Positions 1 to 64,000 of a stretch of DNA of 64,000 bases are shown here, piece by piece. How positions within the stretch are numbered: the stretch's first letter is position 1; each line of letters opens with the position of its first letter. Source of the DNA: an uncultured Solirubrobacteraceae bacterium (GTDB lineage: Bacteria; Actinomycetota; Thermoleophilia; Solirubrobacterales; Solirubrobacteraceae); NCBI GenBank assembly GCA_963735615.1, contig CAVTLO010000003.1, positions 132,079 through 196,078 of the forward strand, written 5' to 3'. The notes under the pieces are model-generated. The model saw only the letters and a list, made by a program, of their open reading frames with translations, made no database searches and was not told where the DNA came from. A program made the translations under genes and the position numbers.

Positions 1-591
1 GAGATCGTGTGCGTCGGAGGCCACGTTGTGGACCAGCTCCTCCTGCACGAGCCGCAGCGCGAAGCGGCGCACCGTGCCGCCGAAGCGCCCGACGAGCGAG
101 CCGGCGGTGATCGAGGTCAGGACCCCGGAGCGCACGAGCGAGCCGAGCATGAGCGGGTCGCGGTGAAAGGCGGGGCAGCGCTCCGGGTGGGCGAGCAGAA
201 CGCGGTTGCCGCGCTGGCGAACCTCCTGTGCGATCGACTCCAGGCCGGTGACGATCGGCGAGAAGGGGGGCTCCAGCAGCAGCCATTCACCGCCGCCGAG
301 GCGCAGGCGAGCGAGCTCGGCATCGTCGATCTCGGCGATCCGCGTCATCGCGACCTCGGCGCCCGCCCGCAGCTCGAGCTCCACCCCTTCGCCGGCCAGC
401 CGCGCGCTCAGCTCGTCCACCAGCGCGCCGATCGCGGCTGCGCCGTTCTGGTAGTGCCAGCTGACGTGCGGCGTGGCCACGAGCGTGCGCACGCCGGCGT
501 CCGCCGCCGCGCGCGCCAGCGCCAGCGAGCCTGCGATTGCCTTGGGGCCGTCGTCGATGCCCGGGAGCACGTGGCAGTGGAGGTCGATCAC
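1..591 (-). CDS. CpsB/CapC (PHP-family) tyrosine-protein phosphatase, 5' part; runs off the window start
   Basis: Not in the ORF track. Reverse complement from GTG at 591 reads (M)IDLHCHVLPGIDDGPK, the PHP/CpsB N-terminal motif; a cognate Wzc kinase lies at 15441. Confidence 0.85.
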   Translation of the reverse strand, partial: MIDLHCHVLPGIDDGPKAIAGSLALARAAADAGVRTLVATPHVSWHYQNGAAAIGALVDELSARLAGEGVELELRAGAEVAMTRIAEIDDAELARLRLGGGEWLLLEPPFSPIVTGLESIAQEVRQRGNRVLLAHPERCPAFHRDPLMLGSLVRSGVLTSITAGSLVGRFGGTVRRFALRLVQEELVHNVASDAHDL

Positions 592-710
592 CTGCGCTGA
601 ACGTTAATGCCAACGTCGGGCTCTCCCAGGACCCTGTGTCAGGGTGTGGAATATGATCGGGAGCAGCCGGCCGCAAGGCGGTCAAGCCCGACCACTGGCA
701 AGGGAGGATC

Positions 711-1154
711 ATGTTCAGCTCGATCGTTGTCGGAACCGATGGCTCTGAGACCGCTACCAGGGCGGTGCGCCAGGCGGTCGAACTCGCGCATGCGGTGGGG
801 GCGAAGGTCGAGCTCGTGAGCGCCTATGAGCCGGTGCCCGCTCAGCGCATGAGCGAGGAACGGCGCCAGGCGCCGGAGGATCTGCAGTGGGCGATCAACC
901 CTCGCGAGGACGTCGACGCGACGCTCGAGGCGGCCGCCGTGGTGGCACGCGAGGCCGGGGTTCCGGTCAACCTCTACGCCCGCCAGGGCGATCCGGCGGA
1001 CGCGATCCTCGACGTGGCCGAGGAGGTCGAAGCCGATCTGATCGTCGTTGGCAACAAGGGCATGACCGGCGCCAAGCGCTTCCTGCTGGGCTCGGTGCCG
1101 AACAAGGTCTCGCACCATGCGCCCTGCTCGGTGCTGATCATCCGGACGATCTGA
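711..1154 (+). CDS. Universal stress protein (UspA family)
   Basis: IVVGTDGSETA N-terminus; DLIVVGNKGM and FLLGSVPNKVSHHAPCSVLII motifs. Confidence 0.93.
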   Translation: MFSSIVVGTDGSETATRAVRQAVELAHAVGAKVELVSAYEPVPAQRMSEERRQAPEDLQWAINPREDVDATLEAAAVVAREAGVPVNLYARQGDPADAILDVAEEVEADLIVVGNKGMTGAKRFLLGSVPNKVSHHAPCSVLIIRTI

Positions 1155-1183
1155 GGTCTCGCATCCCGCACGGCAGGCTGCTC

Positions 1184-2332
1184 ATGATCGAGCAGGGCGG
1201 ACGTGGCGGGGTCGCCGACTACACCGCCGAGTTGACGCGCGCGCTCGCCGTCGAGGGCTGGCAGATCGCGCTAGCGACGGCCGCCGACCATCGCTATGAG
1301 CCGGTTAGCGGCATCACCACCCACGGCGTCTTTCACTATGTCCGCGGCTACACGCGCGCGGGGCACGCCGTGCGCCGCCTGGGGCTTGGGCGGATCGCCA
1401 ACGGAGTGCGCTTCCTGCTCGCGATCCCGCGCCTCGTGCGCCTCAGTCGCGACGCCGATCTCGTGCACACGCAAGGCTGGGAGCACGACCCGGCGGGCCT
1501 CGTGGCGGTGATCTGCCTGCGGCTGGCGGGCGCGACGATCGTGCAGACGCTCCACAACACCTTCCCCCGCGGCCGCCCGCGCGAGCGCACGGACGCGTGG
1601 CTCGCGCGGCTGACGGCTCGCACGATCGTGCATACGCAGGCCGATAGTGCGCGCGTGCCGCGCACAGCCGCCGGACGCGTGGCGGTGATCGCGCACGGCG
1701 AGTACGGGGGCCTAGCGCGCGCGGGCGGCGTCGCCGACCGCGAGGCCGCGCGGGAGCGGCTGGGCATCGCGCCGCAGGCGCCCGTCGCGCTCCTGTTCGG
1801 CCAGCTGCGCCTGGACAAGGGCCTGGGCGATCTGCTCGCGGCCGCGCAGCGGCTGCCGCAGCTGCGGCTCATCGTCGCCGGTCACGAGGAGGGCGCGCTC
1901 GCCGCCGCGAGCGCTCAGCTTGCCAGCCCCGAGCTCGCTGGGCGTGTGAGCGTGCGTGAGGGCTTTCTCGAGATGCGTGAGGCCGCGGAGCTGTTCGCGG
2001 CCACAGACATGGTCGTGCTTCCTTACCGGGCGGCCAGCCAGAGTGGCGTGCTGCTGCTGGCGTACGGCTTCAAGCGGCCGGTGATCGTCTATCCCGTTGG
2101 GGGATTGCCGGAGGCGGTGCTCGACGGCGAGACAGGCTGGATCTGCGCCCGGGCTGACGTCGACGCGCTCGTCGTCGCGCTCGCCGCAGCCGCCGACGCG
2201 GGCTGGGCGGAGTGCCGGCGCCGGGGCGATGCGGGGGCGGCGCTCGCCGAGGAGCGCTTCGCCTGGCCGACGATCGCCCGCCGCACCGGCGAGGTCTATC
2301 TCGAACTGCTCGCGCGCCGTGGAGTGCTATGA
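1184..2332 (+). CDS. Glycosyltransferase family 4 (GT-B)
   Basis: FGQLRLDKG and VVLPYRAASQSGVLLLAYGFKRPVI motifs; start reassigned to ATG 1184 inside ORF 887..2332. Confidence 0.85.
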   Translation: MIEQGGRGGVADYTAELTRALAVEGWQIALATAADHRYEPVSGITTHGVFHYVRGYTRAGHAVRRLGLGRIANGVRFLLAIPRLVRLSRDADLVHTQGWEHDPAGLVAVICLRLAGATIVQTLHNTFPRGRPRERTDAWLARLTARTIVHTQADSARVPRTAAGRVAVIAHGEYGGLARAGGVADREAARERLGIAPQAPVALLFGQLRLDKGLGDLLAAAQRLPQLRLIVAGHEEGALAAASAQLASPELAGRVSVREGFLEMREAAELFAATDMVVLPYRAASQSGVLLLAYGFKRPVIVYPVGGLPEAVLDGETGWICARADVDALVVALAAAADAGWAECRRRGDAGAALAEERFAWPTIARRTGEVYLELLARRGVL

Positions 2333-2384
2333 CTGCCACGGTGTCCGGCCGCCACACAGCTTCGACTCACGTGTCCGGGCAGCG

Positions 2385-3542
2385 ATGAAGATCGTCAGCG
2401 TGATGACCACCGACGCGAGTGGCGGCGCCGAGTTCGCGGCCGTTGAGATGCTCGACGCGCTACGCCAGCGCGGTCACGAGGTGGTGATGCTCAGCGACGT
2501 ACCTGGCATCGCGCGTGACACGAGCGTGCCTGTTGTGGCGATCGACACCGGGCCGAAGCTCTCGACACGTACGTGGACCGGGCTCGCGCTGCGCTGGCCG
2601 CTGCTGCACAAACGCCTCGCGCGTGCGCTTGAGGCACAGCTGCCCTACGACGTGCTGCTCGTGCACTACAAGAAGGAGCAGCTGCTCGCCGCGACGCTGC
2701 CGAAGCGGCTGCGGGCCACCACGGTGTGGGCCGAGTGGGGCCCCGTCCCGCTGCCGCTGCGACGCGGCCTGCCCCGGCTCGCCTACGTCATGGCGGCACG
2801 CCGAGCCGCGCTGGTGATGGCCGTGTCGGAGGGCACGCGCTGCTCAGTCGCCGAGGTTGCAGGCGGAGCGTGCCGGAAGCTGGTGGTGGTGCCCAACGTG
2901 CTGCGCACGGAGGACATCCGTTACACCGAGGATGGGCGCAGGCGGGTACGCGCGCAGCTTGGCATCCCCGAGGACGCGTTCGTGGTCGGCTGCGTGTCGC
3001 GCTTTCACCGCAAGAAGCACAACGAGGTGGTGGTCGGCGCGGTGTGCGAACTGGAGAATCCGCGCGTGCACCTGATCCTCGCCGGCGACGGCGAAACCGA
3101 GCCCCAGCTGCGGGAGCTCGCGGCGCCATTGGGCGAGCGCGCGCACTTCATCCCGACGCCGGGCGCCGAGATCCCCGATGTGCTCTCGGCCTTCGACGTG
3201 TCGGTGTTCTGCCCGAGCCCGACCGAGGGCGCCCCGCGCGCGGTGATTCTCGGGATGCTCGCCTCGCGCCCCTGCCTGGCGACGGGCGCCGAGGGCGTCG
3301 CCGACATGATCTCCCCCGAGATCGGCGGCATCGCTTCGCCGGAGAACTCCCCCGCGTCGCTGCGGACGCTGATCGAGCGCTACCTCGAGGACCCCGAGCG
3401 GGTGTGGCGCGAGGGTCAGGCGGCCCGCACGCACGCCGAGCGCACGTATGCGGCGCCGGTGGTCGCGGAGATGATCGAGGGGCTGCTGGTCGAGGCGATC
3501 GCCTCGACCGACGGGCGCATGGCGGGGCGTACGGGCCGATGA
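2385..3542 (+). CDS. Glycosyltransferase family 4
   Basis: MKIVSVMT...GGAE start; SRFHRKK; EGAPRAVILGMLASRPCL; start reassigned to ATG 2385. Confidence 0.85.
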   Translation: MKIVSVMTTDASGGAEFAAVEMLDALRQRGHEVVMLSDVPGIARDTSVPVVAIDTGPKLSTRTWTGLALRWPLLHKRLARALEAQLPYDVLLVHYKKEQLLAATLPKRLRATTVWAEWGPVPLPLRRGLPRLAYVMAARRAALVMAVSEGTRCSVAEVAGGACRKLVVVPNVLRTEDIRYTEDGRRRVRAQLGIPEDAFVVGCVSRFHRKKHNEVVVGAVCELENPRVHLILAGDGETEPQLRELAAPLGERAHFIPTPGAEIPDVLSAFDVSVFCPSPTEGAPRAVILGMLASRPCLATGAEGVADMISPEIGGIASPENSPASLRTLIERYLEDPERVWREGQAARTHAERTYAAPVVAEMIEGLLVEAIASTDGRMAGRTGR

Positions 3543-4267
3543 AGCGCGCGGTGATACTCGCGGGAGGGGAGGGCACGCGGCTGCGCCCGTACACGACCGT
3601 GCTGCCCAAGCCGCTGATGCCGATCGGCGATCGTCCGGTGCTCGACATCGTCGTGCGCCAGCTGAAGGCGCACGGCTTCGAGCGGATCACGATCGCCACC
3701 GGCTACCTGGCGGAGCTGATCGAGGTCTTCTTTCGTGACGGCTCCGGGTATGGCATCCCGATCGACTACTACCGCGAGTCCGAGCCGCTCGGCACGGTGG
3801 GCGCGCTCGCGCTGATCGACGGATTGGCAGCGGATGACGTGCTGGTGATGAACGGCGACGTGCTCACGGACATCGACTACGGCGCGCTGCTGGAGCGCCA
3901 CCGAGCGAGTGACGCTGCCGCGACGATCGCGACCAAGGAGCGCCAGATAAACGTCTCGCTGGGGGTGTTGCGCTTTGGCGATGATGGCGACGCGACGCGC
4001 CTGACCGGCTATGACGAGAAGCCCGCGATCGACTACACGGCGAGCATGGGCGTCTACTGCTTCGCCCCGCGCGCCCTCGCCCAGCTCGTGCCGGGTGAGC
4101 GCGTGGATTTCCCGGAGCTCGTCCTGCGCCTGATCGCCGCCGGGGAGATCGTCAGGGCGTGGCCGAGCGAGGACTACTGGCTGGACATCGGTCGCCACGA
4201 TGACTACGAGCAGGCCCAGGAAGAGTTCGAGTCGGTGCGCGAGCGCCTGCTGCCGCCGGAAGACTGA
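3539..4267 (+). CDS. Sugar-phosphate nucleotidyltransferase (NTP_transferase)
   Basis: MKRAVILAGGEGTRLRPYTTVLPKPL signature; EPLGTVG; WLDIG; ATGA overlap with the upstream gene. Confidence 0.92.
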   Translation: MKRAVILAGGEGTRLRPYTTVLPKPLMPIGDRPVLDIVVRQLKAHGFERITIATGYLAELIEVFFRDGSGYGIPIDYYRESEPLGTVGALALIDGLAADDVLVMNGDVLTDIDYGALLERHRASDAAATIATKERQINVSLGVLRFGDDGDATRLTGYDEKPAIDYTASMGVYCFAPRALAQLVPGERVDFPELVLRLIAAGEIVRAWPSEDYWLDIGRHDDYEQAQEEFESVRERLLPPED

Positions 4268-4285
4268 GCGACTGTCCGAGTAGTT

Positions 4286-4354
4286 CGGGCGGCACATGTG
4301 CCGCCCGCGGGGGCGTGCATGCACGCCCCCGGCAGGGCCGCATGCGGCCCTGCC
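4286..4354. repeat. Three abutting perfect palindromes (22, 24, 24 bp), each centred on CA|TG
   Basis: cgggcggcaca|tgtgccgcccg 4286-4307; cgggggcgtgca|tgcacgcccccg 4308-4331; ggcagggccgca|tgcggccctgcc 4331-4354; located between convergent stop codons. Confidence 0.9.
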
Positions 4355-4367
4355 CCCATACGGGCGC

Positions 4368-5507
4368 TCAGTGCAGCGCCGCTCGCACGGAATCGACGAC
4401 GACCTCCACGGCCGCCTCGTCCATGCTCGAGCTGAGCGGCAGCGCGCAGTGGCGGTTGGACACCTCCGACGCGCGCGCGAGATCGCCACGGCGCACGGTG
4501 CGGCGGTAGTCGGTGAACACGTGCAGCGCCGGATACCAGGTCGTCTGGACACCATCCGCTTTGAGCTTCGCGCGAACTCCGTCCCGTGTCTCGCGGTCCG
4601 CGAGCAGCACGACGAAGGCAAAGTGCGAGGAGCGCCCGACCGCCTGCTCGTCGAATGCGAGCTCGATGCCGGGCACGTCAGCCAGGCGCTCGCGGTAGGC
4701 GCGGACGATCGCGCGTCGGTGCGCGATGTCCTCTTCCAGGCGCGGCAGCCGGCTCAGCCCGAGCGCGGCGCGCGGCTCGTCGAGCCGGTAGTTGAAGCCG
4801 ATGTCGACGACGTCATAGGCAGGGTCGTGGCCACGGTGGCGGTCCCACGTCGTGCTCGTCAGCGCGTGCGAGCGCAGCAGCCGCACACGCGCCGCGTACG
4901 CCTCGTCGGCCGTCGTGACCATTCCGCCCTCGCCCACGCACAGCTGCTTCTTGGAGAAGAAGCTGAACGCCCCGAGCTCGCCGATCGTGCCCGTCTGGTG
5001 CCCATCGTCGTCCACGCGCGCGCCGATCGCCTGCGCGCAATCCTCGATCAGCGCCAGCCCGTGCTCGTCGCAAAGGGCTCGCAGCGCGCTCACATCGGCG
5101 GGATAGCCAGCGAAGTGGACGGCCACGATCGCGCGCGTTCGCGGCGTGATCCGCTGCGCGGCGTCCGTCGGGTCGATGTTCAGGTCGTGCACGCCGCGCA
5201 CGTCGCACAGGACCGGCTCGGCTCCTGTGAAGCGCACGGCGGATGCGCTTGCGACGAAGGTGATGGATGGCACGATCACCTCGTCGCCCGGTCCGATCCC
5301 AGCGGCCAGAAACGCGAGGTGCAGGGCGGCGGTGCCGCTCGAGACGGTGACCGCGTGGGGCGTGCCCACCTGGCGGGCGAGCGCCTGCTCGAACGCCTGG
5401 ATGCGGGGACCCATCGTCAGCCAGCCCGACTCCAGGCACTCCATCACCGCCTGCACGTCGCCCTCGGGCATCGCGATGTCGGTCAGCGGTACGCGCCAGC
5501 CGCTCAT
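4368..5507 (-). CDS. DegT/DnrJ/EryC1/StrS PLP-dependent sugar aminotransferase
   Basis: SSGTAALHLA, LIEDCAQAIG, AFSFFSKKQL (PLP Lys), GEGG, GFNYR; start ATG 5507 overlaps the upstream stop. Confidence 0.9.
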   Translation of the reverse strand: MSGWRVPLTDIAMPEGDVQAVMECLESGWLTMGPRIQAFEQALARQVGTPHAVTVSSGTAALHLAFLAAGIGPGDEVIVPSITFVASASAVRFTGAEPVLCDVRGVHDLNIDPTDAAQRITPRTRAIVAVHFAGYPADVSALRALCDEHGLALIEDCAQAIGARVDDDGHQTGTIGELGAFSFFSKKQLCVGEGGMVTTADEAYAARVRLLRSHALTSTTWDRHRGHDPAYDVVDIGFNYRLDEPRAALGLSRLPRLEEDIAHRRAIVRAYRERLADVPGIELAFDEQAVGRSSHFAFVVLLADRETRDGVRAKLKADGVQTTWYPALHVFTDYRRTVRRGDLARASEVSNRHCALPLSSSMDEAAVEVVVDSVRAALH

Positions 5508-6691
5508 CGTCTCAGTGCCTGCTCGAGCGCGGCCAGCACGCGATCCTGGTCGGCGAAGGTCATGTGCGGGTACAGCGGCAGCGTCAGCTCCGTGCGCGAG
5601 GCGAGCTCGGTGATCGGCAGCGACACGTCGGGGAAGCGCTCGCGGTAGGCCGTAAAGCGATGAATCGACGGATAGAAGATGCTCGTCTGGATCCCCAGCT
5701 CGCGCATGTCGGCGCTGACCTGTGCCTGGCGTCCGTCCTGCTCGATCATGATCGGCATCACGTAGCAAGAGGAGCTAGCCACATCCTCCTCCGCGAACGG
5801 CACGGTGATCCCGTCGAGCTGGGTGAGCAGCGTGCGGTAGCGCGCGGTGAGCTCGCGTCTGCGTGCGATGTCGGCCTCGAGCCCGCGCAGGCGCGAGAGC
5901 GCCAGCGCCGCGCGCGGCTCGTCCATGCGGTAGTTGAAGCCGATGCGCAGGACGTCGTAGGTGTCGGTCAGCCCGGTGTGGCGTGCCCACGTACCGCTCG
6001 TCATCCCGTGCGAGCGCCGCGAGCGCGCGAACTCGGCGACCTCGTCGCTGTCGGTGCACAGCAGGCCGCCCTCGCCGATCGACAGAACCTTGTTCGAGAA
6101 GAAGCTGAACGCTCCCGCCAGGCCCCACGTGCCGAGCTTGCGTCCGGCGAGCGTCGCGCTGGGGGCGTGCGCGACGTCCTCGATCAGCGCGATCCCGTGC
6201 GCGTCGCAGAGCTCGCGCAGGCGGTCCGCAGCGGCGGCGTAGCCCGCGTAGTGGACCGCGCACACCGCCCTGGTGTGTGGCGTGATGCGCCGCTCGACGT
6301 CCTCGGGGTCGAGGCTGGGCCGCTCGCGCGAGTGGATCTCCGCGAACACCGGCCGTGCGCCGCAGTAGATGACGGCGGCGGCGGTCGCGGTGAAGGTGAA
6401 CGACGGCACGATCACCTCATCCCCCGGTCCCACGCCCGCCGCCAGGTAGGCCAGATGCAGCGCGGCGGTGCAGCTGGAGAGCGCAACCGCGTGGCGCGCG
6501 CCAAGCTGCGCGGCAAACGCTTGCTCGAACTCTTCCGTGCGCGGGCCGAGCGTCAGCCAGCCGGAGCGAAGCGTCTCTGCGACCGCCTCCAGGTCCTCGG
6601 GCGCCAACTGCAGATCGAACAGCGGCAGGTCGGGGAACTGCTCCTTCGCGGCGCTCGCCGGTGGCGTGCTCGAGTGCGTGGCGGCGTTCAC
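5504..6691 (-). CDS. DegT/DnrJ/EryC1/StrS aminotransferase (second paralog)
   Basis: SSCTAALHLA, LIEDVAHAP, FSFFSNKVLSIGEGG, GFNYRM. Confidence 0.92.
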   Translation of the reverse strand: MNAATHSSTPPASAAKEQFPDLPLFDLQLAPEDLEAVAETLRSGWLTLGPRTEEFEQAFAAQLGARHAVALSSCTAALHLAYLAAGVGPGDEVIVPSFTFTATAAAVIYCGARPVFAEIHSRERPSLDPEDVERRITPHTRAVCAVHYAGYAAAADRLRELCDAHGIALIEDVAHAPSATLAGRKLGTWGLAGAFSFFSNKVLSIGEGGLLCTDSDEVAEFARSRRSHGMTSGTWARHTGLTDTYDVLRIGFNYRMDEPRAALALSRLRGLEADIARRRELTARYRTLLTQLDGITVPFAEEDVASSSCYVMPIMIEQDGRQAQVSADMRELGIQTSIFYPSIHRFTAYRERFPDVSLPITELASRTELTLPLYPHMTFADQDRVLAALEQALRR

Positions 6692-7686
6692 GGAACGTTC
6701 TTGTAGCGGCTGTCGTAGGGATCGCCGAACGCTTTCGCGTCGAGCGCGGCGAGCACCTCGGCGATGCCGTCGGGGACGGTCATCAGCGTCTGGAAGCCGA
6801 GCTGCGCGCGGATCTTGTCGAAGCTCACCTTGTAATCGCGCGGGTCCTCCTCGCGGTGCACGTAGGAGACGCTGCCGCGGTCGGTCTGGCGCTGGATCTC
6901 CTCGACGAGATCGAGCTTGCGGTAGTTCTCGCCCGAACGACCGGCGTTGAAGACCTGGCCGGCGACCTTCTCGGGCGCCGCGTCAAGCGCTGTGCGCACG
7001 GCGCGCGCGGCGTCGCGCACGTGGATGTAGGGGCGCCAGAACTGCTCGCCGAACACTTCCAGCTCGCGGTCGGCCCACAATTCCCGGGCGAACTCGTTGA
7101 CGGTCAGGTCGAAGCGCATGCGCCTGCCGACGCCGTAGACGGTGGCAAAGCGCAGGCACGTGGGCTGCGTGGCGGAGCTGGGCGAGCTGCCGTTCCCGGC
7201 GCCCAGGATCAACTGCTCCATCGCGACCTTCTGCTCGGCATATAGCGACACGGGCCGCAGCTCTCCCTCCTCGGTGATCGGCACCGACGGGTCGGCCATA
7301 CGGCCGTAGTTGGAGCACGTGGAGGCGAACACCAGTCGCTCGACGCCGGCCGCGTTTGCCTCGACGACGAGCGAGCGTGTGGCCTGGACGTTGACCTCAT
7401 CGGCAGTCTGCGGATCGAGCGCGCACGCGGGATCGCCCACGATCGCGGCGAGGTGCACGACCTCCTGCACGCCCGCGAGCGCCTGGCTGCGCATCGTCGC
7501 GTCGCGCACGTCGCCCCGCAGCACCTGGACACCGGCCGCCGCCTGTTCCTCGGCGATGTCGTGCTGGCCGTGCAGGAGGCGGTCGAGGACGCGCACGTCG
7601 CGTCCACTGTCCTTGAGCTCCTGTACGAGCAGCGCACCGATGTAGCCGCTGCCGCCCGTTACCAACGTCGTCTTTGCCATCCGCAT
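6688..7686 (-). CDS. NAD-dependent epimerase/dehydratase (extended SDR)
   Basis: LVTGGSGYIG Rossmann motif; STCSNYG; YAEQK (YxxxK); LRFATVYG. Confidence 0.92.
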   Translation of the reverse strand: MRMAKTTLVTGGSGYIGALLVQELKDSGRDVRVLDRLLHGQHDIAEEQAAAGVQVLRGDVRDATMRSQALAGVQEVVHLAAIVGDPACALDPQTADEVNVQATRSLVVEANAAGVERLVFASTCSNYGRMADPSVPITEEGELRPVSLYAEQKVAMEQLILGAGNGSSPSSATQPTCLRFATVYGVGRRMRFDLTVNEFARELWADRELEVFGEQFWRPYIHVRDAARAVRTALDAAPEKVAGQVFNAGRSGENYRKLDLVEEIQRQTDRGSVSYVHREEDPRDYKVSFDKIRAQLGFQTLMTVPDGIAEVLAALDAKAFGDPYDSRYKNVP

Positions 7687-7773
7687 TCGCCTCTTTCGTC
7701 GCCGCTGTTCGCCTGACCTGTGCCCTCTGGTTCACATCGGCAGGCGACCTTAACGACTATAGGATCGACCGCC

Positions 7774-8865
7774 ATGGCCGCGCCCGACGCCGTCCCGGTG
7801 CTGTTCGCCAACAACTACGACATGGCCCGTGCGCGCGCGGGGTGGCGGGCCGGGACGTATCCGGCGCATCACCTGTACGGCACTGCCAGCCTCGGTAGCG
7901 GCTTTGACGTGGTGGATCTCCGCTTCGGCGGCGGCGATCGTGCCGCGCGACTAACGCGTTTGACGCGCCACCAGCTCGGCGACGTCGGCCAGCAGCTCGC
8001 CGCGATCAGGTTGCGCCGTCGTGGCGCGGTCGTCTACGGAGCGGCCGCTCAGGAGCTCCGCGGCCTCGTGGCGCTGCGCGCTGCGCGCGCGTTCAAGACG
8101 CCGATAGTCGGGGTCTTCCACTCCCCGCCAGCGCCCGGCAGGCACCGCGCCGCCGCGCTGCGGGGCTTCGATCGCGCGATCGCCCTGTCGGAGCACACGC
8201 GGCGGGGGCTGCTGGCCGCGGGTGTTGCGCCGCAGCGGATCGCCGTGCTCGGTTGGGGCGCGGATCTCGACTTCGCCGGGTTTGGGCCCCGGCTCGCGGC
8301 TGCCGCGGATGCGCCCGTCGTCGCGACCGGCAAGACCGGACGCGACATGGGCACGTTGCTCGCGGCGCTGCGGGCGACCGGGCTGCCCGCGCACATATAC
8401 GGCGACGCAGGCGAGCTGGCCCGCACGGGCACGATCCCCGAGGGCGTGTCGATCCGTCCCATCGCCGCCGCGGACGCTTCGGCCGCGGCATTGAAGTACG
8501 ACGAGGCGGTGACGGCGGATCTGCGCTCGGCGGCGCTCGTGGCGATTCCGCTGTTGGGCACCGATCGCCTGACGGGCCTCACCGAGGTCGTCGACGCGCT
8601 CGCGTGCGGTCGGCCGATGATCCTGACGCGGACCCCGTATTTCGATTTTGACATCGAACGGATCGGCTGCGGATGGTGGGTCCCAGCGGGCGACGTGCGC
8701 GGCTGGAGCGAGCGCCTGACGGCGGCGATGGCCGATCGCGACCGGCTCGAGCGGATGGGTCGCGCGGGGCGCGTATGGGCTGAGGAGCACCTAAACGAGC
8801 GCCTGTTCGGCGAGGGCGTGCGGCGGCTGCTCCTGGAGGCCCTCGCGGCCCCGCCTGGGCCCTAG
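7774..8865 (+). CDS. Glycosyltransferase (GT-B, GT4-like)
   Basis: TGKTGRD and GLTEVVDALACGRPMILT motifs; start reassigned to ATG 7774. Confidence 0.75.
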   Translation: MAAPDAVPVLFANNYDMARARAGWRAGTYPAHHLYGTASLGSGFDVVDLRFGGGDRAARLTRLTRHQLGDVGQQLAAIRLRRRGAVVYGAAAQELRGLVALRAARAFKTPIVGVFHSPPAPGRHRAAALRGFDRAIALSEHTRRGLLAAGVAPQRIAVLGWGADLDFAGFGPRLAAAADAPVVATGKTGRDMGTLLAALRATGLPAHIYGDAGELARTGTIPEGVSIRPIAAADASAAALKYDEAVTADLRSAALVAIPLLGTDRLTGLTEVVDALACGRPMILTRTPYFDFDIERIGCGWWVPAGDVRGWSERLTAAMADRDRLERMGRAGRVWAEEHLNERLFGEGVRRLLLEALAAPPGP

Positions 8866-8890
8866 CGCCGTCGCCTGGGCCCTCGCGGCG

Positions 8891-10362
8891 TCAGCTCTGG
8901 AGGCTGACTTCGCTGGCCGCTTCGGGGCTAATGCGTCGCAGCGCTCTGGTCGTGATCGCAGTCGCGCGGGGCGCACGGTAGCGCACGACAGCAAATGCTT
9001 CGCTGCGGGTCACGCCCGCGAGGTGGAAGCCCGCCGGCGCGCGGCTCGGGATCGGGGGCGAGCTGGGCGCGCCACCGGTGTGCCTGACGCGCAGCGAGAC
9101 GTACGCCACTTCGCGTGTGAGGACCGTGGCGGCGCTGGTGGCGTGCAGCTCGGGCAGGTAGACCGACAGCGTCGCCTCACCGAAGCGTTCGCTGACGACC
9201 ACGCGCCCGGTATGCCCACTACCTAGCGCATTGCGCGATCCCGCGCCAGTCGTCGCGCTGGTAGGCGGGGAGCACGTCGGTCGCGGCGATCACCGCCAGC
9301 GACAGCGCCACGAGGCCGCCGCCGAGAGCCGCGGTTGCGCGCGGCGCGCGGATCGTCCCGAGGCCGCACGCGAGCAGCAGCGCGAACGGCACCCAGTTGC
9401 CGATCGCGTTGCGCCCGTCGTACACGTCGACCGCGTGCGTCGCGGCGAGCACAAGCGGGACCGCGAACGCTCCGATGAGGACCAGCGTCGCGTCGCGCGC
9501 GCCGTCCACTTCGCGCCGTTCGCCGCGCCTGCACAGCAGCGCGAGCGCGCCCACGGCTAGCAGCGCGCCGATCACAGCCGAGAGGATCTCCAGCGGCCCG
9601 TACACGCCGACGAAGAACAGCTTTGCGGTCTCGCCGATGCGCGAGGGCAGCGACGCTTCTTCGATCCAATCGACCTTGCCGCTCGCCCGCTGGGCCGCCG
9701 CGAGCGGCACGAGTGCCACGCCGACAAGCAGGACCGCGCCCGTGGGAATCCGCACGCGGCGCCAGCCCACGCGCCGCGCGAGCAGCCACGCCTCGGGCAG
9801 GAATACGAACGCGGCGAAGTAGTGGGTCAGCAGCGCGAGCGCCGAGACGAGCGCCCATTGCCACAGATGCCGGGCGCTCGGCTCGCGCAGCGCCCGCTGC
9901 CACAGCCAGTAGGCGACCGCGCAAAACAGCACCAGCAGTCCATAATCGCGTGCCTCCTGCGAGTAGTAGTACATCGCCGGGTTGACCGTCGTGAGCACCG
10001 CCGCCCACACCCCCACGCGCGGCGAGATCTCGCCGCCCGGCGAGGTACATCGCGGGGATCGTCGCGGAGCCGATCAGCGCCGAGAACGAGCGAAAACCGA
10101 GCGGTCCGGTGCCGAACAGGTGCGTCCACAGCCACACCAGCACGTAGTACAGCGGCGGCGAGGACTCGCTCGCCGCCAGGTGCGAGAGCGTCCCGGCCAA
10201 ACCGCGGTGGAGAAGTATCAGCGTCGCCGCCTCGTCCTGCCAGATGCTCTGCACGTTCAGCGTTGAGAAGCGCAATGCGGCGCCGAGCAGCGTGAGCGCC
10301 AGCACGAGCTCGCGCGTCCCCAGCGCGCGCCGGGCGGGGCGGCTGGCGGACTCAACCGACAT
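8891..10362 (-). pseudogene. GT39/PMT-like membrane glycosyltransferase with two +1 frameshifts (possibly sequencing errors)
   Basis: Three collinear pieces: SIWQDE...ESSPPLYY (10362 to ~10035), YYYSQEARDYGLL...DWRGIA (to ~9232), and a C-terminal piece to 8891; extra bases at ~10033 and ~9231. Confidence 0.75.
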
Positions 10363-11413
10363 AGCGATCCAGCAACTCCTGCCAGCTCGCCGCATATGCG
10401 TCGAGGCTGTTGTTTTCGAGCACGAACGTGCGCGCGGCCGTGCGCAGCGGTTCGGTTTCGATCTGCTCGAGGCTGCGCAGGCGCTCGACCAGCTGCTCGA
10501 GCACTGGCTCCACGCATAGCTCCTCGTACTCGGGTACGGCCGCGAGCAACGTCGGCATCCAGCCCACGCGCGTTGTGATCAGCGGCACGCCGCAGGCGAG
10601 CGCCTCGAGCACGACGTAGCTGCAGGCCTCGTACAGGCTCGGGAACAGCACGCAGTCGGCGGCGGAGTAGGCGACGGCCAACTGCTCGGGGGGCAGGACG
10701 CCAAGGTTGACGGCGCCCGCGCCCGTGTCGCGGCCCGCAACCACGAGCTCGTAGCCGGCGCGCTCGCAAGCCGCTGGCAGCAGGCGGGCGCCCTTGCCTT
10801 CGTCCATGCGCCCCACGAACAGCGCATAGCGGCCCTCCTTGGCGAGCCCCAGTTGGCGGCGTGCTTGCTCACGCGGCCTCGGTGAGAAGACCGCGGTGTC
10901 GATCCCGTTGGCGATCACCCGCGCATCGCGAACCCGGTAGAAGCGCCGCGCCTCCCGGGCAGCCGAGCTCGACACGCAAACCGTCGCGGTAGTTCCGCGC
11001 CCGGAGAGCGCCTCGGCCGCGGCATGGCCGATCAGGTGGCGGGTGCGTTCGCGCCGTGCGACGGTCTTCCCGACCGCTCGCACGGCGCCGACGGAGGTCC
11101 CGTGGTAGACGTGGATGCGCGGCACGCGAGCGCGTCTGCTGGCGCTATAGCCGGCGCCCATGTAGCCGTTGGTGATGAGCAGGTCCGGGTGCTGCACACC
11201 CAGCGCGCGGGCGGCTGAGCGCGAACGCGCAACGGGACCAAGCGCGAGCCGGAACTGCCAGCGCGTGACCTCGTGGTCTGGCCCGACGATCGTGCTGCGC
11301 CAGCCGCTGCGCTCGAGCACCCCAGCCAACAGCACGCACATTCGCTCGACGCCACCGGCCGCGTTGGACGCGTCCGGTGAGACGAGCACCGCGTGGCGTC
11401 CCCGCCCCGTCAA
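10352..11413 (-). CDS. Glycosyltransferase family 4
   Basis: GGVER, NGIDTAVF, FVGRMDEGKG, FPSLYEACSYVVLEALACGVP; TTG start at 11413 overlaps the upstream TGA. Confidence 0.85.
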   Translation of the reverse strand: MTGRGRHAVLVSPDASNAAGGVERMCVLLAGVLERSGWRSTIVGPDHEVTRWQFRLALGPVARSRSAARALGVQHPDLLITNGYMGAGYSASRRARVPRIHVYHGTSVGAVRAVGKTVARRERTRHLIGHAAAEALSGRGTTATVCVSSSAAREARRFYRVRDARVIANGIDTAVFSPRPREQARRQLGLAKEGRYALFVGRMDEGKGARLLPAACERAGYELVVAGRDTGAGAVNLGVLPPEQLAVAYSAADCVLFPSLYEACSYVVLEALACGVPLITTRVGWMPTLLAAVPEYEELCVEPVLEQLVERLRSLEQIETEPLRTAARTFVLENNSLDAYAASWQELLDRYVG

Positions 11414-12327
11414 CGCCGCGCCGGATCGACGCTGCCCGGCGCCATGCGACGGGTGGCCGCGGCGCGGACTCGCGCGATCCGCACGCGCGTGACACCTGCG
11501 GCGACGGCCCGGGCACGGCGCAGGGCGAAGGCGAGTTGTGCGCTGGCTGGGCCCGCGATGTAGCCCTGATCGTGCAGCCACGCGCCGTGGCGTCGCAGGA
11601 ATCGCCAGTTGTTGCGCACAGCCCACAGCTCGTAGCGCAGTGGCGAGGAGTGGTGCTGGCCGCCATCCCAGGTATCGAGCTGGTAGCAGTAGGTCTCGCC
11701 GGTCAGCACGCAGCGGAACCCCGCTCTTGCGGCCTGGACGAAGAAGTCCGTCTCCTCGCGGTAGCCATTGACTGGAAAGCCGTCGTAGAAGTGGACGCGC
11801 GCGAAGACCTCGCGGCGTACTAGCGCCCGCGCTGGCAGGAACGGCGTCTCCACGGCCTGGGCGGGGAACACGCCCGACTCGTCCATCGTCGGAGGACCAG
11901 GGCGGCGCGGAGCGCGAGCGGCGAGCTCGGCAGCGTCGGCATCTGACCCGGCGATGTGCATGAGGGGCGCACTCACGATGTCCGCACCGAGGCGCTGGCC
12001 TTCGCGGCGGAGCACCGCCGCATAGTTGAGCGGGAAGCGGCAATCGTCCTCGCCGAACAGCACCCACTCGCCGCTGGCTGCCGCGACGCCGGTGTTGCGG
12101 GCGGCTGCGACGCCGCGGTTGTGCGCGTGGCGGATCACGCGCAGGCGCTCGTCGGCGAAGCCTGCGCAGGCATCTGCGGTGTCGTCGCTGGAGCCGTCGT
12201 CGACGACGATCAGCTCCGCGACCGCTTCGATCGCGAGCATCCGGCCGAGGTTCGCGCGCAGCGCTCCGGCGCGGTTATACGTGGGCAGCACCAGGGAGAT
12301 CCGCTCGTCCTCGTTCGTACCCACCAC
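11410..12327 (-). CDS. Glycosyltransferase family 2
   Basis: ISLVLPTYNR, IVVDDGSSD, GVAAARNTG, FGEDD, EETD; start approximate (GTG 12327 or 12324). Confidence 0.88.
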   Translation of the reverse strand: MVGTNEDERISLVLPTYNRAGALRANLGRMLAIEAVAELIVVDDGSSDDTADACAGFADERLRVIRHAHNRGVAAARNTGVAAASGEWVLFGEDDCRFPLNYAAVLRREGQRLGADIVSAPLMHIAGSDADAAELAARAPRRPGPPTMDESGVFPAQAVETPFLPARALVRREVFARVHFYDGFPVNGYREETDFFVQAARAGFRCVLTGETYCYQLDTWDGGQHHSSPLRYELWAVRNNWRFLRRHGAWLHDQGYIAGPASAQLAFALRRARAVAAGVTRVRIARVRAAATRRMAPGSVDPARR

Positions 12328-12400
12328 AGGCAGTCTAGTTTCGGCCCGCATGGAAGCGGACGGCTGGTCGAGGCCGACCCCGCGTCTAGCATCCCGCTCG

Positions 12401-13852
12401 ATGAGCGAGCCTCTGCGAGTCGGCGCACGGCGGATCACGCTCGACGTCGCCGTGCAGCTCGTCGCGCGCGTCGTCAACCTCGTGCTCGGCGTGGTCGTCA
12501 CGCTTGTGCTCGCGCACGCGCTCGGCAGCCACGCGTTCGGCCTGTGGTCGACGCTGTTCGCGATCACGCAGATCACCACCAGCTTTGGCGAACTGGGGCT
12601 GAGCCAGATCGCGATCAGCCGCGCCGCCAGTGAGCCCGATCGCGAGGCCGAGTGGCTTGGCGGCCTGCTGTCGCTGCGGCTGTTGCTAGCGATCCCGATC
12701 ACGATCGCCTCGATCGTCGCGGTCTTCCTGCTGGTCTCCAGCCACGAGGGCAGGCTCGCGGGGACGCTGCTCTCGCTGGTGATGCTGGTCGGCGCGGCGA
12801 GCACGCTCGGCGTGGTGTTCCAGTTGCGCGTGCGCAATCACATCTCGATGGCGATCCTGACGATAAACAGCATCGTGTGGGGCGCCGGTGTAATCGTCGT
12901 GGCGCTCCTCTCCGGCGGCATCGTTGCGTTCGCGGCAGTGTTCCTGGCGACTTCCGCGTTCACCACCACGCTGACCGCGGTGCTCGCCTCGCGCACGGCC
13001 GCGGTGCGCGTGCGCGGGACGCGAACGTTGTGGCGGCCGATGCTGCGCGTGGGTCTCGGGCTGGGTGCTGCGGGGATCCTCGTGACACTGTACGTGCGGC
13101 TCGACCAGATCCTGGTGTTCAAGATCGCCGGTAGCCGTCAGGCCGGCCTGTACGCCGCCGACTATCGCCTGCTCGAAGGGATCCAATTCATCCCCGGCTC
13201 GGTCATGACGACGCTGTTCCCGCTGATCGCCGCCGCCTATCCGGCCCACCGCGAGCGCGTACGCGAGCTGCTGCAGAGCAGCGCCGAGTATCTGACGATG
13301 GCCTCGCTGCCGATCCTCGCGTTCACGGTCGTGGCTGCGCATCCGATTGTGAAGCTGCTGTTCGGTAGCCAGTTCGCCGCGGCTGCCCCGGCGCTCCCAG
13401 TCCTGGCCGGGGCGTTCATCTCGATCTCGTTGGGATACCTGGTCGGCAACATGGTCGTGATCCTCGAGCTGCAACGGGTGTTCCTGCGCTACGCGGCGCT
13501 CGGGCTGATCGTCAACGCGGTGCTCAACGTCGTGTTCATCCCTCGCTACGGATTCCAGGCGGCCGCCTGGATCACGCTGTTGACGGAGGTGACCGTGATG
13601 TCGCTGAGCATGCGCGAGGTGCTGCGTGCGCTGGGTATGCGCCCCCGCGTGCAGCGCTTCGCACGCGTGCTTGCGGCTGCCACGGCGATGGGCGCGCTGG
13701 TGGGACTGGCGCGCGCGGCGGGCGCGCCGCTGGGCGCCCTGGCGGCGATCGCGGCGGTCAGCTATCCGCTCGGCTTGCTGTTGCTGCACGCGCTGACGCG
13801 CGATGAGTTGGTATCGGTGCTGCGCCGCGAACCGCTCGCGAGCGCCGACTGA
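12401..13852 (+). CDS. Wzx-like polysaccharide flippase
   Basis: About 12-14 TM segments; LYVRLDQILV..GSRQAGLYAADYRL flippase pattern; start ATG 12401. Confidence 0.88.
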   Translation: MSEPLRVGARRITLDVAVQLVARVVNLVLGVVVTLVLAHALGSHAFGLWSTLFAITQITTSFGELGLSQIAISRAASEPDREAEWLGGLLSLRLLLAIPITIASIVAVFLLVSSHEGRLAGTLLSLVMLVGAASTLGVVFQLRVRNHISMAILTINSIVWGAGVIVVALLSGGIVAFAAVFLATSAFTTTLTAVLASRTAAVRVRGTRTLWRPMLRVGLGLGAAGILVTLYVRLDQILVFKIAGSRQAGLYAADYRLLEGIQFIPGSVMTTLFPLIAAAYPAHRERVRELLQSSAEYLTMASLPILAFTVVAAHPIVKLLFGSQFAAAAPALPVLAGAFISISLGYLVGNMVVILELQRVFLRYAALGLIVNAVLNVVFIPRYGFQAAAWITLLTEVTVMSLSMREVLRALGMRPRVQRFARVLAAATAMGALVGLARAAGAPLGALAAIAAVSYPLGLLLLHALTRDELVSVLRREPLASAD

Positions 13853-13883
13853 CGTAGCTCAGTGCTCGAGCTGGGAATCGCGC

Positions 13884-15272
13884 TCAGGGCTGCGAATCGG
13901 CATCGAGCGAAAGCGAGTGCACGGTGCCCCACACCATCGCCACGAAGAACACAAGGAATGCGAGGTCGTAGAACAGGTAGTCGTAAAGTCCCTGTGCCAA
14001 CAGTCCGCCGAGCGCAGCCGCGAACGAGGACGCGCGCACGGTATCGATGTCCTGCCCACGGCGGGCAAAGACGCGCACGAGCGGCATCGCGAGCAGCGTT
14101 AGGAAGCCGGCGAGGCCGAGCCAGCCGGCATCGAGTCCGATCTGCACGGGCGTCTCGTGCGCATGGAAGAACGCTTGGTGGATATCGGCGCTGTGCACGT
14201 CGGCGCTGAGGTAGAACGAGAAGTTGCCGTAGCCGAGCCCGAACGGGGAGCCGGCGAGCGCGCGCTCGCCGGCCGCCTGCAACGCGAAGCGCTCCTTGTC
14301 GCCGCCCAGCGTCCCGTTCGACAGCTCGATCCGGTGTTCGATCGTCGCGATCGTCGAGGCGGGGGTGGCGATGTATCCGGCCGCCAGGAAGATTGCGAGG
14401 ATCGCCAGCGCACGCGCGACGAACGGTCCGCGTCGGAGGTTGAGCGTCAGCAGCAGCAGCCAGCCGGCGGCAAGCGCAACGAGCCCACCGCGCGAGGTCG
14501 AGACCGCGATGCCCGTTAGCAGGAACACAAGCGCGAGGCCGTAGGTGCCCACGCGCCCCGCGTTCCTCTGCTCGAGCGCGATCAGGACCTCGCTGGTGGC
14601 CAGCGTGGCAGCCATCGCCACGTAGCCGGCGTACACGGTGTAGTAGGCGAAGAACGAGCTCGGCTCGCCTCCTTCGTGCGGAGCTCCGACGATCGCGTAG
14701 ATACCCGCCCTCTGCAGGAACGCGAACGCCACGACGATCGTCGCCGACCCGGTGAAGATGTCGATCATCCGCCGCGATGCGGTGCGCCTGCGGCGCAGCA
14801 CCGTCAGTGCGGTGCACAGGACCAGGATCGCGGCGAGCCAGTTGACGGCGCCTTCCAGCGCGAGGCTGCGATCGTGGGCGCCGATCGAGGCGATGAAGCT
14901 GCCGAGCACGAGTGCCAGGCCGCCGGCGCCGACCCACGTCGGGATTGCGCTCGCTCTGATCCGCCACGCCATTACTAGCGCGAGCGTGTACAGCAGCACC
15001 TGATCGGAGTTGGTCCCATAGAAGCCAAACTCGAACGGAATCAGCGCGATCAACAGGACCAGGCCGTAGTCGGGCCGCAGCGCGGCGACGACGATCGCAA
15101 CGGCTGCAATCACGATCACGAGCGCCTTCAGCTGGTGCTGGAAGCTGCCCAGCTTGGCTGTCGCAAGACCGAGGGCGGCGGCCAGCACGATCGCCATGAG
15201 CGTCGTCAGTAGCGGCGAGAGGTCCCGCTGCGCGAGCGCCCGGGGCAGGCTGATGCGGGCGCGCGTGGCCAT
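13884..15272 (-). CDS. O-antigen ligase / Wzy polymerase family protein
   Basis: Multi-TM; STSRGGLVAL; PFGLGYGNF; HAHETPVQIGLDAGWLG, a variant of the HN..LQ...E.G motif. Confidence 0.85.
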   Translation of the reverse strand: MATRARISLPRALAQRDLSPLLTTLMAIVLAAALGLATAKLGSFQHQLKALVIVIAAVAIVVAALRPDYGLVLLIALIPFEFGFYGTNSDQVLLYTLALVMAWRIRASAIPTWVGAGGLALVLGSFIASIGAHDRSLALEGAVNWLAAILVLCTALTVLRRRRTASRRMIDIFTGSATIVVAFAFLQRAGIYAIVGAPHEGGEPSSFFAYYTVYAGYVAMAATLATSEVLIALEQRNAGRVGTYGLALVFLLTGIAVSTSRGGLVALAAGWLLLLTLNLRRGPFVARALAILAIFLAAGYIATPASTIATIEHRIELSNGTLGGDKERFALQAAGERALAGSPFGLGYGNFSFYLSADVHSADIHQAFFHAHETPVQIGLDAGWLGLAGFLTLLAMPLVRVFARRGQDIDTVRASSFAAALGGLLAQGLYDYLFYDLAFLVFFVAMVWGTVHSLSLDADSQP

Positions 15273-15440
15273 CGTGCGAGCTTAACGGCGCCCGCGACAG
15301 ACCCGTGCGAGCGCTATCGGGTGGTTGCCCGGGAGCCCGACGGCCCCCGCCAACGTGTCCGCACGCAGCGGCGCAGACCGATCGTGCGGGTACTATCGCC
15401 AGGAGATGGTGCTCCGTCGATTGGCGCGAAGTTAGCTGCG

Positions 15441-16985
15441 ATGCCCGAGCAGGACGTAGATACGCTCGAGACGCCGGGGCTGGTGCACGCCCTGCGCGTG
15501 CTGCGTGAGCGCTGGTGGCTGATCCTGGCATGCGCGCTCGTAGCGCTCGCGGCGGCGATCGTGTACGTGGAGGGCAAGCCTAATCAGTACACGGCGACCT
15601 CCTCGCTGCAGTTCACGACCAACTCGGTCCCCAGCCAGGTGGCGGGCGTCAGCAGCGGCCAGTCGCTGGACCCAGAAGGGGAAAAGAACACCGACGTACA
15701 GCTCGTGACGACGACCCCCGTCGCGGCGGCGGTGATCGAAGTGCTCAAATTGAAGATCTCGCCGAGCGAACTACTCGGTCAGGTCAGCGCGAGCGATCCG
15801 CAGAACGACTACGTCATCGACGTCTCCGTCACCGACGGCAACGCGCAGCTGGCAGCGAGCATCGCCAACGCGTTCGCGCAGCAGTTCGTCGCATACAGCC
15901 AGAAGCAGAGCGAAGAACAGCTGATCAAGGGCCAGAAGCTGATTGCCCAGCGCATCGCCTCGCTGCCCGCGGCAGCAACGACCGACCGCGCCAATCTCGA
16001 AGCTCTATCGCAGAAACTGCTGCTGGCGCAAGCTGTCGCCACGGCGAACGCCAAAGTGGCCAGCACGGCTGCGGTGCCGCAATCGCCGAGCTCGCCGAAC
16101 CGCAAGGCGACGGCGCTCGTCGCGCTGGTCTTCGGGCTCCTGCTAGGCGTAGGGCTCGCGTTCCTGCTCAACCTCGTCAGCACGCGCGTGAGGTCGTGGG
16201 AGGAGTTCGAGAAGCTGTACGGCATCCGGGCGCTCGCCGGCATCCCGGCGGGCGGGCGGGCACGGACGGCGGTGGAGCGCGAGATCGAGCTCGAGCCCTT
16301 CCGCATCTTGTACAGCAGCCTCTCACTGGTCGCCTCAGAGGGCGCCAAGACCGTGCTCGTCACGAGCGCCGTGTCCGGCGAGGGCAAGACCACGGTCGCT
16401 TTGGGGCTGGCGCGCGCGGCCGCTCAGGCTGGGACCGACGTGATCCTGGTCGAGGCTGACCTGCGCCGTCCGACGTTCGCGCAGCGAATGCGCGTAGACG
16501 GCAGAGCCCCCGGTCTGGCCCAGGCGCTATTCGACGGCGAGGACCCGCTCGAGCTGCTGCAGTCGCCATTGTCCGATCTACCTCGGCTGAAGGTGCTCGC
16601 AGCCGGGGAGGTGCCTGCAGGCGCACCGAGCATGCTGCGCCCGTACGAGTTGACGCGGACATTCGAGATGCTGGCATCCGCCGCAGGCATCGTCGTGATC
16701 GACTCGGCCCCGCTGCTGCCCGTCGCCGACACGCGCGTGCTGCTCGACGAGCTGAGCCTCGACAGCGAGCTGATCGTCGCACGCCTAGGCGTCACCACCC
16801 GCGAGGATGTCCGCGGCGCGCGCGCGGTGCTCGATCAACGGGGCCTGAGAAGGAGCGCCGGACTTGTGGTCAACGCGATCCCCGCGCGCACGGGCGGCTA
16901 CTACTCCGGCTACGGCGAGCAGTCGCCTGCCGGCGGGACGAGCCGCGAGGTCTCGCGCTCACCTGCCACGAGCCAGGCACCCTGA
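15441..16985 (+). CDS. Wzc-like polysaccharide co-polymerase / BY tyrosine kinase
   Basis: Wzz-like N-terminus with two TMs; Walker A SAVSGEGKTT; ILVEADLRRP; Walker B VVIDSAP; Tyr tail GGYYSGYG. Confidence 0.9.
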   Translation: MPEQDVDTLETPGLVHALRVLRERWWLILACALVALAAAIVYVEGKPNQYTATSSLQFTTNSVPSQVAGVSSGQSLDPEGEKNTDVQLVTTTPVAAAVIEVLKLKISPSELLGQVSASDPQNDYVIDVSVTDGNAQLAASIANAFAQQFVAYSQKQSEEQLIKGQKLIAQRIASLPAAATTDRANLEALSQKLLLAQAVATANAKVASTAAVPQSPSSPNRKATALVALVFGLLLGVGLAFLLNLVSTRVRSWEEFEKLYGIRALAGIPAGGRARTAVEREIELEPFRILYSSLSLVASEGAKTVLVTSAVSGEGKTTVALGLARAAAQAGTDVILVEADLRRPTFAQRMRVDGRAPGLAQALFDGEDPLELLQSPLSDLPRLKVLAAGEVPAGAPSMLRPYELTRTFEMLASAAGIVVIDSAPLLPVADTRVLLDELSLDSELIVARLGVTTREDVRGARAVLDQRGLRRSAGLVVNAIPARTGGYYSGYGEQSPAGGTSREVSRSPATSQAP

Positions 16986-16988
16986 TCC

Positions 16989-18920
16989 TCACGAGCTCAA
17001 CAGCGCCCGCGCGGCGGCGGTGTAGGCGCCCTTAGGCTGCAGTTCGTGCTGCAGGACGCCGAAGTAGTCCTGCCAGTTAGAGGTCCTGCCGGCGGGCTGC
17101 TGGTCGCGCACCTGGTAGAGGAAGAAGTCACCGAGCCGTTCGCCGAGCAGCTGCTTGATCCAGGCGACGGTGCTCTGCAGCGTGTGTGCCGCTTCTTCGT
17201 AGCTCATGCAGGTGTTCAGGCCTTCATTGAAGTTCACGCAGTCGCCGTTGTCGGTCGAGACGCCCCACTCGGTGATGTCGATCGGGATGTTGGAGGCGCC
17301 GTGTTCGGCCGTCTGCGATACCAGCAGCTCCATGCGTTCGCGGTTGTACTGCTCGCCCCCGTAGGGGTGGATGGTCCAGCCGGAGACGTATCTCGTGAGG
17401 TCGGGCACCGCGGCGTACATGCCGCGCATCCAGTCGCCGGTCTCGTCGTCGTCCTCGGCCAGCAGCCCGACGCCCGTTCCGGTCGCGCTCACCACTTCGC
17501 CCGCTTCGCGCAGGCGCGTGGCGTAGGTCTCGGCGAGCGTCGTGTAGGCGGCTTCACCCGCGTGCGTGTTGTACTGGGCTCCCGAGTCAGTTTCGTTGCC
17601 GAACTCGATCGCCTCGATCGCGAGCGACCCGTCGGAACGACCTGCCCAGAACGTTCCACCGGGGCCGAACGCCCGCGCCCAGCTTGCAAGACCTTGCGCT
17701 TCGGCCGGGCTCGGCATCCGCCCGTAGAATTCGGCGAGCGGCTGCACGCGTATCCCCTTGGAGGCGTAGCCAGCGATGACGGGTTCCATTTCCTGCGTCG
17801 TGGTGGCGATCGAAAAGCCCACGCGCACGAGCTTCGCTCCTAGCAGCACGGCGCCTTGGAGGTCTTCGTTCATGTTGGTGCCCGAGACGAGACCTGGCTG
17901 GAAGTTGCCGGCTTTCGGTTGTGGCTGGGGTTCTGCCCCGGTCCCGGGCGCTTCTGGGGCTGGCTGGCCGCTGGTTTCGGCTGGGTAGGAGATCGCGACT
18001 TCGGGCGACCATGCGCTGCCGTCGACGGCGGTGCGCACGCTGTAGCGAACCGTCGTGCCGGGTACCGTCGGCGGCGTCGTCGTTGTGCCGGCGATCACCG
18101 AATAGGTTTCCGCCCCGCTGGCGAGCTTGCTCACGAGCACGTATGTCTGGACGTCGGCGATCGGCCTCCAGGTGAGCGTGTCGGCGGACAAGGTGATTGT
18201 CGGAGCGGCCTGCGCGTCCCCCGTTTCGGTGCTCGATGGAGCTGTGGGCACGCCCGTTTCGGTGCTCGGCGGGGTCGGCGAGAGGATCGGTGGGCCGGTT
18301 GGCTCAGAGTATGCGATCTGGCGCCAGTCCGACCAGCTCGACCCCTGCTCGGCGGTGCGCACGCGGTAGGCGACGGTGATCCCGGGTACAGGCGGCGGAA
18401 CGGTGGAGGTGCCGCGGATGACGGAGTACTGCGGCGCCTGACCGGGCATCGTGCGCTCGAGCACGAAGATGTTCAGGCGCGGGTTTCGGTTCCACGTGAG
18501 GCGGTCTCCGGCGATGCTGAGCTCTGGTGCTCGACGAGCCGCGCCGGCGTCCGCGGCGTGTGCGCCGCTCGTGCTGCGCGCGATTCGCGAGAGGTGGCGC
18601 TGCGCACGCGAGAGGCGGCTGCCCGACGCCTGGACGGCGCGCCGCGTCGCCCGGCAGCGGGACGGCCTGGGATGCGCGCTCACGCACGTCGCGAGCGCCC
18701 TGGCGTTGAGGACGAGGAGGTGGTCGGCGTGGATCGTGAGCGCCGCTGCGGAGCTGAGCGCCTGTGTGACGCCAAGCTGCTCGCCCTGCGTCCGAGCCGG
18801 GCGGGCGCTCGCGGGTACGACGGCGGTTGCGAAGGTGCCGAGGGCGGCCGATGCGACAATCGCGGCGCACAGCGAAGTGCGCAGCCGCGACGATGTGCGG
18901 TCTCGGCCTATGAGGCTCAT
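16989..18920 (-). CDS. Secreted protein with two ~74-aa beta-rich repeats and a C-terminal clan GH-A-like glycoside hydrolase domain
   Basis: Signal peptide; repeats at 18309-18530 and 17985-18206; IEFGNET (acid/base), WTIHPYG and ITEWG (nucleophile) motifs; SD AAGGAG 9 nt before ATG 18920. Confidence 0.7.
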   Translation of the reverse strand: MSLIGRDRTSSRLRTSLCAAIVASAALGTFATAVVPASARPARTQGEQLGVTQALSSAAALTIHADHLLVLNARALATCVSAHPRPSRCRATRRAVQASGSRLSRAQRHLSRIARSTSGAHAADAGAARRAPELSIAGDRLTWNRNPRLNIFVLERTMPGQAPQYSVIRGTSTVPPPVPGITVAYRVRTAEQGSSWSDWRQIAYSEPTGPPILSPTPPSTETGVPTAPSSTETGDAQAAPTITLSADTLTWRPIADVQTYVLVSKLASGAETYSVIAGTTTTPPTVPGTTVRYSVRTAVDGSAWSPEVAISYPAETSGQPAPEAPGTGAEPQPQPKAGNFQPGLVSGTNMNEDLQGAVLLGAKLVRVGFSIATTTQEMEPVIAGYASKGIRVQPLAEFYGRMPSPAEAQGLASWARAFGPGGTFWAGRSDGSLAIEAIEFGNETDSGAQYNTHAGEAAYTTLAETYATRLREAGEVVSATGTGVGLLAEDDDETGDWMRGMYAAVPDLTRYVSGWTIHPYGGEQYNRERMELLVSQTAEHGASNIPIDITEWGVSTDNGDCVNFNEGLNTCMSYEEAAHTLQSTVAWIKQLLGERLGDFFLYQVRDQQPAGRTSNWQDYFGVLQHELQPKGAYTAAARALLSS

Positions 18921-18931
18921 TCGCGTCGTCT

Positions 18932-19012
18932 CCTTCGGGAGCTGGGCCGTCTCCCACGGAGGGAGACCCCTGGCTTTGCGAACCCGTCTCACGACGGGGT
19001 TGCCTTTTCAGG
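18932..19012 (-). promoter_or_regulatory. c-di-GMP-I (GEMM-I) riboswitch-like aptamer
   Basis: Minus strand: CCTGAAAAGGCAACCCCGTC-GTGA-GACGGGTTCGCAAAGCCAGGGGTCTCCCTCCGTGGGAGACGGCCCAGCTCCCGAAGG. Matches the GGCAA..GNRA..CGCAAAGCC..GGTCT..GAC.GCC..CCG consensus, with G at the position-20 equivalent. Confidence 0.8.
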
Positions 19013-19132
19013 TACGGGCGACTGCGTCTGTACCGCCAGCTAGACGGGGTTCTCGCGGTCGTTAGAAGTGCAAGAGTTATTTCGGCAGCGTGCTGTGGAC
19101 CGCCACCTGCGCCGGCCGCCGTGGACGTATGT

Positions 19133-19843
19133 TCAGGACGCGAGCAGGTCGCGGCGAGCAAACGTGAGCTTGACCTTCGGCCGGCACGCGACCGGCTCGT
19201 AGCCCCGGTCGCGGAGGTGTGCAATCAGCTCGCGTGCGTCGCGGACGGAGCCGTTGTGGTGCAACTGGGTGGCGAACACCTTGACGCCGAGCTCGCGCAG
19301 GTCGATCGTGGGCAGAAGCTCGTACTCCGCTCCCTCGATGTCGAGCTTGAGCAGGTCGATGTGATCGTCGCCGAGCTCGTCCATCAGCGATCGCAGCGTG
19401 CGGCCGGGCAGCTCGACGTAGGCGGCCGATTCGTACAGCCGGGCGGCCGACACCGAGCGGCTGCCTGGATCGTGTGTAACCTGCACGCGCAGCGGCCCGT
19501 CGCTGGTCGCGACGGCGGCCTCGTGGATCGAGAAGCGGGGCTCCTCGCCCGCTTGTGCGGTGGCGGCCTGCACGTAGTCGGCGACCGGGTCGAATGCCCG
19601 CACGGTCGCGTCGTAGCGCTCGATCAGCGCCAGGTCGAAGCTGATGTCGCCGCCAGCGCCGACGCTGTAGCAGAGCCAGGCGGGCTCGATCAGCCCGCTC
19701 GGGATCAGCCAACCGCCATATGGGCTGCCCAGCTCGACCACGTCGGGCGCCTGCGACAGCGGCGTTCGTTCGAGCCGATGCTCGAACCAGCGCCGGCGCA
19801 AGGCGTTGCGGATCTTCTGCGGGCGGAGCTTGTTGAGGTTCAT
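19133..19843 (-). CDS. FkbM family methyltransferase
   Basis: YSVGAGGDISFD, RAFDPV, IDLLKLDIEGAEYELL. Confidence 0.88.
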   Translation of the reverse strand: MNLNKLRPQKIRNALRRRWFEHRLERTPLSQAPDVVELGSPYGGWLIPSGLIEPAWLCYSVGAGGDISFDLALIERYDATVRAFDPVADYVQAATAQAGEEPRFSIHEAAVATSDGPLRVQVTHDPGSRSVSAARLYESAAYVELPGRTLRSLMDELGDDHIDLLKLDIEGAEYELLPTIDLRELGVKVFATQLHHNGSVRDARELIAHLRDRGYEPVACRPKVKLTFARRDLLAS

Positions 19844-19955
19844 GGTCTCGTTGGGCGCATGCGCTGATCGCGGACAGCAAGCGTCACCGGCAGCTCGTCG
19901 GTGGAGCGCTCACTTCAGCGGCGGCTCGTCGCTGGAGCACTGTAGCTGGGGCGCC

Positions 19956-21074
19956 TCACACGGCGAGCAACTTAGCGAGAGCCTCGATCGAGTAGCGCTC
20001 GCGCACGAGCGCGCGTCCGCGGCTGCCGAGCTCCCCGCCGCCCTCGCGCAGGACGCGCACGAGTGCCGCGGCGAACTGCTCGCCTCCGTCCGCTATCAGG
20101 CAGTGCTCGCCGTCACGCAGATGGAGACGGCTAGCCGCCTGACGCGTGGCGATCACCGGCAGCCCGTGGGCGAGTGCCTCGATCAGCTTCAGCGGCGAGC
20201 CACCACCCTGCATTAGGGGCACGACGGCGCAAGACGCCTGCGCGTAGGCGCTGTGCAGGTCCTCGACGAAGCCGAGCGCTTGCACGCGCGGGTCGCTCGA
20301 GGGTGGCTGCGCGAGGCCGGCGCCGACGAGCGTCAGCCGCGCGTCGGGGAGCTGCGTCCACACTAGCGGGAAGACCTCGTCGAGCAGAAAGCGCAGGCCA
20401 TCTAGGTTGGGTGCGTAGGCGAAGCTGGCGACGAAGATCGCGTTGCGTGCGCCGGTGAGCGGCGTGATCGGAGCGATCGCCTCGACGTCGATCGCGTTGG
20501 GCGCGTAGCGCAACCGCGCGTCGGGGCACAGCTCGCGCGCGGCCTGGAGGTCGGGCTCGCTGACCATCCAGCTTTCGCTGGCACGCTCGAGCAGGCCGCG
20601 CTCGAAGGCGCGCATCGCCTTGCGCGCGCGCGTGCCGCTGCTCAGCTGGTGGCGGAAGCTCGACTCGAGGTTGTGGGCGTTGTAGATGACCGGCCGCTGG
20701 CGCGCAAGCCGCGCGAGCGCGGCGGCGGCGATCGGCCCATCGGCGATCACACGCCCGCGGCCGGCATCGTCCGCGAGCGCGCCCGCTCGCTCTGCCAGCT
20801 CTCGCGAGACCCCGCGCGCGAACCCCTTCGGCACGCCATCCAGGCGCGCGCTGGCGTAGGCGAGCAGGCGCCGCAGGCCGCGGGAGGGAAGCACCTCGCA
20901 TAGCTGCACCCCGGCGATCGTGCGGAAGGCCTCGTCGGGCTCGACCGCGCCGAAGCGGACGAACAGCAGATCCAGTCCACGGTGCTCGGCGAGGGCGCGG
21001 GCGACCGCATATGTGCGCATCGCCTGGCCCGATCGCAGCACCGGCGTATGCGTGGTGACGAGCAGATCTCTCAC
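19956..21074 (-). CDS. Glycosyltransferase family 4
   Basis: YNAHNLES, FVASFAYAPNLDG, GGSPLKLIEALAHGLPVI. Confidence 0.85.
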   Translation of the reverse strand: MRDLLVTTHTPVLRSGQAMRTYAVARALAEHRGLDLLFVRFGAVEPDEAFRTIAGVQLCEVLPSRGLRRLLAYASARLDGVPKGFARGVSRELAERAGALADDAGRGRVIADGPIAAAALARLARQRPVIYNAHNLESSFRHQLSSGTRARKAMRAFERGLLERASESWMVSEPDLQAARELCPDARLRYAPNAIDVEAIAPITPLTGARNAIFVASFAYAPNLDGLRFLLDEVFPLVWTQLPDARLTLVGAGLAQPPSSDPRVQALGFVEDLHSAYAQASCAVVPLMQGGGSPLKLIEALAHGLPVIATRQAASRLHLRDGEHCLIADGGEQFAAALVRVLREGGGELGSRGRALVRERYSIEALAKLLAV

Positions 21075-22333
21075 CGCTCACTCGCCTTTCGGTCATCGCG
21101 AGGCGCTTCCAGTGCGGTGATCGCCACGGCGATCTCGTGCAGGCGCTGCTCCCACGAGTGCGACGTGGCGGCGCGCGAGCGCTCCCGGCGGCGCTCGGGG
21201 CTGTCGTCGGCGAGCGCGCGATCGAGCAGGCCGGCGATGCCCGCGGCGTCTGGTGCGGTGAGGACGCTGGCCACGCCGTCGAGGGCTGGCAGCGGCGTGG
21301 CGATCACGGGTAGCCCGGCGGCGAGGTACTCATAGACCTTCATTGGGAAGATGCTGTCGGTGAGCTGGTTGCGCGCGTACGGGATCAGCCCGGCGTCGGC
21401 GACGCGCAGGACGTCCGGCAGCTCGCCGTAGGCGCGGCGGCCGAGCAGGTGGATGTTTGGCTCGCTCGCGAGCGCGGAGACATCGGTGCGCGGGTCGCCG
21501 GGGCCGACGGGGCCGACCAGACAGAACGACCATGTCGGGCGCAGCCGCGCGAGCTCGACCAGCAACGGGATGTCGAGCTTGCTCGCGACGATCGCGCCGG
21601 TGAAGACGACCCGGGGCGCGGGCAGCGCGGCGATGGCGGTGTCGAGCGGGGCAGGTGGGCTCGGCTCCAGCGCGCGCGAGAACAGCTCCGTGTCGGCGAC
21701 GTTGGGTGCATCAACGACGTGCTTGGAGAGCGTTCGCAGCCGCTCGGCGAGCGCCGGTGCACTGGCCAGCACGAGGTCAGCGCGCCCGGCGAAGCGTGCC
21801 TCCGCCGCGCGAAAGCTGGCAGTGTCGATGCGCTCCTGCGCGGCGATGTCATCGACGCAGTGGTAGACGACCAGTGACGGCTCAAGCGCGTCGATCAGCA
21901 CCTCTGCCTGGGGCACGTACGCCCACAGGATCGGCCTGTGCATCCCCAGCCGGCGGGCGGCGCGACGTACGAGCGCCGATAGCAGGCGGGCGTTGAGCGC
22001 GCGCGCCGCACGCGAGCGGTGCAGCGGCAGCACCAGCGGCGAGAGCACGTGCAGCCCATCGCGCGCCCGCGGTGGCGCCAACCCACGCGCGAGGCGTCGT
22101 CGGATGCGAGCGAGATCGCGCGCGGCGAGCTGCGGTCGGCGCAGGCCGAGCGACTCGACGAACACGACGCGGTTCTCGCGCGCCAGGCGCGACATCAGGT
22201 GATGCTGGTTGGTCCACAGCTCGGTGTCCCAGTCGGCGAAGCCGACGCACACGATGTCACGGCCGCGGAGGCGTGGGGGCTCGCCCATCGGCGCCATGAT
22301 TCCAGGCTGAGTAGTCTCGCGGCGGTGATCCAC
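21071..22333 (-). CDS. Glycosyltransferase (GT-B, TuaH-like)
   Basis: WTNQHHLMSRLA, YHCVDD, FPMKVYEYLAAGLPVI; start uncertain. Confidence 0.82.
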   Translation of the reverse strand: MDHRRETTQPGIMAPMGEPPRLRGRDIVCVGFADWDTELWTNQHHLMSRLARENRVVFVESLGLRRPQLAARDLARIRRRLARGLAPPRARDGLHVLSPLVLPLHRSRAARALNARLLSALVRRAARRLGMHRPILWAYVPQAEVLIDALEPSLVVYHCVDDIAAQERIDTASFRAAEARFAGRADLVLASAPALAERLRTLSKHVVDAPNVADTELFSRALEPSPPAPLDTAIAALPAPRVVFTGAIVASKLDIPLLVELARLRPTWSFCLVGPVGPGDPRTDVSALASEPNIHLLGRRAYGELPDVLRVADAGLIPYARNQLTDSIFPMKVYEYLAAGLPVIATPLPALDGVASVLTAPDAAGIAGLLDRALADDSPERRRERSRAATSHSWEQRLHEIAVAITALEAPRDDRKASER

Positions 22334-22398
22334 AGCGTTAGAGCGGATCTCCAGCGCCCGCGCCAGCGTCCGTGCGCGTGGGTCTGCGGGGCTGAGCG

Positions 22399-23556
22399 GT
22401 GAGCGTGGCGCTGCTAGAGCAGTTGCGCGCGCGCTTCCCGCGAGTGGCCGTGGTCCACGACTGGCTCACGATCCCCGGCGGCTCTGAGCAGGTGGTGCTC
22501 GAGCTGCTGGAGATGTTCCCGCAGGCCGAGCTGTTCACGTCGGTGTATGACCCAGCGCCGTGGCCCGCGCAGATCACGCGGCGGACCGTCCACAGCTCAT
22601 TCCTGAATCGGATCCCGGGCGCCGTGCGCCACTACCCGAAGCTGCTGCCGCTGATGAACATGGCATTCCGCTCATTCGATCTGGACGGCTTCGACTTGGT
22701 GCTGTCGAGCAGTCACGCGTGCGCGAAGAACGTGCGCGCGCCGCGCTCCGCGCTGCACGTGTGCTACTGCCACACGCCGATGCGCTATGCGTGGGAGCAG
22801 GGCTTCCTCGCGGGCGAGGATGTCGGTCGCGCGCTGCGCGTGGCGCTGCCACCGCTGCTGGCGTGGCTGCGCCGGGCCGACCTCGCGGGCGCGGCTGGCC
22901 CCGACGTGTTCATCGCCAACTCCCAGCATGTGGCGGCGCGCATCGAGCGTTACTACGGGCGCTCGGCGCAGATCGTGCATCCGCCGGTGGACGTCGAGCA
23001 CTTCCTCGGGCTGGAGCGCCACGTCGGCGACTACTACCTCGCGTTCGGGCGGGTCGTGCCGTACAAGCGCGTCGACCTCGCGGTCGCGGCGTGCGCGCGC
23101 CTCGGCAGGCATCTGAAGGTAGCGGGCGACGGCCGTGCGCTCGGCGCGGTACGCGCGGCCGCACCGGCGGGCGAGGGCATCGAGCTCCTCGGCAATGTCT
23201 CGGCCGACGAGCGCGACCGGCTGCTGTGCGGCGCGCGCGCGCTGCTGTTCCCGGGTGAGGAGGACTTTGGGATCGTTCCCGTCGAGGCGCAGGCGGCCGG
23301 CCTGCCGGTGATCGCCTACGGTGTCGGCGGGGCTGGCGAGACGATCCTCGACGGCCGCACGGGCGTGCTGTTCGCGGAGCAGAGCGCGAACGCGCTGGCG
23401 GCGGCGATCGAGCGCTTCGAGGGACTGGCGCTGGAGGAGAGCGCAATGAGGGATAACGCGCGCCGTTTCGGGCGCGAGCGCTTTCGCGCGGAGATAGCCG
23501 CCGTCATCGAGGGCGCCCGCGAGGAGCGGCGCTTGCCGATGTACGACCGCGCCTAA
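22399..23556 (+). CDS. Glycosyltransferase family 4 (WbaZ-like)
   Basis: VAVVHDWLT..GGSE, YCHTPMRYAW, RVVPYKRVD, EEDFGIVPVEAQAAGLPVIAYG. Confidence 0.9.
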   Translation: MSVALLEQLRARFPRVAVVHDWLTIPGGSEQVVLELLEMFPQAELFTSVYDPAPWPAQITRRTVHSSFLNRIPGAVRHYPKLLPLMNMAFRSFDLDGFDLVLSSSHACAKNVRAPRSALHVCYCHTPMRYAWEQGFLAGEDVGRALRVALPPLLAWLRRADLAGAAGPDVFIANSQHVAARIERYYGRSAQIVHPPVDVEHFLGLERHVGDYYLAFGRVVPYKRVDLAVAACARLGRHLKVAGDGRALGAVRAAAPAGEGIELLGNVSADERDRLLCGARALLFPGEEDFGIVPVEAQAAGLPVIAYGVGGAGETILDGRTGVLFAEQSANALAAAIERFEGLALEESAMRDNARRFGRERFRAEIAAVIEGAREERRLPMYDRA

Positions 23557-23593
23557 GCCGAGCGCGACCCACGGCGGTCGGGATAGCGTCTGC

Positions 23594-24838
23594 TCAGCGC
23601 TCGAGCCCGAATGCGCGCTCGGCCTCGTCGGCGACGTGCCGGGCGATCGCCAATGAGGAGGTGGCGGCGGGGGAGGGCGCGTTGCGGACATGCAACGCCC
23701 GCTCGGTGTGGGAGAAGACGAAGTCGTCCACCAGCTTGCCGTCGCGGCTGAGCGCCTGCGCGCGCACGCCAGCGAACGCGGGCCGCACGTCGGCGACGCG
23801 CAAATCGGGCACGTAGCGCGCGGCGGCGCGGACGAAGGCGGAGCGCAGCGCCGCATGGCGCAGCTCGGTAATGCCGGTGCGCCACCAGTGGGCGAGCATC
23901 CGCCAGCTCCCGGGCCAGGTGAGCGTGTCGAGCAGATCCCGGCGATGGACCGTCGCAAGACTGTAGGCGTCGCGCGCGCCGACCATCAGCGCGGTCGGCC
24001 CGACCAGGACATCGCCGTCGATGTGCTTGGTCAGGTGCACGCCGAGGAACGGCAGCGACGGGTCGGGCACGGGGTAGATCAACGAGCGAACCAGCTCGCG
24101 GCGCTCGGGCACAAGCCGCAGGTAGGCGCCGCGGAACGGCACGATCCGCGGATCGGGGTCTGCGCCGGCGGCGACAGCGAGGCGGTCGGCCCAAGCGCCG
24201 GCGCAGAAGACGGCGTGGCCGGCCTCGGTGCTGCCGTGCGCGTGCGTGAGGCGCAACGAGCGTCCGGCGACACTGACGGAGTGCACGCCGCAACTGGTGG
24301 CGACGGTGGCGCCGGCGTCGAGCACGTCGTTGGCGTAGGAGCGCGCGACGGCGCCGAAGTCGGCGATGCCGGTCTGCGGAGAGTGCAGCCCGGCGATGCC
24401 GCGCGCGTGCGGCTCGAGCTCCCGGATGCCGGCGGCGTCGATCCTGCGCAGGCCCGGCACGCCGTTGGCCCTGCCTCGCCGCTCGAGCTCATCGAGCCGC
24501 CCCAGCTCGGAGGAGTCGGTCGCGACGATCACCTTGCCGCAGCGTTCGTGGGCGATGGCGCGCTGCTCGCAGTACTCGTACATCTCACGCGCGCCCTCGA
24601 CGCACAGCCGCGCCTTGAGCGAGCCGGGCACGTAGTAGACGCCGGCGTGGATCACACCGGAGTTGTGGCCGGTCTGATGCCTGCCGATCTCGGTCTCGCG
24701 CTCGAGCACGCACAAGGACGCGCGCGGGTTGCGGGCGATCAGCTCGCGCGCAACCGCCAGGCCCACGATCCCGCCGCCGACGACCGCCAGGTCGCAGCGT
24801 TCGGGCGGCCGCTCGCCAAGTTGCACGTTGCCCACCAC
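23594..24838 (-). CDS. lhgO: L-2-hydroxyglutarate oxidase
   Basis: VVGGGIVGLA, HQTGHNSGVIHAGVYY.PGSLKARLC, IYPVPDPSLPFLGVH, HVRNAPSPAATSSLAI. Confidence 0.88.
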   Translation of the reverse strand: MVGNVQLGERPPERCDLAVVGGGIVGLAVARELIARNPRASLCVLERETEIGRHQTGHNSGVIHAGVYYVPGSLKARLCVEGAREMYEYCEQRAIAHERCGKVIVATDSSELGRLDELERRGRANGVPGLRRIDAAGIRELEPHARGIAGLHSPQTGIADFGAVARSYANDVLDAGATVATSCGVHSVSVAGRSLRLTHAHGSTEAGHAVFCAGAWADRLAVAAGADPDPRIVPFRGAYLRLVPERRELVRSLIYPVPDPSLPFLGVHLTKHIDGDVLVGPTALMVGARDAYSLATVHRRDLLDTLTWPGSWRMLAHWWRTGITELRHAALRSAFVRAAARYVPDLRVADVRPAFAGVRAQALSRDGKLVDDFVFSHTERALHVRNAPSPAATSSLAIARHVADEAERAFGLER

Positions 24839-24848
24839 TCGGGCGCCG

Positions 24849-26329
24849 CTACCTCGCCACCGCGCCGGGGCCGCCGGGGGCGGTGGCCGCCGCGGCGTCA
24901 ACCAAGCCGGCGCCGTACAGGCGTTCGTCGCCGCCACCGCCGAGCTTGCGCGCGGTGGCCTTCAGGCGGGCGGTGATTTGCGCGGGCGTCGGGTGGCGGC
25001 CGAGCACGCCGCTCGCGATGATCAGCGCGGCGGTCGCCGCCACGTGGGGCGTGGCCATCGAGGTGCCTTCATAGCCGGAGGGCATACCGAACTTACTGTA
25101 CGAGCTGCCTGTGAACGTCACCTGGTAGACGTCACGGCCGGGCGGCTTTTCGGGGAAGCAGTTGGGGTCGCCGGGGAGGTTTGCGTCGGCGCCACCGCCT
25201 GGTGCGACGAGCGTGAGGCCGGCGCCGTCGTTGGAGTAGTCGGCCAGGCACCCGTGTTCGGTGGTGGCGCCGACCGACACGACGTTGGGTGCCCGCGCAG
25301 GGTAAGCGAGGGCGGTGTGGCCCTCGTTGCCGGCGGCGGCGACCACGAGCACGCCGTGGCGGTGGGCGTAGTTGAGCGCCTGGATCAGCTCGGGGATGTC
25401 CGAGGCGGTGACGCCGGGTGAGAACTCGAGGCTGAGGTTGATCACCTGCGCACCGTGCCTGACCGCGAAGTACACGCCTTCTGCGATCGTCGAAGCTTCA
25501 CCTTCTCCCTGGCTGTCGAGCACCCGCACGGGCATAATGCGCGCGGCGAACGCGAGGCCGGTGAGGCCGTAGCGGTTGTTGGTGGCCTCGGCGATCGTGG
25601 ACGCGACGAACGTCCCATGCCCGTTGCGGTCGTTCGGGTATGGGTTTTTGGCGACGAAGTCATAGCCTTTGACGAACGTGTAGCGGCCGAAGTCGGGCGA
25701 GCGGCGGAAGGGGCCGCGGTTGGCGTACGCGACGCCGGTGTCGAGCACGGCGACGATCACCCCCTTGCCGCCGGGCGCGCCGTCGGCAGCGACGTTCGCC
25801 CATGCTTCGGGGGCGTTTACACCGAAGGTGCCCACGAAGTTCCATTGCAGTTCCTCCCAGCCCTCCGGCTGATGGCTCGTGCCTTCGTCGTCGGGGATCA
25901 GCCCACCGGCCACGCTCGCGCGATAGTCGGGTACCGCCCACGCGACGCCCGGCTGCGCGCGCAGGCGGCGCAGGGCGCTTGCGACGGCGACGCCCGGCGC
26001 GAGGTGCAGCAGGCGCGTGTGGACGCTCCCCGAGGCTTGTTCCACCTGTTGGCTGGTGTCGGCTACGGCACCGGCGTGGCGTGGGATGAGAGCGCCGTTC
26101 GGACCGGCGGGGGCGTAGCCGACGACCACCTCGTTGGACGCATACGGGCCGGGGGCCGGGGGGAGGCGGGAGCGCTCGCCAGAGCTGTAGCGCCCGCGCC
26201 TGCCGTTGGCTGTGCGCTCACGCCGGCAGGCGGCGCGCCGAGCAAAGTCGTGGCGGCGAAAGATGCGAGCAGGATCGAGAGCCGCGGTACGGTGCGGCGC
26301 AGGCCTGCGCTGGCGGTGTGGAGGCGCAT
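24849..26329 (-). CDS. Secreted S8 (subtilisin-like) serine peptidase; apparent frameshift in a G6/C6 run at 26158-26163
   Basis: Triad motifs AVLDTGV, GHGTFVA, GTSMATPHV. The signal peptide MRLHTAS...LLASFAATTLLG lies in another frame from ATG 26329 and joins if one C is added. Confidence 0.8.
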
Positions 26330-26402
26330 CGTGTTTGGGTAATGATGATGTGCCGGCGATGCGGCGGGGCAGGCACTGTCGCAGACGCCGCGGGCGAGAT
26401 CG

Positions 26403-26867
26403 ATGAGCGGACGCTTCTTCCCACGCGACGACTACTTCATGCGCATGGCCCTGCGCGAGGCCGAGCGCGCGTTGGAACACGACGACGTGCCGATTGGCGC
26501 GGTGCTCGTGCGCGACGGCGAGCTCGTGGCGGCGGCGCACAACGAGCGCGAGCTGCGCCAGGATCCGACGGCCCACGCCGAGATCATCGCCCTGCGCGAG
26601 GCCGCCCGACTCGCCGGCAGCTGGCGGCTGCTCGACACGGTCGTGTACGTGACGCTCGAGCCGTGCGCGATGTGCGCGGGGGCGCTCGTGCTCGCGCGGG
26701 TGCCGCGCGTGGTTTACGGCGCGAGCGATCCCAAGGCAGGGGCGTGCGGGAGCGTGTTGGACGTACTCGGCGAGCCGCGGCTGAACCACCGCCCGGAGGT
26801 TGCCGGCGGGTTGCTCGCGCAGGAATGCGGGGATCTGCTCAGCGAGTTCTTCGCGTCGCGGCGGTAG
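26403..26867 (+). CDS. tadA: tRNA adenosine(34) deaminase
   Basis: DVPIGAVLV, DPTAHAE, VTLEPCAMC, YGASDPKAGACGS, LNHRPEV. Confidence 0.95.
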   Translation: MSGRFFPRDDYFMRMALREAERALEHDDVPIGAVLVRDGELVAAAHNERELRQDPTAHAEIIALREAARLAGSWRLLDTVVYVTLEPCAMCAGALVLARVPRVVYGASDPKAGACGSVLDVLGEPRLNHRPEVAGGLLAQECGDLLSEFFASRR

Positions 26868-27756
26868 ACGTGCTGCTGTCGATCGGCAGCTCTACGGTTG
26901 GGTGCCCGTGCGCTATGCGCCATGCCTCCGTCTGGGCGACCTCGTCAAAGAGTCGCGTATTGCGTCCGTGCGCCACCGACGGTGGCATCGCCCGCCGGGC
27001 GCCGCGGAGAGCGTGGACGGTGGTTGTGAAGGCGACCGCGTGCGCGGGCGTCCAGCGCAATTGGTACATAGAACGCACACGCGGAGGCAGTGAGCCGAGC
27101 ATGATCAGATCATGCAGGCGCTTGAACGGCTGGGCATGAGCGGCCATCGGGATCTCGAATGCGATTGCGTGGCCGGTGTAGTGGGCCGCGTCGGTGAGCC
27201 ACGCGTTGGTGCTTGCGAGGAAGCCATCGTAGTAGGCGCGGAACTCCGGGTACGTTTCGGGCGCAGCGTCGCGTGGCATGCCGAACAGCACCGCGAAGCT
27301 GATGTAATCCCGCCACAAGGCTTCGCGCTCGTCGTCGCTGAGGCGCCGGACGAAGAGGTCGTAGAAGCACTCTGCGGAGTCCATCATCACAGCGACGGTC
27401 CAGAGCATGAGCTCGCCGTCAAACGCGTCGTATGGTGTACCCGCGGGATGAGGACCGACCTGCCGGGGGAGCGTGCCGTGGACACGGGTGTGCATCTTGT
27501 GCACCGCCGCGAGGACCTCGTCGGCCTCTGCGCGTGAGCCCAGCATGATCGCCTCGAACCACCTCGCAGTATGTGCAAGGCGCTTGAACGGAGTTGCCTT
27601 CGCCGCCGTGTGCTCGTTCGTCCCGACGTAGTTCAGCGGGGCGAGCGCGCCGACGCAAAGCGCGCGCTGTCCATAGAACACGCCTACCAGCCGCTCCTCG
27701 TGGACTTTGCGGAGCACCGACCTGCCGCGGGGGAAATAGCCATCGTCTGCGCCCAT
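26839..27756 (-). CDS. Oxygenase MpaB / DUF2236 family protein
   Basis: [41 protein letters not shown]; start ATG 27756. Confidence 0.8.
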
Positions 27757-27816
27757 GCGGGGATGGTAGGGAGCCGGCGGCGTGGGGCCCGTCTGTTGGA
27801 TGCCGGCGAGCGGTCC

Positions 27817-28005
27817 GTGGATACGCTCGACCAACTCACCCCGCAGGAGGAGCAGGTCGCGCGCCTTGCCGCGAACGGAGTGACGAACCGAGAGATCGCG
27901 ACTCAGCTCTTCATCACCCAGAGTACCGTCGAGTACCACCTACGCAAGGCATTCCGTAAGCTCGACGTGAAGTCGCGCACCCAGCTCGCACACCGTATCT
28001 CGTAG
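27817..28005 (+). pseudogene. LuxR-type HTH C-terminal fragment (remnant of a MalT/LuxR regulator)
   Basis: [48 protein letters not shown]; no N-terminal domain upstream. Confidence 0.7.
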
Positions 28006-28047
28006 CTGTCCGCCGATCGTTTGCGTTCTAATCTTGCGGGCGTGGCT

Positions 28048-28359
28048 GTGGCGGAACGGATCGAGGTGGCTGACGCGCCTGAGCGTGAGCGCTAGGAGCT
28101 GTCGATCGACGGTGAGGTGGTTGGCTTCAGTGCCTATTGTGCACGGCCTGGCCTGATCGCGTTCGTCCACACTGAGGTCGACGAACGCCTCCAAGGTCGC
28201 GGGCTGGCTGATCGGTTGATCCGGTTTGCTCTGGAAGACGCCCGCGCACGTCATCTGGCGGTGCTGCCGTTCTGTCCGTTCGTCAAATCGTTCATCGAAC
28301 GTCATCGGGAGTTCGAGGAGCTCGTTCCAGAGGCTTACAGGGAGCAGTTCGGCTTGTGA
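28048..28359 (+). pseudogene. YjdJ-like GNAT N-acetyltransferase with an in-frame TAG at 28093
   Basis: ERER*ELSIDGEVVGFSAY...FVHTEVD..LQGRGLA..L...LPFCPFV; the stop sits where Tyr is usual. Confidence 0.75.
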
Positions 28360-28384
28360 AACGCTACGAGGCGAGCACATCGAG

Positions 28385-31252
28385 GTGAGCTACGACGCAG
28401 TTCGCGCGGCACCGCGAAGCGCACCGCTCGCGTCGGCCACAAGGGGGCGAGACCGCGAGCTCGGTGCACTGGGCGAGCAACTGGGTCGCGTCCGCTCGGG
28501 CACCGGCGCGGTGGTGCTGATCGAGGGAGGGGCCGGCATGGGCAAGACCCGCCTGCTCGAGGAGGCCGCGGCGATGGCATCTCGGATGTCCTTCAAGGTT
28601 GGGTGTGGAGTGGCCGATCCAGGCGATAGCGTGGTCGAGTTGGCGCCGCTGCTGGGTGCGCTCTCGGATGGTCCAGAGGCACCATTCGACCGGGCAAAGC
28701 TCCGAGATCTGCCGCTGCGCGCGGAGCAGCGATACTGGTTGCATCAGGATCTGCAGACGCTGCTCGAACGCTCCGCGCTCCAGACACCGCTGCTGCTGTG
28801 TATCGATGACCTCCACTGGGCCGACAACGCCACTGCGGCCGCGCTCCGTGCCTTGCTGCCTCGCCTGGCGGCGGTTCCCGTTGCGTGGGCGATCGCATAT
28901 CGACCCGTCGAGGGGTCTGACGGACTGCTGAGCGCAGTTGGTCAGCTTGGGCCTGCCGCCACTCGCATCGTTCTCGGTCCTCTGGAGGAGCCGGCAATCG
29001 CAGAAGTCGCAGAAGACGCGATGCAGGCGGAGCCCGACGATGCGCTCCTGGAGATGGCCGCGCGGGCTGGTGGGAGCCCCTTCGTGTTGGCGGAGTTGCT
29101 CGCCGGCCTTCGCGAGGAGCAGCTCGTGCGGATCGCATCCGGGCGCGCGGAACTATTGGAAGACAGGCCCCCCCATCGCGTAAGCGAGAGCATGCGCAAG
29201 CGATTGACACGGCTATCCGAGCCATTGCGCCGGGCTGCCACTGTCGCCTCCTAGCTCGGGCGCCGATTCTCGTTCACGGAGTTGGCTGCCATGTTGGATA
29301 GCCCACCATGGGCGCTGCTGGAACCGGTCCAGGGCCTGATCGACGCGGGCCTGCTCGCACAGGCGGATGACAGGCTCGCGTTTAGGCACGATCTCACACG
29401 TGAGGCGGTACGAGACAGCGTGCCCGTCTCGGCTCGGCGCGCACTCGACCGACAGGCCGCCGACGTGCTGCTTGCCGCAGGGGCGCTGCCCGTCGAGGTC
29501 GCCGTTCAACTCGCCGCGAGCGCCGAACCGGGCGACGAGCTCGCGATCTCGACCCTCCTTAAAGCTGCTGAGGCGCTCGGCACATCTGAGCCGCGTGCCG
29601 GCGCCGAGCTTGCTCGTCGCGCGCTCGATCTGGCGCCGCCCAAGCATTCGCTGCGCGGGCCGCTCGTCACGCAGACTGCGCTGCTGATGCATGCGGCCGG
29701 GCAGGGCGAGGAAGCAAAGGCGTTCGCCGACAGCGCTCTGCGCGAGGCGCTCCCGGCGGAGCAGGAGGCGGAGGTTCGACTCGGCATCGCGTCGATGTTC
29801 GGGCTCTCCCCTGACCTGCGCGCGGACGCTGGGCGCAAAGCGCTTCTGGTCTCAGAGATCCCCGCGGCGCTTCGCGCGCGCCACCTCGCGCGGCTCGCTC
29901 ACAATCTCCTCGTTGGCGGACGCTTCCAGGAAGCTCGCGCGATCCTGCCCGACGCGAGAGCGGCGGTTCAAGCAACCGAGGACCCAAGCGCTTGGTTTAC
30001 GTTGCAACTCGTCGACGGTGGTCTCGAGCACGTCGACGGCCACTACCGACGTTCGCTGGAGATGATCGAGGACGCCATGCGCAGCGGCCTGGACGGAAGC
30101 GAGGACGCGCGCGAGGGCATCGTGCGACAGTGGGTGCGCGGTGCATTCAGGGGGCTCGACCGACTCGAGCAGGCGCTTGAGCTCGCAAACGAAGGAGTGA
30201 GCGCCGCAGAACGCGATCGCCAGGGCTGGGCGCTGCAGCTGGCGGAGGTCTGGCGGGGCACGGATTTGTTGATGCTTGGCAGGCTGCGTGACGCGCAAGC
30301 CGCCCTGCAGGGGCTGTTCAGCCCAGAGGACGCGCACCTCGTGGTCGGCCTGGGGGACGCGGAGGGAGTCGTCGCGCTCGGGCGCATCGCGATCCATACC
30401 GGCGACGCGCGGCAAGCTCGAGAGACCGCGGAGATCGCTCGCGTGATGTTGTCCAACGGGACTCCAGGAGTGCGCCGGCACGCCGCATGGTTGCTCGCGC
30501 TGCAGGCGATGGCACGAGGCGACCATGAGGGTGCACGGGCGTGTCTATGCGCGCTCGGCGTGGAGGAGCGCAAGTCGATTCTCCCGCGTCTTGCCGCGGA
30601 CGTCACCGACGAGATCCAGCTGGTTCGCATCGCAGTGGCCACCGACGACAGCGAGCTCGCACAAAGCGGCCTAGCGGCCGCCAAGTGCCGCGCCGAGCTC
30701 AATCCCGACATTGCGACGATCACCGCGACGGCGGCTCACGTCCGTGGATTGCTCGGCAGTGACCCGGAGGAGCTTGCGAGTGCAGTCGAGCTCTTCAAGA
30801 ACAGCCCGCGTCGCCTGGCCTTCGCGGCAGCGCTCGAGGATCTCGGTGTCTCGCGGGTCGATCGCGGTGCGCGAGGTCTCGCGATCGAGGCTCTGGGCGA
30901 GGCGCTCGAACACTATGCGAGGGCTGATGCCACCTGCGACGCTGCGAGATTGCGCCGTCGTCTGAGGGACCTTGGGGTGCGCCGGCGCTTGGTCCCAGCC
31001 GGACGTCCGGACACGAGCTGGACTGCACTAACCGAGGCCGAGCTCGCCGTCGCCCGGTTGGTCGCCGAGGGCCTCACCAATCGCGACACGGCCGCACGTC
31101 TGTTCATCTCACCGCACACCGTCAGCAGTCATCTGCGTCACGTGTTCGCCAAGCTCGGCATCAACTCTCGAGTAGAACTCACGCGGCTGGCCGCGGAACA
31201 CGAGCAGCCAGCGAGCAGCGCCGCCAGACGTGGCGCGCTCGCTACGCCGTAA
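28385..31252 (+). pseudogene. AAA-ATPase + LuxR HTH regulator (MalT-like) with an in-frame TAG at 29252
   Basis: Walker A GGAGMGKT and LCIDDLHWAD, then same-frame continuation VAS*LGRRFS, and C-terminal LTEAELAVARLVAEGLTNRDTAARLFISPHTV. Confidence 0.8.
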
Positions 31253-31952
31253 CGACTCGGTCTCGGCACGCGAGCGCCGCATCGAGGATCAGCGCGGTGG
31301 CTCTGTCGGGGTGGGAGACCATCGCCACGTGACTGGACGGGATCGCGACTGTGGTTGCACCCATCCGCTCGGCGAACATCCGCTCGGCCGCCGGCGGAAT
31401 CGCTTCATCGTTCTCGGCCACCATGTACCACGACGGCAGCGACTTCCAGGCCGGCACGCCCATGACATCGCCGAACGTATTCCCGGCCAAAGGCTGCTGC
31501 ACCGCGTACATAACTTTCGCCTTCGCCGGCTCGACATCTGCGGCGAAGTGGTTGATGAAGTCGTCTTCGGAGAGCCACACAAAGCCCTGCTCGTCGGTCG
31601 TAGAGTGCACGAGCGCGGGCGCCGGAGGGCCCTGTTCGGAAAGTCCGCCGAGCGACTCGCCCTCATTTAGCGCGAAGGCGGCGATGTAGACGAGCCCGAC
31701 GACGTTCGGTGCGTCGGTTCCGAGCGAGGTGATGATGTGGCCGCCGTAGGAGTGCCCGGCGACGATCGTCTGGCAGTCTTGAAGGGCCAAGACCTGCCGC
31801 AGGCGTGCGACGTCGTCCGCGACAGATGACATCGGGAATTGGGGCGCCGTCACCTTGTAGCCCTCCGACTGCAGGCGTTCGATGACGCCGGCCCAAGAGG
31901 AGCCGTCGGCCCAGGCGCCGTGGACGAGGACGATGTTCGGTTGGTCGGACAT
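31242..31952 (-). CDS. Alpha/beta hydrolase
   Basis: IVLVHGAWADGSSW, GHSYGG nucleophile elbow, SSHVAMVSHP. Confidence 0.9.
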   Translation of the reverse strand: MSDQPNIVLVHGAWADGSSWAGVIERLQSEGYKVTAPQFPMSSVADDVARLRQVLALQDCQTIVAGHSYGGHIITSLGTDAPNVVGLVYIAAFALNEGESLGGLSEQGPPAPALVHSTTDEQGFVWLSEDDFINHFAADVEPAKAKVMYAVQQPLAGNTFGDVMGVPAWKSLPSWYMVAENDEAIPPAAERMFAERMGATTVAIPSSHVAMVSHPDRATALILDAALACRDRVVTA

Positions 31953-32200
31953 GTGGGTTCCTCTCGGTCGGTTGGGTTTGCGGCCACGAGCGGCTGGGAT
32001 GGCCCGGGTCGTGCACGTCTGCACGGCAACGGCTCCCATGGGGCCGGCCGATTGTGGCCTTCAGTAGCCCGCGCCTGGCTTGCATCCTCTAGCGACTATT
32101 GCTGTGACGGTGCCTGCGCACATCGCATGGTCATGCCATATGTAAACCAGCAGCTTCCGGTGAGGACGGCTCACCCAAGGCAGCCCTACGATCTCAGCGC

Positions 32201-33682
32201 ATGGCATCCGAGACTCCGCAGAGAGCGCCTCTCCCGAGACAGGTCGAAATGCCCGGTACGTCTGACGCGAGCGTGGCGAGCCCAAGGACGGCACTCATCA
32301 TCACCGTCTGCCTCGCCCAGTTCATGGTGGTCCTCGACGCGACGGTCACGAACGTCGCGCTGCCAACGATCGCCCGTCATTTGCACTTCACGCCCGGTGA
32401 CCTGCAGTGGGTGGTCACCGCGTATACGCTCGCGTTTGGAGGGTTCCTTTTGCTCGGCGGTCGATCCGCAGACCTGTTCGGGCGGCGGCGCTTGTTCACG
32501 CTCGGCGCGGCGATCTTCACCGCTGCCTCGCTCAGCAACGCCCTCGCGCAATCGCCTGCCGCGCTGATCGTCTCACGTGCCGCGCAAGGTATCGGGGCGG
32601 CGCTGATCTCCCCTGCGGCGCTGAGCATCATCACGACTTCAACCGCGCAGGGGCAGGAGCGCCGACGCGCGCTCGGCATATTCGCTGCGATCTCGGCGGG
32701 CGGAGGAGGGATCGGGCTCGTCTTGGGCGGCGTGCTCGTGACATACCTGAGCTGGAGATGGGTCTTCTTTATCAACCTGCCCGTGGGCGTGAGCGCTATC
32801 CTGCTTGCCCGGTCCTACGTGCCCGAATCTCACGCTCGTCACCGTGGGGGGAGCTTTGACTTGGCGGGCGCCATCCTGATCACGGCAAGTCTCGCGCTTC
32901 TGATCTACGCCGTGACCGAAGCGAACCGCTATGGATGGCTCAGCGCACGGACCGTCGGCTTCGGCGTAACGTCGCTCGTGCTGATCGCCGCGTTCCTAGC
33001 GACCGAGGCGCGGCTGGCGGCGCCGCTCGTTCCGCTGTCGATCCTGAGGATCCGCTCGCTGTCGGTCGCGGCGGTGGCCACCTTCCTCATCGTCGGCGGC
33101 CTATATGCGACGTTTTATCTCGGCTCGCTCTACCTGCAGGGCGTAAAGGGGCACAGCGCGCTGCAGGCGGGCCTGATGTTCTTGCCGCAAAGCGTCTGCG
33201 TTGCCGTCTTCTCCGCGCTTTCTCAGAAGCTGATGAGGCGTGTCACGCCAAAGCTGCTGCTGACGGTGGGCCTGCTGCTCGATGCGGCCGGTCTTGCTTA
33301 CCTCTCCCAGCTGCGGGTCGCTGACAGCTACACACATGGGTTTCTGCCCGGCCTCGTACTCATTGCCGTTGGCCTCGGGCTCTCGTTCGTTCCGTTGACG
33401 ATGACCGCTACCTCCGACGAGCAGGAGGAAGACCAGGGCCTCGCGTCTGGCGTGTTCAACACCAGCCAGCAAGTGGGCGGCGCCGTCGGCCTCGCCGTTC
33501 TGGCGGCCATAGCCTCGGCGGTGACAGCGAACGCGAGCAGCGGCGACCGGGCGGCGGCGCTTGTGTCTGGGTACACGACCGCTTTCACCGTCGCCGCGGG
33601 CGTCACCCTTACCGCGGTGATCGTTATTATCGCCTTTCTGCCCACGCGCAGGGCGCCCACGCGCGCCGGCGCCGCCACGTGA
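32201..33682 (+). CDS. MFS DHA2 (EmrB/QacA) efflux transporter
   Basis: FMVVLDATVTNVALP, GGRSADLFGRRR, RWVFFINLPVG; about 14 TMs; start uncertain. Confidence 0.9.
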   Translation: MASETPQRAPLPRQVEMPGTSDASVASPRTALIITVCLAQFMVVLDATVTNVALPTIARHLHFTPGDLQWVVTAYTLAFGGFLLLGGRSADLFGRRRLFTLGAAIFTAASLSNALAQSPAALIVSRAAQGIGAALISPAALSIITTSTAQGQERRRALGIFAAISAGGGGIGLVLGGVLVTYLSWRWVFFINLPVGVSAILLARSYVPESHARHRGGSFDLAGAILITASLALLIYAVTEANRYGWLSARTVGFGVTSLVLIAAFLATEARLAAPLVPLSILRIRSLSVAAVATFLIVGGLYATFYLGSLYLQGVKGHSALQAGLMFLPQSVCVAVFSALSQKLMRRVTPKLLLTVGLLLDAAGLAYLSQLRVADSYTHGFLPGLVLIAVGLGLSFVPLTMTATSDEQEEDQGLASGVFNTSQQVGGAVGLAVLAAIASAVTANASSGDRAAALVSGYTTAFTVAAGVTLTAVIVIIAFLPTRRAPTRAGAAT

Positions 33683-33962
33683 CCGTCGGCCGACGAGCCA
33701 CTCTCTCAACCCAGCGGCGCGGAACGTCGTCACGTGCGTACGACGGCGGGGTAGCCGTCGCCCGGGTCACCGGCGGCTCAGAGGAAGCAGCGCGATCCGC
33801 GGCGAATTGAGCCAGGCGTCCGATGCGAGACGGGAACGAAATCACCGCGATGCAGTGGTGATGGCCGGACCCCGATTTGCTAAATGTTGGTCTGGTAATT
33901 CGACTCAAAGAACAGTGGCCCAGGCTGACCAGCTGGGCGAATGCCCAACCCAGAGGTGGTAT

Positions 33963-34637
33963 ATGCCCGAGCCCGTTGACCCTCATCATCTCCTGCTGAT
34001 CGGGGCCGGACCAGGAGTCGGCGCCGGCGTGGTTCGGCGCTTCGGCCGCGACGGCTTCCGCAGCACCCTCATGTCCCGCAGCGAAACGCTCGACCAGCTC
34101 GCTCCCGAACTGCGCAGTGGCGGCCTTGAGATAGAGGCGATCGGTGCGGATATCGAGGATCTGGACGGCTACCGCGAGACGCTCGAACGGATCTTCAGCG
34201 CGCCGGGGGCCCCCGGCGTCGTCGTGTACAACGCTGCCCTGCCAGATCCAGGCGAGATCCTCGACACCACCGTTGAGCGGCTCCGAACCGCCCACGACGT
34301 TGATGTCCTCGGTGCCGTTGTCGCGGCACAGGTAGCCGTGCCCGTCCTGCGCGCAGCTGGCGGCGGCACCCTGCTGGTCACCAGCGGCGGCTTCGCCGAC
34401 AATCCAGTGCCCGCACTGGCGAGCCTCTCGATGGGGAAGGCCGCCCTACGCTCGGCGCAGACGCTGATTGCCGCCGGCGTCCGGGAGGACGGCATCCACG
34501 CCGCGACCGTCACGATCGCCGGCGCCGTCAAGCCGGGAACGGACTTCGATCCGGACAGCATCGCGGAGCTCTTCTGGACCGCCCACACCGATTCGAAAGA
34601 CGCCTGGCAGACCGAGTATCGGTTCACAGGCGCATAA
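33963..34637 (+). CDS. Short-chain dehydrogenase/reductase
   Basis: LIGAGPGVGAGV Rossmann motif; VVYNAA; SMGKAALRS; start reassigned to ATG 33963. Confidence 0.8.
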   Translation: MPEPVDPHHLLLIGAGPGVGAGVVRRFGRDGFRSTLMSRSETLDQLAPELRSGGLEIEAIGADIEDLDGYRETLERIFSAPGAPGVVVYNAALPDPGEILDTTVERLRTAHDVDVLGAVVAAQVAVPVLRAAGGGTLLVTSGGFADNPVPALASLSMGKAALRSAQTLIAAGVREDGIHAATVTIAGAVKPGTDFDPDSIAELFWTAHTDSKDAWQTEYRFTGA

Positions 34638-34951
34638 GCGCGATTTCGGCGAGCTGCCGGGGGTCTGGCCCGGACCCGATGGGAAGCATACGGGCCGGGT
34701 CCCAGCCCAAAACGGGGTGGTCGGGAAAGTTCTCGAAATCTCCGTGGCCGCTGATCCGGCAGCTCCATCAGGATCGGTTTGGCCCGAAGTCCGGCGACGG
34801 CCAGCCGCGTACGGCGGCTCACAGGGCTCATGGCCGTACCACAGTCCGCCGTGATCGAGCGTCGTATCCAACTCTCTGACGGGCGCCAGGGGCATCGCGC
34901 TGTGGGAACATGCGTTCGCACGCTGTCCGGTGATGCGGGTAGTGTGCGGCC

Positions 34952-35524
34952 ATGCCGTCAGTCGCACTCAGGATCGCCGACACGATGACGTGGGGAGACA
35001 TTGTCGTCGGCGTGAGCACCGTCCTACTCGTTGCGTTTACGGCTGGAACCGCGTACTTCGCCCTAAAAAGCGTCCGCCTGAGCGAGCGCCAATGGCGCAC
35101 CGCGACAGAGCCCGACGTGCATCTAGAGGTTCTGACGAATATGCGCACGGGCACGACAGATCTCGCACTCATGAACGCGGGCGGCACGTCGCGTGCGACA
35201 TGCTTCGCACTGAGCGTCGCGGGTCAGCGAGCATCGGGGTATGTAGGGGACGGGTTCCTCAAGCCAGGCGAGCGCATCCAAATTCATTGCGAACTCCCGC
35301 AATCCGAAGACACGAAAGCGCTCCTGCTCTTTCGGGGTATGGACGAGACCAGCTATGCCCGGGCTAGAGGGGGCCTTCGCCAAATGTTGAGTAGCGATCG
35401 AGACAGACCACCAACGACGATCAGCCGAGAGTGGGAGCGCGCCTACCCCGGCGAAACGTGGACTAGCGGGCGACCTCTGGCCAAACACGTCATCAGCTTT
35501 CCGGACCGCGCGCAAGCAACATAG
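34952..35524 (+). CDS. Hypothetical protein with an N-terminal TM segment
   Basis: Hydrophobic segment IVVGVSTVLLVAFTAGTAYFAL followed by a globular-looking domain; no recognised motif. Confidence 0.5.
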   Translation: MPSVALRIADTMTWGDIVVGVSTVLLVAFTAGTAYFALKSVRLSERQWRTATEPDVHLEVLTNMRTGTTDLALMNAGGTSRATCFALSVAGQRASGYVGDGFLKPGERIQIHCELPQSEDTKALLLFRGMDETSYARARGGLRQMLSSDRDRPPTTISREWERAYPGETWTSGRPLAKHVISFPDRAQAT

Positions 35525-35901
35525 AGACCGCCCGATGAGGGCGCGGCGGGGACTCCCACCTGGCCTGGCGCGGAGAAGCCTCTTGACTAGCTGGTGGTGA
35601 CTGAAAGAGACGATCATGTCGCACAAGCGGCAATCTACGACAGGACTACACGCCGCAGATCGATATGTATCAGCAGTCGATGAACTGCGCTGTCGCAAGC
35701 CGGCACTCGGTCCCAGCTGGGAGCCTCACGGAGGTAGACGTGGTGGCTGCCATCCCGTCAGATTCCCTCCTTTGTTTCTTTATCCGGATTAGTCTCGCTC
35801 TTTGCGGGAAATCCGTGTGTTTCAAGACCCACGCTCCAGGTGCGCACCGTAGTCTCGAACCCTAGAATCCGTCCAACATTTGCCTACCAAAGGAGCTGGC
35901 G

Positions 35902-36672
35902 GTGTCTGTAGATATCATTGCAAGCGTAATCGGCGCCGATAAGGCCAAGCGATGTTCAAGCGAGCAGCTTGATGTGCTAACGGAGGCACTTATCCGGGCT
36001 ATAGATGAGCATCCGCCGACACGGGTGCGACTCGAAGGGGTACTGGCAAAAATCCTGCTGGGCTTCTCCGTTTCGACCCATGCACCAGACGCAGTCAAAC
36101 TGCTCGATGCCAAAAGCAGCGTGATTTTGACTGTGACGCACTCTGAAAAGCCCTCCATGAATGGCAAAGGAAGCGAGAGCACGCGCTCTGTTCTCATTGA
36201 GGGCCCTATCGGTTCTGTCGTTACGTGCTATGACGATCAGCTTTTCCGCGTTGATGAGAACTCTGTCGTTCTCGTCAAGACTACCTCTAACGATATAGAG
36301 GTTCCCATTGCGACCGACTTCGTGTCTGGTGATCTGCCGGAAGGGATCTATCGCGGCAACGCGGACGGGTATATCTGGCAGCTGAATAAGGTCGTTGAGG
36401 TCGTTGGGCAAAGCTTCTGGGAAGAGGTCGAGGGTGCTACAAAGTGGGTCATCGAATGGGTCATAGAACACTGGGGCGGCCAGGATCCCGACCCCGATTC
36501 CGAAGAATTTCTAGAACTGTCAACAGACTTGGCGGAAAGCCCGACGATGCATCCGGTGCCGGACCTCCCACCCGGTGTCGTTGGCTACGCTCTCGATGGA
36601 AGCGGTAGCCACTCCACCAATAATCATGTAGACAACCTGTCCAGTATCAAGCTCGGCAACGCGCCCGAATAA
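35902..36672 (+). CDS. Hypothetical protein in a lower-GC segment
   Basis: SD AAGGAG 7 nt before GTG; 256-aa ORF; followed by a strong hairpin. Confidence 0.6.
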   Translation: MSVDIIASVIGADKAKRCSSEQLDVLTEALIRAIDEHPPTRVRLEGVLAKILLGFSVSTHAPDAVKLLDAKSSVILTVTHSEKPSMNGKGSESTRSVLIEGPIGSVVTCYDDQLFRVDENSVVLVKTTSNDIEVPIATDFVSGDLPEGIYRGNADGYIWQLNKVVEVVGQSFWEEVEGATKWVIEWVIEHWGGQDPDPDSEEFLELSTDLAESPTMHPVPDLPPGVVGYALDGSGSHSTNNHVDNLSSIKLGNAPE

Positions 36673-36683
36673 TTGAAGTCGCT

Positions 36684-36718
36684 CGTAGTGTGCCGGTCAC
36701 CTCAGCCGGCACACTACG
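36684..36718. terminator. 13-bp stem hairpin, probable terminator
   Basis: cgtagtgtgccgg-tcacctcag-ccggcacactacg just after the stop at 36672; no U-tract. Confidence 0.6.
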
Positions 36719-37108
36719 GCCCGGCGTGAGACTCAAAAGCATAAGCCGCCGGGTCGCGTCGCACAATCGGCGTTGGGCGGCCCAGAAGGAGCCGGCCCCT
36801 CCCAAGAGAGAACCGGCTCCAGATGCTACTTGCTTCTAATGAGAACTACGAGAAGAACTAGAAAGATAATTATAAAACTATCGTTCAATGCCTTCCTTTC
36901 AATGGTGCCGAAACAGATTCCTAGATCCTTCTTCGGAATCAGAACCAATGAGTAGGTTTGCGGAGCCTACAGCAACGGGCCACCCCGGCGACAGCTCCAG
37001 AGGTCGGAAGCTTGTGCCTGTCCACGTCGCACAAGTGCCGCTGCGCGACGCCAGGCGTCGTCCGTGGCTATTGGCGGAGCGTCACTCCTGCTCGCTTGCT
37101 GTCTGCCG

Positions 37109-37483
37109 CTAGCGCTCTGTGGCCTTGGCGGCGCCACGTAGCGTGCTGACGCCGAAGTCCTTGTGCAGGATCTGATCGGCGCGTGAGGGGCTGACGCCGT
37201 ACCGGCGTCCTGTCTCGCGCAGCGTGAGGCCCTCGATGAAGCGCAGGCGGAACATCTCAATGCTGCGCTCGTCCGGGAGCCGCACCCAGCCCCATTGGTT
37301 CGGGAGCGCCAGGCCACGCCTGTGCAGTCGCCGGACGATCTCATAGACCTTGGTTGGGCCGATGTCGGGGTGCTGCATCAGCTCGACGTTGGAGTGACTG
37401 GTCAGCTGCGTGACGTTGACGATGCCCGCCGAGTGCAGGCAGGCGAGCGTGGCGGGCCTAAGGCCCAGCTCGCTGACGCGCAT
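37109..37483 (-). CDS. Small protein: RNA polymerase alpha-CTD-like domain fused to a sigma70 region-4-like HTH
   Basis: RVSELGLRPATLACLHSAGIVNVTQL...VELMQHPDIGPTKVYEIVRRLHRRGLAL aligns by eye to alphaCTD; FRLRFIEGLTLRETGRRYGVSPSRADQI resembles sigma region 4. Confidence 0.7.
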   Translation of the reverse strand: MRVSELGLRPATLACLHSAGIVNVTQLTSHSNVELMQHPDIGPTKVYEIVRRLHRRGLALPNQWGWVRLPDERSIEMFRLRFIEGLTLRETGRRYGVSPSRADQILHKDFGVSTLRGAAKATER

Positions 37484-37495
37484 GGCCGTGCCCGC

Positions 37496-37762
37496 TCAGG
37501 CGACGTTGTGTCCGACCATCTGGATGTGGCGTACCGCCGCGCGGCTGGCGAAGACGTGGCCGTCTGAGGTGCGGTGGACGAGCCCGGCCTGTTGCAGCGA
37601 CAGGATGTAGTCGATGACGTCGGGCTTTTCCATCTCGCGCCCCAAGTCCTCGAGCGTCCACAGCGGCTGGTTGTCTTCGGGGTCGGTAAGGACGTAGAGG
37701 ATGTCGCGTTCGGTTTCGCGGGTCTTCCTGAGCGGGTCGTGGATAGGCTGCTGATCGGGCAT
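37496..37762 (-). CDS. Small hypothetical protein, winged-helix-like
   Basis: WTLEDLGREM...LQQAGLVHRTSDGHVFASRAA; AAGGAG upstream; co-oriented with the gene at 37483. Confidence 0.55.
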   Translation of the reverse strand: MPDQQPIHDPLRKTRETERDILYVLTDPEDNQPLWTLEDLGREMEKPDVIDYILSLQQAGLVHRTSDGHVFASRAAVRHIQMVGHNVA

Positions 37763-38051
37763 GGGGAGTTACAGCTCCTTCGTGTCCGGGCCTCGGCGCG
37801 GGAGAAGACGTGCCGAGGCCGCTTTGGCTTACGGAGCCGGCCAGGCTAGGGCTGCGTCGCCTGATGAGTCAAGGTGTGGAGCCGCGCTCTTCATGGGCTT
37901 GGGGCTGGCTTCCGGTAGCAAGCGGGACTTCGTCATGGGCGAGCGCATCGTCGTACGTCCGACCCTTACCGACCAGCCCTGTCTCGATAGAAGCGTATGC
38001 CTCGGTAGGGCGTTATACGATCTAGGATCGACTATGCAGTGATCCCACCCT

Positions 38052-38141
38052 GGAGGGGTGGCAGAGTGGTTGAATGCGGCGCTCTCGAAAAGCGTTGTGC
38101 GTCTGATTGGCGTACCGGGAGTTCGAATCTCCCCCCCTCCG
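38052..38141 (+). tRNA. tRNA-Ser(CGA), intact
   Basis: GGAGGGG/CCCCTCC acceptor stem, anticodon arm GCGCT-CTCGAAA-AGCGT, long variable arm, TTCGAAT T-loop, G73; TAGGAT -10-like box at 38023. Confidence 0.95.
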
Positions 38142-38282
38142 TTTTCGCCGGGTTCGTGACGGTTGTTCGAACCCCGCTCCGACTGAAGGCCGGCCGCGCG
38201 CTCGGTGAGTGAGGCGTAGACCTTGGTCTAGCGGTCCGGTGCTGTCGGTTGTATGTGCCGACGGTTGGACTACGCTAAGCGG

Positions 38283-38963
38283 ATGGCTGCTCGCATCGAA
38301 CAACGCGCACTGACCCCCAGGTACACGATCAGCGAGGCTGCCACGCTCATTGGGCGACGCCCCGAGACGGTCAGTCGGTGGAGCTTCGGCCACGAACGTC
38401 TCTACAAGGGCCAGCCTCGCCGAGATGATCCGCTGATCCCGGCAGACGGAGCCAAGGGCGGGCTCGCGCTGTCCTTCCTCAATCTGCTTGAACTCAAGAC
38501 CCTCTCGATGTACCGGGGCGACGCTGCCCTTCAAGCCATTCGACGCGCCCTTGAGTACGTAGGCAAAGAGCTCGGCGAGCAACGTCCGCTGATGACCAGG
38601 CAGTTCCAGGTATACGGCGGCGATCTGCTCACGAAGTTCATCGAGACCGACGACGGCGCAATGCTCCTCAATGCATCCCGAGGCGGGCAGCTTGCCGCGG
38701 AGAAGCTCGTTGAAGGCACACTCTGGACGCGGGACATCGACTACGACGAGGACGAGCGTGCGCGGCGCTGGTGGTTCAAGACTAGGGCTGTGCCAGTGGT
38801 TGTGGACACACGGGTCGCTGGCGGGCACCCGATTACGGCTGGGACCGGTGTGCGTCTAGACGCGATTGCGACTCGCCATCGCGAGGGCTATTCGAGCGAC
38901 GAAATCGAGCGCGACACTGGCGCCACAGAGGCCGAGGTGGTCGCGGCCATTCTGGCGGCGTGA
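38283..38963 (+). CDS. HTH + DUF433 antitoxin (VapB45-like)
   Basis: N-terminal YTISEAATLIG HTH; C-terminal GGHPITAGTGVRLDAI...GYSSDEI...EVVAAI (DUF433). Confidence 0.8.
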   Translation: MAARIEQRALTPRYTISEAATLIGRRPETVSRWSFGHERLYKGQPRRDDPLIPADGAKGGLALSFLNLLELKTLSMYRGDAALQAIRRALEYVGKELGEQRPLMTRQFQVYGGDLLTKFIETDDGAMLLNASRGGQLAAEKLVEGTLWTRDIDYDEDERARRWWFKTRAVPVVVDTRVAGGHPITAGTGVRLDAIATRHREGYSSDEIERDTGATEAEVVAAILAA

Positions 38964-39390
38964 TTCGCGACCTCTACGTCGAGAACTCAGTCGGTCGCGC
39001 TCTGACCGACACGATCAATCGCCTCACACGAAACCACGGGGTGACCGCGCACTTTCAGCACGACATCCACCCCGAGATGCAACGTCCCCAGAAAGGCGAC
39101 GAGTGGTGGATCGCAGACATAGCGCTGCGGGGCATGGCGATTCTCACGCAAGACGCCGCGATTCTCGGCATACGCCAGATGGTTCAACAGGGAATTATGA
39201 CCGCCGAGCGACAGGCCGTTGTTGAGAACGCGGCGCATGTCTTCGCGTTCGGCGACGCCAATACAGCCAGTGGCAGAAGCTTCGCTGCTTGCTCGACCAC
39301 TGGGATGCAATCGTGGCTCTGCTCGGTACGCCCGGCCCCCAGGCAGGTGTGCTCCACATCAGCAGCTTTCGCGCCGAGATCTTTCCCTAG
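38960..39390 (+). pseudogene. VapC45-like PIN toxin with a single-base frameshift at ~39260
   Basis: DEWWIADIALRGMAILTQDAAI; continuation YSQWQKLRCLLDHWDAIV...EIFP* in another frame; GTGA overlap with the antitoxin. Confidence 0.65.
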
Positions 39391-39765
39391 CGCCAACGCA
39401 CGGCTACGGAGCGTCGAAGCGCCTAGCGCGCAGCTCGCTAATGCGCTTCCACACAAGGTTCGGGTTCGAGCTTCGTCTCTCGCTCTCCGTATCTACACCG
39501 GCTGCTCGGCACAAGAAGCATGCAGCCGAGCGGCCTGAGCTGGCATCGTGGCTACCTCCAGAGCGCTCGCGGTCGCGGCGCGAAATCCCACGTCGCGGGC
39601 GTCTCGGGCGATGGGCGGTCCACCTGAGTGAGTCGCACAGGCTCGCCGCGCGCGATCCTCGACGCAGACATCGCCTACTCGCGCGCGTCCTGCACGAGCT
39701 GGTGGGGGGCGCGTTGCGGACGACTTGCGCGTGCTGGACCACAGAGCATGGCGCCCTGCGACGCG

Positions 39766-40200
39766 CTAGGAGACGGCGACGAGCTGTAGCTCGGATGCCT
39801 TCTCTGGCTGGTCCTCGAATCCGACGACCAGGTGCGTGCCGAACGCTTCCGCCAGTCTTCGTAGCGTCGTCACGCTCGTGGGGTGCTGGCCGCTCTCGAT
39901 GCGGGAGATCACTGAGTGGCTTGTGCCGACGCGCTCGGCAAGCTCTTGCTGGGTCAGACCGAGCGCCTGGCGACGTGCGATAACGATCCGGGCGATTCCC
40001 TCGTACGGAGCGATCCGTGAGAGCTCCTGCCGGTACACGGCGCTTCGCTGTGCACGGCGCCGGCTCGCGGCCCGATGAGTCGAGCCCACTGGTGAGACGT
40101 TCGCGCTTGCGGTTGCGGTCTTCTCTGGGGTTGACTTGGTTTTCGGCAGGATGTCCTCTCCATCGATAGTTATCGAGCGAGCCACGGATGACCTTAGCAT
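39766..40200 (-). CDS. XRE-family HTH antitoxin (HigA-like)
   Basis: RRQALGLTQQELAERVGTSHSVISRIESGQH; downstream of the RelE-like gene; true start may be ~50 nt downstream. Confidence 0.8.
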   Translation of the reverse strand: MLRSSVARSITIDGEDILPKTKSTPEKTATASANVSPVGSTHRAASRRRAQRSAVYRQELSRIAPYEGIARIVIARRQALGLTQQELAERVGTSHSVISRIESGQHPTSVTTLRRLAEAFGTHLVVGFEDQPEKASELQLVAVS

Positions 40201-40218
40201 TATTGCTAAACGATCTTG

Positions 40219-40621
40219 CTAGGGAGCGTCGTGCCCGGCGGCGCGTGGCGGTCGCCGTCGAGGCGCGTCCATTCTTCGCTTGAAGTCCTCCCAGCGCGCC
40301 TCCGCGATCACGATGTCCGCCTCTGGAATCGCGGCCGTGTCCTTGCGCAGCATGTGAAGCAGGATGATTCAGGTTGCCGGAGCGTCGGTAGAGAACTCGA
40401 TAGAGCTCGGAGCCGTAGTGGCAGCGCAGCTCACGCAACTGGCCGCGCACCTGGCTCGAGTGCGGGAATGGCGGCGGCGGTGCCGTGGTTGGCTGATCGT
40501 TCAGTCGATCGATCTGCAGGTCGATCGTCGGCTGCTTGCGCTCGTTGAGCCCCGCAACGAAATCGTCGACCGGCTCGGACCCATCCGGTGCGCGATAGTA
40601 GACAGCTTGCGTGCGAGGCAC
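40219..40621 (-). pseudogene. RelE/HigB (Gp49-like) toxin with a +1 frameshift at ~40368
   Basis: YYRAPDGSEPVDDFV, GQLRELRCHYGSELYRVLY, then IILLHMLRKDTAAIPEADI in the shifted frame to TAG at 40219. Confidence 0.7.
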
Positions 40622-40650
40622 GCCGCATTTCTACCGATGCGCCCGGTCGG

Positions 40651-40899
40651 GCAAACGCTCAACCAACTTTCCGGTTCTCGCGCCAAACTCGCGCCAGTCC
40701 GGCCGCGGATCGAGCGGTCTCAGGCGGTTAACAGCGGTTTCGCGGCGTCGAGCATCCGCAGCGACCACCCCGCCGAATCCCGCTCAACCATGCGGGAAAC
40801 GGCTCAGGAAAGCCAAGAATCTCGGCGCGGGCAAAAGACACGATTCTTCGGAGCCTGGGATTTCGAGGCTGCCGCATTCAACCGCTCTGCCACCCCTCC
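40651..40899 (-). repeat. 249-bp att-like module, copy A (tRNA 5' half + arm region)
   Basis: Collinear with 49309-49557 at a constant offset of 8658: a 27-bp identical block (40674-40700), a 28/29 block (40778-40806) and the tRNA 5' half. Confidence 0.85.
40861..40899 (-). other. tRNA-Ser(CGA) 5' half A, ending exactly at the anticodon loop
   Basis: GGAGGGGTGGCAGAGCGGTTGAATGCGGCAGCCTCGAAA followed by non-tRNA sequence TCCCAGG; TACATT -10-like box upstream at 40919-40924. Confidence 0.9.
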
Positions 40900-41031
40900 A
40901 TGAAGTGGATGGTAAGGAAATGTATAGCGCGCTGGAAAGATCGAGAGCGCTAGACATTGGTCCAAGGCTCGCGCTGACGGGTAGATTGACCGCTGCGCAG
41001 CACACCGGCGCGTTAATATCACCCTACACGG

Positions 41032-42447
41032 ATGGTTGACACCGGTTTTGCGTCGTCGGCGACGCTGCAGTTCGATGGATCGAGCCCGGCTGTTGCGTTG
41101 TGGCGGCTCGTTGGCGCCCTGACGGCCGAGCAGGCCCAAATCCTTGCGGGTGAGATCGAGTTGCTGACGGGTGCGGCGTGGCCGGAGCAGCTATCCGGCC
41201 CGCCTCGTTCGCGGCTCGCGAAGGGCGTGCGGGAGAGGCACTCCCGATGGTGTCCGAGCCACGACGACGAGGCGTGCGTGTGTTCCCCGCGGTGGGAGGC
41301 ATGGGTGTACTCGCGCAACGACAGGGGCAAGATTCGAAGGACGTTTCCTGAGCGCTGGGAAGCGAAGGCTTGGCGTCACGAGCAGCTCGAGCTGGCGAGC
41401 ATCGATCGGCTGCGAGCCCCGAGCCGTCTCTCGCTTGCTGAGGCCGGCTCGCGGTGGGTCGAGATGGCCCGCGAAGGGCAGATCCGCAATCGCTCTGGGT
41501 GTCGCTATAAGCCGAGCGCGCTACGCACGATCGAGACCGACCTACGGCTGCACCTTGTCCCGAGGATGGGCACGAGGGTCATAGTCGGGGTCAAGCGTTC
41601 GGATCTGCAGCGGCTTGTTGGTGGCTGGCTGGCAGCGGGGATGAGCCCGAGCAAGATCCGGTCGATCATCAACGCCGCACGCGTGCTGTGGCGAGACCTG
41701 GATCTCATCACCGGGCGCGACAATGAGCTGCTTACCGACCCAACCCGTGGTCTACGCCTTCCGGCGAGTACGGGGCGACGCGAACGAATCGCGACCCCCG
41801 ATGAAGCTCGCAGGTTGATCGAGGCGCTACCGGCAGGGGATTGTGCTTTGTGGGCGACCGCGATGTATGCAGGGCTGCGCCACGGCGAGCTGCGCGCCCT
41901 ACAAGTCCGCGATATCGATCTCGAGCGACGCCGGATCAACGTGAAGCGTGGCTGGGATCAATACGAGGGCGAAATCGACCCCAAGAGCGAAAAAGGCACC
42001 CGCTCCACGATCATCACCAAGGCCCTGCTGGACCTTCTTGCATCGCACCTACGAGACACCGGCCGCAAGGACACCGACCTCGTGTTCGGGCGTACGCAGA
42101 CGAAGCCGTTCCAGAGCAACACCGTCAACAAGCGAGCCCGGAGGGCGTGGGTCGCCGCGCGCAAACGAGAAGACCGCCAGAACGCCACACCCACAGCGGA
42201 GAGGGTGAGGCTGATCGGGCTGCAGGAGTGCCGTCACACCGCCGCCTCGCAGATGCTCGACGCCGGGATCGCGATCGACAAAGTCAGCAAGTTCATGGGA
42301 CACGCCTCGATCACCATCACAATCGACCGCTACGGACACCTACTACCCGGAGGCGAAACCGACGCCATCGCACTTCTCGACGCCTACCACCAACACGTGG
42401 AGTTCGGGGAAAATGTCACCGAATGGTTGCGGCAGCCACGCACCTGA
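41032..42447 (+). CDS. Tyrosine recombinase/integrase
   Basis: AGLRHGELRAL (R), PKSEKG (K), LQECRH (HxxR with H>Q), MGHASITITIDRYGHL (H, Y); the real start is probably nearer 41160-41230. Confidence 0.9.
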   Translation: MVDTGFASSATLQFDGSSPAVALWRLVGALTAEQAQILAGEIELLTGAAWPEQLSGPPRSRLAKGVRERHSRWCPSHDDEACVCSPRWEAWVYSRNDRGKIRRTFPERWEAKAWRHEQLELASIDRLRAPSRLSLAEAGSRWVEMAREGQIRNRSGCRYKPSALRTIETDLRLHLVPRMGTRVIVGVKRSDLQRLVGGWLAAGMSPSKIRSIINAARVLWRDLDLITGRDNELLTDPTRGLRLPASTGRRERIATPDEARRLIEALPAGDCALWATAMYAGLRHGELRALQVRDIDLERRRINVKRGWDQYEGEIDPKSEKGTRSTIITKALLDLLASHLRDTGRKDTDLVFGRTQTKPFQSNTVNKRARRAWVAARKREDRQNATPTAERVRLIGLQECRHTAASQMLDAGIAIDKVSKFMGHASITITIDRYGHLLPGGETDAIALLDAYHQHVEFGENVTEWLRQPRT

Positions 42448-42623
42448 TCGTGAGCCTCCGCACCGTCGTCGAGCCAAACACCGAAACGTTGTGCCCATCG
42501 AGTGCCGGGTGGATCTCTCGGACTCGCACGCTCTTGCGTCCCGGATGGCTGCGATACTGACGGGGATGGCTGGCGGCCCGCTACGGTCTCGCCCGGTGGC
42601 AGGCGGATCTCGGAAGGAGGCAG

Positions 42624-43595
42624 GTGATGGCCGGTTCCGGTGATCACATCAAGGCGCTCGTGCGCAGTCACGCATCTGGTGACGACGCGTCGTTCTACGC
42701 CGTCGTCACCCAGATCGCGGCGCAGGCTGCGCGCCGCGGGCACACCCGCCTCGCGAGTGAACTGAAGCAGACGATTGACGCTTCCCGGCGCGAGCCAGTC
42801 ACGCGCAGAGCCACCCCGATCGCGCGCCCCACCGGAGAGCTCGCGGACCTTCTGACCGCCTCATTCCCGGACGTGGGCATCCGCGACCTGATCGGCCCTG
42901 AAGACCTCCTTGATCTCGTCCGCGAGGTCATTGCCGAGCAGCGCCAGCGCAACCTCCTGACACAGAAGGGCTTCGCGCCGATCCACAGGTTGCTGCTGGA
43001 GGGGCCGCCCGGCACCGGAAAGACGCTGACCGCGCAGGTCCTCGCGCACGAGCTCTCGCTGCCGCTGCTTACCGTCCGCCTCGACAGCCTGATGAGCAAG
43101 TTCCTCGGCGAGACCGCATCGAAGCTGCGCCTCCTGTTCGACGCGGCGGCAGAGCAACGCGCCGTCTACCTATTCGACGAGTTCGACGCGCTCGGAGGCG
43201 AACGCACCGGCAACGACGTCGGCGAGGCACGCCGGATCCTCAACTCGTTCCTCGTCTTCCTCGAGCAGGCGAGCCCGCAGAGCATCATCGTCGCCGCCAC
43301 AAACCACCGCACGATTCTCGACCATGCCCTCTTCCGGCGCTTCGACATGGTCATCGCCTACGGGCTACCCGACGAAAAAGCTGCTGCTGCGGTCATGCGC
43401 GCCCGCCTCGGGCCGCTCGGCAAGGGCATCCGCTGGAAGACCGTCACCAAACACGCGGCTGGGCTCAGCCACGCCGACCTCGTCAAAGCTGCGGAGTCCG
43501 CAGCGAAGCAGGCAGTGATGAACCGCGAAACGCTCGTCACGCCAGAGGCGCTGACCGCAGCTCTCGACGCGCGGGTGGCCGCAAGCGTTGGCTGA
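42624..43595 (+). CDS. AAA+ ATPase (IetA-like)
   Basis: Walker A GPPGTGKT, Walker B LFDEFDA, AATNH, LDHALFRRFD; overlaps the S8 gene start. Confidence 0.88.
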   Translation: MMAGSGDHIKALVRSHASGDDASFYAVVTQIAAQAARRGHTRLASELKQTIDASRREPVTRRATPIARPTGELADLLTASFPDVGIRDLIGPEDLLDLVREVIAEQRQRNLLTQKGFAPIHRLLLEGPPGTGKTLTAQVLAHELSLPLLTVRLDSLMSKFLGETASKLRLLFDAAAEQRAVYLFDEFDALGGERTGNDVGEARRILNSFLVFLEQASPQSIIVAATNHRTILDHALFRRFDMVIAYGLPDEKAAAAVMRARLGPLGKGIRWKTVTKHAAGLSHADLVKAAESAAKQAVMNRETLVTPEALTAALDARVAASVG

Positions 43596-46122
43596 CCCAG
43601 CGCCCGGCCCGCTACCGCACCTCTGGGTACGCGGGTACGCCAAAAGCCACCCGTTCACCCGCGTCGGGGGCGGAGGCGATCCGAAGATCCGCGACGTTGA
43701 GCACCGCGCACACGGCCGCGCGCTGCGCCGGGAGCTCGACGCAGCGATCGCCGAGCACGACGCGGAGCCCGCCCAGCCCACGATCACCGACGAGCTGCAC
43801 TCACAGGGCGTCGTTCTCGTCCTCGAGGGCACCGACGCCGGGTTCCCGCTGAAGATAGAGTCGCTCGAAAGCTTCACACGGCACAGCAAGACCCCCAAGT
43901 TGCCGCGGTGGCTCCTGCTCTCGGTCACACCCGCAAAGGACGGTGCGCCCGAGCAGGCGATGGTCTGGGTCAGCGACGACTATCGCGCTCAGTTTCTCAA
44001 ACTCTTCGAGGACTACCTCGGGCGCACCTCCGCGACCGGCCAGCCTTGGAATCGGGAACTGATGGCCAACATCGCCCGGATCCGTCGCGCCGTGCTCCGT
44101 GACCTCTGGCAGTCGCATGGCGACCCGCCGACCGCGGGCAGTCAATGGTGGGAGCTCTGGCTGCACCGGACCCCCGACGGGATCGACCTGCTGCGACGCT
44201 ACGCGGCGACCTCCCGCCTGCATCTCGCCACGCGCACCCTTACGCTCGGCGACCGTGATGTCGGGTGGATCAAGGGAACCTGGCAGCAGCTCGAGAGCCT
44301 GGTGTTCACGGCCGTCCCGCTCTCAGAGATCCGCCGCGCCGAGTTTACCGAGACAACTGAGGAACTCCCGCGCGACGAGCAGGACGAGCTCGCCGAAGAC
44401 CTCGCGCAACGCGTCGCGGGCGCCGACATCTCAGCTCCCGCCGTCTGCCATCTCGATGGCGGCGTCATGCACACGCACAAGCTCCTCACGGCGTCACTAC
44501 ATCCAGACGACACGCACAGCATCGCCGGGCTTCCCATCCTCGGCGCAAAGAACCACGGCACACTGATGGCCGGCCTCGCGCTCTACGGGTCGCTGGAGGA
44601 GCTGCTGCTGACCACCCAGAGTGTCGCGCTCACGCACCGTCTCGAGTCAGTCAACATGCTCCCCGACGCACCCGCCGAAAACGACCCGCTCGCCTACGGG
44701 GTCGTCACGGCCGAGTCCGTCGCGCTCCCGGAGAGCACCGTTGCAGACCGCCGACGGGTGTTCTGCATGCCGATCACCTGCCCACCCGAGAGCCCAGGTG
44801 AGCCGACGCTGTGGTCTGCCGCGGTAGACGCTCTTGCCGTCGGTGTCGACATCGCGAGTTCCGACACGGGCATCGAGGTGCTCGGGGTACCGAGCCCGGA
44901 GCAGGCGAGGCTGTTCGTAATCTCCGCCGGCAACATCGAGACACTCCAGCAGGACTACCGCGCCGCATGTGACACCGAAGCGGTCGAGGACCCGGCTCAG
45001 GCGTGGAACGCGCTGACGGTCGGCGCGTACACTGAGCTCGTCTCCGTGCCGCAGGACCCGACCTTCGACGGCTGGTCGGCGCTGGCGGCCGACGGCGACA
45101 TCTCACCGTTCAGCCGCACTTCGCTGCTGTTCGGCACGAACAAATGGCCGGTCAAGCCAGACATCTGTATGGAGGGCGGCAACGCGCTCACCGACGGCAT
45201 GGATGGCTACGATGACTTCCATCCGTTGCTGTCTCTGCGCAGCACCGACACGCGGAGCGACGTAGCACTCGGATCGATCAACGCGACGAGCGCTGCTACC
45301 GCGCAGGCAGCGAGGCTGGCCGCGCTCGCGATCGCCCGTTATCCGTCCTACTGGCCGGAGACGATCCGGGGGCTGCTCACCCACGCCGCCGAGTGGACGC
45401 CTGCCATGCGATCCGAGGTCGACGGCGCAACAACACGAGCAGACAAGCTCAGAATGCTGCGTCGCTACGGCTGGGGGGTGCCGACGGAGGAGAGCGTGCT
45501 CGCCTCCACATTGAACGCCGTGACGCTGATCACCCAGGACGAGTTCACGCCGTTCGACGGTCCTGAGCATGCCCGTCGGCTCCTGCGTCTGCACCAGCTG
45601 CCGTGGCCAAAGGAGACGCTGCAGGAGCTCGGTGCGGCAAACGTGACGCTCAGGGTGACGCTTTCGTACTTCATCGAGCCGAACGCGTCACGCCGCGGGT
45701 GGCGCCGCCGGTACGTCTATTCATCGCACGGTCTGCGCTTCACTTTGAAAGCGCCGACGGAGACCACAGAGCAGTTCGTAAGCCGCGTCAATTACGAGGC
45801 CCAAAGCGAGGAGGACGGCCAGCAACGGCCTTCGGGTCGCTCCGAGCGTTGGCTGATGGGCGGCGATCAGCAGACCCTGGGCTCGCTACATCAGGACCTA
45901 TGGGAGGGATCCGCTGCTGACCTGGCCTCCAGCGGAGTGCTCGCGGTGCACCCGGTCGGTGGCTGGTGGAAGAACAACAGCCAGCGAAAGGACCGCATCG
46001 GCATGCCCGTTCGCTACGCCCTGATCGTATCTCTCAAGACCGCCGAGCAGGGCGTGGATCTTTACACGCCGGTAGCGGTCGAGATGGCCGTGCCCGTGGA
46101 GACGGCGATCCCGGCAACCTAG
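43588..46122 (+). CDS. Cytoplasmic S8 subtilase (IetS/Y4bN-like)
   Basis: HLDGGV (D), NHGTLMAG (H), ISAGN, KPDICMEGGN, NATSAATA (S), RRYGWG; no signal peptide. Confidence 0.85.
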   Translation: MADPAPGPLPHLWVRGYAKSHPFTRVGGGGDPKIRDVEHRAHGRALRRELDAAIAEHDAEPAQPTITDELHSQGVVLVLEGTDAGFPLKIESLESFTRHSKTPKLPRWLLLSVTPAKDGAPEQAMVWVSDDYRAQFLKLFEDYLGRTSATGQPWNRELMANIARIRRAVLRDLWQSHGDPPTAGSQWWELWLHRTPDGIDLLRRYAATSRLHLATRTLTLGDRDVGWIKGTWQQLESLVFTAVPLSEIRRAEFTETTEELPRDEQDELAEDLAQRVAGADISAPAVCHLDGGVMHTHKLLTASLHPDDTHSIAGLPILGAKNHGTLMAGLALYGSLEELLLTTQSVALTHRLESVNMLPDAPAENDPLAYGVVTAESVALPESTVADRRRVFCMPITCPPESPGEPTLWSAAVDALAVGVDIASSDTGIEVLGVPSPEQARLFVISAGNIETLQQDYRAACDTEAVEDPAQAWNALTVGAYTELVSVPQDPTFDGWSALAADGDISPFSRTSLLFGTNKWPVKPDICMEGGNALTDGMDGYDDFHPLLSLRSTDTRSDVALGSINATSAATAQAARLAALAIARYPSYWPETIRGLLTHAAEWTPAMRSEVDGATTRADKLRMLRRYGWGVPTEESVLASTLNAVTLITQDEFTPFDGPEHARRLLRLHQLPWPKETLQELGAANVTLRVTLSYFIEPNASRRGWRRRYVYSSHGLRFTLKAPTETTEQFVSRVNYEAQSEEDGQQRPSGRSERWLMGGDQQTLGSLHQDLWEGSAADLASSGVLAVHPVGGWWKNNSQRKDRIGMPVRYALIVSLKTAEQGVDLYTPVAVEMAVPVETAIPAT

Positions 46123-46143
46123 CCGGCGCATCGACATCCGGAG

Positions 46144-47061
46144 TCAGCCGCTGGCCGTCGCTGTTTCCGCGAGCACCGCGAAGCCGATGTAGACGTGAGC
46201 GATCGCGACGGCCGCCGCGAGGAACGCGAGCCGCCGATGGCTTGCCGTGTACTCGTCCTGATCCCACGCGTCTAGGACGGAGCGTTTCTCATCCCAGTGG
46301 ATCAGGTCGCCGTACTGGAACGCGCTGAGGAGGAAGCTGGGAGCGTGCTCCTCTTCGTAGTCGAGGACCTCCAAGTGCTCCTCGCGCGCAAGCTTTTCGC
46401 GCACGAGCTGGTTCAGCGAGCGGGCGTGGAGCCGGCCGGAGGCACGTCGCCAGCTGACGATGGTTTGCTTGCGTACGTCGCCGGCGCCGTCCTGTGATTC
46501 CTGATTGGCCTTCCAAAGTATGTCCGCGACCCGCGTAAACGGAGCCTGCTCGCTCTGGCTGTCGCACTGGCGCAGCAGGGTTGAAAAGCCAATCTGACGG
46601 TCTCTTTCGGGGAAGGCCACTGTCAGCTGCTCTGATGCACCGCTGTCGGCGATATCGATGCTCATACCCCCGCCGGCGGCGTTCACGACCGCGCTCGCGG
46701 CGAGATCCCGGGCGCAGTGACCGTAGCGATCGACCACTCGCTGATCCTCGGCCGACAGCGGCGTGCCGAGGCACCCGAATGCCCGTGGGTCTGCGAGCCC
46801 GAAAACATAGTCGAGACTGCGCCAGTTGAACTCGAACGCTTCCGGTCCTCGGGCGCTCGAAGCCATCGGTGCGGGGAACGGCAGTGGACGATCGGCGAGC
46901 AACCCCTCCGGCCCAGACGTGCGAACGCGCAGCTGCCCATGGCCATCGGGTTCACTTCCCGAGATGTACCCGACGTGCGCCACATGCTCGACCCCGTCTG
47001 GAGTCGTCCGCATCGCCTTGACCCAACGGTCCGGACGGGCGATTGGTGCGCTGTCGGCCAT
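46144..47061 (-). CDS. Hypothetical protein
   Basis: 305-aa ORF with globular composition, co-oriented with the upstream TIGR02391-like gene. Confidence 0.6.
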   Translation of the reverse strand: MADSAPIARPDRWVKAMRTTPDGVEHVAHVGYISGSEPDGHGQLRVRTSGPEGLLADRPLPFPAPMASSARGPEAFEFNWRSLDYVFGLADPRAFGCLGTPLSAEDQRVVDRYGHCARDLAASAVVNAAGGGMSIDIADSGASEQLTVAFPERDRQIGFSTLLRQCDSQSEQAPFTRVADILWKANQESQDGAGDVRKQTIVSWRRASGRLHARSLNQLVREKLAREEHLEVLDYEEEHAPSFLLSAFQYGDLIHWDEKRSVLDAWDQDEYTASHRRLAFLAAAVAIAHVYIGFAVLAETATASG

Positions 47062-47095
47062 GCCGTCACGGTAGCCACCGGGGCGCGGTGCGTCC

Positions 47096-47893
47096 CTACC
47101 GAGCGTCGTCGATCCGGCGGTGCAGCATCGACGCGAGCGTTAGCATGTCGAGCGCCTCGCTGCGCTCGACCGCCCACCGGATCTTCGGCGCGTGCGCCGT
47201 CGGATTGCGGAACGTGGAGAACAGGCCCTTGCAGAGCATCGCGAGGCCGATGTGCTCGCTTCGCTCCCAGTCGCTCTGCAGCGTATTGAACGAGAGCATC
47301 GGTGGGCCGTTCGAGAGACCAAAGGCTTGATCGACGATCGCGGCACCATCCCCGCTGAGTCCCGTGCGCACGCGGATCTTCTCCGCGACGCTCTTGGCTG
47401 CCTCAAGTACCGCGTGGAAGTAGTTCTGTTGCACCAGCTCGGCGCGGCAGAACACGAGCACGTCCGGATGCACGTCGCGTCGCGCGAGCTCCGCCTTCAG
47501 CGCGTCTGCCCGCTGCTGTGCCTCCGAGACGGTCCGTGCGGCCGTCGCCTTGGCGACCTGCCCGTCATCGAGCACTTGGTAACCGTAGAGCAGCAGTCGC
47601 GCATTCACGGAGGCACGGTGCGCGTCATGCTCGGCTGGCGAGCCGAACCGGACGGGAGCCATCATCTCGGTCACCAGTCGGATTAGCGGCCGCCCGTCAC
47701 GCTGCTGGTTTTGCTTCTCGGCGACAGCGTTGAACAGCCGCTTCCACTTCGTGCCAGTCTGCGCGGCGGCGTTCTCCCGGACCTTCAACGTTCCGATCAG
47801 GTTCGTGATCTGGGTACCGTTGGCGGTGTCGGCGAGCTCGCGGCAGATCGCCTCGACAGCGGTAGCCGGGAACACTGGTATCTCGCTGGGCAC
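47096..47893 (-). CDS. TIGR02391/Ymh-like protein with a HEPN RxxxxH motif
   Basis: TKWKRLFNA, YFHAVLEAAKSVAEKIR, C-terminal FRNPTAH. Confidence 0.75.
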   Translation of the reverse strand: MPSEIPVFPATAVEAICRELADTANGTQITNLIGTLKVRENAAAQTGTKWKRLFNAVAEKQNQQRDGRPLIRLVTEMMAPVRFGSPAEHDAHRASVNARLLLYGYQVLDDGQVAKATAARTVSEAQQRADALKAELARRDVHPDVLVFCRAELVQQNYFHAVLEAAKSVAEKIRVRTGLSGDGAAIVDQAFGLSNGPPMLSFNTLQSDWERSEHIGLAMLCKGLFSTFRNPTAHAPKIRWAVERSEALDMLTLASMLHRRIDDAR

Positions 47894-48045
47894 GACCGTT
47901 AGGATGCCAGGCGGCTCAGCGGGCTCGGCTGCTGCTTCAGCTCGCCTCGGTAGGAGTCGGCATCTTCTCGAGAATCGGCGGCAATCGCGCTCGCGAAGTA
48001 GCAGACATGGCCCGCGTCTGCCACGACAGGCGTCAGAATCAAGTC

Positions 48046-48933
48046 ATGCCCGGCGACTCCGATCCAGTTCACCTGGAAGCTTCTGAACAAGCAACACCGC
48101 TGCAGCGGCTGGCGGCCGACTTTCAGCAGCGTCTGCTGGCCGTCAGAGCCTGGCTTACCGAGCACGAGCCGCAGATCACCGCTGCGCTCGGTGCGATCGC
48201 GACGTTCGCGCTGATTCAGCCCCAGCTCGAGCGCATGCGCGGCCGCTTCGAGGATACGGAGTGGGAGTATCTGCTCGACCGCGTCGACTTCGCCACTGGC
48301 ATCGGTCTGCTCGTGCTGCTGGATCGCGAGGGAGCGGATGGCGTCGAGCGGGTACTTGAGGCCGCGCTCGGCTGCCCCGAGGCACTGCCGCAGCTGCTCG
48401 GCGCACTCGAATGTCTTGAGATGTCCCCAACGCATCGCCGTCAGCTCACCGCGGGCTTGCGTTGCGTCTCAGCCCGCGACTACGAGGTAGCCGTCCCACT
48501 CCTCATGATCGCCTTCGAGGGTCTCGTGTCGACCCACGCCAGAGACATCGGCCTGATCGAGCCCCACAAAGGCAAGAAGCATCGCTTCACGGAGGCGGCC
48601 GGCCGCACCGGTCCTGTGGGCGGGATCGAGGATCTGCTGATGATTGGACAGCTCGGCTTCGACGACGCCTTCAGCGACTTCCTTCGAATCCACGTCTACG
48701 GCGGCGAGGGAGACGCCTTTCGCCACGGGATCGCGACCGACGGCTTTCGCCATCGGGCCTTGATGGTGACCGTCGCGCTACTCGGGTGGCTGAGCGCGGT
48801 CGCGCCCACTGCCGACCGTCCGCAGCCACTGCGCACGCTGCTGTTCGATGTCGGCGTGGCCGAGTGGGGACGGCTATCGGTCGGGAGGGACCTTGAACGC
48901 AGCTCGCCAAGGGAGCTTGCGTACAGGCCATGA
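48046..48933 (+). CDS. Hypothetical helical protein, possibly a degenerate HEPN
   Basis: AVPLLMIAFEGLV and AFRHGIAT (RxxxxH-like with terminal T); start uncertain (48007 or 48046). Confidence 0.5.
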   Translation: MPGDSDPVHLEASEQATPLQRLAADFQQRLLAVRAWLTEHEPQITAALGAIATFALIQPQLERMRGRFEDTEWEYLLDRVDFATGIGLLVLLDREGADGVERVLEAALGCPEALPQLLGALECLEMSPTHRRQLTAGLRCVSARDYEVAVPLLMIAFEGLVSTHARDIGLIEPHKGKKHRFTEAAGRTGPVGGIEDLLMIGQLGFDDAFSDFLRIHVYGGEGDAFRHGIATDGFRHRALMVTVALLGWLSAVAPTADRPQPLRTLLFDVGVAEWGRLSVGRDLERSSPRELAYRP

Positions 48934-49026
48934 AAGTGGCCGAACTCGGCCCCGTCCAGGGCGAGTTGGGCTCGGAGCCCCGTGATACGTCATCCGCAGC
49001 CCTCGGCGGCGCGTGGCGCGAGGGGG

Positions 49027-49100
49027 TTCAGTTTGGCTCTCCAGAGCCAAACTGAAGCGGTTTCGAAACCGCGCGACGGACTGGCGCGAACACTGGCGCA
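49027..49100. repeat. Two abutting palindromes plus direct ACTGGCGC repeats (arm-type sites) upstream of the 3' tRNA half
   Basis: ttcagtttggctct-cc-agagccaaactgaa 49027-49056; gcggtttc|gaaaccgc 49057-49072; ACTGGCGCG/ACTGGCGCA at 49080 and 49092, sharing 12 bp with the module A/B block in reverse complement. Confidence 0.8.
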
Positions 49101-49154
49101 CGCGAGCGTGTTCTTGGCTCTAGCAAGCCAAAAATGAGGCACCGCGCCAAAGGT

Positions 49155-49211
49155 CTCGAAAGCTGTTGTGCGCCATTCGGTGTACCGAGAGTTCGAATCT
49201 CTCCCCCTCCG
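49155..49211 (+). other. tRNA-Ser(CGA) 3' half starting at the anticodon loop
   Basis: CTCGAAA-GCTGT-TGTGCGCCATTCGGTGTACC-GAGAG-TTCGAAT-CTCTC-CCCCTCC-G; the upstream sequence is not tRNA. Confidence 0.9.
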
Positions 49212-49308
49212 TACTCCAGCTAACGCAATGTTCAAAGCAGCCCCCGAGACAGGGTGAGCGCGCCCATCGGCCTTCAACAGCGGTCGCTGGTGATCGGCGC
49301 GGGACGAA

Positions 49309-49557
49309 GCAAACCCTCAACCAACTACCGAGTTCTCGCGCCAAACTCGCGCCAGTCCAACCGCGGATCGTGCGGTTTCAGGCGGTCTCAGGCGGTAAAC
49401 GGGTCACAGGCACGGCCACCGCGCTCGGCGCCACATCCCGCTCAACCATGCGGAAAACGGCTCAACCAAGCCAAAAATCCGTCGCGAACCAAAGACCCCC
49501 ACAACCTGCGCGCCCGAATTTCGAGACCGCCGCATTCAACCGCTCTGCCACCCCTCC
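49309..49557 (-). repeat. 249-bp att-like module, copy B
   Basis: Collinear with 40651-40899; conserved blocks at 49332-49358 and 49436-49464. Confidence 0.85.
49519..49557 (-). other. tRNA-Ser(CGA) 5' half B
   Basis: GGAGGGGTGGCAGAGCGGTTGAATGCGGCGGTCTCGAAA followed by non-tRNA sequence TTCGGG; TAAGAT -10-like box at 49583-49588. Confidence 0.9.
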
Positions 49558-49604
49558 AGGGCGACGACCGCAAGGCTAGTAGATCTTAGGTCTGTACTCG
49601 CGGC

Positions 49605-50030
49605 TTAGGTCTGCACTCGCGGGTCGTCGTTCGGGTCCAGGTAGTCGAGGCCCAGCGGCCCGATTGCTGTTACCTGGGTGATGTACTCGCCGGATCGTGC
49701 GCAGTGAAAGTGATGCGTGTCGCCGGGTAGAACGATGACGCTGCCGGGCGGATACGCCTCCAGCGCGTCGTCGTCGAACCGATCGCCGATGCCAATGTAG
49801 AAGATTCCTGAGATGACGGTGTAGATCCGATCCTCCGGGTGTTCGTGTGGCATCAGCCGCACGCCGGAGGGCACTTTGACCCTGATCACGTATGGGGCTG
49901 CCTGCTCGGGATCGCCAACGACGACGGCGAGCCGGACGGACGGCGGGAACGCGGGGAACGGCTTCCAATCGATGTCCTCGGGGAGGATCGATCTGAAGAC
50001 GCTCTGGCCCGGCTGATGGGCTCGACTCAT
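49605..50030 (-). CDS. Cupin domain protein (DUF4437-like)
   Basis: LMPHEHPEDRIYTVISG and LPGDTHHF cupin motifs. Confidence 0.8.
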   Translation of the reverse strand: MSRAHQPGQSVFRSILPEDIDWKPFPAFPPSVRLAVVVGDPEQAAPYVIRVKVPSGVRLMPHEHPEDRIYTVISGIFYIGIGDRFDDDALEAYPPGSVIVLPGDTHHFHCARSGEYITQVTAIGPLGLDYLDPNDDPRVQT

Positions 50031-50109
50031 AGGTCGCGAACCGTAATGCCGTCGTCTTGGATCACGACCATGCTGTCACCCACCTAGCGTAGCCCTCTGC
50101 GACCGAACC

Positions 50110-50706
50110 TCATGCGCCGATCGGCACGTGCCCCGGCTGCGCGGCGACCCGCTCGAGCCAGGAGCCGATCGCGGGATAGCGCTCGGGCGCAAAGCCGCCC
50201 TCGTGCGCGACGTGCGTGTACGCGTACAGCGCGATGTCGGCGATTGTGTAGCGCTCGGCGACGAGGAACGGGCTCGCGCGGAGATGGCGCTCGATTGCGT
50301 CCAACGCCGCGTAGCCGCCCTTCATCTTCTCCTCCAGGACCGCCTGCGTCGGCGGTGCCTTGGCGATGGCCATCCAGAACCGCACGACGGCGATGTATGG
50401 CTCGTGGCTGTACTGCTCGAAGAACATCCACTGCAGCACGCTGGCGCGCTCGAAGGCATCCTCGGGGAGATACGCGGTGCCGTCGGCGAGGTACCAGAGG
50501 ATCGCGTCGGACTCGCCGAGCGCACGGCCGTCGTCGAGCACGAGCGTGGGCACGCGCAGCGCGGGGTTGAGCTCGCCGAGCAGCTCCGCTCGACCCGAGC
50601 GGTCGATGACGTCGACCTCGCGTCGCTGGTAGTCGAGGCCGAGGTGCGCGAGCAGCAGCCGCACCTTGTAGCAATTGCCGGAGACCTGGGAGTTGTAGAG
50701 CAGCAC
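50110..50706 (-). CDS. Glutathione S-transferase family protein
   Basis: SGNCYKVRLLL, NPALRVPTL, LGESDAILWYLA, YTIADIALYAYTH. Confidence 0.9.
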   Translation of the reverse strand: MLLYNSQVSGNCYKVRLLLAHLGLDYQRREVDVIDRSGRAELLGELNPALRVPTLVLDDGRALGESDAILWYLADGTAYLPEDAFERASVLQWMFFEQYSHEPYIAVVRFWMAIAKAPPTQAVLEEKMKGGYAALDAIERHLRASPFLVAERYTIADIALYAYTHVAHEGGFAPERYPAIGSWLERVAAQPGHVPIGA

Positions 50707-50719
50707 TATTGTGCTCGCC

Positions 50720-51931
50720 ATGATGGCAACCAGAGACGCGGTGATCTGCCAGCCCCTGCGAACGCCGGTGGGGCGCTTCGGCGGCGTGTTCCGCGACGTT
50801 GGCGCGGCGGCGCTGGCGGCGACGGTGATCCGCGAGCTGGTGAGCCGCACGGGGCTGCACGGCGAGGACGTCGACGACGTGATCATGGGCCAGTGCTACG
50901 CGAGCGGCGAGGCGCCGGCGATCGGCCGCGTGGCGGCGCTCGACGCGGGGCTCCCGGTGGCGGTCCCGGGCCTGCAGGTCGACCGCCGCTGTGGCTCGGG
51001 GCTGCAGGCGGTGCTGTACGGCTGCATGCAGGTGCAGACGGGCGCGGCCGAGCTCGTGCTGGCGGGCGGCGTGGACAGTATGAGCCAGGCGGAGTTCTAC
51101 TCGACGCGGCCGCGCTGGGGCGTGAAGGGCGGCGCGATCAGGCTCGAGGATCGGCTTGAGCGCTCGCGCGTGAACGCGGGCGGCGCCAACCACCCGGTCC
51201 CGGGTGGGATGCTCGAGACGGCGGAGAACGTGCGACGCGAGTATGGGATCCCGCGGGAGGAGCAGGACGAGCTGGCGCTGCGCTCGCACGAACGCGCGGT
51301 CGCCGCCCAGAGCAATGGCGCGTTCGCGGAGGAGATCGTGCCGGTGACCACTCCGCGCGGTGACGTCGTTAACACCGACGAGCATCCGCGTGCGGACACG
51401 ACGCTTGAGGCGCTCGGCCGCCTGCGGGCGATCATGGGTGCGAGCGACCCGGCGGCGACGGTGACGGCGGGAAACAGCAGCGGTCAGAACGACGGCGCGG
51501 CGGTGTGCGTGGTGACGCACCCGGACAGGGCATCCGAGCTCGGCCTGCGGCCGCTGGCGCGCGTGGTGTCGTGGGCTGTGGCGGGCGTGGCGCCGGAGAC
51601 TATGGGCATCGGCCCGGTTCCGTCGACGGCGCTGGCGCTGGAGCGCGCGGGTGTGACGCTCGAGCAGCTCGACCTGATCGAGCTCAACGAGGCGTTTGCG
51701 TCACAGGTGCTGGCGGTGCTGCGGCAGTGGCGACTGCACGACGGCCTGGAGCGCGTCAACGTGAATGGGTCGGGCATCTCCCTCGGCCACCCCGTGGGCG
51801 CGACGGGTGCGCGAATCCTCGCAACCCTCCTGCACGAGATGCACAGGCGCGACGCGCGGCTTGGCTTGGAGACGATGTGCATCGGCGGCGGGCAGGGCCT
51901 AGCAGCGATCTTCGAACGCGTGGACGCATAG
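50720..51931 (+). CDS. Thiolase (acetyl-CoA C-acyltransferase)
   Basis: VDRRCGSGLQA, NEAFASQ, NVNGSGISLGHPVGATGAR, MCIGGGQG. Confidence 0.93.
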   Translation: MMATRDAVICQPLRTPVGRFGGVFRDVGAAALAATVIRELVSRTGLHGEDVDDVIMGQCYASGEAPAIGRVAALDAGLPVAVPGLQVDRRCGSGLQAVLYGCMQVQTGAAELVLAGGVDSMSQAEFYSTRPRWGVKGGAIRLEDRLERSRVNAGGANHPVPGGMLETAENVRREYGIPREEQDELALRSHERAVAAQSNGAFAEEIVPVTTPRGDVVNTDEHPRADTTLEALGRLRAIMGASDPAATVTAGNSSGQNDGAAVCVVTHPDRASELGLRPLARVVSWAVAGVAPETMGIGPVPSTALALERAGVTLEQLDLIELNEAFASQVLAVLRQWRLHDGLERVNVNGSGISLGHPVGATGARILATLLHEMHRRDARLGLETMCIGGGQGLAAIFERVDA

Positions 51932-51944
51932 TCCCGCCCGCTCC

Positions 51945-52274
51945 CTACGAGGCGACGCCGACGCGGACGCGGACACCGCGCTCGGACGTGCGCCCGGCAC
52001 GCCTGGCGCTGTGCTCGGGGCAGTAGACGCCGCGCACGCGACCGTCGCGCAGCCCATACGCGCGCCACTGCCCGCCACGCCACAGGAAGCAGAAGAACTG
52101 ATCTTCGCGCGCGGGCGCGCGTTCGAGCTCGCGAGCCCACGCGGCGCTGGCGATGCGCGCGGGAACTGTGGCCTGGCAAGAACAACCGTCGGCGAGGTAG
52201 CCGGAGGACACGCAGCGCAGCAGCCGATCGATGTGGGTCTCGTGCTCGATGGGTATCAATGTTTGTATGTGCAT
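51945..52274 (-). CDS. Small hypothetical protein
   Basis: 109-aa ORF downstream of an AT-rich, promoter-like stretch (52255-52385); no recognised motif. Confidence 0.3.
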   Translation of the reverse strand: MHIQTLIPIEHETHIDRLLRCVSSGYLADGCSCQATVPARIASAAWARELERAPAREDQFFCFLWRGGQWRAYGLRDGRVRGVYCPEHSARRAGRTSERGVRVRVGVAS

Positions 52275-52443
52275 CGGATGTCACTGCACCTTTCGGGCAA
52301 TTCTGTGTCGTACTTTTCGGGCTTTCGCCGATTTTGTGCGGCTTCTCCGCAAATTTGGACGAATTTGGACGTATGTACTACCCGCAAGCGCCGGCATCCA
52401 AACATCCGCCGGCGCGGCGCCAGCTCGAGCCCCGTTGTCGGCG

Positions 52444-53265
52444 TCAGCGTCCTCGCGAACTGTCCCGCCGCAGGCGATGCACGCGGCGAAGTTCTTCGAC
52501 GGCCTCGTCATAGCCGCCGAGCGCGGCGCGGGGGCCGTCGCCGAGCAGCTCGACGTCGACGCGCTTGCGCATGAGCTCGCCTTCGATGGCGTCGACGCGC
52601 TGGGCGCCGGCGCTGGGGCGGGAGCTGACGGTGCGATCGAGGCGCTCGCCGCGGAACAGCAGCCCGACGCCGTCGTCGAGCGCCCAGCCGCCCGGGAGCG
52701 TGCCATCGCGCACGTTGGCGAGCCAGACGGGCAGGCGCTCGGGCTCGCCGTCGGCGTGGACGGTGAGCGAGCCGTCGAGGATGCCGAGGCCGGCGATCGG
52801 CTCGGGCGGCCCGCTCGAGCGCGTGATGCCTCCGTGAAACCAGCACATGGCGCCTGCGCTGAGCCCGGCGAGCACGGTGCCGCTCTGCCACGCTTGTACG
52901 AGCAGGCTGTCGAGCCCGTGGGCGCGCCAGAGGGCAAGCAGGTTGCGCATGGAGCCGCCGCCGACGTAGATGATGTCCTGGATCAGCACGGTGTCGGCGA
53001 GCGAGCGTGTGGAGTCGCGCAGGTGGAACAGCGACAGCTGCTCGGGTATGCACGCGCGCTCGGCGAAGCGGGCCTTGAAGGCGTTGATCTGCGAGGTGGT
53101 GTCGCCGGAGGCGGTCGGCAGAAACAGGATGCGCGGCTCGCCGACGTCGGCGAGCGACAGCACGAAGTCGTCGAGCAGCGGGTTGTTGGGCTCCATCGTG
53201 AAGCCGCCTCCGCCCATCGCAAAGATCAGCCGCTCGTGCGGGTCGACGACGGGTCGGTTGCTCAC
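52444..53265 (-). CDS. Peptidase S51 (dipeptidase E) family protein
   Basis: AMGGGGF, FLPTASGD, IYVGGGSMRNL, AGLSAGAMCWF; GTG start overlaps the upstream TGA. Confidence 0.85.
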   Translation of the reverse strand: MSNRPVVDPHERLIFAMGGGGFTMEPNNPLLDDFVLSLADVGEPRILFLPTASGDTTSQINAFKARFAERACIPEQLSLFHLRDSTRSLADTVLIQDIIYVGGGSMRNLLALWRAHGLDSLLVQAWQSGTVLAGLSAGAMCWFHGGITRSSGPPEPIAGLGILDGSLTVHADGEPERLPVWLANVRDGTLPGGWALDDGVGLLFRGERLDRTVSSRPSAGAQRVDAIEGELMRKRVDVELLGDGPRAALGGYDEAVEELRRVHRLRRDSSRGR

Positions 53266-54134
53266 GCTGGGACCGCCTCTCGCTTGGCGCGATCCCGCCT
53301 GCCAGCTCCGGGCATGACGCGTCCGGCCTCGGTACGCGACTCCTGCGCGTGCGCAGCGGGGGCGTGCTCGTCCTCGCCGCGCGCGTCCACGACGGGCGCG
53401 TCCACGGCGGGCGTGCCAACGCCGAGCTGCGTGACCTGTAGGCGCGTCTCGCGCACGCCGTCGTTGCAGGGCTCGACTAGGAAGGCGCCGCCGCGGGGGC
53501 GCGAGCTGACGGCACGCTCGAGGTGGGGCCCGTTGAAGTGCAGCGCGACGCCATCCTCGGCGGCGTAGCCGGCGCGCATGCCGTCGGCGACGAAGCGGTG
53601 GTACTCGACGCGGCGGGCGGGCTCGGCGTCGTAGTGGACGCAGTTGGAGTAGGGCAGCAAGCCGAGTCCGCGCACGATGCGGGGCGCACCGTGGAAGGCG
53701 CTGAGCGCCTGCTCGAACCAGCAGAGCGACCCGGCGGAGGGGCCGCAGAGGACGATGCCACGCCGCCAGGCTCTGCGCAGGATCGCGTCGAGCCCGTGCG
53801 CGCGCCAGGCGCCGAGCATGCTGAGCACGTTGCCGCCGCCGACGTAGATGAGGTCCTGTGCGAGTAGGTGGCTTGCGAGGTTGTCCTCGACGCCGCCGGT
53901 GCCCTGGTCGCGGCGGAACAGTGACACGTGGCTGGCGTCGCAGTCGGATGAGAAGCGCCGATAGAAGCGCACGACGTAGTGGTCGGCGTCGCCGGAGGCG
54001 GTGGGCAGGAAGCACACACGCGGCCTGGCGGCACGGGTGAGCGACAGTACGTAATCGTCGAGCAGCGAGCCGCTCCCCTCCATCGAGAAGCCGCCGCCGC
54101 CTAGCGCGACGATTTGGGGAGCTCTGTTTGGCAT
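53262..54134 (-). CDS. Peptidase S51 (dipeptidase E) family protein, second paralog
   Basis: ALGGGGFS, FLPTASGD, IYVGGGN, CGPSAGSLCWF, SNCVHYD. Confidence 0.85.
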   Translation of the reverse strand: MPNRAPQIVALGGGGFSMEGSGSLLDDYVLSLTRAARPRVCFLPTASGDADHYVVRFYRRFSSDCDASHVSLFRRDQGTGGVEDNLASHLLAQDLIYVGGGNVLSMLGAWRAHGLDAILRRAWRRGIVLCGPSAGSLCWFEQALSAFHGAPRIVRGLGLLPYSNCVHYDAEPARRVEYHRFVADGMRAGYAAEDGVALHFNGPHLERAVSSRPRGGAFLVEPCNDGVRETRLQVTQLGVGTPAVDAPVVDARGEDEHAPAAHAQESRTEAGRVMPGAGRRDRAKREAVPA

Positions 54135-54377
54135 GACCCTCTCCCTCGGCTGGGGACGCGGTACGAACAGCCTGCGCGTTAGCGTGCCGCAGATCGCGCG
54201 CCGCGGGTATGGACCGGCGTCCCACATGGCCACGCTGACAATCGACATTCGCCCAGGCGAGCGCCGTATCACTATGGCTATACGGCGCTCGCGTGAAGAA
54301 ACATTGCGTGCCATCACACTCGCCGGGAGGCGGTCGCGAGCTGGCCCCTAAAGGCCCCTACACCTACAGTGTCGAGC

Positions 54378-55282
<905 letters not shown>

Positions 55283-55286
<4 letters not shown>

Positions 55287-56137
55287 GCGCGCAGGCACAG
55301 GCAGAGACTCCGGGGGCGGGCACGCCGGCGGGCGGGGCGGCGTCGGCGGGCGCGAATACGACGCGCCGCGTGGGCCGTCTGGAACCGGCGGCGCTGGCGG
55401 GGGTGATGAGCCGCGACGTGGCGATCTTCGGGCGATACTGGAAGGCGACGACGTTTTCGTCGATCGTGCAGCCGACGATCTACCTGCTGGCGTTCGGCCT
55501 GGGCTTCGGCACGCTCGTGAAAACGATCGGGCATGTGAAGACGATCGAGTACATCGGGACGGGGACGGTGGCGACGGCGGTGCTGTTCTCGTCGGCGTTT
55601 CCGGGGATGTTCAACACGTTCATCCGCTGGCAGTTCCAGCGCACGTACGACGCGGTGCTGGCGGCGCCGGTGGACGTGGAGGAGCTGATCACGGCGGAGG
55701 TGCTGTGGATCTCGCTGCGCGCGGGCGTGTATGGGATGGCGCCGATTCTGGTGGCGTTCGCGTTCGGCTTGTCGCCGGAATGGGGGATGCTGCTGGTGCC
55801 GCTGATCGGCTTCGTGACGGGCTTCGGCTTCGCGGCGTTCGGCGTGACGGTGGCGGCGGTGGCGAAGACGATCGACAACTTCAACTACATAACGAGCGCG
55901 GTGTTGACGCCGATGTTCCTGGTGGCGGGCACATTCTTCCCGGTTTCCTCGCTCCCGGCGGGCATTCGCCAGGTGGCGTACGTGAACCCGCTGTACCACT
56001 GCGTGCAGCTGGTGCGCGACGCGTCGCTGGGCACGCTCGGCACAGCAGATCTAGGCCACGCGGCGGTGCTGCTGGCGTTTGCGCTGATCATGTGGCGCCT
56101 GGCGATCTCCCAACTGGGCAAACGCCTGATCGATTGA
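55283..56137 (+). CDS. ABC-2 type permease (NodJ-like)
   Basis: Six TMs; LTPMFLVAGTFFPV..LP; NPLYHCVQLVR. Confidence 0.88.
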
Positions 56138-56205
56138 GCAGGGTGCTTATGCAACTTTGAGGTTGGGCACACGCTGGTCCTACACGCGGCGGCGAAGCTG
56201 CGTGC

Positions 56206-58536
56206 ATGAGCTTTCGATGGGAGACACGTTCGGCCGCGTCTGGGACAGCGTCGGCGGCGCCGGTCACTACACCTGCTGGCGTTGCGTGGGGAGCGCGGGC
56301 GCGCTCACGAGCACGGGCGTTGGCGCTGCGCGCGCCGCACCCGGAGCTGGCGGCGGTGATGTCGCTGGCGGCGCTTTTGAACCTGTGGGCGCTGGCGCGC
56401 AACGGCTGGGCGAACGAGTACTACGCGGCGGCGGTACGCTCGATGAGCACGAGTTGGCACGACTTCCTGTTCGCGTCTCTGGACAAGACGGGTGTTATGA
56501 CGGTGGACAAGCCGCCGCTGGCGCTGTGGGTACAGGCGCTGTCGGTGCGCGTGTTCGGCTATGACTCGCTGAGCATCTTGGTGCCGCAGGCGCTGATGGG
56601 CGTGGCGAGCGTGGCGCTGGTGTACGACGTGGTGCGCCGGCGCTTTGGGCGCGTTGGCGGCTTCGTGGCGGGCCTGGCGCTGGCGCTGACGCCGATTGCG
56701 GTGGCGGTGTCGCGCCACAACAACCCGGACGCACTACTGGTGCTGTGCTGCGTGGCGGCGCTGTGGTGCACGGTGCGCGGGCTGGAGAACCGCCGCACCC
56801 GCTGGTTGGTCCTGGCGGGCGTGTGCGTGGGTCTTGGCTTTGAGACGAAGATGCTGGTGGCGCTGGTGGTGGTGCCGGGCATCGTGGCGGCGTGGCTGTG
56901 GACGGCGCCTGCAGTTCGTGGGCGCGTGCACGCGCTGCGCCAGCTGCTGGCGGGCGGCGGCGCGATGCTGCTGGTGGGCGGCGCGTGGCCGCTGCTGGTG
57001 GAACTGACGCCGGCGGCGGACCGCCCGTGGGTTTCGGGCACGAGCGACAACCGCATCCTGTCGCTGATCTTCGAATACAACGGCGTCGGCCGCGTGGACG
57101 GCCAGGCGGGCGGTCCGGCGGGTGCGGGCGGGAACATGTTCGGCGGTACGCCGGGGCCGCTGCGCCTGTTGAACTCGGCGCTGGGCGGTCAGGCGGGCTG
57201 GCTGCTGGGCTTCGCGCTGGTGAGCGGCCTGGCGATCGTTGCCACCAGTCGCCTGCGCCGCGCGGATGCACGCAGCGGCTGGCTTGTGGCGGTGGGCGGC
57301 GCATTTGCGACGACTGCGGTCCTGTTCAGCTTCGCGAGCGGCATTTTCCACCCGTACTACGTGTCGCTGCTGGCGCCGTTCGCGGCGGCGTTGACGGGCG
57401 CGGGCGCGGCCCAGCTGACCGGCGGCGGGCGCGTGGCGCGCGTGGCGGCGCCGCTGGCAGTGCTTGCGGGCGTGGTGGTGGAGCTGATGGTGCGCGCGGA
57501 CTACCCGGGGCAGCTGACGTGGCTGGCGCCGGTGCTGATCGTGGTGGGCGCGCTGGCGGCGCTGGCGCTGCTTGCGTTCAGTTCGCGGAAGGTACGCATG
57601 GCAGCTATGGGTGCGGCGCTGGCGGCGCTGCTGGCGGCGCCGGCGGTGTGGGCGTTCGACACGCTCGGCCACGCGACGAGCGGCACGTTCCCGGCGGGCG
57701 GGCCGGCGTCGGCTGAGAGCGGCGGCTTCGGCGGTCCGGGCGGCGTTGGCGGATCGGGTGGCTTTGGCGGCAGCGGGCGCCGCGCCGGTTTCGGTGCGCC
57801 GGCGGGCGGCTCGGGCCGACTTGGTGGCGCCTCGGGCCGGGCGGGTGGTCCCCCGGGCGCGACGGAAGCTGGAGCCGGCGGGACCGGTGCGCCGCCGCAG
57901 TTGTTCGGCTCCGGCCGGGCAGGCGGAACCGCGGGCAGCGCGGTCGGAGCTCCGGGCGCGGGCGCGCCGGGCTCCGCGGGTACGGCCTCGGGCGCATTCC
58001 CGGGCATCGGTGGGACGCGCGGCGGTGGCGGCGGAGCGCTCGGCGCTCCGATGGGCGGCAGCGTGTCGAGCGCGATGCTGGCGTATGTGGAGCAGCACGG
58101 GGGCGGCACGATCGCGGTGGCGAGCCAGTCGAACGCGGCGTCGTCGATCGTGGCGGGGAACACGAACGTGGCGGGCATTGGCGGCTTCTCGGGACGTGAG
58201 AGTGACGTGAGCGTGTCGTGGCTGGCGTACGAGGTACGCACGGGCAAGATCCGCTGGGTGCTTTACGAACAGAGCTCGGGCGGTCCGGGAGGCGGCGTGC
58301 GGGGCGACACGCGCACGGGCGCGAAGACTGCGATGGCGGCGGTGGCGCGTGAGTGCGAGGCGGTGACGCTGCCGTCGAGCGCCTCAGGTGTATCGAGCGC
58401 GTCCGGCGCCTCAGGCACGCCGAGCGCGTCGGGCGGGTCGGGCGCGGTGGGCACGCTGGGCGCGGCTGGGACGCTGTACGACTGCGCGGGCCGCGCGACA
58501 GCGCTGGCGAGCGCGGGCACGCAACAATCAAGCTGA
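56206..58536 (+). CDS. GT39/ArnT-like membrane glycosyltransferase with a Gly-rich insert
   Basis: ANEYYAAAV, TVDKPP, HNNPDALL, GFETKML, FHPYY. Confidence 0.85.
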   Translation: MSFRWETRSAASGTASAAPVTTPAGVAWGARARSRARALALRAPHPELAAVMSLAALLNLWALARNGWANEYYAAAVRSMSTSWHDFLFASLDKTGVMTVDKPPLALWVQALSVRVFGYDSLSILVPQALMGVASVALVYDVVRRRFGRVGGFVAGLALALTPIAVAVSRHNNPDALLVLCCVAALWCTVRGLENRRTRWLVLAGVCVGLGFETKMLVALVVVPGIVAAWLWTAPAVRGRVHALRQLLAGGGAMLLVGGAWPLLVELTPAADRPWVSGTSDNRILSLIFEYNGVGRVDGQAGGPAGAGGNMFGGTPGPLRLLNSALGGQAGWLLGFALVSGLAIVATSRLRRADARSGWLVAVGGAFATTAVLFSFASGIFHPYYVSLLAPFAAALTGAGAAQLTGGGRVARVAAPLAVLAGVVVELMVRADYPGQLTWLAPVLIVVGALAALALLAFSSRKVRMAAMGAALAALLAAPAVWAFDTLGHATSGTFPAGGPASAESGGFGGPGGVGGSGGFGGSGRRAGFGAPAGGSGRLGGASGRAGGPPGATEAGAGGTGAPPQLFGSGRAGGTAGSAVGAPGAGAPGSAGTASGAFPGIGGTRGGGGGALGAPMGGSVSSAMLAYVEQHGGGTIAVASQSNAASSIVAGNTNVAGIGGFSGRESDVSVSWLAYEVRTGKIRWVLYEQSSGGPGGGVRGDTRTGAKTAMAAVARECEAVTLPSSASGVSSASGASGTPSASGGSGAVGTLGAAGTLYDCAGRATALASAGTQQSS

Positions 58537-59210
58537 TGCGGATCCTGGTGGTGGACGACGACCGCGCGGTGCGCGAAGCGCTGCGCCGCACGCTGACGCT
58601 GGCGGGATACGAGGTGCAGCTGGCGGAGGACGGCGAGGCGGCGCTCGAGCAGGTCGTGCAGGCGGAGCCGGAGGCGGTGGTGCTGGACGTGGGGCTGCCT
58701 GGGATCGACGGCCTGGAGGTGTGCAGACTGGTGCGCCGCGCGGGCAGCCGCGTGCCGATCCTGATCCTGACGGCGCGCGACGCGGTGGCGGACAGGATCG
58801 ACGGCCTGGACGTGGGCGCGGACGACTACATGCTGAAGCCGTTTGACGTGGGCGAGCTGAAGGCGCGGTTGCGGGCGCTGCTGCGTCGCGCGAAACCGCA
58901 GGAGGACCCGGACGCGCTGTCGTTCGCGGAGGTGCGCCTGGATCCGAACCGCCACGGCGCGCAGGTGGGCGAGAGCTTTGTGGAGCTGACGCGCACGGAG
59001 TACCAGCTGCTGGAGCTGCTGATGCTGAACCCGCGGCGGGTGCTGTCGCATAGCGTGATCTATGACCGCGTGTGGGGCTATGACTTCGGCCCGACGTCGA
59101 ACGCGCTGCGCGTGTATATCGGCTATCTGCGCCGCAAGCTGGAGGACGCGGGCGCGCGCGAGCTGATCCACACGGTGCGCGGCGTCGGCTATGCGCTGCG
59201 CGAGCCGTGA
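58536..59210 (+). CDS. OmpR-family response regulator (MprA-like)
   Basis: ILVVDDD, VLDVGLPGIDG, ADDYMLKPF, LRVYIGYLRRKL, TVRGVGY. Confidence 0.93.
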   Translation: MRILVVDDDRAVREALRRTLTLAGYEVQLAEDGEAALEQVVQAEPEAVVLDVGLPGIDGLEVCRLVRRAGSRVPILILTARDAVADRIDGLDVGADDYMLKPFDVGELKARLRALLRRAKPQEDPDALSFAEVRLDPNRHGAQVGESFVELTRTEYQLLELLMLNPRRVLSHSVIYDRVWGYDFGPTSNALRVYIGYLRRKLEDAGARELIHTVRGVGYALREP

Positions 59211-59266
59211 GCGATGGTCGCGGACGATGACGTGATCGCCGGGCCCCTCGAGCATGTGGGCAGGCG

Positions 59267-60826
59267 GTGACCCTGCGCACACGGATAGCGGCGGTGGCGA
59301 GCGTGTCGGTGGCGCTGGCGGTGCTGGCGGCGGCGATCGGCCTGTACGCGGCGGTGCGCTCGGATCTGCGCGGCGAAGTCGACAACAACCTGCGCTCGCG
59401 CGCGCGAGCGTTTGTCGCTCCGCCTGGGCGGGGCGGTCCGACGAAGCAGGCGGACGATGGGGTCGCTCCGGGCGGGGGCAGGATCGCTGGCGACGGGGCG
59501 GCTGGGGGCGCTGGTGCCGGTGGGGCCCCTGGCGGCGGATATGCCGGCGGCGGTGGTCCGCCGGGCGCGGGCGGCTCATACCCGGGCGCTGGCAAAGGGC
59601 GCGCGGACGGCTTCCCTGGCAGCGTTGAACCGGCGCCGTTCGGGGCGGCGTCGGGCTACGTGGAGTTCATCTCGCCGCAGGGGCAGGTGTTCGTTCCAGG
59701 CGGTCAGGGCTCGTCATCGAGGAAGATCGCGCTGACGGCTGGCGACCGGGCGATCGCGGCGCGCGGGGGCGGCAGTAGCCTGAGCGAGCGCACGGTCGAT
59801 CACACGAAGCTTCGCGTGCTGACGCTCGGCACGGGCGTGGGCGGCGCGGTGCTGGTGGCGCAGCCGCTGACGGAGGTCGAACACGAGCTGAGCAACCTGC
59901 TGCTGATCCTGGCGCTGATCGGCGGCGGTGGCGTGGTGCTTGCGGCTTTGCTGGGGGCGCTGGTGGCACGCACGGCGCTGGCGCCGATCGGCCGCTTCAC
60001 GCAGCGCACGGAGTCGCTGACGGGCAACGTGGATCTGTCGCGCAGGCTGGAGGTGGAGGGGCGCGACGAGCTGGCGCGGCTTGCGGACAGCTTCAACGGC
60101 ACGCTGGACGCGCTCGAGCGCTCAGTGCAGGCGCAGCGCCATCTGATCGCGGATGCGAGTCACGAGCTGCGCACGCCGATCTCCTCGCTGCGTGCGAACA
60201 TCCAGATCCTGGGCGAGGCCGACCGGCTGTCCCCGGCGGAGCAGGCGAGCCTGCGCGCGGACATCGTCGCGGAGCTGGACGAGCTGACTGCGCTGGTGGG
60301 CGACGTGGTCGAGCTGGCGCGCGGCGCGGCGCCGGACGGCGCGGTCGACGACGTGCGCCTGGACGAGGTGCTGCAAGGCGTGGTAGAGAGCGCGCGTCGG
60401 CGTGCCGACCGACCGGGCGGGGTTAGCTTCGAGCTGAGCGTGGAGCCGACGATCGTGCGCGGACAGGCGGATCGGATCGCCCGCGCGGTGTCGAACTTGG
60501 TGGACAACGCGCGCAAGTGGAGCCCGGATGGCGCGGCGGTGGAGGTGGCGCTGAAGGACGGCGTGCTAAGCGTGCGCGACCATGGGCCGGGCTTTCAGGA
60601 GGCGGATCTGCCGTTCGTGTTCGACCGCTTCTACCGCGCAAACGATGCTCGCAAGCTCCCCGGCTCGGGTCTGGGACTGGCGATCGTGCGTCAGGCGGCG
60701 GAGGCGTGCGGCGGCTTCGCAGAAGCCCAGAACGCCCCAGGCGGCGGCGCGCTGCTACGGGTGAGCTTCGGCTCGGTCGAGGAGTTCAGCCCGGCTGAGA
60801 GCGCTACGGGACTGAGCCATTTTTGA
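59267..60826 (+). CDS. HAMP + HisKA sensor histidine kinase (MprB-like)
   Basis: DASHELRTP, NLVDNARKW, VRDHGPG, FDRFYRA, GSGLGLAIV. Confidence 0.92.
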   Translation: MTLRTRIAAVASVSVALAVLAAAIGLYAAVRSDLRGEVDNNLRSRARAFVAPPGRGGPTKQADDGVAPGGGRIAGDGAAGGAGAGGAPGGGYAGGGGPPGAGGSYPGAGKGRADGFPGSVEPAPFGAASGYVEFISPQGQVFVPGGQGSSSRKIALTAGDRAIAARGGGSSLSERTVDHTKLRVLTLGTGVGGAVLVAQPLTEVEHELSNLLLILALIGGGGVVLAALLGALVARTALAPIGRFTQRTESLTGNVDLSRRLEVEGRDELARLADSFNGTLDALERSVQAQRHLIADASHELRTPISSLRANIQILGEADRLSPAEQASLRADIVAELDELTALVGDVVELARGAAPDGAVDDVRLDEVLQGVVESARRRADRPGGVSFELSVEPTIVRGQADRIARAVSNLVDNARKWSPDGAAVEVALKDGVLSVRDHGPGFQEADLPFVFDRFYRANDARKLPGSGLGLAIVRQAAEACGGFAEAQNAPGGGALLRVSFGSVEEFSPAESATGLSHF

Positions 60827-60840
60827 TACCATATTGGTAT
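60826..60840. promoter_or_regulatory. Palindromic operator overlapping a -10-like box
   Basis: ATACCA-TAT-TGGTAT, AT-rich in a GC-rich context, immediately before the HTH gene; contains TACCAT. Confidence 0.55.
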
Positions 60841-60853
60841 AAGGGGCGGGAAT

Positions 60854-61618
60854 GTGATCCTGATGGCTCGGCGCCGCGCACACCTGACGCAGCGGGAGCT
60901 GGCGGCACGGGTGGGCTGTCGCCAGGCGACTATTGCGCGTTGGGAGCGCGGCGATCGACACGCGGCCTTCGAGGACGTGCAGGATGTGGTCGGCGCATGT
61001 GGGCTGCAGCTCGAGGTTCACCTTGTCGCCGAGGATCGCTCGTGGTGGCCGCAGATTGCCGCGCAACTTGACTGCACGCCAGCCGAGCGCGTGCGCCGAC
61101 TCGCTCCGCCAGGAGTCTTCGCCGATCTTGTGGCTGCGCTCGAGGCTCTCGCCGACACCCGCCTGCCGGTTATCGTGATCGGCGAGGTGGCAGGTGCGCT
61201 GCAAGGTTGGCCACTCGTGTTGAGCGGTGAGCCGATTGAGGTCTGTGCGCGCGCGGATGCGGTGGGCGCAGCGCTGAAGCGCCTGGGCGCGACCGACATA
61301 GCAGCTGGAGCGTTCGAGCTTCCGTCGGGCGCGCGGATGGCTATCGTCGACGCTCCCCTGGGTACCTCGGGCTACGGCGATCTGGCACGTGGCGCCGAAA
61401 CACTCGCTGTCGATCGGGGGTCGGTTCAGGTGGCCCGTCTTCTTGACCTTCTGCGGATCGCCGATGCCTCCCTGAACCGTGACTCCCGGCGTCACGCTCT
61501 GGCCTACCAGGCTGTGCTCGACGTCCAACGCGCTCTGAGCGCCCCGCGACCGGTGGCCGGCCGTACCGATGAGGAGAGGATCGAGTCGTGGCTGAGCAAG
61601 CAGACCCCGGTGGCATAG
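60854..61618 (+). CDS. XRE HTH fused to a degenerate nucleotidyltransferase-like domain (putative antitoxin)
   Basis: ARRRAHLTQRELAARVGCRQATIARWERG; the C-terminal part parallels the downstream NTase (VIVIGEVAGALQG; VARLLDL) but lacks GG and DxD. Confidence 0.6.
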   Translation: MILMARRRAHLTQRELAARVGCRQATIARWERGDRHAAFEDVQDVVGACGLQLEVHLVAEDRSWWPQIAAQLDCTPAERVRRLAPPGVFADLVAALEALADTRLPVIVIGEVAGALQGWPLVLSGEPIEVCARADAVGAALKRLGATDIAAGAFELPSGARMAIVDAPLGTSGYGDLARGAETLAVDRGSVQVARLLDLLRIADASLNRDSRRHALAYQAVLDVQRALSAPRPVAGRTDEERIESWLSKQTPVA

Positions 61619-62115
61619 ATACCGACCGGGAGGCGTTGCTCGGTGTGCTCGTGCGTCATCGTGTGGCGTTCGTCTTGATCGGCGGCGCTGCGATCCAGTC
61701 GCACGGCCGTCGTTTCGATACCCAGGACATCGACCTCACGCCGGATACTGCGCCGGAGAACCTTGCGCGGCTGGCGGACGCCCTGAACGAGCTGCACTGC
61801 CAGCTGATCACCGACCCTGCCGACACGCACAGCTGGGTCACGTTGCCGTCAGATTACTTCACGCCACGGAGCTTGCTAGCTGCGACCGTATGGAACCTCG
61901 CCACTGGACACGGCCAGCTCGATCTCTGCTTCACGCCCGCAGGCTTTCCGGGCGGCTACCGCGATCTGCAGCCGCGAGCGACGGAACGGGCTGCTGCGGG
62001 AACGACCGTCATCGTGGCCGTCGCCGCGCTCGAGGACATCCACGAGTCGAAGCGCCAGGCGGGTCGACCCAAGGACCGTGAGTACCTCAAACGCGCCGAA
62101 GAACCCGACTCATAG
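61588..62115 (+). CDS. Minimal nucleotidyltransferase-fold protein (putative toxin)
   Basis: FVLIGGAAIQSHG...TQDIDL, LDLCF, VAALEDI.ESKRQAGRPKD. Confidence 0.7.
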   Translation: MAEQADPGGIDTDREALLGVLVRHRVAFVLIGGAAIQSHGRRFDTQDIDLTPDTAPENLARLADALNELHCQLITDPADTHSWVTLPSDYFTPRSLLAATVWNLATGHGQLDLCFTPAGFPGGYRDLQPRATERAAAGTTVIVAVAALEDIHESKRQAGRPKDREYLKRAEEPDS

Positions 62116-62377
62116 AGGCACGGCAGGGCGGGGTAGACGCACTGGCTGGGCAGCCAGTTGTCCCATACTGATCCAATCGCGCCCGGCGATGCTATTCAGA
62201 GGGCGTAAACATGCGTCGAGTGCGACAGGGGGTATCTGATGTTGCCTCTAGCTTGGAGGAGTTGGTGAGGGCTCGTCTAATAGGTCCGGTGGGCAAACCG
62301 CAACTTTTCGGCCTGCTCGGAGTCACCAGGGGATAGAGCCGTATGTCGATGTCGCTGTTCTCGATAGGGAGGTAGCC

Positions 62378-64000
62378 GTGAGGTCCCAGGTCCGCATTTC
62401 GTTTGTCGCGCTGCTGGTAGGCGCATTCGTCTTTGTCCTGGCGCCCGGCGTTGCGCAGGCTGCCGCCGGCATCGAAAGCTTCTTTGCCTCCAACTGCAAC
62501 GTCAACACCTGCAAGAAAGAACCGGGCGAGACCAAAGCGGAAGAACTGGCGAAAGCCAAAACGGAAGGCTTCGCGCAAGCGGGCGGGCATCCGAACTTCG
62601 GGATAACCGACTTCAAGATCGACACCACGGGCGCGTTCCCAAACGAGGCGCCGTCGGGAGTCATCACGCACATTCGCACCGACGTAGCTCCCGGTGTCGC
62701 CACCAACCCGGACTCTCCGGCGAAGTGCTCATTTGAAGAATTCGGCAAAGAATTTGAACCAGCCCCAGGCATCCACACTGGCCTCTATGAAAAACCTAAA
62801 TGCGAATCGGGATCAGAAATCGGCGTCAATAGCGTCATCGTCTACCTCGGCCCGGAAGCGTCTCCCAAAGGCGGTGACCTACCGATTGAAGGGAACGTCT
62901 ACAACCTCCTGCAGCCCAAGGGTCTCGCCTCTGACTTTGGCGTCGCACTCCCGCTTCCGAAAGCGCTCACCGAAGCGCTCCTCGGCGGTGCCACACCGCA
63001 GCTGTACGCCCACACTCTGATTGAAGGTAGCGTCGAATGGGGCGCGGAATCGGCTGGGACGGGTAAGGCTGACTATCACGACTACTTCGAAATCAACGTC
63101 TCGCCGCTACTGCCGCTGATCAGCTCGCGGTTGGTGTTCAACGGTCGAGCCGGCGCCGGTGACTTCCTCACCAACCCGACCTCTTGCACGGGAGTGGGTC
63201 CGCAGACGACGACGAGGCTGACGCTCAACTTTCAGTCAGGCGAAGTGGTCCCTCCAGCAACGTATGAAACCCCAATCGGCACCGAAAACTGCGGCCTGGT
63301 CCCATTCGAACCGGGTTTCGCTCTCGCTCAGGCGACAACGGGCTCTGAAGCGCCGGACGGCATCACGACCGAACTGACGCTCGCACACAAGACAGGAGCC
63401 ACAGAAATCGATGACTCGCAGCTCAAGGCCGTGAGCGTCACGATGTCCGAAGGTCTCACCATGAACGCCGCGGCCGCGGCCGGCCTGGAAGCGTGCACGC
63501 CGGCGGAGATCGGGGTTGGAACGAAGAACCCGATGACCTGCCCCGAAGGTGCGAAGCTCGGCACCGTGACGCTGAACGTGCCCGGACTGCCCGCGGGATC
63601 GTTGCAGGGCAACGTCTATCTCGGCGGCCCTGAATCGGGTCCGATCACCGGTGGCGCCAATGCCGCTGAACCCGAATACACGATCTACATCAGCGCCGAA
63701 TCGGAACGCTACGGGGTTGACGTGCGCCTGAAAGGTGCGGTCAAGCCCAACGCTAAAACGGGACAGATGACGGCCACGTTCTCCGAAAACCCCGAACAGC
63801 CGTTCAGCAGCCTGGTCCTGCGCTTCAACGGCGGCCCGCTGGCGCCACTGGCGAACGGGCTCAAGTGCGAAGCTAGCACCGCCGCGACGACGTTCACGCC
63901 GTTCAGTGCGACCGCGGCGAAGTCGTCGCAGGCGAACTTCGAAATCACCGGCTGTCCGTCCACGCTGCCGTTCGCGCTCACCCAGAGCATCGAATATGAA
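62378..64000 (+). CDS. Large secreted beta-rich protein, partial (runs off the window end)
   Basis: Not in the ORF track. GGAGG SD then GTG 62378; signal peptide ...LAPGVAQA; QAGGHPNF, VYNL and FLTNPTSC segments; no stop seen in the portion translated. Confidence 0.75.
   Translation, partial: MRSQVRISFVALLVGAFVFVLAPGVAQAAAGIESFFASNCNVNTCKKEPGETKAEELAKAKTEGFAQAGGHPNFGITDFKIDTTGAFPNEAPSGVITHIRTDVAPGVATNPDSPAKCSFEEFGKEFEPAPGIHTGLYEKPKCESGSEIGVNSVIVYLGPEASPKGGDLPIEGNVYNLLQPKGLASDFGVALPLPKALTEALLGGATPQLYAHTLIEGSVEWGAESAGTGKADYHDYFEINVSPLLPLISSRLVFNGRAGAGDFLTNPTSCTGVGPQTTTRLTLNFQSGEVVPPATYETPIGTENCGLVPFEPGFALAQATTGSEAPDGITTELTLAHKTGATEIDDSQLKAVSVTMSEGLTMNAAAAAGLEACTPAEIGVGTKNPMTCPEGAKLGTVTLNVPGLPAGSLQGNVYLGGPESGPITGGANAAEPEYTIYISAESERYGVDVRLKGAVKPNAKTGQMTATFSENPEQPFSSLVLRFNGGPLAPLANGLKCEASTAATTFTPFSATAAKSSQANFEITGCPSTLPFALTQSIEYE

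Follow-up and report, generated by a model that had tools for sequence, protein, structure and literature searches.

Most bacterial activators of transcription act through two modules of RNA polymerase, the C-terminal domain of the alpha subunit (alphaCTD) and region 4 of the sigma factor (sigma4), and members of the OmpR family as well as the AraC domain contact one or both of these modules. Phage T4 AsiA/MotA and gp33 provide analogues for a protein that stands in for sigma4 on the polymerase. The 64,000-nucleotide stretch of DNA that was analysed here (the window), from an uncultured Solirubrobacteraceae bacterium, encodes a protein of 124 amino acids in which copies of two parts of RNA polymerase are joined, those that recognise a promoter's upstream half. 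Both of its domains are well known, and the family to which it belongs, built from the two, is uncharacterised. A full-text literature search found no paper on such alphaCTD-sigma4 proteins, and the database names are automatic only ('hypothetical', 'AraC-like DNA-binding protein' and 'Sigma-70, region 4/... alpha chain C terminal domain'). A sequence-only reading of the window had described the protein as a stand-alone alphaCTD-sigma4 fusion and had proposed that it is either a polymerase mimic or decoy, or a -35-binding regulator.

Results

Domain architecture of the 124-aa protein

The gene (37109..37483, minus strand) ends in a TAG stop codon at 37109-37111. Its product comprises an alphaCTD-like (HhH)2 domain at residues 1-60 (37304..37483, minus), a linker LPNQWGW at residues 61-67 (37283..37303, minus) whose sequence is conserved within the close subfamily but varies across the wide family, and a sigma-70 region 4-like helix-turn-helix at residues 68-112 (37148..37282, minus), which carries an RLR motif (79-81) and the recognition helix S-P-S-R-A-D-Q. 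A single-chain AlphaFold2 model built from 22 family members has a pLDDT of 91.6 and a pTM of 0.84, with disorder only at residues 118-124.

The N-terminal domain matches RNA_pol_A_CTD (PF03118) over residues 2-54 with 25.4 bits against a Pfam cut-off of 23.8, while the NCBIfam rpoA models align their extreme C-terminus to residues 1-61. A sequence search of the PDB with residues 1-61 returned alphaCTD chains almost exclusively, the best matches all being RpoA alphaCTDs. The model of this domain superposes on the E. coli alphaCTD (3n4m_C) with an rmsd of 1.2 Å over 59 residues at 32% identity (Foldseek), and in VIA, which is independent of Foldseek, alphaCTD chains reach Z scores of 10.5 and 10.4 compared with at most 7.8 for HhH domains other than alphaCTD, such as the Rad51 N-domain. 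The HHH_5 profile of Pfam gives only 14 bits on the protein. A generic HhH fold, the outcome which the sequence-only reading had named as speaking against its proposal, is rejected since the alphaCTD chains clearly outrank the other HhH folds. The genome's own RpoA aligns without gaps at 40% identity over 58 residues.

For the C-terminal domain, Sigma70_r4 (PF04545) covers residues 72-108 with 33.2 bits (Pfam cut-off 24.1), and a PDB sequence search past residue 61 finds sigma factors. The model of this domain scores Z 5.4-6.0 against sigma4 domains, a range common to other small helix-turn-helix folds, so that the sigma4 assignment rests on the sequence profile. Both domain identities put forward in the sequence-only reading are thereby upheld. 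Pfam and NCBIfam scans found no match to sigma region 2 or 3 in the 124-aa protein, and TIGR02937 touches only residues 71-108 with a score under its cut-off. A true or split sigma factor is rejected, region 2 being absent from both the protein and the neighbouring genes. A LuxR/GerE regulator finds no support: GerE is found in one of 30 relatives (E 0.0068) and has no match in the window protein.

Family and distribution

A word-indexed protein search yielded 54 clusters that match at 58-91% identity and range in length from 98 to 149 aa, most of them being close to 130 aa; all seven loci that come from reference genomes belong to MAGs labelled Solirubrobacterales or Solirubrobacteraceae. When 1.8 billion representatives were searched exhaustively with a profile, 903 matched at E≤1e-3, among them 123 with E≤1e-10. 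Domain order was scored on the best 149 of the 903 with the profile split into its two domains, and 70 of these 149 present the alphaCTD-like domain followed by the sigma4-like domain; they are referred to below as the same-order representatives. Other profile matches are tandem arrays, with two to eight alphaCTD-like or three to six sigma4-like domains, and reverse-order forms. Metagenomic proteins with tandem arrays include P0055, P0057 and P0061-P0063 as well as P0084, P0090 and P0093. The reverse-order forms (P0097, P0196) keep an R265-type motif more often than the same-order family does. Among 30 diverse same-order members, Sigma70_r4 is recognised in 29 and RNA_pol_A_CTD in 17 (best E 2.3e-8).

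The family occurs in 41 of 121 sampled genomes of the genus, with 0-6 copies each, and in 22 of the 49 high-quality genomes; the genus tally includes the unpublished genome G349 and becomes 40 of 120 without it, while the other claims are independent of G349. Outside the genus, a sample of about 300 genomes from across the phylum gave no family match at E≤1e-12. The family is thus patchy and multi-copy within one genus of soil Solirubrobacterales. A tblastn search of 50,697 cultured-phage and 72,556 plasmid records gave no match, and a known phage or plasmid gene is rejected on that ground; IMG/VR viral contigs contain one match only, to the sigma4 part alone. An association with mobile elements, for which the sequence-only reading had suggested looking, is supported by relatives that lie on integrative islands. 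A defence-system component is rejected, the 124-aa protein having no PADLOC match; its 88-aa neighbour has only a weak CARF-like PADLOC match (E 0.005).

DNA-contact residues of the two domains

Residues 4-60 correspond to E. coli RpoA 258-314, two segments of equal length with an offset of +254. This match and the ungapped alignment to the host RpoA give the same residues at each DNA-contact position (R265 to A11, N268 to A14, N294 to D40, K298 to T44 and S299 to K45), reproducing the substitutions that had been listed by eye. The host RpoA has the canonical motifs V-R-S-Y-N-C-L-K and N-F-G-K-K-S. Retained in the window copy are C269 (C15), G296 (G42) and the V-E-L stretch of the 287 region, while the E261 position is occupied by a glycine. 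As a whole, the 265 determinant (R265, N268, C269, G296, K298, S299) is absent from the window protein. With R265, N268, N294, K298 and S299 replaced and a glycine at the E261 position, canonical binding to an UP element is not expected. The alphaCTD copy stands in a protein of its own with no alpha N-terminal domain as a tether, and the genuine rpoA of the same genome is located elsewhere (C1 near 1015 kb). Judged from the alignment, the alphaCTD DNA-contact residues are gone in nearly all of the 70 same-order relatives: only four have an arginine at the R265 position and four an asparagine at that of N268, glutamate occupies the S299 position in 40, and the second hairpin of the domain is not conserved across the set.

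No polar stretch of the family is better conserved than the sigma4 recognition helix. The residues of this helix recur among the 70 same-order representatives as E (48), R (59), V (53), R (52) and Q (57), and this E-R-V-R-Q of the wide family is the motif of the host's two primary-type sigmas, TRERVRQIE and TRERIRQIE. The window's subfamily presents S-R-(A/V)-D-Q, and the window protein additionally a proline at the first position. Its helix P-S-R-A-D-Q keeps two of the five primary-sigma -35 contacts when set against R-E-R-x-R-Q, and lies nearer to the WhiG/FliA type S-R-V-S-Q. R101 and Q104 are kept across the family. Since three of the five contact positions are altered (P99, S100, D103), the window protein should not read a canonical -35 element. 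The proposal of a -35-binding regulator draws support from the conserved family helix but should not hold for the window copy in its canonical form.

Partners, fusions and islands

In loci with called genes the order is an XRE repressor, the 88-aa gene, the alphaCTD-sigma4 gene and a 234-aa OmpR-type regulator whose start overlaps the alphaCTD-sigma4 stop; a second XRE gene sometimes comes next. An all-against-all comparison of twelve loci recovered the same gene set together with a divergent protein of about 280 aa and, a few kb off, an ATPase of about 746 aa with weak TraD/TrwB-like or AAA matches only. An OmpR-type gene lies within 1.5 kb, upstream or downstream, in nine of 14 loci. In full modules, OmpR-type regulator genes are found at L004:6396-7100, L023:8387-9091 and L001:6679-7380. 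The regulator combines Trans_reg_C with a receiver domain in which a glycine takes the position of the phospho-acceptor aspartate and E-A-D replaces the acidic pair, which points to an atypical, phosphorylation-independent type.

The 88-aa gene (37496..37762, minus) lies 12 nt 5' of the alphaCTD-sigma4 gene, in keeping with the co-transcription with a small winged helix-turn-helix protein noted earlier. Its product is a predicted winged helix (pLDDT 81) whose fold comes closest to IclR/MarR heads and to the winged helix of RuvB. A winged-helix gene stands directly 5' in nearly all loci, even at 32-45% protein identity. The C-terminal extension of some relatives resembles the 88-aa family (hhalign probability 94%, E 1.4e-7, 61 columns), a likeness found by profile comparison only, BLASTP of the 88-aa protein against the P0060 extension giving no match.

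Further DNA-binding domains are fused to the C-terminus of several relatives: XRE domains in P0058 and P0105, winged helices in P0060, P0099, P0110 and P0132, and AraC HTH_18 in P0104 and in a 282-aa paralogue within the window's own genome. The gene for this paralogue (L008:1501-2349; C1:1829969-1830817), which joins alphaCTD-like, sigma4-like and HTH_18 domains, has an OmpR-type gene upstream. Similar long forms may exist in many genomes of the genus, judging by open frames of 248-327 aa, and are verified only in the 282-aa paralogue and P0104.

The genome (3.73 Mb in three contigs, 92% complete) also contains another module, complete and 64% identical, at C3:767-768 kb, and an XRE-sigma4 relative which likewise lies 3' of a winged-helix gene. 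The complete module sits inside a stretch of about 28 kb with low GC at third codon positions, an island with genes for GmrSD, a DNA methylase and a large serine recombinase. At the edge of this island, an uninterrupted frame of 918 aa (L031:9054-11810; C3:781054-783810) carries the domains of a large serine recombinase (Resolvase, Recombinase and Zn ribbon; residues 88-433) and a complete LexA (713-912). The island may have inserted at the 5' end of lexA.

A conserved leader

The conserved leader spans 37763-37885 of the window. The window and the divergent loci share the order TTGACT or TTGCGT, 18 nt, TAGCCT, an A-rich stretch and a hairpin, followed by a (G)ACAC motif, the Shine-Dalgarno sequence and CTCC directly 5' of the ATG. 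In the window, TTGACT (37867-37872) and TAGCCT (37843-37848) with their 18-nt spacer form a putative promoter (37843..37872, minus), a function suggested by their conservation in homologous loci; a simple promoter scan found no match. The Shine-Dalgarno sequence AAGGAG of the winged-helix gene (37775..37780, minus) contains a GGAG that can pair with the CTCC before the ATG in a small conserved hairpin.

The larger hairpin or palindrome (37789..37820, minus) has arms of 12 positions with one A-C mismatch, a loop of 8 nt and a folding energy of -21.9 kcal/mol. A hairpin with arms of 10-12 bp is found at the equivalent leader position in at least ten loci, its stems differing at several paired positions in single-sequence folds. 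Counting of pairs in MAFFT alignments gave 51% paired, or 68% when slid by one column; the stems are out of register in these alignments, so the case for the hairpin rests on the single-sequence folds of ten loci. The leader has no match in Rfam. The element could be either an RNA structure or a palindromic operator.

The window copy as a trimmed block

In the window the pair occupies a block of 801 bp (37079..37879, minus) homologous to island regulatory modules, with 84% identity to that of island locus L004. The homology ends just 5' of the -35-like hexamer and just beyond the ancestral stop codon, so that the block contains only the promoter-like hexamers, the leader hairpin, the winged-helix gene and the alphaCTD-sigma4 gene. 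Remnants of XRE or OmpR-type genes were not found beside the pair, and the sole OmpR-type match in the window (58542-59198) is an ordinary response regulator with a canonical acidic pocket, which served as a comparison sequence. The divergent neighbour is tRNA-Ser(CGA) (38051-38142, plus), transcribed away from the pair. The earlier placement of the pair just upstream of an island tRNA has to be amended: the pair does lie 5' of the tRNA-Ser, but in its own block and not inside the islands on the 3' side of the tRNA.

The TAG stop codon replaces a glutamine of close homologues and of the otherwise identical P0001. Behind it lies the former tail of nine codons (37082..37108, minus) with the ancestral stop TGA at 37082-37084, and the codon change looks like a recent nonsense change that removed nine tail residues, which are unconserved and predicted to be disordered. 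Short alignments with L004 give moderately low dN/dS values of 0.40 for the alphaCTD-sigma4 gene and 0.64 for the winged-helix gene. The adjoining DNA at 35600-37100 has a low GC content of 53-60%, has no match in 30 relatives and was probably acquired recently. It contains a 256-aa ORF (35902-36672, plus) that neither Pfam nor NCBIfam recognises and that lacks a counterpart in the 30 relatives. In the closest relatives synteny starts only at the tRNA, and no convincing direct repeats of the tRNA were found left of the pair as marks of an island end. The window copy may be a functional minimal pair or a relic.

Discussion

The reading we favour, and to which we would give about an even chance, is that the 124-aa protein is a DNA-binding island regulator in which the sigma4 head reads a short site and the alphaCTD-derived domain touches the winged-helix protein and the OmpR-type regulator. 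It would be a small transcription regulator that originated from a mobile element and was built of two RNA-polymerase-derived domains. The C-terminal sigma4-type helix-turn-helix would bind DNA, at a target other than the canonical -35 element in the window's subfamily, where the helix has changed from E-R-V-R-Q to S-R-A/V-D-Q. The alphaCTD copy, with its minor-groove-reading residues gone, would most likely serve as a protein-contact module for constant partners, namely the co-transcribed winged-helix protein and, in complete modules, the non-phosphorylatable atypical OmpR-type regulator. Together with the XRE repressor these proteins would form the hub that regulates integrative islands in one genus of Solirubrobacterales, a hub of which the window would hold only the promoter, the leader and the two genes. 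We infer the DNA binding, the partner contacts and the regulatory role; the observations themselves cover the identity of the domains, the altered residues, the conserved pairing of genes, the fused forms, the island setting and the patchy occurrence. Several observations tell against this reading. Three of the five positions by which primary sigmas contact DNA are occupied by Pro, Ser and Asp in the window protein, and a sigma4 domain on its own covers no more than about 6 bp. The window copy is moreover without XRE and OmpR-type partners, ends at a premature TAG and shows the dN/dS values given above.

The partners from the OmpR family and with an AraC domain fit equally well a mimic of the RNA-polymerase surface, acting as decoy or anti-activator, which we regard as unlikely. 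Here the alphaCTD and sigma4 copies would present the surfaces that activators touch, and would dock or sequester the OmpR-type regulator, the fused AraC domain, host activators or anti-sigma-like proteins, holding them inactive or pre-assembled. The two domains are exactly the modules that activators contact, the DNA-binding residues of the alphaCTD copy have been lost systematically, and the recurrent neighbour and one recurrent fusion partner, the OmpR-type regulator and AraC HTH_18, belong to groups that act on these modules. A pure protein decoy, however, would not need the conserved sigma4 DNA-contact residues, and further DNA-binding domains have been fused on in relatives. The 261-determinant position, which touches sigma4, also argues against mimicry, being a glycine in the window protein and in 30 of the 70 same-order relatives and a glutamate in only three. 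Conservation of polar residues in the family is highest in the sigma4 recognition helix, which favours a DNA-binding regulator over a pure decoy. In a more specific version, which we consider quite unlikely, the protein would be a portable copy of the activator-docking face, with an alphaCTD that has ceased to bind DNA and a sigma4 fixed in its arrangement; OmpR- and AraC-type partners would be stored, pre-assembled or silenced on this copy, off the host polymerase. If true, this would be polymerase-surface mimicry by a host-derived mini-protein, a principle undescribed in bacteria.

Whatever the family does elsewhere, the window pair itself could be an inert relic, a decaying fragment of an island module beside tRNA-Ser. 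Just 801 bp of the module are left, with the XRE and OmpR-type genes gone and nine tail codons taken off by the TAG; the flanking 35.6-37.1 kb is low in GC and unmatched in relatives, and dN/dS lies at 0.4-0.64. Against decay stand two intact reading frames with intact promoter-like hexamers, leader hairpin and Shine-Dalgarno sequence, the unconserved and disordered nature of the lost tail, and the complete paralogous module elsewhere in the genome, which could supply the partners. We hold a relic to be quite improbable.

Very improbable is a sigma4 surrogate, in which the region 4.1/4.2 copy would sit on the beta-flap tip in place of host sigma region 4 and retarget or inhibit the polymerase: its R-L-R motif, in the helix preceding the recognition helix, is region 4.1-like and nearly invariant (R 60, L 66 and R 66 of 70) and the sigma4 profiles score above cut-off, but this motif belongs to the hydrophobic core of any sigma4 fold and the modules have no sigma2-like partner.

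The family copies both of the modules on which activators act, drops the DNA-reading residues of one and keeps those of the other, which makes it a class of regulator without a studied member. Binding to DNA would make the protein a small island regulator of a new type, whose reading head derives from sigma; binding to activators would make it a mimic of the polymerase surface. The biological weight of the window copy is modest given that it is a trimmed block of two genes.

Comparison with known systems places the N-terminal domain close to the alphaCTD (PF03118), with an rmsd of 1.2-1.5 Å over 59-63 residues, a Z score of 10.5 and 30-40% identity, whereas unlike in RpoA it lies at the N-terminus of a 124-aa protein with no alpha N-terminal domain. 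The C-terminal domain shares with sigma-70 region 4 (PF04545) the region 4.1/4.2-like helices, an L-R-x motif and the helix-turn-helix, but regions 2 and 3 of sigma-70 factors are absent and the protein is hence no sigma factor. By analogy only, it also recalls Mor/C of phage Mu, proteins of similar size (about 130 aa) from the regulatory region of a mobile element, in which a domain for protein contacts precedes a C-terminal helix-turn-helix. A Mor-bearing cluster appears among the language-model look-alikes of the 124-aa protein with a score of 0.86, which serves as a lead only; the N-terminal domain has no demonstrated relationship to Mor/C in sequence or fold. The 234-aa regulator of the module resembles the atypical orphan OmpR-family regulators of Actinomycetota such as GlnR and JadR1 in having no phospho-acceptor aspartate. 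A gene of this kind is absent from the window, and the likeness falls short of demonstrated orthology to any named regulator. With the winged-helix protein and the atypical OmpR-type regulator as its constant companions, the family offers a defined three-protein system open to direct testing.

Follow-up and report, generated by a model that had tools for sequence, protein, structure and literature searches.

A replacement tRNA-Ser gene split by inversion of an element body in a probable array of small integrative elements from a Solirubrobacteraceae bacterium

Introduction

In classical integration into tRNA genes, the 3′ portion of the tRNA comes with attP, the gene is rebuilt and direct repeats are left behind; site-specific invertases and shufflons (Hin/Gin, FimB/E, Rci) act instead on equivalent sites, flip DNA readily in both directions and change expression. 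The Williams 2002 classification is said to contain tRNA-targeting tyrosine integrases that cross over in the anticodon loop. Among the closest described systems is the tRNA-dependent lysogeny of actinobacteriophages (Fionnbharth/K4, cluster L; Guerrero-Bustamante & Hatfull 2024, PMC10865867); recombination of attP with the element's own tRNA is absent from that report, and neither “inversion” nor “intramolecular” appears in its text. The pTN3 integrase of Thermococcus inverts DNA between att sites or tRNA genes (PMC5495485), and chromosomal inversions have been proposed for the origin of the Mesorhizobium tripartite ICEs (PMC5882170).

The locus described here lies in a 64,000-nucleotide stretch of DNA (the window) from a metagenome-assembled genome of three contigs. 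It shares with tRNA-dependent lysogeny a tyrosine integrase with arm-type sites, an attB in a host tRNA gene, a common core too short for either attL or attR to restore a tRNA, a split host tRNA with a carried replacement, and an origin in Actinomycetota; the carrier, however, is an 8.7-kb non-phage island with defence cargo, the core coincides exactly with the 7-nt anticodon loop, and the replacement tRNA is divergent and adjoins int. While a sequence-only reading of the window had not recognized the arrangement as a described system, its underlying kind, in which a host tRNA is split and a replacement carried, was thus reported in 2024. As with classical tRNA-targeting integrases, the crossover falls in a symmetric anticodon stem-loop and int adjoins the att site, but the arms are unrelated to the tRNA and both junctions are dead halves. 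As with pTN3 and the tripartite ICEs, a mobile-element tyrosine integrase appears to have inverted DNA between opposed att sites in tRNA genes; those inversions concern large stretches of chromosome that lie between two host tRNA genes or between separate elements, whereas here the element's own replacement tRNA would serve as partner and the element body would be what flipped. Invertases and shufflons likewise use a nearby-encoded site-specific recombinase and inverted short cores; unlike theirs, the sites here are of attL/attR type and differ in their arms, expression units are left as they were and the relatives are not polymorphic.

Organization of the Locus

The features are listed below in order; E1 and E2 denote two putative integrative elements.

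38051-38142, plus: tRNA_1, intact tRNA-Ser(CGA) (ARAGORN), anticodon stem GCGCT/AGCGT
38143-40650: segment X, from tRNA_1 to P′_A
40651-40860, minus: P′_A, putative P′ arm of E2, direct repeat with 49309-49518
40861-40867, minus: core copy CTCGAAA (on the minus strand), site 2, crossover point
40868-40899, minus: a_A, 5′ half of tRNA_A (the element's own replacement tRNA), stem strand GCAGC; half plus core (40899-40861) reads GGAGGGGTGGCAGAGCGGTTGAATGCGGCAGC+CTCGAAA
40900-41031: divergent tRNA-integrase intergenic region, aligning contiguously with relative L053
41032-42447, plus: intact tyrosine integrase, 471 aa (PF00589, 5e-19; phrog_1)
42624-43595, plus: IetA-like AAA+ ATPase, defence cargo (PADLOC IetA, 3.7e-67; PF00004)
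43588-46122, plus: IetS-like S8 subtilase, defence cargo (PADLOC IetS, 4.6e-25; PF00082)
46144-47061, minus: ORF of 305 aa, no Pfam, PADLOC or PHROG match
47096-47893, minus: PD-Lambda-3_B/Hypoth_Ymh (HEPN-like) protein (PADLOC, 3.3e-72; PF09509)
47899-48435, minus, and 48007-48933, plus: overlapping ORFs, one or the other real, no family matches, GC3 0.78 in both
48935-49154, plus: putative P arm of E1, 99% identical to the P arm of relative L065
49155-49161, plus: core copy CTCGAAA, site 3, crossover point
49162-49211, plus: b, 3′ half of tRNA_A, stem strand GCTGT; core plus half (49155-49211) reads CTCGAAA+GCTGT...CCCCTCCG
49212-49308: 97-nt spacer between replacement tRNA and P′_B
49309-49518, minus: P′_B, putatively E1's own P′ arm, direct repeat 76-88% identical to 40651-40860
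49519-49525, minus: core copy, site 4
49557-49526, minus: a_B, chromosomal-type 5′ half, stem strand GCGGT
49526-49585, minus: a_B with its conserved upstream flank TAGCCT-N13-CCCT (49558-49585), putative attL of E1

The two halves of tRNA_A lie where the sequence-only reading had placed them, and in-silico inversion of 40868-49154 yields, besides tRNA_1, a second tRNA-Ser(CGA) of 89 nt in which ARAGORN recognizes a full cloverleaf with the anticodon stem GCAGC/GCTGT. That they were once one gene is borne out by intact copies: in the Solirubrobacterales relative L065 the same tRNA is whole, and matches a_A with its adjoining core at 40/40 positions (5′ half plus loop) and b with its core at 56/57 (loop plus 3′ half), while the joined halves occur as an exact 87-nt unitig in the soil metagenome run X1. 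Chance likeness of the halves is excluded by these whole copies.

The sole intact tRNA that ARAGORN finds in the window, and the only intact tRNA-Ser(CGA) in the genome, is tRNA_1; UCG makes up 37% of the serine codons and is the commonest of them in the genome. It is 100% identical to the integrase-adjacent tRNA of L053, and the flank upstream of it is similar to the DNA between tRNA and int in L065; from such likenesses we infer that tRNA_1 is the replacement tRNA of E2, a neighbouring integrase-less element remnant. Segment X encodes a DUF433/HTH_66 protein (38253-38963, plus) and an HTH regulator (39766-40200, minus; Pfam, PHROGs), and 38121-39490 is 88.6% identical to DNA adjoining tRNA-Ser(GCU) in another genome (G023). 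It is probably a secondary insertion, since E1, L053 and L065 have just ~95-98 nt at this position: the 97-nt spacer of E1 has counterparts of ~98 nt in L053 and ~95 nt in L065, the native spacing of the element family.

A third 5′ half, a_B, had escaped the sequence-only reading. Together with its ~210-nt arm it forms a second copy of the 40651-40899 module, 8658 bp from the first, and 36 nt (49526-49561, a_B plus four flank bases) are identical to an intact tRNA-Ser(CGA) and its flank in four genomes (G001, G010, G015, G019); the longer flank is kept in six (G001, G007, G011, G015, G019, G022). The broken gene at 40861 and 49155 is the element's own spare copy and not the host gene, the host-type gene being this separately split copy. 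A chromosomal 3′ half was not found.

P′_A carries the arm-type repeat GGACTGGCGCGAGTTTGGCGCGAGA at 40677-40701 (plus strand) and a GGCT-N6-AGCC palindrome, and homologous P′ arms stand 3′ of the core in L035, L037, L053 and L065. Arm P contains the repeat GGACTGGCGCGAACACTGGCGCACGCGAG (49078-49106), two palindromes (49029-49054, 49114-49131) and, at ~49057-49072, the sequence GCGGT-TTCGAAA-CCGC, a second and degenerate site resembling the core. The arm-type motif occurs genome-wide in these three arms only, and a genome-wide search for it found no second P arm.

Integrase and Cargo

As the sequence-only reading had it, a tyrosine integrase lies inside the cassette. It is intact and has all catalytic motifs: when it is aligned with 11 homologues, LRHGE, PKSEKGTR, RHTA, GHAS and DRYGH prove conserved. 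The genome has no other integrase of this family. An alignment with L053 runs without a break over 40861-42392 at 88.5% identity, and the intergenic region stays joined to both a_A and int in either orientation of the body. The predicted cargo of E1 is IetAS plus PD-Lambda-3; it matches IetA, IetS and PD-Lambda-3_B of the corresponding anti-phage systems (PADLOC models), but the PD-Lambda-3_A partner was not recognized among the ORFs adjoining PD-Lambda-3_B. Pfam, PHROGs and an ORF survey found no excision or directionality factor.

Relatives and Metagenomes

Among 13 loci with integrases at least 64% identical, the divergent tRNA-Ser is intact in all and the flipped arrangement is found in none. 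L065 shows the un-flipped layout, with tRNA_A whole beside the integrase gene: the intact tRNA_A is followed by the 5′ part of int and then by 2.2 kb that are 99.4% identical to 46938-49161 and end in P-CTCGAAA-P′, where the P arm joined to a P′ arm makes an intact attP. In L053, whose integrase is 90% identical, the order is conserved flank gene, chromosomal 5′ half-core-P′, ~98 nt, inverted intact tRNA and int; the window array is inverted relative to this flank gene (26403-26867). Ordinary attL...attR pairs in direct orientation surround such elements in L055 and L064. Attachment-site junctions of attP type lie within large chromosomal contigs at six loci, so tandem arrays are common; at six loci an intact junction of this type and an intact replacement tRNA share one molecule, and at five of the six the integrase is full-length.

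Compared with the parental sites, both junctions of the window depart exactly at the 7-nt core and flanking homology is absent. The inversion is thus real and of integrase type: the crossover is the anticodon loop, and the layout corresponds formally to recombination of attP with an attB that lies inverted to it on the same molecule, as the sequence-only reading had proposed. Both states occur in metagenome contigs as near-identical copies. Run X39, like X1 from soil, holds the window's strain with the split junction, an exact 151-nt contig across 40732-40882 giving independent support for the junction at 40861, with seven more exact contigs on both sides of it. E1 is present at ~99.7% in run X1, where tRNA_A is whole and segment X is missing. 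In the runs searched, no independent read crosses the 49155 junction and the pre-inversion state was not seen in the window's strain.

Model for the Inversion and Alternatives

The reading that we favour (probability about 0.68) is an array of small integrative elements in which the integrase of E1 flipped E1's body by way of E1's replacement tRNA. The window would be a pile-up of elements of one family from Solirubrobacterales soil bacteria, whose tyrosine integrase would recombine a complex attP (P arm plus P′ arm, each with paired GGACTGGCGCGA..TGGCGC repeats and GGCT/AGCC palindromes) with tRNA-Ser genes, crossing over within the 7-nt anticodon loop (CTCGAAA in the CGA type, CTTGAAA in the UGA type). 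Because attP and target have only these 7 nt in common, neither junction rebuilds a tRNA; each element would bring a complete, divergent replacement tRNA-Ser, placed immediately upstream of int and in the opposite orientation to attP. E1 (8658 bp: P′_B, 97 nt, tRNA_A, int, IetAS, PD-Lambda-3, P) would have integrated into a chromosomal-type tRNA-Ser(CGA), of which the 5′ half at 49557-49526 survives, and its far end would have abutted the decayed E2 (P′_A, X, tRNA_1), creating a full attP-type junction P-core-P′_A. Recombination of this junction with the core of E1's own replacement tRNA would amount to integration in cis and, as the two cores are inverted, would flip the 8287 bp between them, giving the attL-like a_A-core-P′_A (40651-40899) and the attR-like P-core-b (48935-49211). 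Such an off-target event would be tolerated because tRNA_1 of E2 still supplies tRNA-Ser(CGA), on which the cell would now rely; E1 would no longer be able to excise as a unit. The event resembles a rare accident that befell a tRNA-splitting element of an already known kind. Against this model count the loop-proximal stem of tRNA_A, AGC/GCT versus GGT/ACC in the usual target, which should make it a poor substrate; the orientation of the whole array, opposite to that expected from the conserved flank gene; and the failure to find a chromosomal 3′ half, a second P arm, the pre-inversion state in the window's strain or a read across 49155.

The sequence-only reading had seen in the locus an invertible switch, in which the integrase flips the 8.3-kb body to and fro, so that the tRNA alternates between an intact and a split form and the element between an excisable and a locked state. 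Both orientations do exist among near-identical copies, both halves and the integrase are undecayed, and the geometry allows site 3 to pair with either of sites 2 and 4. Yet the two states come from different samples and strain backgrounds and not from one population, none of the 13 related loci is flipped, and the loci that hold attP and tRNA in cis have left them un-recombined, mostly with a full-length integrase. Since the present sites are of attL/attR type with unlike arms, reversal should need an excision or directionality factor, and none was found. Orientation alters no promoter or coding sequence except the tRNA, no promoter moves relative to any gene, and the other intact tRNA-Ser(CGA) masks any tRNA phenotype. 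A programmed switch is unproven and, on this evidence, unlikely.

The same final map would, from the site geometry, also arise by another path, in which an E2-like element first entered tRNA_A (giving a_A-core-P′_A and P2-core-b) and an attR × attR inversion or other rearrangements followed. Nested integration into replacement tRNAs does occur, L065 having an a1-type half-core-P′ adjoining tRNA_A, and a 97%-identical contig from the peat run X11 reads X-P′_A-core-a_A without E1's P arm or cargo; a_A-core-P′_A may therefore also form when an E2-like element integrates in the ordinary way into a gene of tRNA_A type, which leaves the order of events ambiguous. The path nevertheless demands a second P arm, of which the genome has none, and attR × attR recombination, which to our knowledge lambda-type integrases do not normally carry out; we regard it as doubtful.

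An assembly artefact, with reads of two orientations or two strains mixed in one contig, is quite improbable. The source is a metagenome assembly, the same survey also contains related strains in the other orientation and the 49155 junction lacks read support, but the exact contigs of X39 come from an independent short-read data set, and a mis-join would not put both breakpoints precisely in the 7-bp core. Finally, a natural split gene with its halves joined at the RNA level, as in Nanoarchaeum, would likewise break at the anticodon loop, but it can be dismissed: the whole 7-nt loop stands in both halves as a recombination duplicate, no complementary leader and trailer are present (TCCCAGGCTCC after the 5′ half, ..GCGCCAAAGGT before the 3′ half), the arms are those of an integrase attP, and L065 has the same gene in one piece.

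The broken gene and the four core sites

The only intact tRNA called by ARAGORN in the window is a tRNA-Ser(CGA) at 38051-38142 (tRNA_1, carried by E2, the integrase-less remnant neighbouring the 8658-bp defence island E1), and it is also the sole intact tRNA-Ser(CGA) of the 3.73-Mb, three-contig genome; no tRNA is called by the same program at 40861-40899, 49155-49211 or 49519-49557. The sequence-only reading had described a tRNA-Ser 5' half at 40899-40861 (minus strand) and a 3' half at 49155-49211 (plus strand), and both are present with exactly these coordinates and sequences. Its proposal that they can be rejoined is borne out, as in-silico inversion of 40868-49154 yields a second ARAGORN tRNA-Ser(CGA) with a full cloverleaf and the anticodon stem GCAGC/GCTGT. 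That they were once one gene is confirmed both by this pairing and by L065, a locus in a relative where the two form a single intact gene (40/40 and 56/57 identity to the window halves) that is divergent from, and adjoins, the 5' part of an integrase gene. The paired halves and the intact counterpart beside an integrase identify the broken gene as E1's own replacement tRNA, hereafter tRNA_A (halves a_A and b). The stem strands tell the genes apart: GCAGC/GCTGT in tRNA_A, GCGGT/ACCGT in the canonical gene and GCGCT/AGCGT in tRNA_1.

A third 5' half (a_B), missed in the sequence-only reading, lies at 49557-49526 (minus strand) and is followed on the same strand by an arm of about 210 nt. This module repeats 40651-40899 with 76-88% identity at a spacing of exactly 8658 bp because a_B-core-P'_B is the real attL of E1. 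Over 36 nt (49526-49561), a_B and four flanking bases match the intact tRNA-Ser(CGA) of four relatives, flank included, without a difference, and a longer upstream flank, TAGCCT-N13-CCCT, is conserved in six; a_B is half of the host-type tRNA gene, split by integration, which places attB in a host tRNA gene. Four sites in the window share the core CTCGAAA, the 7-nt anticodon loop:

Sites sharing the core CTCGAAA
Site 1: 38051-38142, plus strand, intact gene a1-b1 (tRNA_1)
Site 2: 5' half at 40899-40861, minus strand, a_A-core-P'_A
Site 3: 3' half at 49155-49211, plus strand, P-core-b
Site 4: 5' half at 49557-49526, minus strand, a_B-core-P'_B

At the split junctions the partners share CTCGAAA only, so short a core that neither of them regains a tRNA. 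The segment 49526-49585 carries a_B with the conserved -10-like flank TAGCCT, joined to the P' arm at 49309-49518, and immediately upstream of this chromosomal-type tRNA flank, at about 49590-49630, a unit of about 19 nt (minus strand, GCGAGTRCAGACCTAAG) occurs twice in tandem.

The integrase and its att arms

The int gene (41032-42447) encodes a full-length tyrosine integrase matching PF00589 and phrog_1, with conserved catalytic R, K, HxxR, H and Y motifs, and is the single member of its integrase family genome-wide. The P arm (48935-49154) and both P' arms have in common the paired repeat GGACTGGCGCGA-N4-5-TGGCGC and GGCT-N-AGCC palindromes; in a genome-wide search the extended arm repeat is confined to these three arms. 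In relatives the arms are joined as P-core-P', an intact attP, on G020 contig 18 (locus L037, core CTTGAAA) and in L065 (core CTCGAAA). No integrase remnant was found left of tRNA_1, and no excisionase or directionality factor was recognised among the cassette ORFs tested. The P arm also holds a second core-like palindrome about 95 nt upstream of the real core (window about 49057-49072, GCGGT-TTCGAAA-CCGC; L065 about 13776-13800, GCGGT-CTCGAAA-CCGC), which resembles a canonical anticodon stem-loop and may be either what is left of an earlier junction or an accessory site.

A family that splits its target and supplies a substitute

A scan over one genome per species for related integrases returned 13 loci at 64-90% identity, every one from Solirubrobacterales or a related metagenome-assembled genome. 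An intact tRNA-Ser (CGA or UGA) lies divergently about 150-240 nt upstream of int in 13/13 loci, and the window has two such replacement tRNAs, tRNA_1 and the now split tRNA_A. In the ordinary layout, seen in direct orientation in L055 and L064, the order is host 5' half-core-P', cargo, inverted intact tRNA, int and P-core-host 3' half; the locus with the closest integrase (L053, 90%) runs from the conserved flank gene (orthologue of 26403-26867) through a chromosomal-type 5' half, core, P', about 98 nt and an inverted intact tRNA to int. This element family thus splits its target tRNA and supplies a substitute, neither junction being a tRNA.

Complete attP-type junctions occur within large chromosomal contigs at six loci (L037 on G020:C18, L054, L056, L057, L058 and L065), usually with an integrase and an inverted, intact replacement tRNA as neighbours; tandem and decayed arrays are therefore frequent in the family. 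In the window and in L053-L065, L035, L037 and L038, P arms end in GGT at the core and displaced host 3' halves usually start with ACC, like the canonical anticodon stem. The core region of attR is attB-like as a result, which is the likely reason for the tandem pile-ups. None of the replacement tRNAs in this same set has GGT/ACC, their stems being GGC/GCC, AGC/GCT, GCT/AGC or GCC/GGC. Such altered loop-proximal stems may shield replacement tRNAs from the integrase; a1-type and tRNA_A-type genes have nevertheless served as integration targets, and for this reason no claim of shielding is made.

A probable 8287-bp inversion through the element's own spare tRNA

The un-flipped state is kept in L065, which reads intact tRNA_A, an int truncated by a deletion equivalent to window 41808-46937, 2.2 kb at 99.4% identity to window 46938-49161, and a P-CTCGAAA-P' end. 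Its junctions are ..GCGGCAGC|CTCGAAA|GCTGTTG.. and ..CAAAGGT|CTCGAAA|ACCAGCC.., and those of the window are ..GCGGCAGC|CTCGAAA|TCCCAGG.. and ..CAAAGGT|CTCGAAA|GCTGTTG..; the partners have been exchanged exactly at the core. Outside the 7 nt the junction partners lack homology, which marks the exchange as site-specific and not homologous recombination. Read from site 4, the window runs a_B-core-P'_B, 97 nt, [tRNA_A, int, IetAS, PD-Lambda-3, P], P'_A, X (the segment up to tRNA_1) and inverted tRNA_1: E1 (8658 bp) and then the E2 remnant, with one inversion between the two cores of the bracket. Elsewhere in L065 (10009-10500), the order is integrase C-terminal fragment, a1-type 5' half joined to a P' arm, and tRNA_A, a nested integration of one element inside another element's replacement tRNA.

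In the model that best accounts for this map, and to which we give a probability of about two in three, the tandem of E1 and E2 would create a complete attP-type site, P-core-P'_A, in cis with tRNA_A and inverted relative to it. The integrase would then "integrate" this site into tRNA_A, the topological outcome being an inversion of 8287 bp. The sequence-only reading had likewise invoked an inversion in cis between an attP and a tRNA, and this part fits; the tRNA that was broken is, however, the element's own spare and not a host gene.

The same end map can be reached if E2 nested into tRNA_A and an inversion between two attR sites followed, an equivalent end state, but this path needs an attR x attR step, a reaction that is unusual for lambda-type integrases. 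The idea of a programmed DNA-inversion switch, favoured in the sequence-only reading, is a weak one. When the 13 related integrase loci were searched for the same inverted arrangement, none (0/13) was flipped, and at six of them attP still stands unrecombined beside an intact replacement tRNA, five of the six having a full-length integrase. The sites now present in the window are attL/attR-type and no directionality factor was recognised in the cassette. Moreover, no expression unit is rewired, as a_A stays with int and P with its neighbouring gene; the integrity of tRNA_A is the sole change, and its loss is masked by tRNA_1. Also improbable, in our view, is a flip that can be undone in vivo and serves as an anchoring switch, with one orientation having its own tRNA and being excisable and the other locked and dependent on the neighbour's tRNA; the elements would then be mutually addicted, and replacement tRNAs would be inverted so that self-recombination gives a harmless flip instead of a deletion.

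Contigs from metagenome runs bear on the remaining alternatives. They are assembled from shallow soil metagenomes at 2-3x coverage, at which minor orientations are not countable. Run X39 holds the window's strain, with eight exact contigs across E2 and E1, among them an exact 151-nt contig over the split junction at 40732-40882. An assembly artefact is thus unlikely given the X39 contigs and the core-exact breakpoints, the 40861 junction being supported and the 49155 side lying where no run has a contig (49120-49180). Joining of split tRNA halves as RNA is excluded, since both halves carry the full, duplicated loop and their flanks are not complementary.

Run X1 carries E1 at about 99.7% identity with an exact 87-nt unitig a_A-core-b, the intact tRNA_A, and no sequence of segment X was found in that run. 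Both orientations occur in nature in near-identical E1 copies; at this 2-3x coverage, the split state (X39) and the intact state (X1) come from separate samples and strains rather than, demonstrably, from a single population. In X11 (peat), the X-P'_A-core-a_A junction is present (97% identity) and neither the P arm nor the cargo of E1 is; ordinary insertion of an element into a tRNA_A-type gene can therefore also yield this junction. A metagenome-wide scan for P-end, core and element-type 3' half (AAGGTCTYGAAAGCYGTT) returned 80 loci, nearly all chance matches and none informative, with one possibly related junction (L136). Runs X2, X3 and X5 carry int-IetA-IetS at about 97% identity in related soil strains (window 41021-46988), with different sequence upstream of 41021 and a deletion of about 680-700 bp at 46225-46925; the cargo module also moves in other settings.

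Several candidate architectures were set aside. A classical island (intact tRNA as attL, 3' half as attR, direct repeats) is ruled out as the 5' stem strand of tRNA_1 does not pair with the displaced 3' half: joining the two gives a C-C mismatch and three G.U pairs, so 38052-38142 is no such chimera, and it is 100% identical to the native element tRNA of L053. A classical tRNA-restoring attP is rejected because the P' arms are not tRNA-like, and elements with only a 5' half in attP are ruled out by the complete attP sites and complete element tRNAs.

Consequences for the island and comparison with known systems

With the host-type gene and tRNA_A both broken, E2's tRNA_1 would be the cell's sole tRNA-Ser(CGA); UCG is the most used serine codon (37% of Ser codons). 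E1 is presumably unable to excise as a unit since there is no attR-type site on the strand of its attL (site 4) to pair with. In principle, pairing of sites 3 and 2 would restore tRNA_A, and pairing of sites 3 and 4 would flip 357 bp to give a hybrid tRNA, which is accepted by ARAGORN in silico; no read supports this 357-bp flip.

The cargo comprises an IetA ATPase (PADLOC 3.7e-67) and an IetS subtilase (S8 protease; PADLOC 4.6e-25), adjacent with an 8-nt gene overlap and classed as IetAS, a PD-Lambda-3_B/HEPN-like protein (PADLOC 3.3e-72) and two or three ORFs without assigned function. No structural, lysis or replication genes were found on the island, and its PHROGs matches are the integrase and regulators only; lacking such genes and carrying defence cargo, E1 is not a temperate phage. 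The sequence-only reading did not recognise a described system, a view that does not hold: in tRNA-dependent lysogeny of mycobacteriophages the target is split and a substitute tRNA supplied (PMC10865867), and integrase-mediated inversion is also known (PMC5495485, PMC5882170). E1 resembles the former in its tyrosine integrase, its attB in a host tRNA, its unrestored junctions and its replacement tRNA, but differs in being a small non-phage island with defence cargo. Beyond these precedents, the new feature is an in-cis flip that uses the replacement tRNA of the element itself.

An element that disrupts a tRNA gene and supplies its own copy presents, by its very design, its integrase with a second target, and the window would be a natural case of this liability, in which the body of E1 flipped through its own spare tRNA. 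The flip would have destroyed the spare, locked the defence island (IetAS, PD-Lambda-3) and left the commonest serine codon on a borrowed tRNA. The attP and tRNA_A form a concrete substrate pair, with the un-flipped state kept in a relative, for studying how replacement tRNAs are normally shielded, candidate shields being altered loop-proximal stem pairs and inverted orientation. With the window and its relatives, tRNA-dependent integration, known from mycobacteriophages, now includes non-phage islands of Thermoleophilia.

Surroundings of the locus

In most relatives that have an orthologue of flank gene 26403-26867, the tRNA comes next, on the gene's own strand (G001, G008, G010, G015 and G019, and also L053). 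The window array faces the opposite way, its host-type 5' half on the thiolase side; inverted repeats at 26868 and 49586, sought as an explanation of this orientation, were not found, nor were the chromosomal 3' half or E2's P arm genome-wide. The cupin (49605-50030) and MpaB (26839-27939) genes show no synteny with the tRNA locus of relatives, and segments 26868-38050 and 49586-50710 are low-GC accessory DNA without synteny there. In the relative G022 (L046, G022:C2 5876-10060), an intact tRNA-Ser(CGA), preceded by its usual flank, is found 3.6 kb from the flank gene and on the other strand; since no att arms lie near this inverted tRNA, the locus seems to have been rearranged by other means too, independently of these elements.

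Window 38121-39490 matches L044 (G023) 8248-9619 over 1.37 kb at 88.6% identity, including a DUF433/HTH gene. The match starts in the last 22 nt of the tRNA and lies downstream of tRNA_1 and, in G023, of tRNA-Ser(GCU), which suggests a second kind of element, putatively targeting the 3' end of tRNA-Ser genes. Just left of tRNA_1, a 124-aa protein (37109-37483, minus strand) combines the Pfam RNA polymerase alpha C-terminal domain and sigma-70 region 4, and the DNA there drops to 55-60% GC at 35000-37000. Two adjacent ORFs at 28226-31252 encode an AAA_16 ATPase and a protein ending in a GerE/LuxR HTH; a frame change may have split what was a single large LuxR-type regulator. The accessory DNA around them also carries genes for an MpaB oxygenase, hydrolase, MFS and SDR proteins.
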